A stretch of 63,021 nt of DNA, the filler included, from Nemertoderma westbladi (taxonomy: Eukaryota > Animalia > Xenacoelomorpha): the NCBI GenBank assembly GCA_032718475.1. It is 3 parts of 3 records of this genome, joined end to end, with 100 filler letters (N's around TTAATTAATTAA, not from the genome) between each part and the next. Parts side by side here need not be neighbours in the genome. Positions count along the whole stretch, not along the records: positions 27,060 to 47,818 come from JAUCBJ010003336.1; 2 more parts are not named here. One strand, 5' to 3'. Numbering within the stretch: the stretch's first letter is position 1; each line of letters opens with the position of its first letter. The notes under the pieces were generated by a model. It did not search any database and was not told the origin of the DNA. It worked only from the letters and a program-made list of their open reading frames with translations. Shown here in pieces: positions 1-63,021 of this stretch. Position numbers and translations under genes: made by a program.

Positions 1-513
1 TTAGATATAATAGTATCGCCTGCATTAGAACTATTTATGTCTGGTATATCTGCAGTACATTTTACTAGTTTTCTTAAATTTGATCGTTTTATGTAACTAC
101 ATTTTAAATATGATTAAGTATTTTATTCTTTACTAAAGTTTTATTTAATTTTGCTCTAGATGTGTCCGAATGTTATTTTATTTATGTACAAATCGCAAGT
201 AGAATTCAAATCATGATGTTTTAACACGACAACATTATAGCAAGTAAATTTCATTAATTTTTATCATAGTGTTACTCTATGATCTTAATACAACTGCTGC
301 TAAAAACGAAAAATAACACATAACTCGTGTTATATCAGTTATTCTAGAGTTTAATGATTTTATGAAAATAGTTTGTACAATTTTCTAATAACATTTGTTC
401 ATAACGTTGTGTGGAACAACAAGTGTTTTACTTCTAAAACGCAGTGAATATAAAAAAAATTTGCACGATGTTTCACAAGAACCGAATGTGTGAACAATCT
501 TTAACAGACGTGC

Positions 514-992
514 CACTCTGAATTTCTCCGTCAACGAATTGGGATCTGTGTTCAGATCGGCAATGCCTCCTGCGTGACAGAATCTTTCGGTTTGGGTGAA
601 ATGGAGGGGTACAGGGAGAGACAGGGGAGAAACCTCTAGACCAGACTGCTGATTTACCCTAAACGCCGTTGCTCTACTTGTTATTCTTCAGTTTCTCCTA
701 AATTGTAGTAGTCCTATTCTGTTGTTGTTTTCTTTTTAATGATATGATAGTGAACATACTGTATGCCTTAGTCTGTCAAAATATATGTTGTTTTATCAGT
801 TTTTCAGTTCTATAGTTTGTCAAAATTTATTGTTGCTTTATTGGTTCTATAGTTTCTCCTAAATTGTTGTAGTCCTATTCTGCTTTATTTTCTTTTTAAT
901 GATACAATAGTGTTTTACTGTGATAATTATTTTACTATATTTATGCTGTGTAATCATATGGGTTCATATTTTATGTAATGAAATAAATAAAA
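514..992 (+). mobile_element. 3' fragment of a CRE-type (RLE-encoding) non-LTR retrotransposon with AT-rich 3' UTR
   Basis: 514-639 translates HSEFLRQRIGICVQIGNASCVTESF...*, resembling the C-terminal FLLQRLAVAILMGNAASV of the CRE-type ORF at 62340-63011; followed by an AT-rich tail ending AATAAATAAAA near 990; outer limits approximate. Confidence 0.55.
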
Positions 993-1117
993 TCGTTATC
1001 TTTAAACAAATATTTTTTATCTCCGAAAATGAAACCCCATGAGGTAAAGGTTTTTTTAATACAACCCGCAAGCAATATCTCGAGCGCTTCATCTAAATAA
1101 CAAACTCGATGCTACAA

Positions 1118-1619
1118 TGCCCTCCTAAGGCAAAACCATGTAATTCAAAAAATCGAGTTTTGAGAAAGATCAACCTAAAGTTAACGAATCTGCGCGAAAA
1201 CATGTGAATGTCTGTGTGAACATTTTCAACATTAAAGTTTAGGCAAATAGTTTATTTAAATATCTAGAAAGTTTTAGAGCTCCAACTTAAGCTTAAGTAG
1301 TTTATTTTGATTTTTGAGTTACCCATTGCCCTACTTATATTACATCATGTAAATTATATAAATTTACAAAGCTGGTCCTAAGCCAAAACAATGTTACATG
1401 GAGTGTCATTATCACATTAGGGTTACATGGTTCTGCCTTGGCACGCCTGAACAAATTCATATAATGGAGTTACATTCTACTCCCTTTTTAAACCCTTTAG
1501 AGTTTAGATGCACTCTAATAAGTTCTACCACCAGATACAGCTCGCCGAAAGCGCTAAAATGATACCAATATCTTATTTTCATCAATATTCGAGTTACATG
1601 GATTTGCCTTAGGACGGCA
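1118..1619. mobile_element. MITE-like element with ~26-bp imperfect terminal inverted repeats
   Basis: TGCCCTCCTAAGGCAAAACCATGTAA at 1118 and its near reverse complement TTACATGGATTTGCCTTAGGACGGCA ending 1619; degenerate internal copies near 1375 and 1422; no ORF. Confidence 0.6.
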
Positions 1620-1925
1620 GTACAATAATAGCCCGTGGTCTATAAAATGTCGAACAATTTACATCATTTGGCATTTTGGAGAATAATATGGTGGTGACAG
1701 AAAAGTTACGGTATATATATAAATTAAATGAGTGACAATATCATTAATATATTATTTAAAACAAATAAAAATATTTATCTAAAAGTAAAATCTTATGAAA
1801 ACAAAAATCACTAAATACAATTTATAATCGCAACAGTTTTTTAAACCTGTGACAAATCGTTAAGTAGATGTTTAGTTAGTTCAACTTCAAATCTCGCGTT
1901 GTAAATCATCTTGGATTGGTTTGAA

Positions 1926-2066
1926 TCAGCGGGATAAAATCTTGAAGAAGTATTCCAACTCCAGATTGGCGTCCTCAGGAAGGTCTGTACAGTGTACAGC
2001 GTTCTGGATTTTATTTATCCCAAACCTTGCTCGTATACTGTCAGGTTTCAGATGGCGGCAAATCTC
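1926..2066 (-). CDS. NME7: NME7 terminal coding exon
   Basis: Not in the ORF track; after acceptor TTTTCTAG it reads EICRHLKPDSIRARFGINKIQNAVHCTDLPEDANLELEYFFKILSR* (141 nt, TGA at 1928-1926). Confidence 0.93.
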   Translation of the reverse strand, partial: EICRHLKPDSIRARFGINKIQNAVHCTDLPEDANLELEYFFKILSR

Positions 2067-5000
2067 CTAGAAAACAAACAGATTAAATTATGTTTAAAGA
2101 GTTGAACCGTGGCTGACTGCCTGCTCGGTACCGGTAGCAAAAAGCCAATTGGGGTGACAATTCAGCCTTCTAATAGGGTTAATGTTAAATTAATATTAAA
2201 AAATTAGTGGCAGGAAGTACAATTTTTACAACCTGCTACCTTAAATGTTCGCGAAATTAAGTTAATATGATATAATAGGCTGAAACGAGACCCCAAAAGA
2301 GAGTTGGGTGCTGTTACTACGGACTCTGCATTTTCAATATCTTTGGATAACAATAATACATTTTGTTAACATTTGGTACTAACTTTTAATATTTTAATAC
2401 ATTATTACATCGCTATCTCTGAGTTTTATTTTACAGGTTTATTTTATGCGTAAAATAGGGTATTTATTGGTAAAATGCAAAATCGATTCGATACATCCCC
2501 AGTGGTACTAAACCGTACCAGAGTCTGACAGTTTGTATTTCAGTCCGTCGCTCGCGCTGAGTCACATAGAATCGCGTGCTTCTAATTATTAATTCGGGCT
2601 AATAGATTAATTAGAGTAAAATAATAGGGTTAAATTTTGTCGATTAGGTTTTTTCTTGTAGTTTTTACTCCAAAACTGGCCAGCCCATTTCGTTGTTCAT
2701 TTACTACACAAAATATGGCGTATCTTCAGCGATGCAGATCCGTCATCAGTTGTCTAGTCTGCCGCTAGATGGCATAATGAATGACTGAAAGTGAAAACAT
2801 TCTATCATCATATTATCATATCGTTGTTACTATTTACTACTATACATTTGGGCGAAACCTACCGATCAGCTGGCTGCCGTCAGCTGATCACTGATTGCAT
2901 GAAACAACTAGGTCTTGTTTCTTTTTAGTTTTTTACATACTTTGGCACTACCGGTAAGGTTTTTACTTAACGTGCTTGATTAATAAATAAAATAATATTA
3001 ACTCATAAAAAATAGTTCTAAGATATGAAGGAATCATCGGAAAGAAGCACTTTTTTGTCAGTAATTTCAATTTCAATAGAGTGTAATTCAAATATTCTGA
3101 CCGAGTGCGTTGAGTTTTGCAGGAGTTGACATGTTTATCAAATACTATCGAGTGGAAAATTCAAATCAAATCTGAATTTCGTCAAATAAAATTATTGACA
3201 AGTTCTTTCCGACACGATATAGTCGTGTCGTGTCCCAAAAAACCCGAGAAAGTGTCCCAAAAAAACCGAGAAGGTGTCCCAAAAAACCCGAGAAAGTGTC
3301 CCAAAAAACCCGAGAAAGTGTCCCAAAAAACCCGAGAAAGTGTCCAAAAAACCCGAGAAAGTGTCCCAAAAAACCCGAGAAAGTGTCCCAAATAACACGA
3401 GGAAGTGTCCCAAAAAACCCGAGAAAGTGTCCCAACAAACGCGAGAAAGTGTCCCAAAAAACGCGAGAAAGTGTCCAAAAAAACAAATAGTGTTCAAACA
3501 AAAAATAGTGTTGCTTTATGGTTTTGATATCTCTGGGGTAATTTCTGGCGCTGATAACGTAAGGTGTTGGGTGCTTGATGGTCTTTTTTGGAAGGCCTTT
3601 TTGTTGTAAAAAGTGTCAAAAGTTGTCAAATTTTCAAATTTTGGGTGAAAATTACAAATGTTGCCATAACTCGAGAATAAAACTTAACGAAAAACTGATT
3701 TCAAATTCGGCATCACCATAAAACTTCACATTGGTAAAAGCATTAAAAATACTTAAAAAAAGGCTGGGGTGAACCCACTCCCTTAAGCACTGTTTTTGCT
3801 ACAACAGTTTTCTGCAACAGTTTTCTGTAGTGTTATATATAAGTTTTGTGTAGTCTTGCTTGATACTGATAATCTAGAACAAAATAGTTGAAGTTAATTT
3901 TTATTATTGTAAATAAATTTCGTTCTAGAATATTTAGCTCCCAAAAAACACTATACTACTACTAGGATCGGCATGCTGCATTGCAGCTGCATTTTTAAGA
4001 ATGCTGTGCCGGCTTGTCGACAAAATTGCGCCGCCACAACTCCCTATCACCCATGACATTTGCTAGATCATCCGCATCTTCAAGGCCAATGTCCTTTAAG
4101 ATGCGTCTCAAAAAGTCATGGGCTGTCCACCATGCTTATTCACTCCATGCGGCTGCCAAAGTACAAGAGTATGCACTGGCTGGTCCTCACGGCGAAAGCA
4201 ATGTCCTGCAAAGCGGAGGCGATTTTGTTATAATGTCAAGCTTGGGGGAACCAATGAGACACCTCCAATACTATATAGTATCTGGTTGGAGATGTATGCA
4301 TTGTACTGTACTTGACACAATGAACCCGGCGTAGCATTCTTGTGAATGTGCCATCCAGAGATTTGATGTCCTCAGCAGTTAGAGCCCAGCATGGACTCCC
4401 ATAGAGGAGTACTGGAATTACTGCTGCTCTAAATAATCGGACCTTAAGTTTCCGATTAATTCTCGGTGACTTCCAAATCCTGGAAAGCCTATTCAAGGCT
4501 GCCCATGCCTTTCCCTTACGTATACCATCCTTTGAGCATATGCTCATCCGATCAGAGACTTGCTGAGGACTTTCAAAGTTAACTGTCAAAATTTTGGTCT
4601 TTCTAGAGTTAATAAAAAGACCAACACCAGAAGCAGCATGTTCTAATGAACTGAGGAGCCATTGGGCTCCCTCTAGTGATTCTGAGAGTACTCCTAAGTT
4701 ATCAGCAAAGTCTAGATCAGTTAGGTACTTGGCAGGATTTCCTCGACTTCTGGAGCCAGTAGGTGGAGTTATCATCACCCCATCATCATTATGATGATCT
4801 AAGGACATGCGTAGAACATAGTCAACCACAATTATGAACAAGAATGGTGCAAGTGTGTCTCCCTGGAGGACGCCCCATAACACTTCAAATGGTTATGTGT
4901 CACCGTCAACAGTAGACACAAATGTTGTCGAACCATCGTATACTGATCTGATTGCTGCAATAATTTCATCAGGAATCCCATATAATGAAAGTATGCTGAA

Positions 5001-8000
5001 CATACGTGAACGAGAGACTGAATCAAAGGCCTTGAAAAAGTCAACAAAGATAACAGCCAGATGCCTGTCTTTCTTTTTTGATAACTCTTCAATTATCCTT
5101 CTAAGTGCCAAAATTGGCTCCATGGTCCCACGACCTTTACGGAACCCATTCTGATTTCCACGGAGCAGTCTCTCAATGGGATCCCTGATGCGATTTAATA
5201 GAATTCTATTGTATAGCTTTGCAGCAATCGAGATCAATGAGATTCCCCGAAAAGAACCATAGAGTGTTAGGTTGCCATTGCCCTTTTTGGGAACTGGCAC
5301 CAACTTATTTGTTTTAATTTCTTGTGGGACTCTTGTTGTTCGGTACATGTCTACTATGATGGGATAGATGAGCTTTAAACTCTCAGGTATTTTAAAGACC
5401 TAAGGGGGAACACCATCTACTCCACTGGCACAATTGGTCTTAATGCCCTTCGAAGCAGCCATCACTTCTGCAAAGGAGATATCGCCAATGGGAATATCTG
5501 GGAGTACAGACTCAGACACTTTTACTTCTATAAAGTTATCAGGCAATACCCTGTCATTATTGAGGAGCATTTCAAAGTGGGCCTTCCATCCATTGAGGCG
5601 ATCGGCTGGTGATTCAGCCTTGGTGGTTGGTTGGCTAAAGAAAACACAAATCTGATGTATTTTAATATTACAGAAAACTGTTGCAGAAAACTGTTACACA
5701 AACTGTTGTAGCGAAATCAGTCCTTTAACATATAAATAATAATTGTCTATAAGTATTATGATTATGAATAATGATAAAATTCCTTTATGTTGTGTAGAAT
5801 ACAACAAAAATCCTGTTCTAATTAATGGTCGTATCTTATCCCAAAACCCATAGTTATACATTTGAACGCTTGGGTTATTACAAACTCATGTGCTCTGCCG
5901 TCCAAGCTGGCTTTTGCACTTTGTAACATTAAATTTTGTGATAAAAAGTGTACGAAAGCAATATTATAATGCTGATTTCAACATATAAGTGGGAAAAGGT
6001 TGAATATTCAAATCAAGGACGTATTTTTCGATATAAAAAATAAGCGGAATACGTATACAATTTTCAATTTAGCGAAATTCAACTATTCTGTCCGAGTGGT
6101 CGAGTTTTACACGAGCTGGCAAGAAATAAACCTATACTTCTATAATATCTTTATTAATAAAAGAACGTCTCCCCTCCCCTCCCATTCACTCACCCCCCCC
6201 CCCCCCCCCCTCCCCTCCCCACCCCATCAATCCCCACTCCCCTCCCCCATCACCCCCCTTCCATCCCCTCATCTCCCTTCCATCCCCTCCCATTCCCTCC
6301 CCCTCTCCTCCATCCATATCCCCCTTTCCATCCCCTCCCCCCTTCCATCCCCTCCCCTCATCCCCCCATTCCCCCCCTCCACACTTATAATCCCATAAAC
6401 CTACCGAGTCGTGAGGCCCAACGAACTCTCGGAATTTCTGCGGAACATCCTCGTCTCCAACAGATGGACCACCTCCGACCTCCAACACCATACTAACTCC
6501 CCCACATAGTTCGTCAACCATCGCCGAGTATTCAGACACGACACCCTTGTAAACCTCTAGGAATTCCTCCGCGTTCACTTTGGATAAAGTAAACTGAAAC
6601 AAAATCAGTGTAAAGATAATTGGGGGGGGGGGGGGGGGGGGGTCATGGCGCATGATCTCAAATAAACAATCAGAAGTGGAAATAAGTAATATAAATAATA
6701 ATAAAATATAATATAATAGAAACAGTAATATTATTAATAAGTGGATATATTTATTAATAATAAACTAAACAACTACAGGTACTTCTTTCACGCAACGTTG
6801 AACTTCGTGAGAAGTTTTTATTAGTATTTGTATTTATAAGATATAATAAGTAATATCCATCACACACTACTGCAGAATCAGGTTTATATATGAATCTCAC
6901 ACTACTGCACTTCAATAGGCCTACACCGGTACGCCTACTCAGTTCCACCCTTACTCTCTACCAGTTTGAATTTACCGCCACATAATATATCGCAACTCAA
7001 CCCACAGAGTTTCTCATTGTACCTTATATAGTATTATAATATTATTACTATATCGGCAATTTAAACCATTCCGGCTCCAAGTTTCGGCTTCTATTTCTTT
7101 GGCGCTCTTAATATAACATAATGATAAAATATGTTACGCGTGACCAATCAGTGTGGCGTGGGTTAAACACCACGCTCGTTTATTATTTTGGTTATTGAAA
7201 CTGACCCTCTCACCCCAAACTGCACCTTTTCTCCAATTGCCCCTTGTACGTTAGAGCAAGACGTTTTTGAAGTAAGTTTTATGTGTCCACACACACCCCT
7301 ATTCCACCTACACTTAAATTTTTAACAATGAAATAACATACATTATTACGTTCTCATAACCATGTAATACATTATTTACGATATTTAACGATATTTTCGG
7401 GTCGACACCAAGGCGTACTATATGTACATAGATACATATATATACGACATACAGTATATATATAGTACGCCTTGGTCGACACTCACCATCTGTGCAGCAA
7501 TAATTCTGAAACCGGCGTCGGATATCGCTTTAATTATAGAGCCAAGATGCCCCGCAGCCACTGCGTGGGGTTTAACGACGCAGCAGGTCGATTTACCGTG
7601 GATTTCCGCGGTGTTCCGAAGCTCTCCGGAGAAAAAGAAACCCAATTCGCGGAACGCGGAATTGTTGGAGTCGGAACCATGGACAGCGTTCTCCGGGGGT
7701 TCTAGGCAACAAAGTAAACAAATTATATATAATGGTCGCCTAGCATTCTCGAGTTTAGGGATGGGATGTTTTGTCAAGGAATTTCCGGAATACCAATTTT
7801 ACATATATTTTGCCACAACGCAACGGGAATAACGATAACTCGATATCGATATCCACTAAGAAGGAATCGTTTATATCGACCCGATCCCGGACTACCGCTC
7901 ATGGTTTTTCATCACGAAATATGCAAAAATAACAAACCGTTCCACAAGTGTCGCACCTATAGATACCACATACTCGAAGGCACTAACTGTCCTCCCCTCT

Positions 8001-10082
8001 CTCAGCTAGCATCCTAGACAACGACGCAATCGTTCATCTACTTACACACATACCGCGCACTCAAAACACTACTCACACCCACCAACACCACTATACAATA
8101 CAGACCATGCACCACTATCATACATACCGTTTACGTAACTCATTACTTTAGGTAGGTCATATTTATAGAGTTTATGTTTTAATATTGTGTATCATCCTGT
8201 ATCACAATTATTGTGCTCGGTTTACCCCGAATGGGGGTGTAAAGCAAACGTCATACGTCAAATAAACTGGGGATGGTAGTATTTGTATGTATTACTTTGA
8301 TGGTGCTCAAGTGCTTAACTTTGGTTAAAGGTGCTCAAAGGTTAAAAAAGGTGCTCAACTTTGCTTAAGTTACAGTATAAATTTAGCACCTGTTATAATA
8401 ATAACGAATTCAGCCATTTTCTGTGAAAAATTACAGTTATACACGAAACATTAGTAAAAGCATTTCCGAATGTTTCCTGTCTCCCATCCCATACGCCTCC
8501 TAGGCAATAAATTATATGATCATCACGTCACATGTTCCAAATATATAAAGAAATCAAATATAAACATTTACCGGTTGTCTCCCGGTGCCCGTATCAATTC
8601 ACCTTATAGATTCCGACAACAATTCAGTCTCCCACGTATGATCCATAATGACACACTGACTTTATCAACTGTTCAATTAGATTACTTGGTATAGGGGCCG
8701 TCTATAAATGAGGTCACGCAGAGTAGGGGGGAAGGGGGTCAGAGATTTTGTGACGAATTGGGACAAGGGGGGGGGGGGGGGGGGGGGAGTGGGGGTTGTC
8801 GATTTTGTGATGTCACGAATCCGAATATTCTACTAGTTGTGCAAATCAATTATTTTGTACTTTCACAGTAAAAAGTTTTAAAATGTGCATTATAAGCTGT
8901 CTCTCACCCTAGTTTCCACTTAACTATATACACTAAACTACTGTACTAAACGGTCCCTAAACTACTGGCTGACTGGTAGGTACTGGCCTAGGTAGATACT
9001 GGTGTCAGTTTGAAAGGCTACCACACTGCCACTATCTGACTATGGATAACAACAAACTATTTAAGAATTTATTTGAAGCGTATGCAGCGGTCTACCCCGA
9101 TAAGAATAGGAAAGTCACTAAGATGAGACTATTAAGCGATGGAAGGCAGTCAAGTCGGATACTGGTAGCGGTACTAGGATCGGCATGCTGCATGCAGCTG
9201 AATTTTTAAGAATGCTGTGCCGGCTTATCGACAAAATTGCACCGCCACAACTCCCTATCACCCATGACATTTGCTAGATCATCGGCATCTTCACTTCAAG
9301 GTCAGTGTCCTTTAAGATGCGTCTCAAGAAAGTCATGGGCTGTCCACCATGCTTATTCACTCCATGAGGCTGCCAAAGTACAAGATTATGCACTGGCTGG
9401 TCCTCACGGCGAAAGCAATGTCCTGCAAAGCGGAGGCGATTTTGTCCACAGTCAAGGAGAAACAGTAGATTCAGAATTGGAGAAACGTAATTTCGATTCC
9501 AGTGGGAGAGTAGTGGCAGAGATATGGTCCGATGCGGTGATCGACGAATATCCTGTTATTGCCGAATACATTTCGCCAACTGCGTCTGAGATAAATAGTA
9601 ATGAGATGTTAACTTGCACCAAACAGTGGTTCGCCAAACATGTCCGCACTAGTCAATACTTCACTCAAGTTGTAAAATGTTTGGACCCCAACTGTTGCTC
9701 AATTTTTTCTGAGCGTGATGTGACATAGGGGAGGGGGGGTGTCAACAATTTTGTGACGAATTGTGACAGAAAGGGGGGGGGGGGGGAGGGGGTTAAAAAT
9801 AGCCAAAAAATGCGTGACGTCATTTATGGACGGCCCCTTTATGGAATTCATACTGAATTCTACGTAGCAGTACATATCTCAATGAGATCCCTGATGCGAT
9901 TAAATGGACCCAACATGGTTCACTCACCTGTGCCGTAAAGAGCCCGAATAGAGTTAGGCGCCTCTTCCCTAGCTACCAATGGATTAGTAGGACCAATTAT
10001 CTGTCTCCATTTGGTGACGCAATCAGACCCAACAAGTTCTAGACCAATCACAGGGCCGCTCTTCATGTACCCGCACAAACCC
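1926..10082 (-). CDS. NME7: Nucleoside diphosphate kinase 7, 3' part (4 exons: 10082-9928, 7701-7487, 6593-6405, 2066-1926); 5' exons not found in window
   Basis: Exons splice in frame through GT-AG introns and give two tandem NDK domains (SIRALYGTEPPENAVHGSD; STCCVVKPHAV; VNAEEFLEVYKGVV; IQNAVHCTDLPED..LELEYFFKIL), diagnostic of NME7. Confidence 0.95.
3229..3482. repeat. 22-bp minisatellite (AAAGTGTCCCAAAAAACCCGAG)n, ~11-12 copies
   Basis: Direct tandem repeat read from the sequence; explains the six overlapping repetitive ORFs at 3117-3609. Confidence 0.95.
3787..5724. mobile_element. TTAA-flanked MITE (Kolobok-like) interrupted by an RTE insertion
   Basis: TTAA|GCACTGTTTTTGCTACAACAGTTTTCTGCAACAGTTTTCTGTA at left; inverted TACAGAAAACTGTTGCAGAAAACTGTT...AACTGTTGTAGCGAAATCAGTCCT|TTAA at right. 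Confidence 0.55.
3951..5625 (-). mobile_element. 5'-truncated, decayed RTE-clade LINE (reverse transcriptase) with (TAG)n tail
   Basis: ORFs 4893-5348 and 4236-4883 carry RT motifs (FRGISLIS, QNGFRKGRG, FVDFFKAFDSV, GVLQGDTLAPFLF, DLDFADN); stop codon and internal deletion relative to the copy at 37369-38609; TAG-repeat tail at 3951-3965. Confidence 0.9.
6170..6380. repeat. C-rich low-complexity tract (G-rich on the NME7 sense strand)
   Basis: Runs of CCCC separated by T/A immediately after the NME7 splice donor at 6404. Confidence 0.8.
6405..6593 (-). CDS. NME7: NME7 internal exon
   Basis: TTTCAG acceptor, FTLSKVNAEEFLEVYKGVVSEY...KFREFVGPHDS, GTAGGT donor; 189 nt, phase 0/0. Confidence 0.93.
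7487..7701 (-). CDS. NME7: NME7 internal exon
   Basis: CCTAG acceptor, (E)PPENAVHGSDS...STCCVVKPHAV...GFRIIAAQM, GTGAGT donor; 215 nt, phase 1/0. Confidence 0.93.
8694..9837 (+). mobile_element. Internally deleted DNA transposon, Zator-like, with ~27-bp TIRs
   Basis: TIRs GGGGCCGTCTATAAATGAGGTCACGCA / TGCGTGACGTCATTTATGGACGGCCCC; remnants MDNNKLFKNLFEAYAAVYPDK (~9042) and LEKRNFDSSGRVVAEIWSDAVIDEYPVIAEY...HVRTSQYFTQVVKC..CC (9478-9700); superfamily call from recalled motif only. Confidence 0.65.
9172..9445 (-). mobile_element. 3' fragment of the same RTE LINE nested in the Zator-like element
   Basis: Closely similar to 3959-4228 and to the 3' end of the copy at 37369-38609. Confidence 0.9.
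9928..10082 (-). CDS. NME7: NME7 internal exon (most 5' exon found)
   Basis: TTTCCAG acceptor, GLCGYMKSGPVIGLELVG...IGPTNPLVAREEAPNSIRALYGT, GTGAGT donor; 155 nt, phase 2/1. Confidence 0.92.
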
Positions 10083-11826
10083 CTGGAAACACAAAAAGCA
10101 ATAACAGTTAAAATCGAAAATAAAATCGTTTTATACCTTTTCAAAAGATTCATAATTATTTAAATAACGAAACATTAAAAACAATTATTGTGTTAATCCG
10201 TATTAATATGAATTAGTGCCGATCAAAATGAATTTGGTTCTTTAATCTCGCTAGTTGGAGAATCAGTCGGGTGACAAGGGTCAAGGGCTTGGTTGCAGTT
10301 ATCACTACTCATCCGTGGCCTTCTAAAATACGGCCATGTACTTAATAATCTTGTGAAACAAACTGGGCAATTGGTAAAATAGGATAATATAATATGAAAC
10401 ACATACGACGAAATTTGTGTACACGGGAGTGCCAACTGCAAACGCCATGTTTAATTGTATATAGGTGACCTTCGCAACGGGCCACCATTAATCTGCTAGT
10501 CGGTATGGGCACTGCTGTACTGGAGTTTCAAATAATTGAACTTTTAATAACATCGATAAAATCAATCATCGATAAAATATAACAAAAATTCTGTCAAAAC
10601 TTTAAAATAATTTGGGTCGGGATATTTGCAGTACTCCAGTCTGCCGCAAGAGGGAGACTTTATTGTTTTGGTTAGAATAACGTGCCACTGTAACCTGCTC
10701 CTTTCCCTTAAAAATTAATCGATAGTAATTCACCGATGTACTACAGTAGACTTGTGGCTGTATCTTTGTAATTGGGGCGGAATGTCTGAAAGTGAAGAGT
10801 ATTCGAATGTGAAATTATTGTATTGGTTCCAGAGTGGAGCGAGTCATGAAGAAAGGATAGCCTTAGCATAGGGGTTTTGTCGTTCTGCAGTACCGTATTT
10901 AAACATTAATATCTCGGTCAAATGTAACTCAACTTGGAACACACACATGCTGTCTGTCAAAAGTTTCGATATTGGAAGGTACATTGGGTGGGACTGTTGC
11001 GCACTAACTCAAACATAGTGCCACAAATTAGTCGTAATTAGAAAAAGCCAAAATATTTCATGGTAAGTAATTATCTCCACAGCAGGGGGGTCATCATCCA
11101 CTCGGGTATTATTAACAACAGAGACATTATTTCTGTAGTTTTATTCAGTATCCGATGTCAGTTAAATAATAATTGATGGTTGGGAGATTGTCAAACAATG
11201 TAAAAACGTATAACATGGCGTTTCTGTATATGTTGGTTTATTTAATAGTCTTATAACAAAAACATAAGCAAAATTATTCTCACTTTAATAACAGCTAGCA
11301 TTGTAAGGCATTGACTATATTCCATATATTATAATATCAATTATTGTAATTTTATATGTTGTATATAATTATTTACTTATAAGTGTACCGTTAATAATTG
11401 TTAAACCACATGGAATAAATTACATAATAATCATTATACCTTTACTTACACAAACAGTTTAAATATTGTTAATGTGAACAACAAACGTTAGTATCTACTT
11501 TCTATATAGCAATATACCGACCCATATGGTCGGTCTATATCAGTTATATTGCCTGCAACTCGTAATTAATCGAATTCAATTCCAGAACCATTATGTAATG
11601 TATTTGAACAAAAATATATAATATTCTAACAGATTAACAACTTACAGTCTCATAATAAATAAATAAAGGGTACAGATTTCCAAAAACTAATAGTTCTATA
11701 ATTTTAAACATAAAATAAATAATTATAAGTTAATATTATTATATGAAATATTATTGGAATTAATTGCTCATGAATTACATGTGGGAAGTCGACACAATAA
11801 AGCGAAATAGAAACAATTACATTATT

Positions 11827-13707
11827 TTACTTCTGTAGACCACGAACCATAAGGCAGGCGAAGACAGTTAGTATCATCTTGTGCTTTACTTCTACAAGAT
11901 CCTCGGGCAACGCATACAACCTTGCTCCTATACGCCGACCCATGGATATCGCGTACTTCGCATTCTCCAAACGCTCACTTGGACTTAAACTATCGGCTTT
12001 CAGCACGTATTGGTAATTAATGATTCCCGGGGAGATGGCGTCGATTAAATCGATAACCACAACGCTGTTTGCGATACTGCTATCTTTAAAAGAAGTCAGG
12101 GTTGAAGTCTTCTCAGCGGATTGGAGCTTCTCGTTCACCCAATTGATAATGTATTTCTCCATGTCTTTTTCTTCTGTCCCTGCGATTTTCTGAAGAAGCG
12201 ACAATGTGTAGGCGCGCATTATCTGCCAGACGAGGGCCAACGTGAAGGTTTGATTACCCTGGTTGATGTCATTACCGTCGATTCCCACGAGACTAAAATT
12301 CATTTTTTGACCTAATTCGATGGCATAATTGCAGTTTTCGATCTTTTTCATGTTGCCCCCGAGTTTATTGAAGGATGGAGGATGGTTGACACGTTTGTCC
12401 CAGTCGACGATTCCAGGTTTAACGCAATCGTACAATTTGAGGAGGATCAAGCCATTGTTCATTTCGCTATAGAGGTTGTTGAGGAATGGGGTGTCCTTTA
12501 AACCGAGTGAGTTAATCCAGTTTCTAAAGGTCTTCTCTTCTCGTGTCTCCTCGATAACTTCAATTTCTAGATCATCACACTCGAGGCCAGGGTAGTTATT
12601 GAAAAGATTAGCAACAAAGGCCAGATTCAACTTGGTGTTTCCTTTAACTACATCGCTGGGTGACACGAATTCCCGGCAATGTATTTTGTCCGCGTTTTGG
12701 AGCATTTTCTCGGCGCGGTTTTTGAGATCGGGTTCGCTGAGAGCGGAACATGTGATCCCGACGTCCTTGGGAGCAATCTGGTTGAGCAACAAGATGTAGG
12801 CCTCGCTGTCGTGGATGTCCTGCCCGAAGTTGGTGATCCGCTTATCGGATCCCGAGTTGGCAAGGTGGTAGTTGACCCACCTGAGGAGAATCTCCTCCGG
12901 CGAGAGTTTCATAAGGTCAGCCAACTCCTCTCCGTCGCGAAGCAGCTTGTACAGACCGGGATTGTGCACCAAATCAATGTTGGCGAACAACCCGATACGA
13001 ATGATCTGCCACATGAGGCCTAACACAAGATGTTGGGTGCCCTTCATAAGGTCATCAGGTCCAATATTCACTGTACTGCATCCAATTGAGTTAGCGGAAT
13101 TAATGGCAAGAACTTGATTCTCCGTTGCTTTATATATATTAAGTTTCTTCTTGTTTATGGCTCTTTCATCGATCGTATCAGGGCTACTCAAGTTGATAAT
13201 TTTGCAAAATATGATCCCGTTATTGACCTTATCAAAAAGGTCGCTTTCTGATTCAGGGTCTATAGGCAGGAGATCTTTGCAGTCGGGATCCTTAGCAAGT
13301 TGCGTGTTTATCCATTCAGCAAAGGCATGTTTCTCTTCGTTGCTAAAGGAATGTGTTGTCCCCTCTGCACTACTTGAGGTTCCTCCTTTGCGTTGGATAC
13401 CTTCCCTGGTGGTTACTGACTTCTTGAATGTCAACGCTACTTCCTTATCTTTAAGATCATTGACTATGGAGCAGAACTCCAACCAGTTGAGCTTCCCATC
13501 TTGGTCTTTGTCCATTTCCTTGATGATCTCACGCAACTTGTAGCCGGGAACATCGATGCCGCCTGACTTGAAGAGGTTTCCGAGTTCCTTAATGTCGATC
13601 AATTCATCTTTATTGATATCGAACTCATCGAAGGCACCTCGAAGATCCGTCATTAAATCGTCGGAAATGGACTGGAACTTGCGGCCGCCGGCTCGTGGGT
13701 TGGACAT
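11827..13707 (-). CDS. PLS3: Plastin/fimbrin actin-bundling protein, intronless CDS (invertebrate co-orthologue of PLS1/PLS3/LCP1)
   Basis: 626-aa ORF: two N-terminal EF hands (DINKDELID, DKDQDGKLN) and four CH domains with plastin signatures (EGTTHSFS.EEK.AF..WIN, DTIDERAINK, HLVLGLMWQIIRIGL, LSPEEILLRWVNYHL, ETREEKTFRNWINSLG, ALPEDLVEVKHKMILTVFACLM). Confidence 0.97.
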   Translation of the reverse strand: MSNPRAGGRKFQSISDDLMTDLRGAFDEFDINKDELIDIKELGNLFKSGGIDVPGYKLREIIKEMDKDQDGKLNWLEFCSIVNDLKDKEVALTFKKSVTTREGIQRKGGTSSSAEGTTHSFSNEEKHAFAEWINTQLAKDPDCKDLLPIDPESESDLFDKVNNGIIFCKIINLSSPDTIDERAINKKKLNIYKATENQVLAINSANSIGCSTVNIGPDDLMKGTQHLVLGLMWQIIRIGLFANIDLVHNPGLYKLLRDGEELADLMKLSPEEILLRWVNYHLANSGSDKRITNFGQDIHDSEAYILLLNQIAPKDVGITCSALSEPDLKNRAEKMLQNADKIHCREFVSPSDVVKGNTKLNLAFVANLFNNYPGLECDDLEIEVIEETREEKTFRNWINSLGLKDTPFLNNLYSEMNNGLILLKLYDCVKPGIVDWDKRVNHPPSFNKLGGNMKKIENCNYAIELGQKMNFSLVGIDGNDINQGNQTFTLALVWQIMRAYTLSLLQKIAGTEEKDMEKYIINWVNEKLQSAEKTSTLTSFKDSSIANSVVVIDLIDAISPGIINYQYVLKADSLSPSERLENAKYAISMGRRIGARLYALPEDLVEVKHKMILTVFACLMVRGLQK

Positions 13708-15989
13708 CGTCGTTGATGAAAGTCGGAAATAATTATTACAAAGTTAGACTACAAAAAAGTATTTAATGACCAATCTACAGAATATAATTATTTAACCTAA
13801 ATCTATTAGACTATTATTGAGTTAGTACTGTATAATTTTAAATGATTTCCCAAACTTGCACCTAGTAGACTCAATTGTTGTAAATTTAACCAGATATTTT
13901 TTTTAATACTCGACTTGGTGTCCATGGCATGAAATTAAAAAAAAAAAAAATATGAGTTACGAATTGTTCATGACCCCGCTCAGGCCAACAGAACTTGATG
14001 CTAACACATATGTAGTAACGTGCCAGCATAAGATACCATCAGTTGATTAAAAACAAACTCCGGTTACTAAAAAGTTGTTAACAAACATTTATAATAACAA
14101 ATAGAGTAATTAAATAGTTCTAAAGCAATAGCTCAAGTTATAGGCTGGTTCTGTTCAACTCAACATTGCAGTATAAATATTTTAAAACAACAAATCAATT
14201 TGTACAATATCTTTAGAAGGAACCACTCAATTCTTATTTTGAAGGATAAACCGAACAAATCGATGACCATAAATCAATGTAATACGTGGTATATTATGGA
14301 GAGAGCTCTAAGTACTGATATGTTGTGTAAAGTTTTATGACTGAGAGGGCCATGAAGACCACATAAGGTAAATGCAATTTACAAAATCATTTTTGGAAGG
14401 TTGAGAGCAATTTCCTTGGGAGCTATTCCTATTCCAATTTTTTCTACCCGTAATTGAACTAGTCCCCACAATGCTAATTTCAGAAAAAAAATTATTTTAA
14501 ATGCTTTATTTTAGGGCGGAAATTACATAATAACTCGCAACGCAGTTACAAGTAACTGCCACCGATGAACCGTATGTTTTATGTTATAGCCCACATACAG
14601 TAGGTACTGTACACTAACAAGATCATGGCAATTGATTGCATGCTAAATATACAAGGAAGTTAGATTGAGCTCGGTACCATAAAAGGCGCTTGCCATGCAT
14701 GGCGGAAAACATAGTGTCAATAACATTAACGCAAAGTCCACCTATGAATGTTGAATAAAGAATACAATTCAGGCAGATAATTCCCATTAGCTTTAAATGG
14801 ATGAGATGTTGAGACAAGTTAGACAAGAACATACTTCCGCATTTTAAGGAAATCCAAAGCAATAAACGTGTCACCACCACCATCTCTCAACTACAATCCT
14901 TGTGGCATGATTTTGTGTAAACATAAGGTTACTCGGATTATAATGTAGTTACACGGAGTTCAAATGGAGATAATATTAAATCAAATACAGGCAACGCCCA
15001 TTGGAAATGGGGAAACGGTGATTTTGATCAGAAACAACTGCAGTTAACATTTATAAACTTGGGTGTAGCCATATTCACCAGGTTATTCAGCAGCCCAGCC
15101 CCAGCTACTTCAATAACATTTTAATGTCATTGGGTATTATATTTGTGATTCCGATCTACATACAGTAGTAGCCCTACTGTTTGTTGCTACATTTTTGCGT
15201 CGGATTTGGGATGAGAATGTTAAACTGTCTGGGATGATGGTAAATCATCACAATTATAATAGGTTAATGGGGGACTGAATTAGGGATCACTGAATCACAA
15301 CCAATATATATAGCAGTCCCAACCCATAGCGTTTTCCTAAAATACGGTCAAAAACAATAGATTCACTACTGAATGGACCAATGTACGCCGACAACTGTGT
15401 AAACGCTACGCCGACAACCGACAACCACTGCCGACAACAGCAAATATTAAAATGTAATATTGTTTTGGTTAGAATAACCTTCCACTGTAACCAGTTCATT
15501 TCCCTCAATTAATAAATAATATTAATTAGCTTAAATAATGGTTTGTCGGCGTTGGTTGTCGGTAGTCCCAAAACAATAAATGATTACTACTGTATCTGTG
15601 CTTGTTGTCAGATAGAAATAAGCGCTAAAAAACACTCAATAAGGACAAATTAAAAAATACAAATTCTACATATATAAAATTCCACTAAAATTTCGACTGT
15701 AAAGTGAAATCCTGGTATTCCTCACTTGGGCGAAAACATGACTATGTAAATGGATTAGAAGATTTATTATACAGCATAGAAGTTCATATTTCATCTCCAG
15801 CATCTACCACCTTTATTGATGTAGTGGTTTATTCAAAGCGTCTTTCAATAATAAACATTTATAATAATATACAAAAATAAGAACTTTAGTATTTAAACGC
15901 GGCATTCTAAAAGACCGTTAAGTTCATCTACTGTTGGATTCAACTTTCGTTTTCGACGAAACCTACTTTCACACCTATAATAAGTCAGA

Positions 15990-17480
15990 TATCATGATTC
16001 TTTTATTATGCTTTCATTACGCAGTATTTAAATAAATCCAAAGGTTGTAAGTTTTATTGCGCCTTAATAGATCTGCAGAAGGCATTTTATATGATTGATA
16101 GAAGTTCTCTAAACTTAATGCATTGGGATTTACAGGGAAAGTTTATAAAATAGTAAAAAGTACGTACGCCGCTGCCAAAACAAGAGTCATCTGGGGGGAC
16201 AATATGTCGGATTCTTTCAACTGTTTAGTTGGAGTCAGGCAGGGTGAATGCCTTAGCCCTTTTCTATTCGGTTTGTTCAGTAACGATTTAGAAGCTGAGC
16301 TGAGCAAAGGAAATGCCACTGGTGTAGACGTTGGCTTATTTAAACTCTATCTGCTACTTTTTGCAGATGACATTGTTCCACTGGCTAATACTGTGGCGGG
16401 GTTGCAAGCTTCACATGATACTCTGGTTGCTACTGTACTTTTTGGGGCTTGAATGTAAATTTGACTAAATCAAATTTAGTTATATTTAGACAAGGGGGCA
16501 CCCAAGCGGCACATGAAACTTGGACATATAAAGGAGTAGGTATGAAAGTTGTACCTCATTACACTTATCTGGTCGAATTACCTTTACTACAACAGGAAAA
16601 TGTATTAAGGCTCAAGAAATATTGACTGAGAAGGCAAACAAAGCTTACTACTGTACACGCTCTGCCGCTATATGAACTCATTCCCAAACATCGGTTTTGA
16701 CCTAAAACTACATCTCTTTAACAGTTTGATTATGCCTATTTTGGTGTATGGATCTGAGGTGTGGGGATTCACAAAAGGAAGGGACTCAGAAAAACTACAG
16801 CTAAAATTTCTAAAAAAAAATTTGGGTGTGAAAACTTCAACGCCAGATTTTATAGTCTATGGAGAAACCGGTGTCTTCCCGTTGACAATTGACCGAACCA
16901 TTGGGATTATAAAATTCTGGTTACGATTATTGTCATTGCCATCATATACAGTAGATTGGTAAAACGGGTATATCTCATATCAGTGGAAGGGCTTAATTCT
17001 CAAAGGGTTACAAATTGGGCGTCAGGGGTTCGGGATACACTAAATAATTTGGGATTATCTTGGGCTTGGGGAGCGCAATCAGTACCAAACGGGAGGGAGT
17101 TCCTAGCAAAGGTGGGGGAAACGCTACAGAGTCAGTTTATCCAAAATTGGTGGTCAACCCTAGAGAATTCCACAAAAGGCGACTTTTACGTCAAAGATAC
17201 TTTTCGAACCGAACCCTACCTTATACAGTAGTTCTTAAAAATTACCCCGCTCTGAAACGTACAATAGCTCGTTTCCAATGCACTTCCCATAGATTACAAA
17301 TCGAAGAAGGACGTTGGTACAATATCCCACGGTTGAACAGGCTATGTCCAGTATGCAACTTGGGTCGAATTGAGAAAGAATACCACTTCTCCTCGAATGC
17401 CTGATATACAGTAGCTTACGCGAACAATACCTGCCACCCCAATACACTAGGTTCCCATCTATGTACAAATACCGTAGGAT
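15990..17480 (+). mobile_element. Decayed 5'-truncated LINE (RT and C-terminal zinc finger; RTE-X-like)
   Basis: Frameshifted ORFs with GVRQGECLSPFLF, LLFADD, PILVYGSEVWG, HRLQIEEGRW...RLCPVC...IEKEYHF; clade uncertain. Confidence 0.8.
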
Positions 17481-18016
17481 GCTAACAGTACACCGATCCG
17501 AATAGTTAAATATTTATCCCTGTTTTTGTACAACGCGTTTTCACTTCGTTCCATAATTTTATGCCAAAATTAACATGCACTCTAGACGTAGTTACAATTA
17601 AATTTAAGTATAAGTACACTAAATACAATATATGCCTTCTGAGATACACACTAGTTCAAAGCTTCTGGTGAAGGGTTTTTATTATTATTATACTCATCTG
17701 GTGCAATAAGTTTTGACTATGTTACAATCAACAATTTATTGTACTTTTGTGGACATGTTGAAGTAAATATACAAAATAAATTATTCTACTCCCGTAACGG
17801 TCACATGTAAGCCAATCAGAAATCTGTGTCGTGTATTTTAAATAGTTATTTTATATCATTGTTTTAATTTGCTTTGTGCCCGAGATGTCTCCTACATCTG
17901 AATAATATAATATAATATATACAGCAGCTCCGTATACAGCTGTAAAGGCCTATGCGCTACGCCTAACAGCCTAACCATCCAATACTGCTGTACTGCAATA
18001 ACTGAATACAGGAATA

Positions 18017-18430
18017 ATGCATTCCATGTCTCGGCGATCCGCAGCTAACACCGCTAGCCCCCTCCACTACGACGATTACACAGTGGAATCTGGAGGAAGC
18101 AGCACTCCGTCACTGCGATCTGTCAGAGCTGAAACACGAAGTCGGGCCAAAGACGAGATAAAGCGGGTGCTAAATGCCATAGAGTTCGTTAGAAAATGGG
18201 AGCAGAAGTGGGTGACTATAGGAGAGACTACCTTGAAGGTTTACAAGTGGGTACCGGTCGCTGATCAGAAGACACGAGACGGTGGAGGGTTGGTGCAAGC
18301 GCCTCATCCAGCGTTGGCGGAACTGATAAAGGAGAGCAGTGCCAGCACATCGGCGAGTTCGTCGGATGACGATCAAACCCAAGCGGTGAACGATAAGGCC
18401 GAGAGAGGCGAAGATATGGATACCGGATAG
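18017..18430 (+). CDS. BCL7: BCL7-family protein (SWI/SNF-BAF subunit), intronless CDS
   Basis: [48 protein letters not shown] is the conserved BCL7 N-terminal domain, followed by a Ser/acidic tail; CCAAT at ~17812 upstream. Confidence 0.92.
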
Positions 18431-19594
18431 GCGTAACTCATTCCCTGTTGGTTTAGGTCAGTAGGTAGGCCTAGTTGGATGGTAGGATCGAGAGCAGTAA
18501 TCTTTACACCTGTCTGCACCTGGCAGCCTGGACGTCTACTCAGGACAATAATAATACTCTTCTGCTGTTGCAGTGTTGTACGGGGGGGGGGGGGGGGGAT
18601 CCTTTCTACACAACAGGCTACCGGTGTGCTGGGCCGGTCGGGTACAGTCGATTGTAAATGATCTGCAGTTCTACAATCCCAGAACAGCAGAACACAGGAA
18701 CATTTCATTCTCGCGGTACACGGTATCCGGTTGGGTATCCTCGAGCAAAGTGTGTGTGTGGGGGGGGGGGGGGGGGGGGGGGGGGTGGGATGGGATGGGA
18801 TGGGATGGGATACCGCTGTTCCGTCATTATTGATTAAGAAAACTATCATACCATCATCCACTGCCCGGCGGTACTTCGTGCGTACTGGCACTGGTCGGTA
18901 CTGATTAAAAATTATAGATTGGCGGCCCAAACCCTTAATTTATTAGAATATCGACTTCGAGTTACAGGCAAGGACTTTGAGATAAACTTTGTGCACTGTG
19001 GCACGACCTAATTTATTATACCGGTACTCATTCAATATTATACCTATATGTAAACGGTAAGCGTTATTTTTGTTCACTTACTATTATTTATTGTTACGTT
19101 TGACATCAAGTTTTTTATTTAACAGACACTTTATACTTATCATATACCTATAACTAAGGAGTTATTGCTGAAGTTAATCACCTTCCTCCATCTCGTGGCC
19201 TTTGTGGACCATCAAAAGAATGCCAACAATGATAAAATATTAGTTACATTAAAATCAGCTCTCGTAACGCTGTAAAGTACCATTGTTATTCTCAGTTATT
19301 ATTGTAACAATTCCTAAACATTACACTATTAAAATGATCAATTAAGCATCTAACATATTACTGGTAGGCTTATTAACTATTCATTTATTTGTGTGGTCGC
19401 ACTACCAATTCGCCAGGGCGATATATTTTCCAACTTTATATCGCAGTGCGACATTATTTCTCAGTATGGTCCCTACGCCATACATTTACTATGTATTTCC
19501 GGTATATCACCGCGTTATTCTAAATATATATAATCACATGACGTCATTCGAATACACACTATAACTATTTCACTATTCTAAAACTTACTTGAAA

Positions 19595-19664
19595 TAGTTC
19601 AGAATCGAACCAGCGGCCTTTACATTCATAACCCAACGCGTTATCCACTACGCTAATTTGGCAC
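19595..19664 (-). repeat. tRNA-derived (SINE-like) segment, not a functional tRNA
   Basis: Minus strand has A-box-like TAGCGTAGTGG and B-box GGTTCGATTC at tRNA spacing; acceptor and anticodon stems do not pair. Confidence 0.55.
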
Positions 19665-20485
19665 TAGATTAATGTGTGTATAAATTAACATTGTCATACT
19701 TTCCTTTTACAAGGTTGTTCTAGAAAGTTTAAAAAGTGCATAGTTTAGTTAGTTACAAATATATAACTAATACAGGCTAATACAGGGGGCTAATACAGAC
19801 GAGTATTACAATTGTAATATAAATGGATGAATATAAATATAAGTTGTTGTTTTATCTTCATTAAATGTATTTTTACAGAAATTATGTTTTTATAATATTT
19901 AAGAAATACTTGCATTTACGTGGTTTTTGTTGTTAGATGTACTTACTAGTATCGATATATTATTACACGTGATAATAATTGAATAAAGGCAGGTTAATGA
20001 TTTCCTTGTTCACTGCTTTATTTCCTTTTTCCTCTGCCTTTTTCAGGTAATAGTAAAATCACTAAACAACACAACAGATGTCACAATTCTCTTAATTAGT
20101 TAACATTGCGACATATTTAGTATTTGATTGTGGATGTTAACAAAATAATTAATCTTAGTTTGAATTGTAATTCTAATTGTAATACAATACTAATTGTAAT
20201 ACAAATTAGTTTGTAATTGATCTTAGTATAATTAAATAAATTTAATTGGCCAGGGAAAATTTAAAGGAAATTTCAAATGTTCAACAATTGCGTTGTTAGT
20301 TTTGAAATTAGAAACAAAAACAGTTTCTTTTCTATTTCGAATCTATTCTATATAGATTAATCTATTGCAACTTCTGAAAATATGTCCTTAAAAATATCCT
20401 TAAATTCTTAATTTATTTACCAGGAAATAAAGTTAAACTAATGTTATTGTATATGTGTTTAACATCCATAGATTGTATAAATTAT

Positions 20486-20651
20486 TAAGTAATTAAACAG
20501 GACTAAGGATGATCCAACTCTATAGCGTAGTGGTTAGCATACCTGAACGTTTATCGGGAGACGCGGGTTCGATCCCCGCTGGTGGCGAATTCATTTTTTC
20601 CGCTCCATTTGCTATAGAGTTGGATCATCCTTAGTCCTGTTTAATTACTTA
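20486..20651 (+). repeat. tRNA-like module enclosed by a perfect 41-bp inverted repeat
   Basis: Arms 20486-20526 and 20611-20651 are exact reverse complements; A box TAGCGTAGTGG (20523), stem CCTGA/TCGGG, T arm GCGGG-TTCGATC-CCCGC, T6 run at 20594-20599. Confidence 0.8.
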
Positions 20652-21374
20652 TAATTTAAAGTTAAACTACTTTCTCGATTTTCGGTAAATAAAGTAAAAT
20701 TGTAACATTCTGTATATATACGAAATATTGGCAACATAGCAACCATAGTTTATTTTTCACGTGAAGATGAACCAGTGATAATGACGAAATGTAATAAGAC
20801 GAAAACCAATTGTAGTAGACCCCCGGCCCAACCGGGTCCTGACCCACACAGAGTGTTGAGACTGAGGTGAGGGACGTTCCTAGCGAGTATGGCCGAGTTT
20901 CATTTAATTCCAGTCGAGATTGATAGAGATTCAGTTTCAGCCAATTAGAGCGTCCTATTCGTAGACCACTCGCCCCTTGGGTTTGAAATTCGCGAGTGAC
21001 CTTACATTGGGCCAATGTATCTATGGTCAAAAATTAGAAAAATCGCTAGAGCGGTTTTGGCTATAGAGATCATTCACTCACTCATTGTCAACGCGATTTT
21101 ATTTCTAGGATTCCTTACAGAAAGTACCTGGCGGTTCCTCGGTCCTACAGTCGCTCGTGTTATTCAAACCAAAACAATTAGCTAGTCAATAAAACAGGGG
21201 GCAGTTTTATTTTTTAGTAATAAGAGTAATCAGTTGTTATTTGCAACGATTTTCCCCTGGAGAGGTGTAGTCCTACTTTTTGTGTGTCTTTATTTCCTAT
21301 AGAATGAATATCTTATTATTATTATTTATTTAATTTTCGTAGGGCACACAGCTTAGGAAATTCAGCAATGACAT

Positions 21375-21430
21375 CCAGGTGGGATCGAACTGTGGTGACC
21401 TCAAGGTTGGAAGACTGGCGTTTTATTGAC
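21375..21430 (-). repeat. Degenerate tRNA-derived SINE fragment
   Basis: Minus strand ...GCCAGTCTTCCAACCTTGAGGTCACCACAGTTCGATCCCACCTGG with a B-box-like GTTCGATCC. Confidence 0.35.
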
Positions 21431-22941
21431 TTATTATTAGTTAACGTTCTCATCCTCTTATGCATGAAATGAAGTCTGCCTTCTCAAGCCAGGTGAATGC
21501 CTAGCAACGAAACAAACAATAAGCATTCTTCATGAAGGAATATTACCTACCGTTACTGTACATTCAAAAGGGCTGTATCATTCATGACCGGTATTATATT
21601 TACCGGTAGGCTATAATGCTAAATTTGTAGTGATTTCTGTTACGTACTGCCATCATAAAGGAAGGAAGGCATTAGTTATTTAGAGGCATAGCTCAGTTGT
21701 AGCAGCGTAGGTGAAGAGGTTAACGTATTAAAGTTAATATTAAAATTACCGAATTCATGTTACAATTTAATTTTATGATTCATTCTGAATATATCACAAT
21801 ACAGTTTGCTACTCTTCTGCCTGTTATTGTGTTTTTTTATTTATTTTATTTGGACAACAAATTTTACCTAATAATTAAAACTGCCGAAGTCGAAGCTAAA
21901 ATTTTGGATGGGAAATGAATATAAAATTCTTACAATATTAATTTTTTAATTTAGGCCTAATTTAATTAGGAAAGATTTATTTTAATTTGTCCTATATTTA
22001 CTTTTTTGACGCTCCAAACTTGTAGATGTATTCAAACCAGTATATAACCTACAAATACATTGTAGGTAATATACTGGTAACACACGGTTGATGGCAGATT
22101 ATTTTATCTAAGTCAGTAACTTGTTGAATCGACCTGCAATTTATCAGACAGGACCAGTGGGATTCATTTGTGTAGGAGGTAGGATAAATTGAACAGAGCC
22201 TTCAATTTCAATACCAACCAGTCCACAGAACAGAAGCTGTACCAAGCTAAGCCAATCAATAGTTATGTTTTTTTTTACATTTTCTGGTTCCCCCTCTACT
22301 GTCTACCCTCCCTACTGCATACAGTTACTTACTACTGTACTAGTACAGTAGTACTATCTGCTATCCAAGTTTCCAGATTCAGTACGGTACCTGACGGCAG
22401 ACGGTAGTACCTGTACCGGCTGACCGGTAATTCCGTAATCATTAGCCTATGTTTCTGTCTGGCTGTACTAACAGACTAACTGAACGAACTGCAGTACTGT
22501 CACTGTGATAGATCATACTGTCATACTGTCATAGAGTTAACGAGTTGTACAGTTGTAGAGTTTAGTAGGACTAGTACCGGTACTGTACTACCAGTAGTAG
22601 TAGTAGTTACGAGTTCAGAGTTACATCATACATTTACTCGCTGTTAAGGTTTGAGGTTGGCTTCAAGGCCTCTGGCTGTCTGGTGCTTGTGTTGTAGGCC
22701 TAGTAGTTTTACTTTTGCTTTATTACCAGATTACAGTATTAGGCCAACTGCTGTACTGTATATTTAGTATTCAGTACCAGTCTGCCAGTATATTCTGTAG
22801 TTAGTGCTGTAGTGTTACAGCTGTACAGAATAAGCTTAGTTGCCTAATATCAAACTTCTGAACTTTGTTTGTCAGTTTAGTCAGTTAGTAGCCTAATTTA
22901 ATCTCATTTCAAAAAGCAATAATCACCTAATCTATAGAATC

Positions 22942-24042
22942 ATGGCTCAAACATGCTGGAATCAACACAGTCTCAATGCCGAACAACAGAGCGAATTGAA
23001 ATCAATCGCGGAAGCGATCGTCGCTAAAGGAAAGGGAATCCTCGCCGCCGACGAATCCACCGGGTCGATGGAGAAACGACTGGGTTCGATCGGCCTGCCA
23101 AACACCGAAGATAACCGGCGCACCTACCGCAATATAATGTTCTCAGTCGGGCCCGCGTTGGCTAACAACATCTCGGGAGTAATCATGTTCCACGAGACAT
23201 TCTACCAGAAAGCGGACAACGGGATGACCTTCCCGCAATTGTTGAAAAGCTACGGAGTAATACCAGGAATAAAAGTAGATAAAGGCGTGGTGAACCTAGC
23301 AGGTACACGGAATGAGTGTACTACTCAAGGGCTGGATGGGTTGAGCGATAGATGCGCCGAGTACAAACGCGATGGCGCGCAATTCGCGAAGTGGCGTTGC
23401 GTTCTTAAGATTTCGGAAACAACGCCTAGCGATCCGGCTATCCAGGAGGTCACTAACAACCTCGCGAGGTACGCCTCCATCTGTCAGCAGAACGGCTTGG
23501 TCCCCATCGTAGAACCGGAGATCCTACCAGACGGGGAACATGACCTCGAGACCTGTCAGGCTATAAGCGAGCGCGTCATTTCTGCGCAGTACTATGCGTT
23601 GTTGCGTCACAACGTATATCTGGAGGGGACCTTGTTGAAACCTAACATGGTTACTGCGGGGCACTCGTCCAGTAAGAAGTATACCCCGGTACAGGTTGCT
23701 GAGGCTACTGTAACTGCGTTACAGCGTTCGGTACCCCCAGCCGTGCCAGGTGTTACTTTCCTGAGCGGCGGGCAGAGCGAAGTTGATGCTACTGTTCATC
23801 TCAACGAGATGAACAAGTTGGATAGGAAGCGACCATGGGCGTTGTCTTTCAGTTACGGCCGCGCTCTGCAGGCCAGCGTGCTGCGGGCCTGGCAGGGGAA
23901 GCCAGAGAATATCAAAGCGGCGCAGGCTGAGTTATTGAAACGGGCGAAGTTTAACGGGGAGGCGACTACTGGCTCCTACGACGGGAAAGGAGAAGGCAAA
24001 GCAGCCGGAGAGAGTTTGTTCGTTGCCGCTCACGCTTATTGA
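22942..24042 (+). CDS. ALDOA: Fructose-bisphosphate aldolase class I, intronless CDS (co-orthologue of ALDOA/B/C)
   Basis: 366-aa ORF with [34 protein letters not shown], Schiff-base [23 protein letters not shown] and C-terminal HAY. Confidence 0.98.
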
Positions 24043-26679
24043 GACTAGACATTACTGCAGACTAGACTGGAAATTGCTAGAGAATATTAGCTAATTAGCT
24101 AGGGCCTATAGAGATTATATTAGACTAGGTTAGTAGATAATGATTGACTAGACTAGATATTGTTTACAAGTACAGGTAGATGCAACAAGTTGGATATAAG
24201 CGAAATATTTAAGAGTTTTGGATAGTTTTTTACACTCGTATCTTTGTACACTAATCATACCTCACCTAACATTATTTAATATTTGTAATAATATTATTGT
24301 TGTATTATAATACGGTGTGGTATCTTATTTAATCCGGTTGTGCTGCACTTTAATTTAAATGTTTGATGTATATAATTTGGAGATTTCAGTTAATATTTGC
24401 TGTCATTTACTGGAGGTATATATATATACCGGTAAATATAGTTTATTTACTAGTTACTTTTTGCGTTTCCTCTGGTTGTATTTACTTAAATCAACATTAA
24501 TGATGAAATATTTGAAAAGGTTCACATTGGATAATAACGAGTTGTTTTCAACCTTTTATATTCTAGGTTTCATTGGTCCAGAAATAACCCACTTAAAAAC
24601 CACTCAGGTATATAAATCTCTACATTTATATTGGAATTGGAAATACAGTAATGTTAATTAACGCAATGCCATTATTATTGTACCTCCAGTACATATTACG
24701 TACATGTGATATAGTGTCTGTTGCATTCACGCTCTGTTAATGTTTATTAATTAATATTAAAAATCCGCAAATGATAATTATGATTATGATACTTTTGTGA
24801 CCTATATAGCTATAAATGCTTTTTTTATTTCCTTAACTTTGTAATTTATTCTGCTCATCACACGCGGCCACTCAGTCCAGTCCAGCCAACAACCCCCCCC
24901 CCCCCTCCCCGCCCAATCGCCAATAACTCTCAATTCATGTCGAGTTGTCCAATACGTACGTAATAGGGTTGGTGACCTTTTGTCAGAGCTCGGTCGACCA
25001 ATAGTAGAGGATGAATACAAGATGCGTCAAGTTGGAAGACATGGTTTTAGCTTCTGGTCTTAAACGCGGGGGTGGTTTTAGGACAAATTGAAGGCGAACT
25101 ATGTATGATCTCAATGTTCCTCCCAAATAGAAACCGTACGATTCCTTGTATGTTTACACCTACGGGGTTTCTTTCCCAGTCTTCCGGTTGCCGTAAACCT
25201 CGAACTCATTACTCTCTCTCTCGATTTGTCTGGACTTTACGGCGTAACAATCCGAGAACGTCGACGTATTGCCGCTGTCCTGGCGGTGTTCTTGAGATAC
25301 AGTTTGTCATCGTACAACGATGCCAGCTACGACAATGTAGATAAAGCCCGTGGGTTCCTTGATCCACGATTTAAGACTAGTTGACGTATCGATAGCAATC
25401 AGCCGCCCTCATCCCCTCCTCCCCTCCCCCCCCCCCCCCCCCCCCCCACCCCCGAAAATGACGATGTATGTTATTGATATAATAATAAGGCTACCAATTA
25501 CAGTCATCCCAAAATTGATGAAAATTTCACCAAAAAAATTATATTACACCAATTTAAATAATGTGACCCCAAAAAAAAAATTATTGAACCCCAAAAAAAA
25601 AATTATTGAACCCCAAATAAAATTATTCAACACCAAAATAATTACAAATTTTCCCAAAACAATGTTTTTGGCGGATGAATAATTGTTTTTGTGGGAAGAA
25701 TAATTATTGTTTTTGGGGGATGAATAATTTTTTTTGGTGAGAGGGAAATTTAAAATTGGGGGGTGCGAATTTGTGCTACAAAAAATATATTTGGTGCAAA
25801 ATATTTTATTTTGGTGTTAAATCATCTAATTTGGGGTGGCATTCAATTGGTGGCGTAATAATAATGAAAACAATAATTACATTAGAATAAAGTTGCTTAT
25901 AACCTCGTAAAGTGCCCACCGTGCTAGTAAGCCTATATATCTCAGATCAGCGGGATATAAAGCGCTATTTTTAATTCCATGTAATTGGAGTAATATTTAG
26001 TTTTGTTATTATAATCTCGGATGTAAAGCAGTGCCTCTCATTCGGTTCCCAGGGGCTAAAACCCGGTAGGCTGGCGACCGATTCATTCAACATATTCCTG
26101 CACTCCACCCAGTATCTCCGGTTTCTCTAGACTGATTGTAGAATTGAATTGATTGAATAAAACTGGGTCTACCATAACCCATCAGACGGTTGTTTATTGG
26201 CTACATGATTTGGACTATGTAATTTTATAGAAAATTGAAAAATTTATAAACAAAAGTCATCTAGTCGACTATAGCGACAGTATGCATACTGTACTTACTC
26301 AGTATGCCAACTCGTACCGGTACAGTTTGGAGATATTCCGTAAAATGAAAGTAAAAGCAATAAACTCGCAATAAAATCTATTCTCACCCGCCGTAGAAAG
26401 TTCTAGATTTTATTTATTTTTTCCTTTATTATTATATATAATTATTTTTTAATTCCTTTATATTTTATTAAGATTTTCCACTTTCGAATAAAATATATTA
26501 ATTATCACTGAAATGCGTTTGTTTGAACCGGTTTTCTTGAATTTCGTTTATTATTTAGGTGATAACAACGCGGCACTGAAACCTGTTCCTTTCCATTTTA
26601 ATAAATAATAAGCAACTGAAAGGCTTAATTAAATTCCACTATCAAGTCTATGAAGTGACTCGATGTAATCCGCTATTGT

Positions 26680-26959
26680 CTGAAAGAGGCTGTCCTCACA
26701 CCTGTCTTAAGGAAGGCTAGGTTAAACATGGAATTCCTCAAGAATTTTCGACCAGTATCCAACTTGCTATTCATATCAAAACTAGTAGAGAAAGTAGTGG
26801 GAAGTCAATTAATGCGTCACATGAACTTACACAATTTGGATGAAGATATGCAAAGCGCTTACAAGAAATATCACGGTACTGCAACTGCATTATTAAACGT
26901 CATGGACGACATACTCACTGGCATCGATGGAGGATCAGCGTGTATGCTCGTTGCTTTGG
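26680..26959 (+). mobile_element. L2/CR1-type LINE RT fragment cut by the assembly gap
   Basis: NFRPVSNLLFISKLVEKVV...QSAYKKYHGTATALLNVMDDIL. Confidence 0.85.
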
Positions 26960-27059
26960 NNNNNNNNNNNNNNNNNNNNNNNNNNNNNNNNNNNNNNNNN
27001 NNNTTAATTAATTAANNNNNNNNNNNNNNNNNNNNNNNNNNNNNNNNNNNNNNNNNNNN
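26960..27059. other. Assembly gap linker (N44-TTAATTAATTAA-N44)
   Basis: Exactly 100 bp with a 12-mer giving stops in all six frames; identical to the linker at 47819. Confidence 0.98.
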
Positions 27060-28170
27060 GTGCTTACAGGTTGGGGGAGGGATAGTAAGCGTGCTTACAG
27101 GTTGGGGGAGGGATAGTCAGCGTGCTTACAGGTTGGGGGAGGGATAGTCAGCGTGCTTACAGGTTGGGGAGGGATAGTAAGCGTGCTTACAGGTTGGGGG
27201 AGGGATAGTAAGCGTGCTTACAGGTTGGGGGAGGGATAGTCAGCGTGCTTACAGGTTGGGGGAGGGATAGTCAGCGTGCTTACAGGTTGGGAGAGGGATA
27301 GTAAGCGTGCTTACAGGTTGGGGGAGGGATAGTAAGCGTGCTTACAGGTTGGGGGAGGGATAGTCAGCGTGCTTACAGGTTGGGAGAGGGATAGTAAGCG
27401 TGCTTACAGGTTGGGGGAGGGATAGTCAGCGTGCTTACAGGTTGGGGGAGGGATAGTAAGCGTGCTTACAGGTTGGGGGAGGGATAGTCAGCGTGCTTAC
27501 AGGTTGGGAGAGGGATAGTAAGCGTGCTTACAGGTTGGGGGAGGGATAAGTAAGCGTGCTTACAGGTTGGGGGAGGGATAGTCAGCGTGCTTACAGGTTG
27601 GGGGAGGGATAGTAAGCGTGCTTACAGGTTGGGGGAGGGATAGTCAGCGTGCTTACAGGTTGGGGGAGGGATAGTCAGCGTGCTTACAGGTTGGGGAGGG
27701 ATAGTAAGCGTGCTTACAGGTTGGGGGAGGGATAGTCAGCGTGCTTACAGGTTGGGAGGGATAGTAAGCGTGCTTACAGGTTGGGGGAGGGATAGTCAGC
27801 GTGCTTACAGGTTGGGGAGAGGGATAGTAAGCGTGCTTACAGGTTGGGGGAGGGATAGTCAGCGTGCTTACAGGTTGGGGAGGGATAGTAAGCGTGCTTA
27901 CAGGTTGGGGGAGGGATAGTCAGCGTGCTTACAGGTTGGGGGAGGGATAGTCAGCGTGCTTACAGGTTGGGGGAGGGATAGTCAGCGTGCTTACAGGTTG
28001 GGGGAGGGATAGTAAGCGTGCTTACAGGTTGGGGGAGGGATAGTCAGCGTGCTTACAGGTTGGGGGAGGGATAGTCAGCGTGCTTACAGGTTGGGAGAGG
28101 GATAGTAAGCGTGCTTACAGGTTGGGGGAGGGATAGTCAAGCGTGCTTACAGGTTGGGGGAGGGATAGTC
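27060..28170. repeat. 31-bp G-rich minisatellite (GTGCTTACAGGTTGGGGGAGGGATAGT[A/C]AGC)n, ~36 copies, truncated by gap
   Basis: Direct tandem repeat with A/C and GGGGG/GGGAG variants, no spacers. Confidence 0.97.
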
Positions 28171-28537
28171 CAGGATTTGGAAGTCACAGAGAATTAATCG
28201 GAAACGCGGTTAAAATTTTTAGTTTTGACGTTTAATGAAAATTAATTAATATTTATTAATATTTGGCGAAACCGTCAAGACCGTCATACAGGAAAACAGC
28301 GATAACTCGAGAACTAAAAGAGGTTTCGCTAAGCGGTTTTCAAATTTGAAATACCCATTAAATTCTGCTATAGCTATAGATTAAATAAAAAACGGACATT
28401 TGACATTTCGATTTCGACCAGGGGGGGGGGGGGGGGGGGGGGGGGGGTGTAGTACCGGTACTCCCCCTTAAATCTTTTTCTTTGGAAGGATTTAAAAAAT
28501 TTTCTATTTCAAAATAAAAAATATATTAAAATAATAA

Positions 28538-28966
28538 TTAGTTAGTTAGATAGTTAGTTAGTTAGATAGTTAGTTAGTTAGTTAGATAGTTAGTTAGATA
28601 GTTAGTTAGATAGTTAGTTAGTTAGATAGTTAGTTAGTTAGATAGTTAGATAGTTTAGTTAGTTAGTTAGATAGTTAGTTAGATAGTTAGTTAGTTAGAT
28701 AGTTAGTTAGATAGTTAGTGAGATAGTTAGTTAGTTAGATTGTTAGTTAGTTAGATAGTTAGTTAGCTAGATAGTTAGTTAGTTCGATAGTTAGTTAGAT
28801 AGTTAGTTAGTTAGTTAGTTAGATAGTTAGTTAGATAGTTAGTTAGTTAGATAGTTAGTTAGTTAGATAGTTAGTTAGATAGTTAGTTAGATAGTTAGTT
28901 AGTTAGATAGTTAGATAGTTAGTTAGATAGTTAGTTAGATAGTTAGTTAGTTAGATAGTTAGTTAG

Positions 28967-28998
<32 letters not shown>

Positions 28999-29347
28999 AT
29001 AGTTAGTTAGATAGTTAGTTAGATAGTTAGTTAGTTAGATAGTTAGATTAGATAGTTAGTTAGATAGTTAGATAGTTAGTTAGTTAGATAGTTAGATAGT
29101 TAGTTAGATAGTTAGTTAGATAGTTAGTTAGTTAGATAGTTAGTTAGTAGATAGTTAGTTAGTATAGTTAGTTAGATAGTTAGTTAGTTAGTTAGTTAGA
29201 TAGTTAGTTAGATAGTTAGTTAGTTAGATAGTTAGTTAGTTAGATAGTTAGTTAGATAGTTAGTTAGATAGTTAGATAGTTAGTTAGATAGTTAGTTAGA
29301 TAGTTAGTTAGATAGTTAGTTAGTTAGATAGTTAGATAGTTAGTTAG

Positions 29348-29391
<44 letters not shown>

Positions 29392-29863
29392 ATAGTTAGT
29401 TAGATAGTTAGTTAGTTAGATAGTTAGTTAGTTAGATAGTTAGTTAGATAGTTAGTTAGATAGTTAGTTAGTTAGATAGTTAGATAGTTAGTTAGATAGT
29501 TAGTTAGATAGTTAGTTAGTTAGTTAGATAGTTAGTTAGCTAGATAGTTAGTTAGATAGTTAGTTAGATAGTTAGTTAGTTAGATAGTGTTAGTTAGATA
29601 GTTAGTTAGATAGTTAGTTAGATAGTTAGTTAGATAGTTAGTTAGATAGTTAGTTAGTTAGATAGATAGTTAGTTAGATAGTTAGTTAGATAGTTAGTTA
29701 GTTAGATAGTTAGTTAGATAGTTAGTTAGATAGTTAGTTAGATAGTATTAGTTAGATAGTTAGTTAGATAGTTAGTTAGATAGTTAGTTAGTTAGATAGT
29801 TAGTTAGTAGTTAGTTAGTTAGATAGTTAGTTAGTTAGTTAGATAGTTGGTTAGTTAGTTAGT

Positions 29864-29902
<39 letters not shown>

Positions 29903-31230
29903 ATAGTTAGTTAGTTAGATAGTTAGTTAGTTAGAGAGTTAGTTAGTTAGATAGTTAGTTAGATAGTTAGTTAGTTAGATAGTTAGTTAGTTAGATAGTT
30001 AGTTAGATAGTAGTTAGATAGTTAGTCTAGATAGTTAGTTAGATAGTTAGTTAGTTAGATAGTTAGTTAGTTAGTAGATAGTTAGTTAGTTAGTTAGTTA
30101 GATAGTTAGTTAGTATAGTTAGTTAGATAGTTAGTTAGATAGTTAGTTAGATAGTTAGTTAGATAGTTAGTTAGTTAGTAGTTAGATAGTTAGTTAGATA
30201 GTTAGTTAGTTAGATAGTTAGTTAGATAGTTAGTTAGTTAGATAGATAGTTAGTTAGATAGTTAGTTAGATAGTTAGTTAGTTAGATAGTTAGTTAGATA
30301 GTTAGTTAGATAGTTAGTTAGATAGTTATTTAGTTATATAGTTAGTATAGTTAGTTAGATAGTTAGTTAGTTAGATAGTTAGTTAGATAGTTAGTTAGTT
30401 AGATAGTTAGTTAGTTAGTTAGATAGTTAGTTGTAGTTAGTTAGTTAGATAGTTAGTTAGTTAGTGAGTTAGATAGTTAGTTAGATAGTTAGTTAGATAG
30501 TTAGTTAGATAGTTAGTTAGTTAGATAGATAGTTAGTTAGATAGTTAGTTAGATAGTTAGTTAGTTAGATAGTTAGTTAGATAGTTAGTTAGATAGTTAG
30601 TTAGTTAGATAGTTAGTTAGATAGTTAGTTAGATAGTTAGTTAGTTAGATAGTTAGTTAGATAGTTGTTAGTTAGTTAGTATAGTTAGTTAGTTAGTTAG
30701 TTAGTAGATAGTTAGTTAGTTAGTTAGTTAGTTAGATAGTTAGTTAGTTAGATAGTTAGTTAGTTAGATAGTTAGTTAGTTAGATTAGTTAGTTAGATAG
30801 TTAGTTAGATAGTTAGTTAGTTAGATAGTTAGTTAGTTAGTTAGATAGTTAGTTAGATAGATAGTTAGTTAGATAGTTAGTTAGTTAGATAGTTAGTTTG
30901 ATAGTAGTAGATAGTTAGTTAGATAGTTAGTTAGATAGTTAGTTAGTTAGATAGTTAGTTAGATAGCTAGTTAGTTAGATAGTTAGTTAGATAGTTAGTT
31001 AGATAGTTAGTTAGTTAGATAGTTAGTTAGCTAGATAGTTAGTTAGTTCGATAGTTAGTTAGATAGTTAGTTAGTTAGTTAGTTAGATATTTAGTTAGAT
31101 AGTTAGTTAGTTAGATAGTTAGTTAGTTAGATAGTTAGTTAGATAGTTAGTTAGATAGTTAGTTAGTTAGATAGTTAGATAGTTAGTTAGATAGTTAGTT
31201 AGATAGTTAGTTAGTTAGATAGTTAGTTAG

Positions 31231-31262
<32 letters not shown>

Positions 31263-32123
31263 ATAGTTAGTTAGATATTTAGTTAGATAGTTAGTTAGTT
31301 AGATAGTTAGTTAGTTAGATAGTTAGTTAGATAGTTAGTTAGATAGTTAGTTAGTTAGATAGTTAGATAGTTAGTTAGATAGTTAGTTAGATAGTTAGTT
31401 AGTTAGATAGTTAGTTAGCTAGATAGTTAGTTAGTTCGATAGTTAGTTAGATAGTTAGTTAGTTAGTTAGTTAGATATTTAGTTAGATAGTTAGTTAGTT
31501 AGATAGTTAGTTAGTTAGATAGTTAGTTAGATAGTTAGTTAGATAGTTAGTTAGTTAGATAGTTAGATAGTTAGTTAGATAGTTAGTTAGATAGTTAGTT
31601 AGTTAGATAGTTAGATAGTTAGTTAGATAGTTAGTTAGTTAGTTAGTTAGTTAGATAGTTAGTTAGTTAGATATTTAGTTAGATAGTTAGTTAGTTAGAT
31701 AGTTAGTTAGTTAGATAGTTAGTTAGATAGTTAGTTAGATAGTTAGTTAGTTAGATAGTTAGATAGTTAGTTAGATAGTTAGTTAGATAGTTAGTTAGTT
31801 AGTTAGATAGTTAGTTAGCTAGATAGTTAGTTAGTTCGATAGTTAGTTAGATAGTTAGTTAGTTAGTTAGTTAGATATTTAGTTAGATAGTTAGTTAGTT
31901 AGATAGTTAGTTAGTTAGATAGTTAGTTAGATAGTTAGTTAGACAGTTAGTTAGTTAGATAGTTAGTTAGATAGTTAGTTAGTTAGATAGATAGTTAGTT
32001 AGATAGTTAGTTAGATAGTTAGTTAGTTAGATAGTTAGTTAGATAGTTAGTTAGATAGTTAGTTAGATAGTTATTTAGTTAGATAGTTAGTTAAATAGTT
32101 AGTTAGATAGTTAGTTAGTTAGT

Positions 32124-32154
<31 letters not shown>

Positions 32155-33950
32155 ATAGTTAGTTAGTTAGATAGTTAGTTAGTTAGATAGTTAGTTAGTT
32201 AGAGAGTTAGTTAGTTAGATAGTTAGTTAGATAGTTAGTTAGATAGTTAGTTAGTTAGATAGTTAGTTAGTTAGATAGTTAGTTAGATAGTAGTTAGATA
32301 GTTAGTTAGCTAGATAGTTAGTTAGATAGTTAGTTAGTTAGATAGTTAGTTAGTTAGATAGTTAGTTAGATAGTTAGTTAGTTAGTTAGTTAGATAGTTA
32401 GTTAGATAGTTAGTTAGTTAGTTAGTTAGATAGTTAGTTAGATAGTTAGATAGTTAGTTAGATAGTTAGTTAGTTAGTGAGTTAGATAGTTAGTTAGATA
32501 GTTAGTTAGTTAGATAGTTAGTTAGATAGTTAGTTAGTTAGATAGTTAGTTAGATAGTTAGATAGTTAGTTAGATAGATAGTTAGTTAGATAGTTAGTTA
32601 GATAGTTAGTTAGATAGTTAGTTAGATAGTTAGTTAGTTAGATAGTTAGTTAGATAGTTAGTTAGATAGTTAGTTAGTTAGATAGTTAGTTAGATAGTTA
32701 GTTAGATAGTTAGTTTGATAGTTAGTTAGTTAGATAGTTAGTTAGATAGTTAGTTAGTTAGTTAGTTAGATAGTTAGTTAGTTAGATAGTTAGTTAGTTA
32801 GATAGTTAGTTAGATAGTTAGATAGTTAGTTAGATAGTTAGTTATATAGTTAGTTAGTTAGATAGTTAGTTAGATAGTTAGTTATTTAGATAGTTAGTTA
32901 GATAGTTAGTTAGATAGTTAGTTAGTTAGATAGTTAGTTAGATAGTTAGTTAGTTAGATAGTTAGTTAGTTAGATAGTTAGTTAGTTAGATAGTTAGTTA
33001 GATAGTTAGTTAGATAGTTAGTTAGATAGTTAGTTAGTTAGATAGTTAGTTAGTTAGATAGTTAGTTAGATAGTTAGTTAGCTAGATAGTTAGTTAGTTA
33101 GATAGTTAGTTAGATAGTTAGTTAGTTAGATAGTTAGTTAGTTAGATAGTTAGTTAGTTAGATAGTTAGTTAGCTAGATAGTTAGTTAGATACTTAGTTA
33201 GATAGTTAGTTAGTTAGTTAGATAGTTAGTTAGTTAGATAGTTAGTTATATAGTTAGTTAGTTAGATAGTTAGTTAGTTAGACAGTTAGTTAGATAGTTA
33301 GTTAGATAGTTAGTTAGATAGTTAGATAGTTAGTTAGTTAGATAGTTAGTTAGATAGTTAGTTAGATAGTTAGTTAGATAGTTAGTTAGATAGTTAGTTA
33401 GCTAGATAGTTAGTTAGATAGTTAGTTAGATAGTTAGTTAGTTAGATAGTTAGTTAGTTAGATAGTTAGTTAGATAGTTAGTTAGTTAGATAGTTAGTTA
33501 GATAGTTAGTTAGCTAGATAGTTAGTTAGATAGTTAGTTAGTTAGATAGTTAGTTATATAGTTAGTTTGTTAGTTAGTTAGATAGTTAGATAGTTAGTTA
33601 GATAGTTAGTTAGATAGTTAGTTAGTTAGATAGTTAGTTAGTTAGATAGTTAGTTATATAGTTAGTTTGTTAGTTAGTTAGATAGTTAGATAGTTAGTTA
33701 GATAGTTAGTTAGATAGTTAGTTAGTTAGATAGTTAGTTAGTTAGATAGTTAGTTAGATAGTTAGTTAGCTAGATAGTTAGTTAGATAGTTAGTTAGTTA
33801 GATAGTTAGTTATATAGTTAGTTTGTTAGTTAGTTAGATAGTTAGATAGTTAGTTAGATAGTTAGTTAGATAGTTAGTTAGATAGTTAGTTAGATCGTTA
33901 GTTAGATAGTTAGTTAGATAGTTAGCTAGTTAGATAGTTAGTTAGTTAGT
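28538..33950. repeat. 5.4-kb compound tetranucleotide array (GTTA)n/(GATA)n in a GALK2 intron
   Basis: Continuous TTAG/ATAG units with rare variants; its right end lies ~20 bp from the GALK2 exon 4 donor. Confidence 0.98.
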
Positions 33951-33970
33951 GTTCTACTAATTATACAAAC

Positions 33971-34229
33971 CAAACTTAATCTCCAACCATTCGCATGCAT
34001 AGTTGCTAAGGCGGCGCAGCAGACCAAGGCACTGGAACTACTGAGTCCGGCACTGATTGGCACAACACCACTGACTACCACATTCATACCAGTAGTGGGG
34101 GCTGAGGTTGACTCACTATCGGTTGCTAGGCAATACTCAATGACGCCACGCACTCCGCACAGGTAGTAGTCGTACCACTGAGGCGAACAGCTGTCTATGT
34201 GAATGTCCATTAGGTAAGAATCGTGGTCC
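33971..34229 (-). CDS. GALK2: GALK2 exon 4
   Basis: CCCAG acceptor, DHDSYLMDIHID...GLSSSSALVCCAALATMHANGWRLSL, GTTTGT donor; 259 nt. Confidence 0.9.
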
Positions 34230-36424
34230 CTGGGTCAGTAACAAATTATAATCTTTAAGAAATTAATAAATTTACTCAACTAGACAATAAATATTGTCTT
34301 CTTGACAGAAACACGCCGGTTAAACATTAACATATAGAATTACGCGCAACTTTGTACAATCCAGCGGTTAGTTAAAATTAAAAATAATAAAATTACAAAA
34401 CAAACAGATTAATTTTAGAATATTATCCACCAGTGGAAATTCTGGTAATTTAATTAAATAAATATGGATATCTATGGAGCGAAAAACATAATGGTTTGCC
34501 ATACCGGACTGCCAACCTGAAGGAAAGGTTTGTGTTAGTTAACCGTAAGACTGGCTGTTCTGATGTTGATACTGCCGATATAATATCCTGGTCAATAGCC
34601 ATTGGTAACACATCGTAACCACAATAGTCTACATGTTCACCTGAAACATTATAAATAAATATAAATTATATAATTCTTATATCTTCAAAACAATAAAAAT
34701 TCACCCCTAAATAGATTAGCCCCAAAATTAATTGTTAACACCACTTTAATTTGTTTTTTTGGTTAAAATAATGAGCTATCAGGTCTGCTCAGGTCAGTGT
34801 TCGTTCAATTCCCTTAATTGATAATTTAACATTGAGACAAGATATTATAAATTCGCCGAGACAGGATTTCCTTCCACCAACCCCACCCCCCAACGCTAGC
34901 TGGATCTTTTGAATTGAATCCTTCATTCCAGTTGGTACTGTATTTAGCAACTAACCTATAATGTTAACCCTCCCTGGAGCTCGGGCAAAAAATGTGGGTT
35001 TACCATGAAACTTGGCATAAAACTCATCAGTAATCGCAGTCAATCTGAAATACAAATTGTTATTTACATTACTGCTGCACATATACATCATACCGTCATA
35101 TGCGTGGAACTGTCGAAGCTTTCTTTTAGCAACATGAAGAAACATGACATACCGATACCGGTACATGCATACGCCATGCGCCCCCCCAGATGCAATGCAT
35201 GCGCCATACCCCCGGAATAAATTGTCTTAATTCGGCGTCTTGGAAAAACCTAAGGTATTTTACATTTGTATTTTAGGTGTAGGTATTTAACATAGGTTAT
35301 ATACATACATACAGTCTTATTATTGCAATACGAAAATAGCACAGGTATGGGTATGAACTATAACTAAGGTACCGGTATGAAGTATGAAACACAATTACAG
35401 GGTTGCCAATCTATTTCAGTTTCAATTTTCCTTGACCTTTTGAAAAAATTCCCTGACTGAAGTGATATGACTTCTATCTATATTTCCGGATCTTCTTCTT
35501 GACAAATTTTGACTTTATATTCATGTTTAGTGATGTGAGGAAATGGACTCGCGAGCGAAGCGAGCAACATTTTTTACACATTTTCACTTATGACACATTT
35601 CCTGATTTGTCAAATGTTTACTAGAATTCCCTGACATTTCAAGAAAAAATGAAATTCCCTGACTATTCCAGGTGAGTGGCAACCCTGAATAACACAAACT
35701 GCGAGTAAAGGAGCGGAGCAGGTTACAGTGGTAACCAGAAGGAATCAAAACAATAAACGATTTGAAAAGGGTGTCGTTATAATGCAGTAATTCCCGAACT
35801 CACGACCTACCGGTACCGGCACTACTGCATTAATAACGACACCCCAGGACTTATCAGCTTATATACTGATAAACATAATCTTGTATTACGTGTAAACTTT
35901 CGTTTATTGTTTTGGTCCCTTTAACTTGCCTCTGTAACCTGCTCCTTTACCTTTACTAACCTGCCTACCACCTACGGCCACATGTCTATTATCAAATTAT
36001 AATGTAAAATGCAGTGCTGGGGGTGTCGTTATAACAGTATAATGCAGTGGTGCCACCGGTACCTGCTACCGGTACGGTACCAGTTGGAAGATCGACGCTC
36101 TAACTATCTACGGTACAGATCTAACCAACTGGCCCAGTCATCCAGTGGCCACGCACCGAAACTGGGGATAAGGTAACCAAATATACTGGAAATACCAAGC
36201 TATGTAGGGGTAGGCCTACCTAAATGTAGGGGATTTTTTCGCCGGTAGCCTGCTGGCCTGTACCCTGCTGGTGCTTGTGCAGCTGTCTGGCTGTGTGTGC
36301 ACTGAATAGGCCTACCGTACCGGTACGGATAACTCTGAACTCACCTATCAGCGTCGATTGTAGATGTTGGGAGAATAGAGGGATACCCCGAATTGCCTTC
36401 GGCCTCCCCAGATCCCGACGACAT
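33971..36424 (-). CDS. GALK2: N-acetylgalactosamine kinase / galactokinase 2, 5' part (exons 36424-36345, 35044-34956, 34640-34517, 34229-33971); 3' exons not found in window
   Basis: In-frame GT-AG splicing gives MSSGSG...[49 protein letters not shown]...WYDYYLCGVRG...VPISAGLSSSSALVC: galactokinase signature plus GHMP ATP loop. Confidence 0.95.
34517..34640 (-). CDS. GALK2: GALK2 exon 3
   Basis: TTTCAG acceptor, (G)[23 protein letters not shown]...LTNTNLSF(R), GTTGGC donor; 124 nt; an alternative in-phase donor lies 12 nt further on. Confidence 0.9.
34956..35044 (-). CDS. GALK2: GALK2 exon 2
   Basis: TTTCAG acceptor, [35 protein letters not shown] donor; 89 nt. Confidence 0.92.
35398..35687. 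mobile_element. hAT-like MITE in GALK2 intron 1
   Basis: Perfect 11-bp TIR CAGGGTTGCCA / TGGCAACCCTG with internal AATTCCCTGAC repeats; no clear TSD. Confidence 0.6.
35703..35951. repeat. Short fold-back element of a family dispersed in the window
   Basis: GGAGCAGGTTACAG...AAAACAATAAACG inverted with CGTTTATTGTTTTGG...CTGTAACCTGCTCC; related half copies at ~10659-10710, ~15458-15506 and ~59599-59700. Confidence 0.6.
36345..36424 (-). CDS. GALK2: GALK2 exon 1 (putative start)
   Basis: ATG at 36424, MSSGSGEAEGNSGYPSILPTSTIDAD(R), strong GTGAGT donor, phase 2 matches exon 2. Confidence 0.75.
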
Positions 36425-37368
36425 GATCTTTCTCACTTTCTTTCCTGTCCACCCTTCTGCTTACAGGCTTATACCGGTACTGCAGTACCGGTACGCGGTA
36501 GGCCTACAAAAAATAATCCTTGAGCTGTATAGACCAGACCTACTGACCTACGAAATGGAAATGGAATGGAACAGTTTATATTTACTTCTAAGTAAAAAAA
36601 CGCACCAACATGCACAACACAATAAGACCAAATCATCATTTTAACATTCACTAAGTGGCTGATAGCGGTCTTCGTAACTAATTAACTAAGACTCATACTG
36701 TAGTTTAATATTGAAATACATATAGGCCGACAGTAGTTAAGAATAGTATACGAGTATAGTACATGTACAGTATATAGTCCATGGGCCAGCCAGCATAGGG
36801 GATACTTTTTGGTAACCACCCGGAACTTATATTTTTGGGAAGACCTCGCTTCTGGCCATTCATTTTGATATGATAACAAATCTGAATCGGTAGCTGACTT
36901 GGTGTTATCACCGGTTGTCATGGAAATGGTAAAACAACAAACATGATGTAGTATTCTAATAACTCAATATAAATTCATCGCATCTTTTGAAAAAGATAGC
37001 TACTGGTCTAACAATTCTAAATGTGACATAAAATTCTGGAATATAATTATTGTTACCATGGGAATGCTGCTAAATGAAAACTGACATGTTTTAGAAAAAT
37101 AGCTACCATTCTAGAACAATACCATTATTTTAAAAACAAATTACCACATTTTAATGAATATTAGTTTTGGAAAATTTTGGTATACTGAGAGCTAAACCTG
37201 TTTTGTTATAACGGTGATATATGGTTCCAAAGATATACCCATGTTTGAAATATTTTTATTTTTCATAACTTTAATCTCATTCCACTCTGTTTCAAAATAA
37301 TGACTTTAACAAATATTTATTTCAATCAAAAACAATCAGATGTGACTACAAATCACTTTAAAATGACA

Positions 37369-38609
37369 CTACTACTACTACTAGGATCGGCATGCTGCAT
37401 TGCAGCTGCATTTTTAAGAATGCTGTGCCGGCTTGTCAACAAAATTGCACCGCCATAACTCCCTATCACCCATGACATTTGCTAGATCATCCGCATCTTC
37501 AAGGCCAGTGTCCTTTAAGATGCGTCTCAAGAAAGTCATGGGCTGTCCACCATGCTTATTCACTCCATGAGGCTGCCAAAGTACAAGATTATGCACTGGC
37601 TGGTCCTCACGGCGAAAGCAATGTCCTGCAAAGCGGAGGCGATTTTGTTCTAGTGTCAAGCTTGGGGGAACCAATGAGACACCTCCAATGTTATATAGTG
37701 TCTGGTTGGAGATGTGTGCATTGTACTTGACACAATGTACCCGGCGTAGCATTCTTGTGAATGTGCCATCCAGAGATTTGGTGTCCTCAGCAGTTAGAGC
37801 CCAGCATGGACTCCCGTAGAGGAGTACTGGAACTACTGCTGCTCTAAATAATCGGACCTTAAGTTTCCGATTAATTCTAGGTGACTTCCAAATCCTGGAA
37901 AGCCTATTCAAGGCTGCCCATGCCTTTCCCTTACGTATTCGAAGGTCCTCACCTGACCTCCGGATCCATGATCCCAGGTAACAGAAGTCGTCCACATGCT
38001 CAAGCATACCATCCTCTGAGCTTAAGCTCATCCGATCAGAGACTTGCTGACGACTTTCAAAGTTAACTGTCAGAATTTTGGTCTTTCTGGAGTTAATAAA
38101 AAGACCAACACTAGAAGCAGCATGTTCTAATGAGCTGAGGAGCCGTTGAGCTCCCTCTAATGATTCTGAGAGTACTCCTAAGTCATCAGCAAAGTCTAGA
38201 TCAGTTAGGTACTTGGCAGGATTTCCTCGACTTCTGGAGCCAGTAGGTGGAGTTATCATCACCCCATCATCATTATGATGATCTAAGGACATGCGTAGAA
38301 CATAGTCAACCACAATAATGAACAAGAATGGTGCAAGTGTGTCTCCTTGGAGGACGCCCCATAACACTTCAAATGGTTCTGTGTCACCGTCAACAGTAGA
38401 CACAAATGTTGTCGAACCATCGTATACTGATCTGATTGCTGCAATAATTTCATCAGGAATCCCATATAATGAAAGTATGCTGAACATACGTGAGCGAGAG
38501 ACTGAATCAAAGGCCTTGAAGAAGTCAACAAAGATAACAGCCAGATGCCTGTCTTTCTTTTTTGATAACTCTTCAATTATCCTTCTAAGTGCCAAAATGG
38601 GCTCCATGG
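37369..38609 (-). mobile_element. 5'-truncated RTE-clade LINE with open RT frame, (TAG)n tail and 12-bp TSD
   Basis: ORF 37414-38607 (397 aa: FVDFFKAFDSV, GVLQGD, DFADD, FCYLGS); TSD TTTAAAATGACA at 37357-37368 and 38610-38621; empty site visible in the opposite transposon arm (~41631-41642). Confidence 0.95.
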
Positions 38610-38999
38610 TTTAAAATGACAAGTGACATCTAAATGGAATTTCAGACAACACTCCTTCACAGGTTACCATGACTACCACACAGATGCAATTGAAGAAGAC
38701 TCAGATATGACACAAATAAATGACTTGACACCTACCACAAAAGAGAGGTTAGTTCTTTCAGTATATTTACTTCAATTTATATATTTATCATACAGTAATT
38801 GTTCCTAGATGATTTCTGCAAATATGATTCCTTCGATAATGACATTTTTGAATACTAAATCCTCTTTATATAATAATAAATACATAATTATGTATGTACG
38901 TATTCTTAATTGTATGCGATGATGTCATCCGAGCAAACAGAGAATTCTTAGTCGAGTAGGTAATGTATGTGATACAATTACTGCTGTATTAGAAATCAC

Positions 39000-39330
39000 C
39001 TTCATCATCTGAGGTGTCAAGTGCATCAGTTCATTCCAATTCCGCCTCCTTCCATTTGGTGCATTACTTGAATTTGTACAACTCAATGCAATGAAGTTTA
39101 ATTTGTAGGCAGATACGTTCGTGGTTTACATGACGTAGTAAAATTTCAATGCCGCAGAGAGAGAGAGAGGATTGATGATGGAGCTGGAAGAACATACATC
39201 CAATTAGGTATTATCATATCCTCCTCATCTAACAGACAGACCTACAGTATAATGGGAGAAGGTACATTGATGATGGATACTAAACTTTTTTCCAAATATA
39301 CGCTTGGTAGTTTGGCTTTGGATATATACG
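39000..39330 (-). pseudogene. Transposase C-terminal remnant (Academ-like), inverted copy
   Basis: Minus strand, across frameshifts: NYQAYIWKK/SLVSIINVPSP...LLDEEDMIIPNWMYVLPAP...CLQIKLHCIEL; homologous to 39870-40110. Confidence 0.7.
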
Positions 39331-39757
39331 TGTATAAACAATACTTACAAGGTGGCAGCAAAGGTTGACTCGATTTCTCCACTTTTTGAGATTAAAAGAC
39401 GATACTGAAGCACGTAAGAATAATATAGACATCAGTGCAGAGGCAGGTTTCACTGAAAGGGATGGTGAGGGGGGGGGGGGGTTATCTAATAGCAAACGTC
39501 AAAGACTAGATCAAGTATGTGACATTCATATTCGAGATGATAATGAGGGTGTCGGCAATAAATGGACACAAATCAATGCCATCATGACCTTCAACCAACT
39601 CAAATACATTACAAGGGATGAAAACGATGTCCTAAAAATGCCAGGTTTATCAAAAGTGTGGATCTCTAAGTAGAATAACGCATTGTAACATGAACACTAT
39701 ATCAGATAATCTTGGACCTGACTTATGCATAATAATTATTGCTTTACATGAATATCA

Positions 39758-40081
39758 GAAGTTAATGACGTGAACGAGCTTCGGTATCGTCTTTTCTGCT
39801 CAAAACATGGAGAAATTGAGTCAACCTTGCTGCCACCTTGTAAATATTGTTTAAAGAGAGACACCTATCCCGAGCCAACTACCAATCGTATATAAGCTTA
39901 GTACCCATCATCAATGTATCTTCTCCCATAGGTCTGGGATGGCTGTTAGATGAGGAGGATATGGTAATACCTGGTTGGATGTATGTTCTACCAGCTCCAT
40001 AATATATCTGCCTGTATCTGCCTACAAAACAAACATCAACATCATTGCATTGAGTTGTGCAAATTCAAGTCATGTACCAAC
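39758..40081 (+). pseudogene. Transposase C-terminal remnant (Academ-like, Cys-rich tail)
   Basis: EVNDVNELRYRLFCSKHGEIESTLLPPCKYCLK/RHLSRANYQSYISLVPIINVSSPIGLGW...GWMYVLPAP*...CIELCKFKSCTN, with frameshift and stop. Confidence 0.7.
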
Positions 40082-40460
40082 AGGAAGGAAGCGAAATTTG
40101 AATAAACTGAAGCTCTTGACGTGATTTTTGACTAACATATTTGCACTACTTGTTTTATTCGTACCCCAGGTGACACTTTAAAAAATACCAAAAAATTTCT
40201 ATAATCGCTTTCAGCATCCAAAAAAACCGCTATATATCGCAAATAAATTAATTTTAGTGAATTATGAAAACTATTGAAAATCTTAGTACGAAAGTACTGG
40301 AGATGGGTGCCATAAAGGGAGCACAGCACGAAAACTATAACATGACCATGTAAATGGCGTTTGCTCTGTTGGATAACCCATTAAATTTTAGGAAAAGTCA
40401 TGAAATCTCGATTTTCCAAACAAACCTTACTCAAAGATACAGATTAATTACAAAGTTATA

Positions 40461-41324
40461 CCGGGCGCGTATTCCCAATCCTTACACTACTAGGAACACC
40501 TCTTGCATTAACACCTAATGAGTTATTATTTGATTGGACGTTGAAATCATGGAAGGAATGGAAAGAGGGGGTCGAACTAGTGTAAGAGTTTTATAAAGTG
40601 CTTCAAACAAAGCAAGATAAATAAAATAAAATAAAATAAAATAAAATAATAAATAATCCAAATAAAATAAACTCTTAAAACCTCTAGATGTCTAGATGGC
40701 GCGCTAGTGCAGTTCGATGCACACGAATAGCAGACGGACTATTCATAAGCAATTACTATACTGTACAGTACTATAATAGGCCTGCTGCATTGAAACTGCA
40801 CATTGAGATGCTATGCCAGTTTGGCAAAAGTATTTGCCACAACCATGCAATCCACAATTGGCAAGCCAAATGCCGCGTACATTAAGAATTCTATACCGGC
40901 TTATCAACAAAGTTGCACCGCCACAATTCCCTATCCCCCATGACTTTCGTGAGATTAGCTGCATCTTAAGAAAGTCATGGGCTGTCCATCATGCTTATTT
41001 ATTTTCTCTATGGGGCTGCCAAAGCACAATATTGTGCGCAGTGTGGTCCTTATGTGTGGGGGTAGCTCATGCAGCCCTGTATAAACCATAACCCAATGTT
41101 CTACTGCCTAGAATAATATCAAATGTTAAGTCTACTCATCTAATACTGTTGGTGTAATAACCCTTACATGATTTCACCCAATTTCTCCATTCCTTACAGC
41201 GTTTGGAACACTTTCTACTGTACCTGCAAACTGAGTATAAAACTCTTACACTAGTTCGACCCCTAACTCCATTCCTTACATGATTTTTTCCTACAAGTGT
41301 AAGGTTTGGGAATACGCCCCCCGG
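40461..41324. mobile_element. Nested MITE-like element containing an old RTE 3' fragment
   Basis: CCGGGCGCGTATTCCCAATCCTTACAC...GGTCGAACTAGTGTAAGAGTTTTATA inverted at 41237-41324; ~40883-41050 resembles the RTE 3' end (AGAAAGTCATGGGCTGTCCA). Confidence 0.65.
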
Positions 41325-42155
41325 CCCAAGTAGGATTAAGTATTTAGGGGGATTTAGTTTGTATTTTGAGGATTTAGTATTCAAAAATGTCATTATCGAA
41401 GGAATCATCTTCCCCATCCTCTTCATCCATCTTCATCATCCTCTAGGAACAATTACTGTATGATAAATATATAAATTGAAGTGAATATACTGAAAGAACT
41501 AACCTCTCTTTTGTGGTAGGTGTCAAGTCATTTGTTTGTGTCATATCTGAGTCATCTTCAATTGCATCTGTAGTGGTAGTCATGGTAACCTGTGAAGGAG
41601 TGTTGTCTGAAATTCCACTTAGATGTCACTTGTCATTTTAAAGTGATTTGTAGTCACATCTGATTGTTTTTTATTGACATAAATATTTGTTATAAAGTCA
41701 TTATTTTGAAACAGAGTGGAAAGAGATTAAATTGATGAAAAATAAAAATATTTCAAACATGGGTATATCTTTGGAACCATAAGATGATAATTGATGTTAA
41801 CGACATACTGACTAACAGGGGGGTTTGGTATGTATATATTAAATTAAGTTAAAGGAAGAACAGGAGTCTTACACCCCCAATAAAAATATAGAATCAGGAC
41901 ATTTAGCCCAAAATATTTCTCGACCCCTAGGGTCATCGAAGAACAACAAACACACAAACACAAAACAAATATAAATACATGCTAAACATACAGGTATGTG
42001 TCGCAACCCTAACCCTAAGCCTACCCGCCATGCACTAAATGATACCGTTAATAACTGCACAATAGCTAAGCCTATATTCTATAAGAAAATATATGACAAT
42101 TTTGTCGCCGTGAAAGGGGTATGCCTGAGGCAAAAATAATTAATTTGTGAAAAAT

Positions 42156-42252
42156 ATGGTTGCGTTTCAGTGTCTTGGACCAGTACGCGCTAATCCTCGA
42201 CACCTCGTCAGCTGGACAGGGAATTAGCTAAGCCTATCTATAATGCAACAAT
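42156..42252 (-). ncRNA. Degenerate type III hammerhead ribozyme-like motif, copy 1
   Basis: GUUGCAUU-AUAGAUAGG-loop-CCUGUCCAG-CUGACGA-GGUGUC-GA-GGAUUAG-CGCGUA-CUGGUCC-AA-GACACU-GAAA-CGCAAC: both core boxes, fully paired 6+7-bp stem II, imperfect stems I and III. Confidence 0.6.
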
Positions 42253-42832
42253 GACCTAAACTAATCGCACCATCAACTCTGTTACCACCTAGCCCAAAAC
42301 AGAAGTCAGACCACAGAACACAGGAACCCTATAGGCCTATGGTAAGTAAATATGTTACCAATGGGAAACTGGTGGAATGCTAGGGCACACACACAGTACA
42401 AAATTTAAATAAGATTTTATGATTTGCAGTAATGTCGGAATTGTGCTCCACTTTCATAAGATGATAATTGATGTTAACGACATACTGACTAACAGGGGGG
42501 TTTGGTATGTATATATTAAATTAAGTTAAAGGAAGAACAGGAGTCTTACACCCCCAATAAAAATATAGAATCAGGACATTTAGCCCAAAATATTTCTCGA
42601 CCCCTAGGGTCATCGAAGAACAACAAACACACAAACACAAAACAAATATAAATACATGCTAAACATACAGGTATGTGTCGCAACCCTAACCCTAAGCCTA
42701 CCCGCCATGCACTAAATGATACCGTTAATAACTGCACAATAGCTAAGCCTATATTCTATAAGAAAATATATGACAATTTTGTCGCCGTGAAAGGGGTATG
42801 CCTGAGGCAAAAATAATTAATTTGTGAAAAAT

Positions 42833-42929
42833 ATGGTTGCGTTTCAGTGTCTTGGACCAGTACGCGCTAATCCTCGACACCTCGTCAGCTGGACAGGGAA
42901 TTAGCTAAGCCTATCTATAATGCACCAAT
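42833..42929 (-). ncRNA. Degenerate type III hammerhead ribozyme-like motif, copy 2
   Basis: Same motif 677 bp away (CUGACGA at 42888-42882), with one further change in stem III. Confidence 0.55.
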
Positions 42930-44582
42930 GACCTAAACTAATCGCACCATCAACTCTGTTACCACCTAGCCCAAAACAGAAGTCAGACCACAGAACACAG
43001 GAACCCTATAGGCCTATGGTAAGTAAATATGTTACCAATGGGAAACTGGTGGAATGCTAGGACACACACACAGTACAAAATTTAAATAAGATTTTATGAT
43101 TTGCAGTAATGTCGGAATTTTGCTCCACTTTCATAAGAACCATATATCACCGTTATAACAAAACAGGATTAGCTCTCAGTATACCAAAATTTTCCAAAAC
43201 TAATATTCAATAAAATGTGGTAATTTGTTTTTAAAATAATGGTATTGTTCTAGAATGGTAGCTATTTTTCTAAAACAGGTCAGTTTTCATTTATCAGCGT
43301 TCCCATAGTAACAATAATTATATTCCAGAATTTGATGTCACATTTAGAATTAGTAGACCAGTAGCTATATTTTTCAAAAGATGCGATGAATTTATATTGA
43401 GTTATTAGAATACTACATCATGTTTGTTGTTTTACCATTTCCATGACAACCGGTGATAACACCAAGTCAGCTACCGATTCAGATTTGTTATCATATCAAA
43501 ATGAATGGCCAGAAGCTAGGTCTTCCCAAAAATATAAGTTCCGGATGGTTACCAAAAAGTATCCCCAATGCTGGCTGGCCCATGGACTAATGCTACAGTT
43601 CTATCCCAGTATCCACGATATAAAAACAAATCTAATATTATTAGTAGATATGTACTGTAAGTATATGCGATATACAATATAAAATAAGTATGTAGGATGA
43701 TGATTTTAAAATACATAAAATAAATTAAAATAAGTATAATAATTATTAAGAGCACACTTAATAATTATTAAGAGCGCACTAGGTAATTCTTGAATTGATT
43801 GGTTGGACTGATTTGGCGGGAAGTTCAACCCTGCAAACCACATCTGAAGTAAAAACATTTGGTGATTGCTTGGTTTATGCTCAAAAACGTTTGTTGCTTG
43901 CTTAGTGCTTTTACAGTCTAAATAGTGTAATTTTGCTATGTTATTTAAATGTTATTCTAGCAAATATTTCCAACCTTGAATTGCTACATATAAACATTTT
44001 TCAAACATTTTGACATAGCAACCATGTCATAAAATTAAATAACCCTCCAAAATTTCAAACAAACTGCCAAACAGTCTGATTATATTCTTTGGTTAGCGGT
44101 TACTGGGTTAGGACTAGTCATTACACTGCTCTTTTACTGCAAAACAGCAGCAACTGCCAAATGATCTACCAGTACTACCTGCTGAGATGGCCTGTCTGTC
44201 TGTGGCCCTGTGGGTAGGCAACTGGGCAAGGCAGCAAGAATTAACTTAACTGAACTGCCTTTACTTTAAGCCTTATACAAATAAATAGGAGTTAATGCGA
44301 CTGTAATTTCCCAGGTACGTAGCCCATGACGTCCACGAAAGAAATTGAACGTCGGTTCATATTTGGTATTCTTTCCTGCAAATCTGAAATCTATGAAATA
44401 TCGTAATTTATCAAATTGAGACGTTCACATTAGGTAATTTAATGTCCTAACTTTTTACAACATTGAATATGAACCAAAACAAATTTATTTTTATTTTTTT
44501 GTGCCTAAATACCTACGTTGTTTGAATGTTTATGAACGTTCAAACATAATTTACCTTATTAGGCATCAAGGCATGTCAATAA

Positions 44583-46833
44583 ATGTCCGGTTTAATGTCC
44601 GGTTGTCAAGGCATGTCCGGTTTTGGGTTGGATAAGATTGATTTGATTGATTCTCTTGTAAATAGTGCAGATATTGTTTGCTTACAGGAATATTTTCTTT
44701 TGGAGTCATGTTGTAATATTAAGCTAAAGCAGTTTTTTCCTGATTGCCATTTCAGCGCAGGTCCGGAAAGTGAGACCCCAATAAGAACTGAAATTATCCC
44801 TGGATGGAATAGTCAAGTTAAGCCCTTTAAAGATGAAGCCATATTTTGGCACTCAGTGTGGTGTGCTGCGGGGAGACCAAATTCCTCACAAAGTAACCTA
44901 TTTTTCATGAGACAGAGTAGCCGGGCTCAATATAAATATGCAGTACGACGTGTTAAACGTAATATTGATACATTGAAAAGAGATAGGCTATTAAATGCGT
45001 CCCTTTCTGGTAATATAAATATTTTTGATGAGATTAGAAAATTGCGAGGTTCATCTGTCGTGCAAAGTACTTCAATCGAAGGTTTAACGGATTCACAGGA
45101 AATTGCTAATAAATTTGCTGATATTTATAAAGTATTATATAACCAAGAGCCTAAATTCAGGTAGTGTCAATGATATAAATAGTAAATTAAATGAGTGTAT
45201 AGCAAATTTTAATATTGATAGTTTTGAGCCAGTTACCATGGAAACCATACACACTGCTTTGCAGCATTTAAAGAGTGGTAAAAGTGACGTTATATATGGA
45301 TTTGATTCAGGCTGTTTGATTTATGGCGGACCTGCATTAGAAACATTAATAGCAAAACTGTTCAATGCTTTTCTGGTACACGGTGTTATTTCGAAATGTT
45401 TATTGTCAATATCCATGGTACCTATTGCGAAAAACAATTTAGGAGATATTACAGCTATTACTAATTATAGGGCCATCGCAATAGCGTCATTGTTACTTAA
45501 AGTATTTGAGTGGGTGCTGCTGATATATATCTGAGGGAGAAAAACTGGATTTAGACCACTTGCAGTTTGGTTTCCGTGAGAAATCGAGCACAGTAATGTG
45601 CTCGTGGACAGCAACGGAGGTCATTAATTACTATATGCGAAAGACAACACCAGTCTGTGGTTGCTTGTTGGACTTCACCAAAGCTTTTGATTTGGTTGAA
45701 TGGAGAAAGCTTTTCCTTGAGCTGATCAAAAAAGGTTTTTCTCCCTTATATCTTAGGTGTTTGTTGTTTATTTATAGAACACAAATGTGTGCAGTGAGAT
45801 GGAATAACGTTTTGTCATTTGATTTTTCTATTACTAATGGAGTTAGGCAAGGGTCGGTTATTTCACCTGTCCTGTTCTGTGTTGTTTTAAATGTGCTGAT
45901 TTCACGGCTCAGACAGGCAAAAATAGGTTGTTATATTGGTGCTCAGTTTTATGGTTGTCCGTCCTTTGCGGACGATATGTTTCTATTGTGCCCGTCCGTA
46001 ATTGGCCTACAATACATGATTAATATTTGCAAAGATTTTTGTAAAGAGTATAAATTACAGATTAGTACTGATATTGATCCGAAAAAAAGTAAAACTAAAT
46101 GTATCCCGTTCCAGAACACATGGAAGCCGCCTAGTGTGAATATTTCAGTAAATAACGTTACACTACCATGGGTTGAGAAAGGGCTACATTTAGAAATTCT
46201 TCTTAATTTTACGTGTAGTGTCAATATAGATATACAGCGTAAGAGAGGTGCATTTATAGGAAAATTGGCAAATTTAAGGCAGGAATTTTCATTCGCTCAC
46301 CCGCGGTGCTTGTCTAACATTCAACGTATTTATGCGACAAGTTTTTATGGAAGCCCAGTTTGGGATTTGGCTTCTGATGAATGCCGTAGAATATACACCG
46401 CTTGGAATACGAATGTGCGCTACATTTATCATCTGCCGTATAACAGCCATAGGTTCATAGTAGAAGATATTGTTAATTTTCCCCACCCTAAGGTTATGCT
46501 CAGTAAACGTTTACTGTAGTTAAATTTGCAACTAGTGTTTTGACTTCTGATAAATTGTGTATAAGATTTCTGGCAAATTTAGTATTTTATGATTGTAGAT
46601 GTAGAAGTGGTGCGAACTTGCGTAACATAGGGAATGAGTGTGGTATAAATGATCTACGTAAAATATCAGTAGGTGACCTTTCTAATTGACGATATGTGCC
46701 TTCTCCACCTGATAGTTACTGGCGAGTTAAATTGTGTAAAGAAATTATTGATTGCTATTTCGATGAGACTACAGTACCAGATTTCTCATCTGAAGAACTA
46801 ATTGAAATTTTGAAATATGTATCGTCGTTCTAG
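44583..46833 (+). mobile_element. Decayed non-LTR retrotransposon (APE remnant and RT), clade uncertain
   Basis: Three broken ORFs: DIVCLQE, NYRAIAIASLLLKVFE, QFGF, LLDFTKAFDLV, GVRQGSVISP.LF, SFADD. Confidence 0.85.
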
Positions 46834-47818
46834 ATATTTTCTAGTGTCTCAATACTTATTTGTGTTTTTCCTTGTTTTTTTTTTGTGCTACTTACATATT
46901 AGTTAATTACTTAAATGTACTTTACATTACTAAAATTTAGATTTACATTACATTACTGTGCGGTACTATATATATATATGATATATTATGTATGAATATA
47001 CAACATTAATTAATTAATAATGGCATGTTCAAACTTGTTATATTGTGACACAATTTTTTATTATTGTACAGTTATCATTTGTGTTAAGTTAATAATTAGA
47101 AAGGCCTTTGTGGAGTATCCTGGTTTTCCATTTGCAGACAAAACAACCAGCCATTGGTGAACTTGAGGCCCAAACTACAGAGGTTAGCCTACTCCTTGAA
47201 TGGTTCCGCTTATTCCTGGACTATAATGGTTCCTTCCCCCCCAATACAAAACAATTACTTTAAGTAATCACAAAATTAATCATACAACAAAACACTGATA
47301 ACCAATACAACGCTGACACATTATAAATATTTTAAACAACAAAATAACACCAAAATTAAACAACGATGATTCCATTCCTCTGATTACTAAAGCTGAGACA
47401 CTACGTCACAAAAAAATTTAATAAAATTATTACAATATTATTGAACCAAGAAAATAACAAACAAAGAAAAGCTCAACATTGTGTCTATGTTGATACCAAA
47501 TAACATTACATTTTGTTGATATAAAGCGTATATATGGGCGTTGTAATGTCCACGCTTCTATTATGTGCATGGTCATTTTTTTAATCACAAAACATTATTT
47601 TTTGATTTTAACAGATCGTATTAAATAAACCTTTCTTACGGTTCAATTGCTTTTGTGAATAGATATAAAATTACAAATGACCAATTATAAGGTCTTAAAA
47701 TTAATTAATTTTTGTAGATTCATCAATATGAATAATCTATTTTGGCTGGAATATGATAAATTATATAAATCTAACTAATTGGTTGCGAATTTGTGGATCA
47801 TCACCATAAGATATTAAG

Positions 47819-47918
47819 NNNNNNNNNNNNNNNNNNNNNNNNNNNNNNNNNNNNNNNNNNNNTTAATTAATTAANNNNNNNNNNNNNNNNNNNNNNNNNN
47901 NNNNNNNNNNNNNNNNNN
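47819..47918. other. Assembly gap linker (N44-TTAATTAATTAA-N44)
   Basis: Same 100-bp linker as at 26960. Confidence 0.98.
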
Positions 47919-48290
47919 TTTAAACATATGTTTATTTGAAGTATTAATATTGCACTTTACAATATATATATATGAAGGTGAGTAAAGGGTAGGATTGGCA
48001 AACAAGCTAGAGCTTATATTAATGCCGCTCCTACCCGTACGCACAACATACATACCACTCACACATTATTCCACGCGCTCGGTGCATCATTTCTATAAGA
48101 AGAAGTTACGTTGATAAATTTAATTTAATTTTGTTAATTTGATAAAATCATATATAAGTTTATGGGAATTTCTTACTTGGCAATAGACTATAGTCAAATT
48201 ATATGTTTATTTACAATAGGAAACAAAAACAAAATATAATATATTTATATTTATTTCTAATAATTTTAGGAAATTATTAATTAAATTAAA

Positions 48291-51200
48291 TTAATACCCC
48301 AGTTCTGTGAAGCGCTGGGTTGATGTAATGTAGATTTCTAGTGCCTCTGAAATAGCTCTGAGTATGTCCAGGTCCTGTCCTTGCGGTCCATAAAGTAAGT
48401 TGTGTAGAGTATAGTTGATGTTAAGGCTGGAAAGTACGGTAGTCAGTGCTATCCTGTGGGAGTCGTGCAGAGTGCATTCCATTAAGTAGTGGTAGGTGTC
48501 CTCACGTTGGTGTCCACAAGCGCAACTGGAGTCTGTGGCTATGTGGTTACGGTACATGTCATATTTTAGTACGCTGCAGTTGCGACGTAGTCGCCCAACT
48601 AGCCCATTGATAGCAACAGATCCTAACATGAAATATGGGTTTAATTTATTAACTTTATATCTGCCCTCCGTCAGTAAGATTTTCTTAAATATTTTTAGCG
48701 TTTCTGACTCAGTTACCTCATATGGAAGATCATTCCATAGAGAAACAGTTGAGCTTACAAACGAATTCTTTAGACATTCTGTGCGTGTTATCGGTAGTCT
48801 GTATTTATTCGTAGGTCTCAAATTATAAGGGTTGGCTTGATCAATACGCGGTGGAATGATTTCAGTTAGGTGATGTGGTAGGTGTCCTTTAGATCCCTTG
48901 TAAAAAATACTCAGTTTAATTAAGTCGCGGCGGTCCTGTAGTGTTTGTAAGCCCGATTCAGCGTACAGGTCCTCAGTGCGGCACGATATTGTAAGTTTAC
49001 ATATAATTCTAATGGCCTCTTTATTTATTAGTTCAAGTCTTTCTTTTAGATATTGTGTACAACCATCCCATACGGGACAAGCATATTCGAGAATAGGCCG
49101 CACAAAGGAGGTGTATAGCACTGAAAGAGCCCTTTTGCTAAGCTTGTATTTAGCAGCTCGCAGAAGGTTTAGTCTAGTCTTTGCTTTGTCAATAATGTTA
49201 TTAATGTGGGAGTTCCACTTTAGGTTATTTTGAAGTGTCACACCAAGGTGCTTGTGGTGTTCGACTTCAGCGATGGGAGTATCATGTAGAAGTAGCTGTG
49301 TGTATCCTGTACGTGGTTCTTGTCGGTGCGTAATTGTCATAGCTTCAGTTTTTAGTGGGTTGTAATCTACTGACCACATATCCCCCCATTCGCCAATTCG
49401 TAGTAAGTCATCATTAAGTAGCCGGCAAGCTACTTGTGGGTCAGTAACCTCAATGTACAACGAGGTATCGTCGGCAAAAAGTCTAGTTGGGTTAACCGTG
49501 ATATCAATAAGGTCGTTTATAAATATTAAGAAGAGTAGGGGACCAAGAACTGATCCTTGGGGGACCCCTGCAGTGATCGGTAGCCAAGGCGACATGTGGC
49601 CTTTGATCATAACGCATTGGCTATTGCCACTGAGGTATGATAAAAGCCACTCAAGTAAAGGGCCGCCAATTCCCATTCTACGGGCCTTAGTTATAAGGCC
49701 TGCATGGCTAATTTTGTCGAAGGCCTTAGTAATGTCAAGGAAAGCAATCTTGACTTCCTTTCCATTATCTAAGGCTGTAGATAATTCGTCAAAAAGTGTT
49801 ATGAGTTGGTAAGTAGCAGAATCACCAGGTAAAAAGCCTGACTGATTTTTATTTATTTTTTTAATTACGTGGTGCAGTATATATTTACTGACAATCCTTT
49901 CGAATAATTTTCCTAAAGCGCTTGTTAGAGAAATAGGCCTATAATTACAGCAGTATATGTTGGGGCCCTTTTTATAAACAGGTGTGACACATCTTTTTTT
50001 CCAATTTGTGGGATGGTGTTTTGATTTCAGGACGAGATTAAATAAATTTTTTAACTTTTCGATTATGACTGGACCTCCCATTTTGAGCATCCTGTTGGAG
50101 ATTACATCAACTGGACAACTTGCCTTAGCGGGGTTAATTGTTTTTAAGGCTTCCTTTACATCGTTAGATGTGATAGTAATTTCATTTAATATTTCAGAGA
50201 CGTCATCTAAGTTCTGGGCATCATGATTTTGGCCGACATTGCTATTAGTTGGGGCGGTTGCCTGATCAGCAAAATAGATATTAAAGAGTTCTGCCTTGTC
50301 TGCTGATGAACTGGCATGGATATTTTTATAATTTACTGGGGGTATTTCGTTAATTTTATTAGTTTGTAAAATTTTTTTGGTGAGTGACCACCATTGTTTT
50401 GTACTATGTTGGGTTGATTCCACTTTTTCTGATAGAGAATTAAAGTATTCCCTTTTTGCTTGTCTACAGGAGGATATATAAGAGTTCCTACTCATTCGGA
50501 AGTTGGCCCAGGCTACTTCGGAATTTGACCTCTTGGCGATATTATGATATTTTTGTTTTTCTTTTAGTAGTCGTCTGGTGTCACTATCAAACCAGGGCTT
50601 GTCATTGGGGCGAATGGTGACCACCCTGTTCGGTATGTGCTTTGAAGCAATTTTCATAAAATTGTTTGTCCAAGTATCAATAATTCCGTCAATGTCGTCT
50701 GGTCTAATGTCGTTAACTTCTTCCGGTATCTTAGCTAGATCAGTCTGAGTAAGCTCCCGTCGGAAGGATGTATTATTAGCGTGGCTGAAATCCCACACCC
50801 GTCGTTTATATGCTGGATCCTGGATCATTGTCAGCTTATATTTAAAATGAACTACCATATGGTCGCTGCTTCCATAAGGCGCCTCATGAAAGACATCATA
50901 GACTGAGCCGGGAGTAGTTGTCATCACTGGGCTTAATAGAGTTTTAGTTGTCCTTGTCACCCGAGTTGGTTCGGTTATGTATTGCGTGAGTCCTTGTCTC
51001 TGTATCAAAAATCGTAGGTTTATTGACGATTGGTGTATAAGGTAATCTTCGTTTAAGTCGCCGAGTAGTAAAATGTGTTGGTATTCAAGTGCCCGGGCCT
51101 CATTCAACATTGCATTAAAACTCTCCCAGTAAAACGTTACATTTTCAGGCCTGTAGCCTACTCCTATTAAAAATTTTTTGTTGTTAGCCAGACATTCAAC

Positions 51201-51746
51201 CCATAGTACCTCCAACCGGGGGTCAATGTTTTCTAGTGTAATTTTGCGTTCGCATTTTATAAAATTGGAAATATATAGGCATACACCGCCTCCATGTCTG
51301 TTTCTATCATTACGAAGAGGATTTTGAAAACCAACTATTTTCAAATTGTCATCATTTATACTGGTTTCAAGCCAAGTCTCATTTATAGCCAGTATATCAA
51401 CCTCGCTAGAGAGATTTGGCTTTATAAACTCTTTATTTAAAATTAAGCTTCTAATATTTGTCTGAGCAACTCTAATTGGACGAATAAATTCATTTGGGCC
51501 TGGGTTAGGTTGGATATCCCCAGCAATAATTAACAACAGCCGTAATGCCATATGTGGTATTGTATTTTCATTTATAAATATAAATATAAAAATAGCAAAA
51601 TTATTATGTTGGCAATTTTGTTTGTATTTTCTGTGCATAAAGATCATGGAATTCTTCCAATAGAAATAAAGATTCTTAACCATACATACATAATCATCTA
51701 CACACACACACACACGCACCCATAATACATACTGGGCCCAGAACAT
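48291..51746 (-). mobile_element. Intact CR1/L2-group LINE ORF2: 2A-like peptide, APE endonuclease, RT, C-terminal zinc finger
   Basis: 1151-aa uninterrupted ORF: AGDIQPNPGP; NIRSL, DILAINETWL, GGGV, GDLN, SDH (APE); NYRPISLTS, QSGF, FLDITKAFD, GVPQGSVLGPLLF, LFADD, HLGV (RT); CACG..ED..HYLMEC; real start may be Met at 51551. Confidence 0.93.
51495..51551 (-). other. 2A-like (StopGo) peptide variant MALRLLLIIAGDIQPNPGP
   Basis: Matches LLxxxGD(V/I)ExNPGP except Q for E; lies directly before the APE domain. Confidence 0.7.
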
Positions 51747-52094
51747 GAACCACCACCAGGATAGTGCCCTCCACCAGCCGTACCCGGTAAGCCTAATGTC
51801 AGTTCCTTACCTAGATTGAAAATAGGTGATATGAAATGAAGATGCGATCATGACTGAATATAAAGTATTATATTATATTATTTTGGTTACTACATTAATT
51901 AGTACCGGTACCCTTTTATAAACAATATTTGTATTACATGTTACAAGTATTATGAGGATGAATTATGTCAATATGAATACAGTATATACCGATAAGACAA
52001 GTATTTGTGAATTACTTAGCTCCAGCTGTAGTTCCCTCCAGGTTTAGTTTATTCGACTAATAAGTAACCATGACCGTAAATTGTCTCAAGTGAC

Positions 52095-55000
52095 CTACCC
52101 AAATTCGATTAGCAGCTGCTCATTCGTCGGCTGAGTACATAAAGCGATCGGTTCCAGGTCTGGCTCTGGAGCTGTCTCACCCGCTTCCAAAGTAGCTCGG
52201 CCGCTCGAATCCGTCCCAGGATGGCCGACCGGATCCGCCACACCTCGGCCGCTCGAATTCGCCCCAGCTCGGCCGCTCGAATCCGTCCCAGGATGGCCGA
52301 CCGAATCCGCCACAACTCGGCCGCTCGAATTCGAATTCGCCCCAACTCGGCCGCTCGAATCTCCCCCAGCTCGGCCGCTGCCGCATCCTTGTTCCATCCC
52401 ATCGCCTCTAGGTCTTCTGCATCCAAGCCATTATCCTCCGCCCACTCTCTTGGTGTTGCTTCCACTCCTAGCTCATCTACCGGCGGTATTTTTCTGGAAC
52501 TATCCTCTATCCTTCCGCCACACACCACTATGCGTGGTTCTAGATCCATACCCAACTCCTGGTATCCTTCCCCAGGCCGCTTCTTACATGGGACCTCCCC
52601 CTCGCATGTCTCTGGTTTATCCTCTACCTCCTCAACAGTGCCTGGCACCATGCACCCTGAAGTCTCGGACACACTGAATGGAATATTGGTTTTGATTGGG
52701 CCGCTTAGCGTCCACCCGAATGTTGTTAGAATTGCCATCGGGTCACGCTGTCTGTCTTCGCCGAAGACCGTCTGTAATCTATCGTGGGCCGTCGGGCAAT
52801 CCATTCCCACTATGATGGATACCTTCCTGACGTCCACCTCCGGTATCGAGAAATCGATGTTGTCCAGGAATCTGTATTGCTCGACCTCAATGTTGGTTGG
52901 TCGCCTGGCGTTTATGTTGATCGATTCTATCACCTGGATGGGGTCGATGGTCGCCCCATAGTCACATCCTGGTGCTATCGCTGATATCTCGCACCGTCCC
53001 GTCCTCATCTCCAGGACCTCATCTTTGCTGGAGATGGTTATTACCGCCATCCTACTTGGCCTCGTCTTTAGCCCTATCTCCTCGGCCACCGAATTCTCCA
53101 CCAACGTGAAGGCTGCTCCGCTGTCGACCAGCATCAGCGTAGTAACTGATCGACCACCTTCTCCTATCACCCTCACTGGCACTACCCCGAGTAGTACCGT
53201 TCCCCTTTTCTTCGCCCCTATGGTGCTTGTCGCCATTGTTTGACCTTTGCCTTGACCGAATCTTACTGGTGTCTCCTTACACTCTTCAACCTTGTGTCCC
53301 CCTATCACACATCTGTGACAAATTCCATTCTTATCCGCATAGGCTTTCCGATCTTGTTCGGGTAACGCCTGACAATGCTTACAGTCCATGGTCTTATGGG
53401 TTCTGTCTTTATGCAATTGACATTTGTATTCTGGGTTGTAACATTCCCTATATAACCCTACACGTATTGCGCGTAGGTTTATGTCTACCGGTTTAGTGTT
53501 TTGGTTATTTGAGTTTGGCCTACTGGGTGTGTTGGGGTTATATTTGTTCGTGTTGTTATTTTATCCCTGTTCGTGCCACAGTCTGGCCCCACTTCCAGCT
53601 ATCTGTGGACTTGCAGTCCCCTGTGTCGCCGTGTATGTTAGGGATTGTCTTAATTTTGGCAACGCATTTGCCACGTTATGCTCCGGTTTTGGCCTGTTGT
53701 ATTCGGCCCTCGGTGCCTTCCCCAGACTATCCTCGCTGTAGACTGGGTCCGTGATTAACTCTGCTTCGTAGTTGAGGAAGTTCGACATTTCCTCTAGGCC
53801 CGGTTCCGCACCTTTCTTCTCCCGGGTGGAGAAGGCGATCTTTCTCCATTTATTGCGCAGCCAGATTGGCAGTGCCTCGCTATCGTGGTGATATTGTTAG
53901 ATGCGTTGAGTTCGTATGACGCATCTAGAGTTTTCAACACATTTAACGCCTTCTCGACCTTGTTCGCGAAGGTCTTTATGCTAACAGGGTTGTCCTGTAG
54001 GCCACCCGTTGTTATACCCCTCAGGGTTTGCCGGATGATCTTGGCAGGGTGTCCGTATTCCCTGTCTAGGGCCCGCCATGCAGTCATGAAGCCACCCTCG
54101 ATGCCCTGATACTGCCTCACGATGTCGTACGCTGGGCCTCCTGTGTATACCTGTAGATATTTTAGGCACTCCGCCTGCGTCAGGTTTTTAGTTAATATCT
54201 CGTTGCTGTACATGCGCTGGAATTGCAGGTATTCTTCCGGCCTACTTCCGTCGAATTTAAATGGCTCTACGGGTGGTAGCCCGATTCTGGTCTTGAGCGC
54301 ATCGATTAGTGTAGCCATTCCCATCGCCTGTGCTTCCAATGCATTCGAAGGATGCGGTACAGATTCTCCCGTTGGGTGCGGTCCGCCTGTCCGGCCTGTT
54401 GACTTTCTTTGCGTCGGATATACCATCGGGGGTAACAGCCCCCTCCATATTTCCATGTCGCAAGATCTGTTCTCGTCCAGGGGGTTCGATGTTCTTATTC
54501 CTGTTTGAGTGTATTGTTGATACTGTAATGGGGGAATGTCACCCTGTCCCCCCCCCCCCCCACCGGTGGTATATTTGGTACTGGGGTTAATGTTAATATA
54601 TTGGGGCCCATACACCTATCCGCAATAACTCTCCCCTCCCCTGGATATATTTTATGTCCCTGCATATTATAGTCATATTGCTGTGCTGGTACTGGTATAG
54701 GCCTATCCACTTCTTGCCTACCTACCGGTATATACGCCGCGACTTCTGGATCTAATCCCATTGTTCGCACTACCCTATCACCTACACTATCTCTCCCAGC
54801 ATGGCCTATAGTATGTGCAGTAAGGCCTACAGTATGTCCTGCAGTCTGTATGTGTCCTTCTGGACCGAAGTTTAACCTTCTCGAATAATCCAAGAAGTCC
54901 TCCCCGCGACTACCGTACCCTCGATCGGCGGCTATATCCCGTCGGGAAGTTTCTCTTCGATCCCCTCTCCTGTTCTCGTCCTCGTACCGGTACGTCCTGT

Positions 55001-57813
55001 ACCCCTCTTCTGGCGTATAATATACCTTGCCAGGCTGCGTTTCTCCGGGGCGACGGCAATCTCCCGGAGTTCGACCCCACTGACTCTCCAACTCCATCTC
55101 TACTACCGACAGTTCGCTATCCGTCCTCTCTCTCCGGTCGCTCGTAGCGACGCTTCTTCTATTCTCTCCTCTTATTCTCTCTTCAGTGTAGCGTCCCCGT
55201 TCATGAGATCTCTCATCGACCTCCCGGTTAAACTCCACTGTTCTTCTTCCCTCTTCTGACTGGGCTCGATGTCTCGTCGCTCGCCCGCTCACGACGCAAA
55301 CCTCCCTCTCTCTAGCCGGTTGGACGCCGCTGGGGATATTTGTAATACCCTACTATTCTCCGCCGCCGGGTGCTGCGGTTCACCTAACTCGCCCCGCGCA
55401 TTGTCCGCCGACGCCTGCGGGACATTTTCTGCCCCCCCCCCCTCTCGCCACTATTCTCTCGTCGTGGGGTGCCCGTAGCCCCCCCCCCCCCCCCCCACTC
55501 GCAACCGATCACTCCACTATCTCTTACTTCGCTTCTACGTCCCTCCCTGGTCGACGCACTATCTCTACTGCGGCTGGGTCTATTCACCCCCGCCCCTACC
55601 TCTACCACTGCGTGGCCTGGCAGGCTCCCGCCGGGTTGCCTCACCCCCGCTGCTCCCTGCCTAACTACATGGCCTTGCAGGCTCCCTTCGGGGTCTCTCA
55701 CCCCCGCTACTCCCTGCGTACTAACTACGTGGCCTTGCAGGCTCTCGCTGGCCGGACCACCCGTGTCCCCTACATTAGTATTAATAGCCCCGTTATCAAT
55801 ATTATTTTCTATATTATTTAAATTATTTGGATTATGTTCTGAATTCGGATTGTTATTTAAATTATTTTGTATATTTAGGTTTGAATCGGGAATATTTTGC
55901 TCGTTTGAATTAAAATTATTATTTAGATTATTTTGCGTATTTAAATTTAAATTATTTGAATTACTTTGTATATTCGAATCTAGATTATTATTTGAATTAT
56001 TTTCTATATTTAAATTAGGGTTATTATTTTGAATATTTATGTTAGAATTATTTGGATTTAACTCGATTAAATTTGGACTTTGGTCGGCCAACTCTGCCTC
56101 CCTCGCCTCCTGCTCTCTACGCTCACTCTCTACTTTTGCCTCTCGCTCTCTACGCTCATTCTCTACTTTTGTCTCTCGCTCTCTACACTTATTATCCACC
56201 TTCGCCTCCCGTTCCTCGCGCTATCTAAAGTTTCTCGCGACCCTCTCAGCCCTCTCTTTATTCTCCCTCGCTAACTCTCTCTCTTTCTCTAACAACGCAG
56301 TTCCCTCACACAACTGCCTCTCTAATTCTTTCTGGTCTAGCGCCACCATGTCTACTGTCTAGTTGACACGCCAGATCTATCTCTAACATCCTTCTTGCTT
56401 TCGCGGAGGATGTAGTGGACTTATCGGTCACGACGGACTCCCGTCACCTCTCTGTCCTACTAACTTTCCCCCGCTTTCTGGGGTTCTCGCTAACCGATGA
56501 GACCGAATCCTTGGGGTTAACCTCGGGTTTGCCCTCATGCGGATCTGCCCAACCCACTAACTTAATTTCTCTGGCATCCACTAAATACGGCCCCACGTAC
56601 ACTATTTCAGGCTCCATAACCCCGGATCGCCACAGTTCGAATAGTTCAGTGGTGACCCCCCTCGCTCTCTCACTCGCCAATTCTCCCTGTCCGAAATGAA
56701 CTAGGTATCGGAAATGTTTATTCGACTCACCTAGTCGCTGGCTCAACTTCTCCTGATTTACCTTCTCTCCCTCTTTGGCCTCCTTCAATAGTTTCTTGAT
56801 GGCCCGTCGAAGCCAATCGCTGGTCCCGACGTCCTCTTCGCCGACATCTCCTCCTCCTCTCCTGGTTCGGCGTCGTACCGGCGGCCCCACTGTCGCCGTT
56901 CCGGTGGGCCGTCCGTCTCCCTCGGCCTGTGGCTGGCCGGCGACTTCGGTACTCCGGCCGCCGTCGTGCGTCGACTCGTCCCTTCCTCGTGGTAGACGGC
57001 CGCCCCCCGCTTGGGCTACCGGATCGTCCCTCGTCGGCGAATCCGGCGTTGCAGGTCGATACCATTGCGTCGCGGCCTCACGGATCGTTTGGTTGGTATC
57101 GTCCGGGGTCCGCGGCGGTGTCCTCTCTCCCTCTGACAATCGGGGCTCTCCTGTGCTCATCTCTCTGGCGTCTGGCAGTCACAGTTTGTAGTGGTTGGGG
57201 TAATCCTCACTGTGACGGAATCAAGGGATCCCGACTGGTTAAATTGACTACGCGTCACTGTGGTAGTGAAATAAAATAAGAGTTTGTTGTTATCTCTTTG
57301 ATACTTTGAATGTTAATACTGAATGAATGAATAAAATGAATGAATAATAGCACAATGAAGGTAGCGGATACTGACAGTCTCGATGGGTACCGGTATGTGG
57401 ATATATTGGTGACGGTGAGGATGGTCACCGGTCTGCACTAAAAGCCAATAACTGAATAACTGATTTACAGACCGGTAGTAGGATAATATATATATATATA
57501 ATTAGTCCTATACTACTGTGGCCTCTTAACCTAGTGGATGCTTCCCTCGCCCCTATTGGCTAATAATCTACTTCACGCCTCTCCCATCTCTGGGAGTGTT
57601 TCCCCCCTGCTGTTGGCCCCTGATGGTTGTTTCCTCTCCTGAGGTGATTTGACCTCTAACCTCCCTTTGTGTGGCTTTGGGGTTTGTGTTGTCCCCTGTT
57701 ATTGGTTGTGATACAAGATTGGTTATTGCCAATCTCGTATCTCCAATATTGCTGAAAAGGCGCCACTGTCCTAACTTTGTGAGGGTAATGCGGCGGAATT
57801 GAATCCGCTCACA
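52095..57813 (-). mobile_element. BEL/Pao LTR retrotransposon, 5' half (LTR, long N-terminal region, gag, zinc knuckle, aspartic protease); RT/RNase H/integrase absent
   Basis: LTR starts TGTGAGCGG at 57813; ORF 53794-54615 LPPVEPFKFDG...CLKYLQVYTGGPAYDIV (Pao gag, DUF1759-like); ORF 52109-53416 CHRCVIGGHKVEEC, VLLGVVPVRV, LVDSGAAFTLV, IIVGMD, TTFGWTLSGP; several frameshifts. Confidence 0.85.
57259..57813 (-). repeat. 5' LTR of the left BEL/Pao element
   Basis: TG...CA bounded; homology to 59834-60363 begins exactly at TGTGAGCGGATTCAATTCCGC; inner boundary approximate. Confidence 0.65.
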
Positions 57814-57958
57814 AACGATATGAAAAACGTGTTCGATATACGGAAAGCCCAGAAAATTATGCATCTAATAGGCTTAAAAACGCAAAATTGACCATTTGGG
57901 AACCAGGCCCCTTTTCTCGCATAAGGCCACGCTGATGAGACTGTCTGATTCGAAATAG

Positions 57959-59007
57959 GGGATAGGTGGAATTTGTGACAATACCTAAAAACGGTGACAA
58001 CAGTGAGTCACATTCAAAAAAATGGTTGACCATTATCAAAAATGACTACAAAGAATGTGAATAACAGTAAAACGCAGTCCTAAAAGTAATCATAAAAGTT
58101 TCAGCTCCGCATATTGCCGGCAAGTCACTGGAAAAGAGTCCAACATCTGGGTACAACACACAAAATGTCCAGACAACACTTTAAATCATGAATTCAGTAT
58201 TTCGCAATACAGTAATACTGCTTACCAGTTAGGCCTACAGTATTGTATATGTAGTTTATGCATTTCTTTCAACCATTGTCTGTCCTTCCGTCTGTTGGTC
58301 AATCTGTCAACGAATGTATGAAGGCTAATAAAGATTCTTCGATGGTATTAATTATATAGGCCAAGGTTAATATTGATACCCATATAGCCATACGCTAAGC
58401 TTTCGAACCATTGAGCGATTACACTGCTAGTTGTCGATGCAATGCATCCATCCTTCAATCATCATGCAATCCATCCATGCAATCATCCTTCACAACACAT
58501 GCGAAGTCTTCCTTCAGATTCCAGTATCCAACATATTCCAGGAGGAGTTCATCGGTACATATAGGATGGTTTGCAAGCTTGTACCGGTATCACTATTTCA
58601 ACTTTGGCCTATAATTAATTCCATTGAAGTTTATGTTTATTATCCTTCAAACATTCGGCTACAGATCGACCAACAGAGGGCAGGACGGACAACGATTGAA
58701 AGAAATACATAAACTTCATAACTACATACGCTGTAGGCCCAACTTGTAGTAAGCAGTATTGCAGAATACTGCATTCATGATTTAGAGTGTTGTCCGAACA
58801 TTTTGTGTCTTGTCCCTAACGTTTGACTGTTTTCCTATGAATTGCCGGCTTTAAGCGGAGCTGAAATTTGGTAGAATTACTTTTAGGACTGCGATCTACT
58901 AATATTCACATTGTTTATGGCTTTTTTTTGATAATGGCCAACTATTTTGTGACTGTGGCTGACTGTTGTCACAGTTTTTAGGTGTTGTCACAGATTCCAC
59001 CTATCCC
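57959..59007. mobile_element. Non-autonomous DNA transposon with ~260-bp imperfect TIRs
   Basis: GGGATAGGTGGAATTTGTGACAA... inverted as ...TTGTCACAGATTCCACCTATCCC; similarity extends to ~58220 and ~58760; no convincing TSD. Confidence 0.75.
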
Positions 59008-59035
59008 AAAAGTTCTTTAAATACTCTGGGATCAA

Positions 59036-59480
59036 TTAAGCTTTCTCAGGATTAACTATAGATTCTTTAAACAATAAGGGGACTGTGGCTGTTGGTAATG
59101 ATAAATTAATTTTCAGATCTAAAATAGGTAAGGGAACACCGATCGATAACTTAAGTAGATATGTTGTTAGGGGATCGTATGGACTCGTTTTCGAATTGGA
59201 TTCCTTGACCAATTTTTCAACTTCTTCCTCTGATACAGGTTTAAAATAATCTAGGTTTTCTGAACATGAACTGAATGGTGTTGGTGCACTTGACACAGAG
59301 ACAGGAGAACTCCTCCCAGAAGCTTGTGAGTCGGACAGGTAACCTGATATAGAACATGGCACAAGAAAACTTGAGACACTGTTATGATTTAGGGTTTCTC
59401 GAATAATTTTTATTTTGTTTTCAAAAAAATTCGAAAATTTATTGCAAGTTCTAGTTCAGACTCTTGTCCAGGAAAATTGT
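59036..59480 (-). mobile_element. L2-type LINE fragment
   Basis: FKPVSEEEVEKLVKESNSKTSPYDPLTTYLLK...INLSL....VP.LFKESIVNP, the region just before the RT of L2/CR1 ORF2. Confidence 0.7.
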
Positions 59481-59833
59481 TTCTATGGAGAACCGACTTC
59501 GCGACTCATCGTTCACGACTTTGAAGTTGTTTGAACTGTCGTTGAGAGTGTTTTAAGGTCACTGGAGTTATTTACAATAATCCTTCTATAATATATCCCG
59601 TTTATTGTTTTAGTTAGAAAAGCCCGTTAACCTGCTCCTTGCCCTCAATTGGTAAAATGATCATTTATTGTTCTGCCTCTGTAACCAATTCCTTTCCCTG
59701 TATTGTTAACTATATCGTTTTGGTGAAAAAACGGAGTGTTTTGCTGCAGGCATATGGAAACCGACTATCAGACTGTCAAGGAATCAATAAATTTTGAATG
59801 TTTTGGCACAGGCATTGTGAAATCAATTCTCCG

Positions 59834-62140
59834 TGTGAGCGGATTCAATTCCGCTCCATTACCCCATAAAGTTGGGAAGTGGCGCCCTTTTCAGCAATAT
59901 TGGGGATACGAGGTTAATCACAACTAATCTCGTATCACACCCAATAACGGGGACAACACACAGCCCAGAAGGCCACACAAAGGGAGGTTAGAGGTCAAAC
60001 CACCTCGAGAGGGAAAGTAACAGCAGCGGGGGGGGGGGGGGGGGGCACTCCAACAGAGGTGGGAGCCGAGAATTAGACTATTAGCCAATAAGGGCGAGGG
60101 AAGCATCCGCTAGATTGAGAGGCCAAAGTAATGTAGGAGTGACAATCACATATATTATATTGCATACCGTGCCGGTCAGTTTAGTTATCTCAGTCATCTA
60201 GTGGCAGACCGGTGACATTTCGTACCGTCACCGTCACTACCGGTATAACATTCATTATCTGACTGTAACTATATCTGTCAACTGTGCTGTCACATATCTT
60301 ATATCATTTAGTCTACATCAATATCAGAGCGATAACAACGAACTATTATCTTTTTCCCAAACAACCTGGTGACGCGTAACGCAATAAACCGGTCGGGATC
60401 CCCTGATCCCGTCACGGTACGAAATTCCCAACACTGCTAAACTGTGACTGCCAGCCACCAAGAAGGAAAGTTAAAGATGAACACAGAGCCCCGAGATCTA
60501 GAGTGGGAGAGGACACCGCCGTGGACCCCGGACGATACCAACAACCTAACGATCCGCGAGGCCGCGACGAGACAGTATCGACCTACGACGCCGGATTCGC
60601 CGACGAGAGACGATCCGGCAGTCCAAGCGGAGGGTGGCCGTCCACCAGGAGGAAGGGACGAGTCGAGGCACGACGACGGTAGAAGTGCCGAAGTCGCCGG
60701 CCAGCCACAGGCCGAGGGCGACGGATGGCCCACCGGAACGGCGATGGTGGGGCCGCTGGTACGACGCCGAACCAGGAGAGGAGGAGGAGATGTCGGCGAC
60801 GAGGACGTCGGAACCAGCGATCGGCTTCGACGGGCCTACAACACCACAAAGAAACAGCTCAAGGAGGCCAGAGGGGGAGCAAAGGTAGACCAGGGGAAGT
60901 TGAGCCAGCGACTAGGTGAGTCGAATAAACATTTCAGATACCTAGTTCGTTTCGGGCAGGGAGAACTGGCGAGTGAGAGAGCGAGGGGTGTCGCCACCGA
61001 ACTATTTGAACTGTGGCGATCAGGGATTATGGAGCCCCAAATAGTGTACGTAGGGCTGTATTTAGTGGATGCTAGGGGGATTAAGTTAGTGGGTTAGGCA
61101 GACCCGCATGAGGGCGAACCCGAGGTTAACTCCGAGGATTCGGTCTCGTCGGTTAGCGAGAACCCCGGAAAGCGGGGGAAAATTAGTAGGACAGAGAGAC
61201 GACGGGATTCCGTCGCGACTGATAAGTCCGCTACATCCTCCGCAAAAGCAAGAAGGGTGTTGGAGATAGATCTGGCGTGTCAATTAGACATTGCGGCGCT
61301 AGACCAGAAAGAGTTAGAGAGGCAACTGAATGAGGGAACCGCATTATTAGAAAGAGAGAGAGAGTTAGCCAGGGAATGTAGAGAGAGGGCCGAGAGAGTG
61401 GCGAGAGACTGTAGGGAGCGTGAGGAATGGGAGACAGAAATAGAGAACGAGCGTAAAGAGCGAGAAATGAGAGCAGAGAACGAGCGTAAAGAACGGGAGA
61501 CAAAAATAAAGAACAAGTGTAAAGAGCGAGAGGTGAGAGAGACGAGCGAGCGCAAGGAGCGTGAGGCGAGGAGGCTTGAGAGGGTTGCGACAGAGACAGA
61601 GATAGCGGACCAAAGTTTGCGAGAGGATAGAGAGAGAGAGAGGGTGGGAAAGCGTATGCGGGATGATATGCATGCCCGGCTAAGGGGGCTTATGAAATAT
61701 CAGGCCAAGCAGACGCGCTGACTGGAACTGGCGCAGTTGGGACTATCAGAGGGTGAGGCTGGCTCGGGTAGTATTTACGAGGAGCCAGAAGTAGTGGAAA
61801 CGTTTGTTAATACCCCACTTACAGGCACCGGACGACAGAACCAGAACTGGTGTAACCGTACGGGCGGGGGGGGGGGGGGGGGTAATAATAATACGTTAGA
61901 AGAAATTAATATTAATAGTACCATAGTAGACAACCCTAATCAAACTTTCGTTGCAGGAAATAACATTTTATCTGGTAATTCTAATTTAAATACAAATAAT
62001 TCAAATAATAATATTAATTTAAATATACAAAATAATAATTCTAATTCAAATATTCAAAATAATCCGAATAATTTAAATTCAAATATAGAAAATAATTCAA
62101 ATGATAATTTAAATTTAAATATACACAATAATTCAAATAT
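59834..62140 (+). mobile_element. Second, diverged BEL/Pao copy (5' LTR 59834-~60363, PBS-like TGGTGACGCG at 60367, N-terminal ORF region), truncated
   Basis: ORFs 60444-61097, 61257-61721 and 61737-62222 are homologous to 56444-57160 and 55384-56199 on the opposite strand. Confidence 0.85.
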
Positions 62141-62339
62141 AATACATGATTTTAGCACCTCAATATGTATTAATCAACATGAGCTTCAATTTGAATATTT
62201 GCATATTGACAGAGAAACATAAGAAAAATCAATTGGATTATAGAGTGGAAAATTTAAATTTAGATTATTCAATTGCGAGTATTAATAAGTTGTTTTTCCT
62301 GACGCGGTGCGGTGCCAGGCGCTTGTGTTACAGTCACCA

Positions 62340-63021
62340 TCACCCATCAACCCCATCAAACAGTCCGATGTAGTGGAAGGGTGTGTCCATGGTTCCCACC
62401 ACCGACGCCGCGTTTCCCATGAGAATTGCCACCGCCAAGCGTTGCAGCAAAAACTGGTGCGACCGTTGCTCATGGGTCCGAGCATGAAGACGCGCCCTGA
62501 CTTCCTGGAGGAAGCTGGCAGTCTCGGGTCCGGGTCGACCAAAGGTCTCAAAGGCCACGGGACTGAAGTAGCAGCGACCATGCTCTACCAACTCGCTATA
62601 CTTCCTAATCTTCACCCGCTCAGCCTCCTCAGCAGCACGGCCACCAGCGATGAGGGTCTGCTGGAGATGACTCGGGGCGAGGGGATCCGTTAGGGTTGCG
62701 TCCCAGGCCAATGAGCGGCCGCGGTTCCAAGGCATCACTGTAACCCCGTCAACCCTCTTACCATCGCTCCGACAGAGACCTGGGGGCTCAAGGATGGGGG
62801 ACACCCCGCAGGTGACCAGCGCCCGCCTTACTATATCGTTCAACATAGCGTGGCGGGGATGCCGGCCAGCGCTCCTCTGGCAGCAGATACCATGGAGACC
62901 ATCAGCAGCTACCAGGCTACCACAGCGACAGGTATGCGGCTCGACTACCTTACTTCCCAGCCGCATGGCAACGGCGATGCGGAACTGGCTGTCATCCAGC
63001 TTGAGTCCCAACGACGAGATG
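62340..63021 (-). mobile_element. CRE-type non-LTR retrotransposon C-terminus (zinc knuckle and restriction-like endonuclease), runs off window
   Basis: CRCG.....DGLHGICC, RHAMLNDIV.RAL, EPPGL.RSDGKRVDG.TVMPW.RGRSLAWDAT, K.RKY, F.PVAFETFG, QRLAVAILMGNAA. Confidence 0.85.

Follow-up and report, generated by a model that had tools for sequence, protein, structure and literature searches.

The window, the whole 63,021-nt stretch of DNA from Nemertoderma westbladi that was analysed, contains a multi-copy host element with long terminal inverted arms, one of which carries a non-coding insertion. The arms, 36775-37368 and 41631-43589, differ by 18 mismatches and 2 gap columns in 596. Self-comparison resolves 41774-43144 into two 677-bp units arranged head to tail with a period of 677 and no spacer. 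The segments 41778-42461 and 42455-43138 are 99.6% identical, with mismatches only at 42248, 42385 and 42443. The parts of the locus are listed below.

36775..43589, no strand assigned: host element with long terminal inverted arms, a multi-copy repeat, with a nested RT fragment at 37366-38610
37220..37227, minus strand: empty target site, in the opposite host-element arm
41774..41781, plus strand: left target-site duplication, GAACCATA
41782..42458, minus strand: unit 1, 677 bp, non-coding; the RNA sense would be the minus strand, judging from the ribozyme
42459..43135, minus strand: unit 2, 677 bp, with 3 differences from unit 1
43136..43138, minus strand: start of a third unit, 1-3 nt; one base is absent from the target and two are common with the target-site duplication
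43137..43144, plus strand: right target-site duplication, GAACCATA

The two copies of GAACCATA that flank the dimer start at 41774 and 43137. Target and unit have CATA in common at the left and GA at the right, which puts the length of the target-site duplication between 2 and 8 bp, depending on the reading. The insert measures 2 x 677 + 1 nt when the longest reading is taken, and 2 x 677 plus 1-7 nt overall. The last four bases of the left copy, CATA, equal the unit's own junction bases and are the likely priming end; a priming match of this kind is possible at 3 of the 677 entry points of the unit. The longest stop-free frame within the dimer is 69 codons, neither unit nor dimer shows a coding or tRNA-like part, and the GC content of the unit is 38.7%. 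The unit-unit junction, 42458/42459, lies 402 and 276 nt from the predicted ribozyme cut sites given below.

The empty site occurs, in reverse complement, at 37220 in the opposite arm of the host element. Contigs from two other sequencing runs, with depths of 1070.6 (run X3) and 45 (run X1), link 41773 to 43137, which gives evidence of the empty allele from outside this assembly and shows that the insertion is real and derived. About 10 listed sites set the host arm apart from its own family, and the locus has therefore aged. A first-pass annotation of this DNA had described a seamless 677-bp dimer of non-coding units, a flanking 8-bp duplication ending in CATA as the unit does, a right end that runs 1-3 nt into a third unit, junctions away from the ribozyme site and a surviving empty site marking a real insertion. 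That anatomy holds throughout, the 8 bp being the longest reading of a duplication whose minimum is 2 bp.

Parts of the unit were found in six public runs from four studies, and the assembled contigs were compared with the locus. Contigs covering the unit reach depths of thousands, against 14-60 for rare contigs, depth being no measure of copy number. Contigs at family depth cross 42458/42459 in run X3 (record 12, 42334-42484, depth 8285.1, beside body contigs at 8265.3 and 9346.2) and in run X5 (record 25), and record 17 of run X4 crosses it as well. Since contigs at family depth span this position, the junction seen at the locus is interior in most family copies. Run X4, only guessed to be RNA, has contig depths of 3-6. 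The loose contig ends listed (20 of 284 in one set and 17 of 59 in another) are mostly recognisable unit variants, and among them there is no dominant end and no accumulation at either the junction or the predicted cut site. As read from the contigs, this pattern fits a unit closed on itself, and would suit arrays and dispersed permuted copies alike, which contigs cannot separate. At least five changes common to both units are nearly absent from the family (42032, 42124, 42169, 42229 and 42261, among the 40 of 88 rows listed); from these private changes it follows only that the template, or the first copy, had diverged beforehand.

The minus strand of both units carries CUGACGA and GAAA bracketing a 6-bp stem II, as the first-pass annotation had noted in placing a hammerhead core on the minus strand of each unit. 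The strand with a GUA site sits inside loop II. Its 5' side pairs with the bases following GAAA and its 3' side with the bases preceding CUGA, so that the three conserved blocks, core (C), substrate (S) and GAAA (G), fall in the order C-S-G. Stems I, II and III pair at zero offset in this order, with 4, 6 and 3+1 bp, and a further 8-bp helix, the I/II helix, pairs the beginning of loop II with sequence that precedes stem I on the 5' side. Each non-coding tandem unit has one such predicted hammerhead. The elements of the motif, all on the minus strand, are as follows.

42162..42228, minus strand: predicted type-CSG hammerhead of unit 1, 67 nt, from an all-order scan and family variation
42228-42221, minus strand: I/II helix, 5' strand
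42215-42212, minus strand: stem I
42211-42205, minus strand: CUGACGA
42204-42199, minus strand: stem II
42196-42189, minus strand: I/II helix, 3' strand
42188-42185, minus strand: stem III
42184, minus strand: H17
42183-42180, minus strand: stem I'
42179-42175, minus strand: linker
42174-42169, minus strand: stem II'
42168-42165, minus strand: GAAA
42164-42162, minus strand: stem III'
42183..42184, minus strand: predicted cleavage site after GUA in unit 1, from hammerhead numbering; the site in unit 2 is 42861/42860
42169, minus strand: private change in the closing pair of stem II; the family letter has 82832.6 of 82961.2 depth in run X1 and 28796.3 of 28814.1 in run X3
42839..42905, minus strand: predicted type-CSG hammerhead of unit 2, identical to that of unit 1

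A relaxed scan of the whole window, on both strands and for all six block orders, returned 4 hits, two per unit, in the CSG order and a wobble-rich SCG order only. The SCG alternative, at 42318 and about 100 nt upstream, has a GUU site and a wobble pair, and is kept as a minor reading. At stem lengths of 4/5/3, 100 shuffles of the window gave 0 hits of any block order. With blocks C and G held fixed, an S block arose in 194 of 200,000 shuffles of the loop, and an S block together with an 8-bp helix in 1 of 200,000; the thresholds of these shuffles were chosen from the observed motif. The Rfam check that had been proposed for the window found no hammerhead, with 0 hits at the gathering threshold and one unrelated hit, at chance level, at E<10. 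No type I (CGS) hammerhead fits within 120 nt. The minimum-energy fold, computed with pseudoknots disallowed, buries the S block in an extended stem II. Folding of the whole unit is no better than that of shuffles (z 0.24), and a viroid-like compact fold of the unit is unsupported.

The conserved core, CUGANGA, GAAA and a UH site, shows no change at 1% or more in four runs. Within the 67-nt motif only 42171, 42176 and 42169 vary at 1% or more, all nine rows at that level being listed. The change at 42171 turns U-A into U-G in stem II with pairing kept, and that at 42176 falls in the linker. The change at 42169 is private to this locus, where the G-C pair that closes stem II in the family becomes G-U. 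In hammerheads a G-U in place of the closing G-C of stem II may lower cleavage, and this copy may cut less well than its family. As to covariation at the 1% level, only one-sided, pair-keeping changes were seen, in stem II, and none in stems I and III. Because the flanks too show little variation in the major subfamilies, low variation in the motif alone is weak support. A diverged contig, record 26 of run X5 (depth 123.4), keeps blocks S and G with a changed linker, and both partners of the helix pair 42227/42190 are changed, in this one contig with 8 of its 15 changed letters displayed. In six of the 25 listed pieces, all of them diverged contigs of low depth, the match breaks off at 42226-42228, where the motif has its 5' edge; in some of these cases two runs may have contributed the same locus.

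The first-pass annotation had folded the core as a type III hammerhead, taking as substrate the strand 42252-42233 upstream. Five bases of that strand pair with the 3' side of stem III in unit 1, and a 6-bp hairpin forms. The strand, though, shows an A-C mismatch beside the core, a U at position 17 and a mismatched first pair of stem I, and the fold does not pass a scan at 3/4/3 bp. The stem III base 42248 is private to unit 1, and 42243 (the would-be U16.1), 42237, 42245 and 42251 vary in the family, with A at 42243 in 7-53% of depth. An S block 5' of block C is thus not conserved; the strand in loop II fits the CSG order, and we regard the type III fold as hardly credible. Alternatively, the ribozyme could work as a nested dimer, the core using the S block of the neighbouring unit, in a type I or III fold with a loop of about 650 nt, or that of another molecule. 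The neighbouring S block matches the core equally well by sequence, and one molecule would have difficulty accommodating the zero-nucleotide link from the I/II helix to stem III; amphibian retrozyme hammerheads, too, are described in PMC7229834 as cleaving better as dimers. Against this, published CSG transcripts of 77-78 nt cleave and have the same short link (PMC10085705), and single CSG motifs are present in a metagenome locus and in 3' UTRs of Naiad elements, both described below. Pairing between units or molecules is on this evidence unlikely, and the hammerhead within a single unit is the reading carried forward.

Two CSG hammerheads, CSG-1 and CSG-2, have been described by Eckert et al. 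2023 (PMC10085705) from two soil-metagenome DNA sequences; no host organism is given, and that study detected none in any known organism's genome. Each is 66 nt long, non-circularly permuted and ordered C-S-G, with a stem I/II helix of 8 bp; their rates of in vitro cleavage are 0.004 and 0.026 per minute. A very short link between the I/II helix and stem III is noted there, and the permutation has so far depended on these two metagenomic fragments, whose covariation is modest. The motif of the 677-bp unit has the same block order, the same 8-bp I/II helix and a similar length (67 against 66 nt), and belongs to an animal repeat family. It differs from CSG-1 and CSG-2 in having C at position 7, a GUA site and a 4-bp stem I following a 5-nt spacer. 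Its stems I and III are shorter, at 4 bp and 3 bp plus A-U, compared with 6 bp and 4 bp plus A-U, and no linker separates its I/II helix from stem III. Two RNAMotif CSG descriptors given in PMC10085705 require U7 and a stem III of at least 4 bp, and would miss it.

A degenerate CSG pattern was built from the features common to CSG-1, CSG-2 and this family. Among 120 metagenome loci it found one, L020 (33 of 64 parts scanned; CSG-1 and CSG-2 were not recovered), and among 11 and 120 viral loci it found 0 in each set. L020 is a CSG of unrelated sequence with the same layout, stems of 3/5/7 bp and a helix of 11 bp, present in single copy; its context shows no tandem repeat, and two short ORFs there have no Pfam match. 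One of 120 prokaryotic loci, L134, also matched, with stems of 3/4/4 bp and a helix of 5 bp only, and is taken as chance. The exact 23-nt core gave 0 matches in the metagenome contigs. In the literature searched, which left most subscription papers and preprint supplements outside, we found no CSG hammerhead reported in animals.

Naiads are Penelope-like elements of 3.4-4.4 kb that encode EN-RT (Craig et al. 2021, PMC8557442). They are reported to lack canonical hammerheads, some having cores that fit no descriptor, and in eight Naiads the core halves lie 35-50 nt apart; the corresponding spacing in the 677-bp unit is 36 nt. By eye, six nematode consensus 3' UTRs in its supplement (Ppac, Parc, 1/2/3_Nbra and Hcon) show the CSG layout close to the 3' end and in sense orientation; their stems differ in sequence, with pairing intact. 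Among the six, the paper marks two as HHR_half_core and one as HHR_core. This reading covers six of the eight nematode entries, leaving out Naiad_Hpol, Naiad_Asuum and the non-nematode half-core cases, and entry names were taken from the headers and file order of that supplement. Stem sequences differ while pairing is kept across L020 and the Naiads, neither of which is homologous to the 677-bp unit. Naiads usually target (TA)n, and Naiad_Pmar is listed with CATA duplications (PMC8557442); the target here, CATA inside ATATAT, is a weak match to that preference. No Penelope-like coding element or ORF was seen within the window.

The unit shares with non-LTR retrozymes its non-coding head-to-tail arrangement, one hammerhead per unit and occurrence as dimers to multimers, as those are described in PMC7229834 and in the preprint 10.64898/2026.07.22.740005. 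It is also multi-copy, has GC below 50% and no LTR, PBS or PPT, has a size within 51-972 bp, and is flanked by a target-site duplication of up to 8 bp (minimum reading 2), that class having more than 4 bp. The first size range given for such units was 150-450 bp (Cervera and de la Pena 2020, PMC7229834). The 2026 preprint (Li, Clavereau, Pollet 2026, 10.64898/2026.07.22.740005) reports families of 51-972 bp, the mean in ray-finned fish being 650 bp, and ties non-LTR retrozymes to Penelope pLTRs. The first-pass annotation had thought the size unusual for an animal; 677 bp is ordinary, and the ribozyme is the novelty. Non-LTR retrozymes are defined in these texts by type I hammerheads, whereas the 677-bp unit has a predicted CSG. 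Judged on sequence and pairing, the family would sit with the type-CSG hammerheads and outside the type I definition of the animal retrozymes described. Plant LTR retrozymes (PMC4918200) have a similar 600-800 nt between two hammerheads. They differ from the unit, according to PMC7229834 and 10.64898/2026.07.22.740005, in having LTRs with PBS and PPT, type III hammerheads, GC above 55% against 39% here, and a 4-bp target-site duplication. Membership of the LTR retrozyme class, with its LTRs bearing type III hammerheads, PBS, PPT and 4-bp duplication, was rejected.

The locus is probably an inserted dimer of an abundant, likely non-LTR-retrozyme-like non-coding repeat, each unit of which bears a predicted pseudoknotted hammerhead of type CSG and not of type I or III. 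In line with the first-pass annotation, the anatomy and the family contigs support, at the DNA level, a retrozyme-like element that would have been inserted by target-primed reverse transcription. The plus strand can also be read as TAAGA-TG...CA-TAAGA-TG...CA-TAAGA, which would make the unit a solo LTR of 672 bp (TG...CA) between TAAGA spacers; or it might be a DNA satellite captured in break repair, since junction depth equals body depth, the ribozyme being incidental in either case. The empty site, however, contains no TAAGA, the A of the terminal CA is G (42456) in the X5 contig that covers the position, and there is no coding or tRNA-like part, on which grounds the solo LTR is rejected. 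The staggered duplication and matching primer end fit nick-primed copying and argue against LTR and satellite alike, a pair of readings that we consider improbable. The second unit could instead be an assembly duplication of a monomer insertion, in view of the 99.6% identity and of scaffold gaps nearby in the assembly, and none of the 27 of 1598 pieces listed joins flank to unit or spans the locus. Three differences separate the units, though, only unit 2 has the family letter at 42248, and three runs contain abundant, genuine head-to-tail junctions, all of which makes an assembly error unlikely.

How the retrozyme-like insertion came to be a dimer is a separate matter. The first-pass annotation had reverse transcription going twice round a 677-nt circle. 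That route is possible but is not singled out, and it leaves the stop at 2.00 units unexplained: landing within 1-7 nt would happen in about 1% of cases by chance (7/677), so open-ended rolling round a monomer does not predict it. The stop fits a circular-dimer template or a later local duplication. In the latter case a monomer, one turn of the circle plus 1-3 nt, would have inserted first, and its 7-nt terminal repeat, CATAAGA, would later have mediated a local duplication. The insert length and the rarity of such a random stop speak for this, as do the age of the locus and the at least five family-rare changes common to both units, set against only 3 differences between them. The same facts are explained by a dimeric template from two adjacent units of a diverged source array, and non-LTR retrozymes usually occur as dimers and multimers (PMC7229834). 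Local duplication is a substantial possibility, if somewhat the less probable course, and would alter the history of the locus, not the nature of the element.

For the retrozyme-like reading, a mechanism can be proposed. In folded read-through RNA of tandem units, the GUA strand in loop II would pair with the core's two flanks and be cleaved. Cleavage in both units would free a single 677-nt monomer, which no copy smaller than a dimer could yield in full, and a host ligase of RtcB type could close the monomer into a circle, as demonstrated for type I retrozymes in PMC7229834. A borrowed Penelope-like enzyme, by analogy most likely that of a Naiad, would nick the target, the stagger being 8 nt. 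CATA at the nicked 3' end would anneal inside the RNA and prime cDNA, which would halt about where it began and join through 2 nt of microhomology. Because the junction is 402 nt from the cut site, priming at CATA needs template on both sides, and so a circle or a multimer.

Taken at the level of sequence, this suggests that animal jumping elements may use CSG hammerheads to make RNA circles. With odds that we put slightly better than even, CSG hammerheads are ribozymes of animal Penelope-like elements and supply the hammerhead "missing" from Naiads, those of nematodes at least, and the 677-nt family is a Naiad-mobilised, circle-making retrozyme whose hammerhead forms a double pseudoknot and which numbers hundreds of copies or more in a single animal genome. 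The Naiad partner of the family is proposed by analogy. If this is true, the two CSG sequences from soil metagenomes would be pieces of animal retroelements. A high-copy animal family would give the CSG permutation a host kingdom, a job in retroelement RNA processing, and many natural variants for work on covariation and structure. Since surveys use type I descriptors and no Rfam model hits the motif, a class of animal retrozymes may have been missed. The Naiad puzzle of cores fitting no descriptor becomes testable, six published sequences reading as CSG by eye. The window also encodes a plastin, whose best matches are 53-60% identical and are spread over deuterostomes, cnidarians and molluscs.

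The two 677-bp units of the dimer (41782..42458 and 42459..43135) differ at just three sites, yet one of these has undergone two distinct changes: at the equivalent positions 42443 and 43120, unit 1 has G and unit 2 has T, where other copies of the repeat have C. The unit also carries telomere-like sequence:

42005-42018, minus strand: two telomere-like hexamers, TTAGGG

Contigs assembled from other public sequencing runs match the unit in part. Two low-depth contigs of about 2.6 kb (record 4 of run X1 and record 13 of run X3) match only the predicted ribozyme, at 42151-42228, and are candidates for a longer element bearing the same ribozyme motif. A contig from run X5, at depth 124, has a loose end at 42188, where it departs from the unit directly 5' of block S of the predicted type-CSG hammerhead. 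The letters beyond this point resemble, by eye, an inverted copy of 42232-42250; this apparent arrangement is reminiscent of the truncated, inverted copies that Penelope-like elements leave when they insert.

A degenerate CSG pattern also matched a T-rich metagenome contig of 1074 bp, L020, yielding a sequence-based prediction:

L020:902-976, plus strand: type-CSG hammerhead, stems 3/5/7, 11-bp I/II helix

This predicted hammerhead is unrelated in sequence, occurs as a single copy, and is enclosed by an outer 9-bp stem. Pfam gave no match near it in the contig.

The element into which the dimer inserted has long inverted arms, with further inverted segments inside:

36775-43589: host element, long inverted arms
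38610-38864 with 41368-41642: inner inverted segments
39016-39415 with 39774-40120: inner inverted segments

Its left arm contains a nested RT fragment, found again at 3948-5126. Other repeats and coding sequences of the window are as follows:

11827-13743, minus strand: plastin, single unbroken frame
22897-24042, plus strand: class I aldolase, single unbroken frame
within 27060-33950: 31-bp satellite, 36 copies
within 27060-33950: TAGT/TAGA simple repeat, 5.4 kb, adjoining a scaffold gap
48291-51806, minus strand: LINE, open endonuclease-RT frame of 1171 codons
within 52109-62139: DUF1759 and aspartyl protease frames
55893-62139: second large inverted-repeat structure, adjoining the DUF1759 and aspartyl protease frames

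Because plastin and class I aldolase each lie in one uninterrupted frame, we read them as either intronless genes or retrocopies. The DUF1759 and aspartyl protease frames we take to be BEL/Pao-like. Scaffold gaps in the window take the form N44-TTAATTAATTAA-N44.
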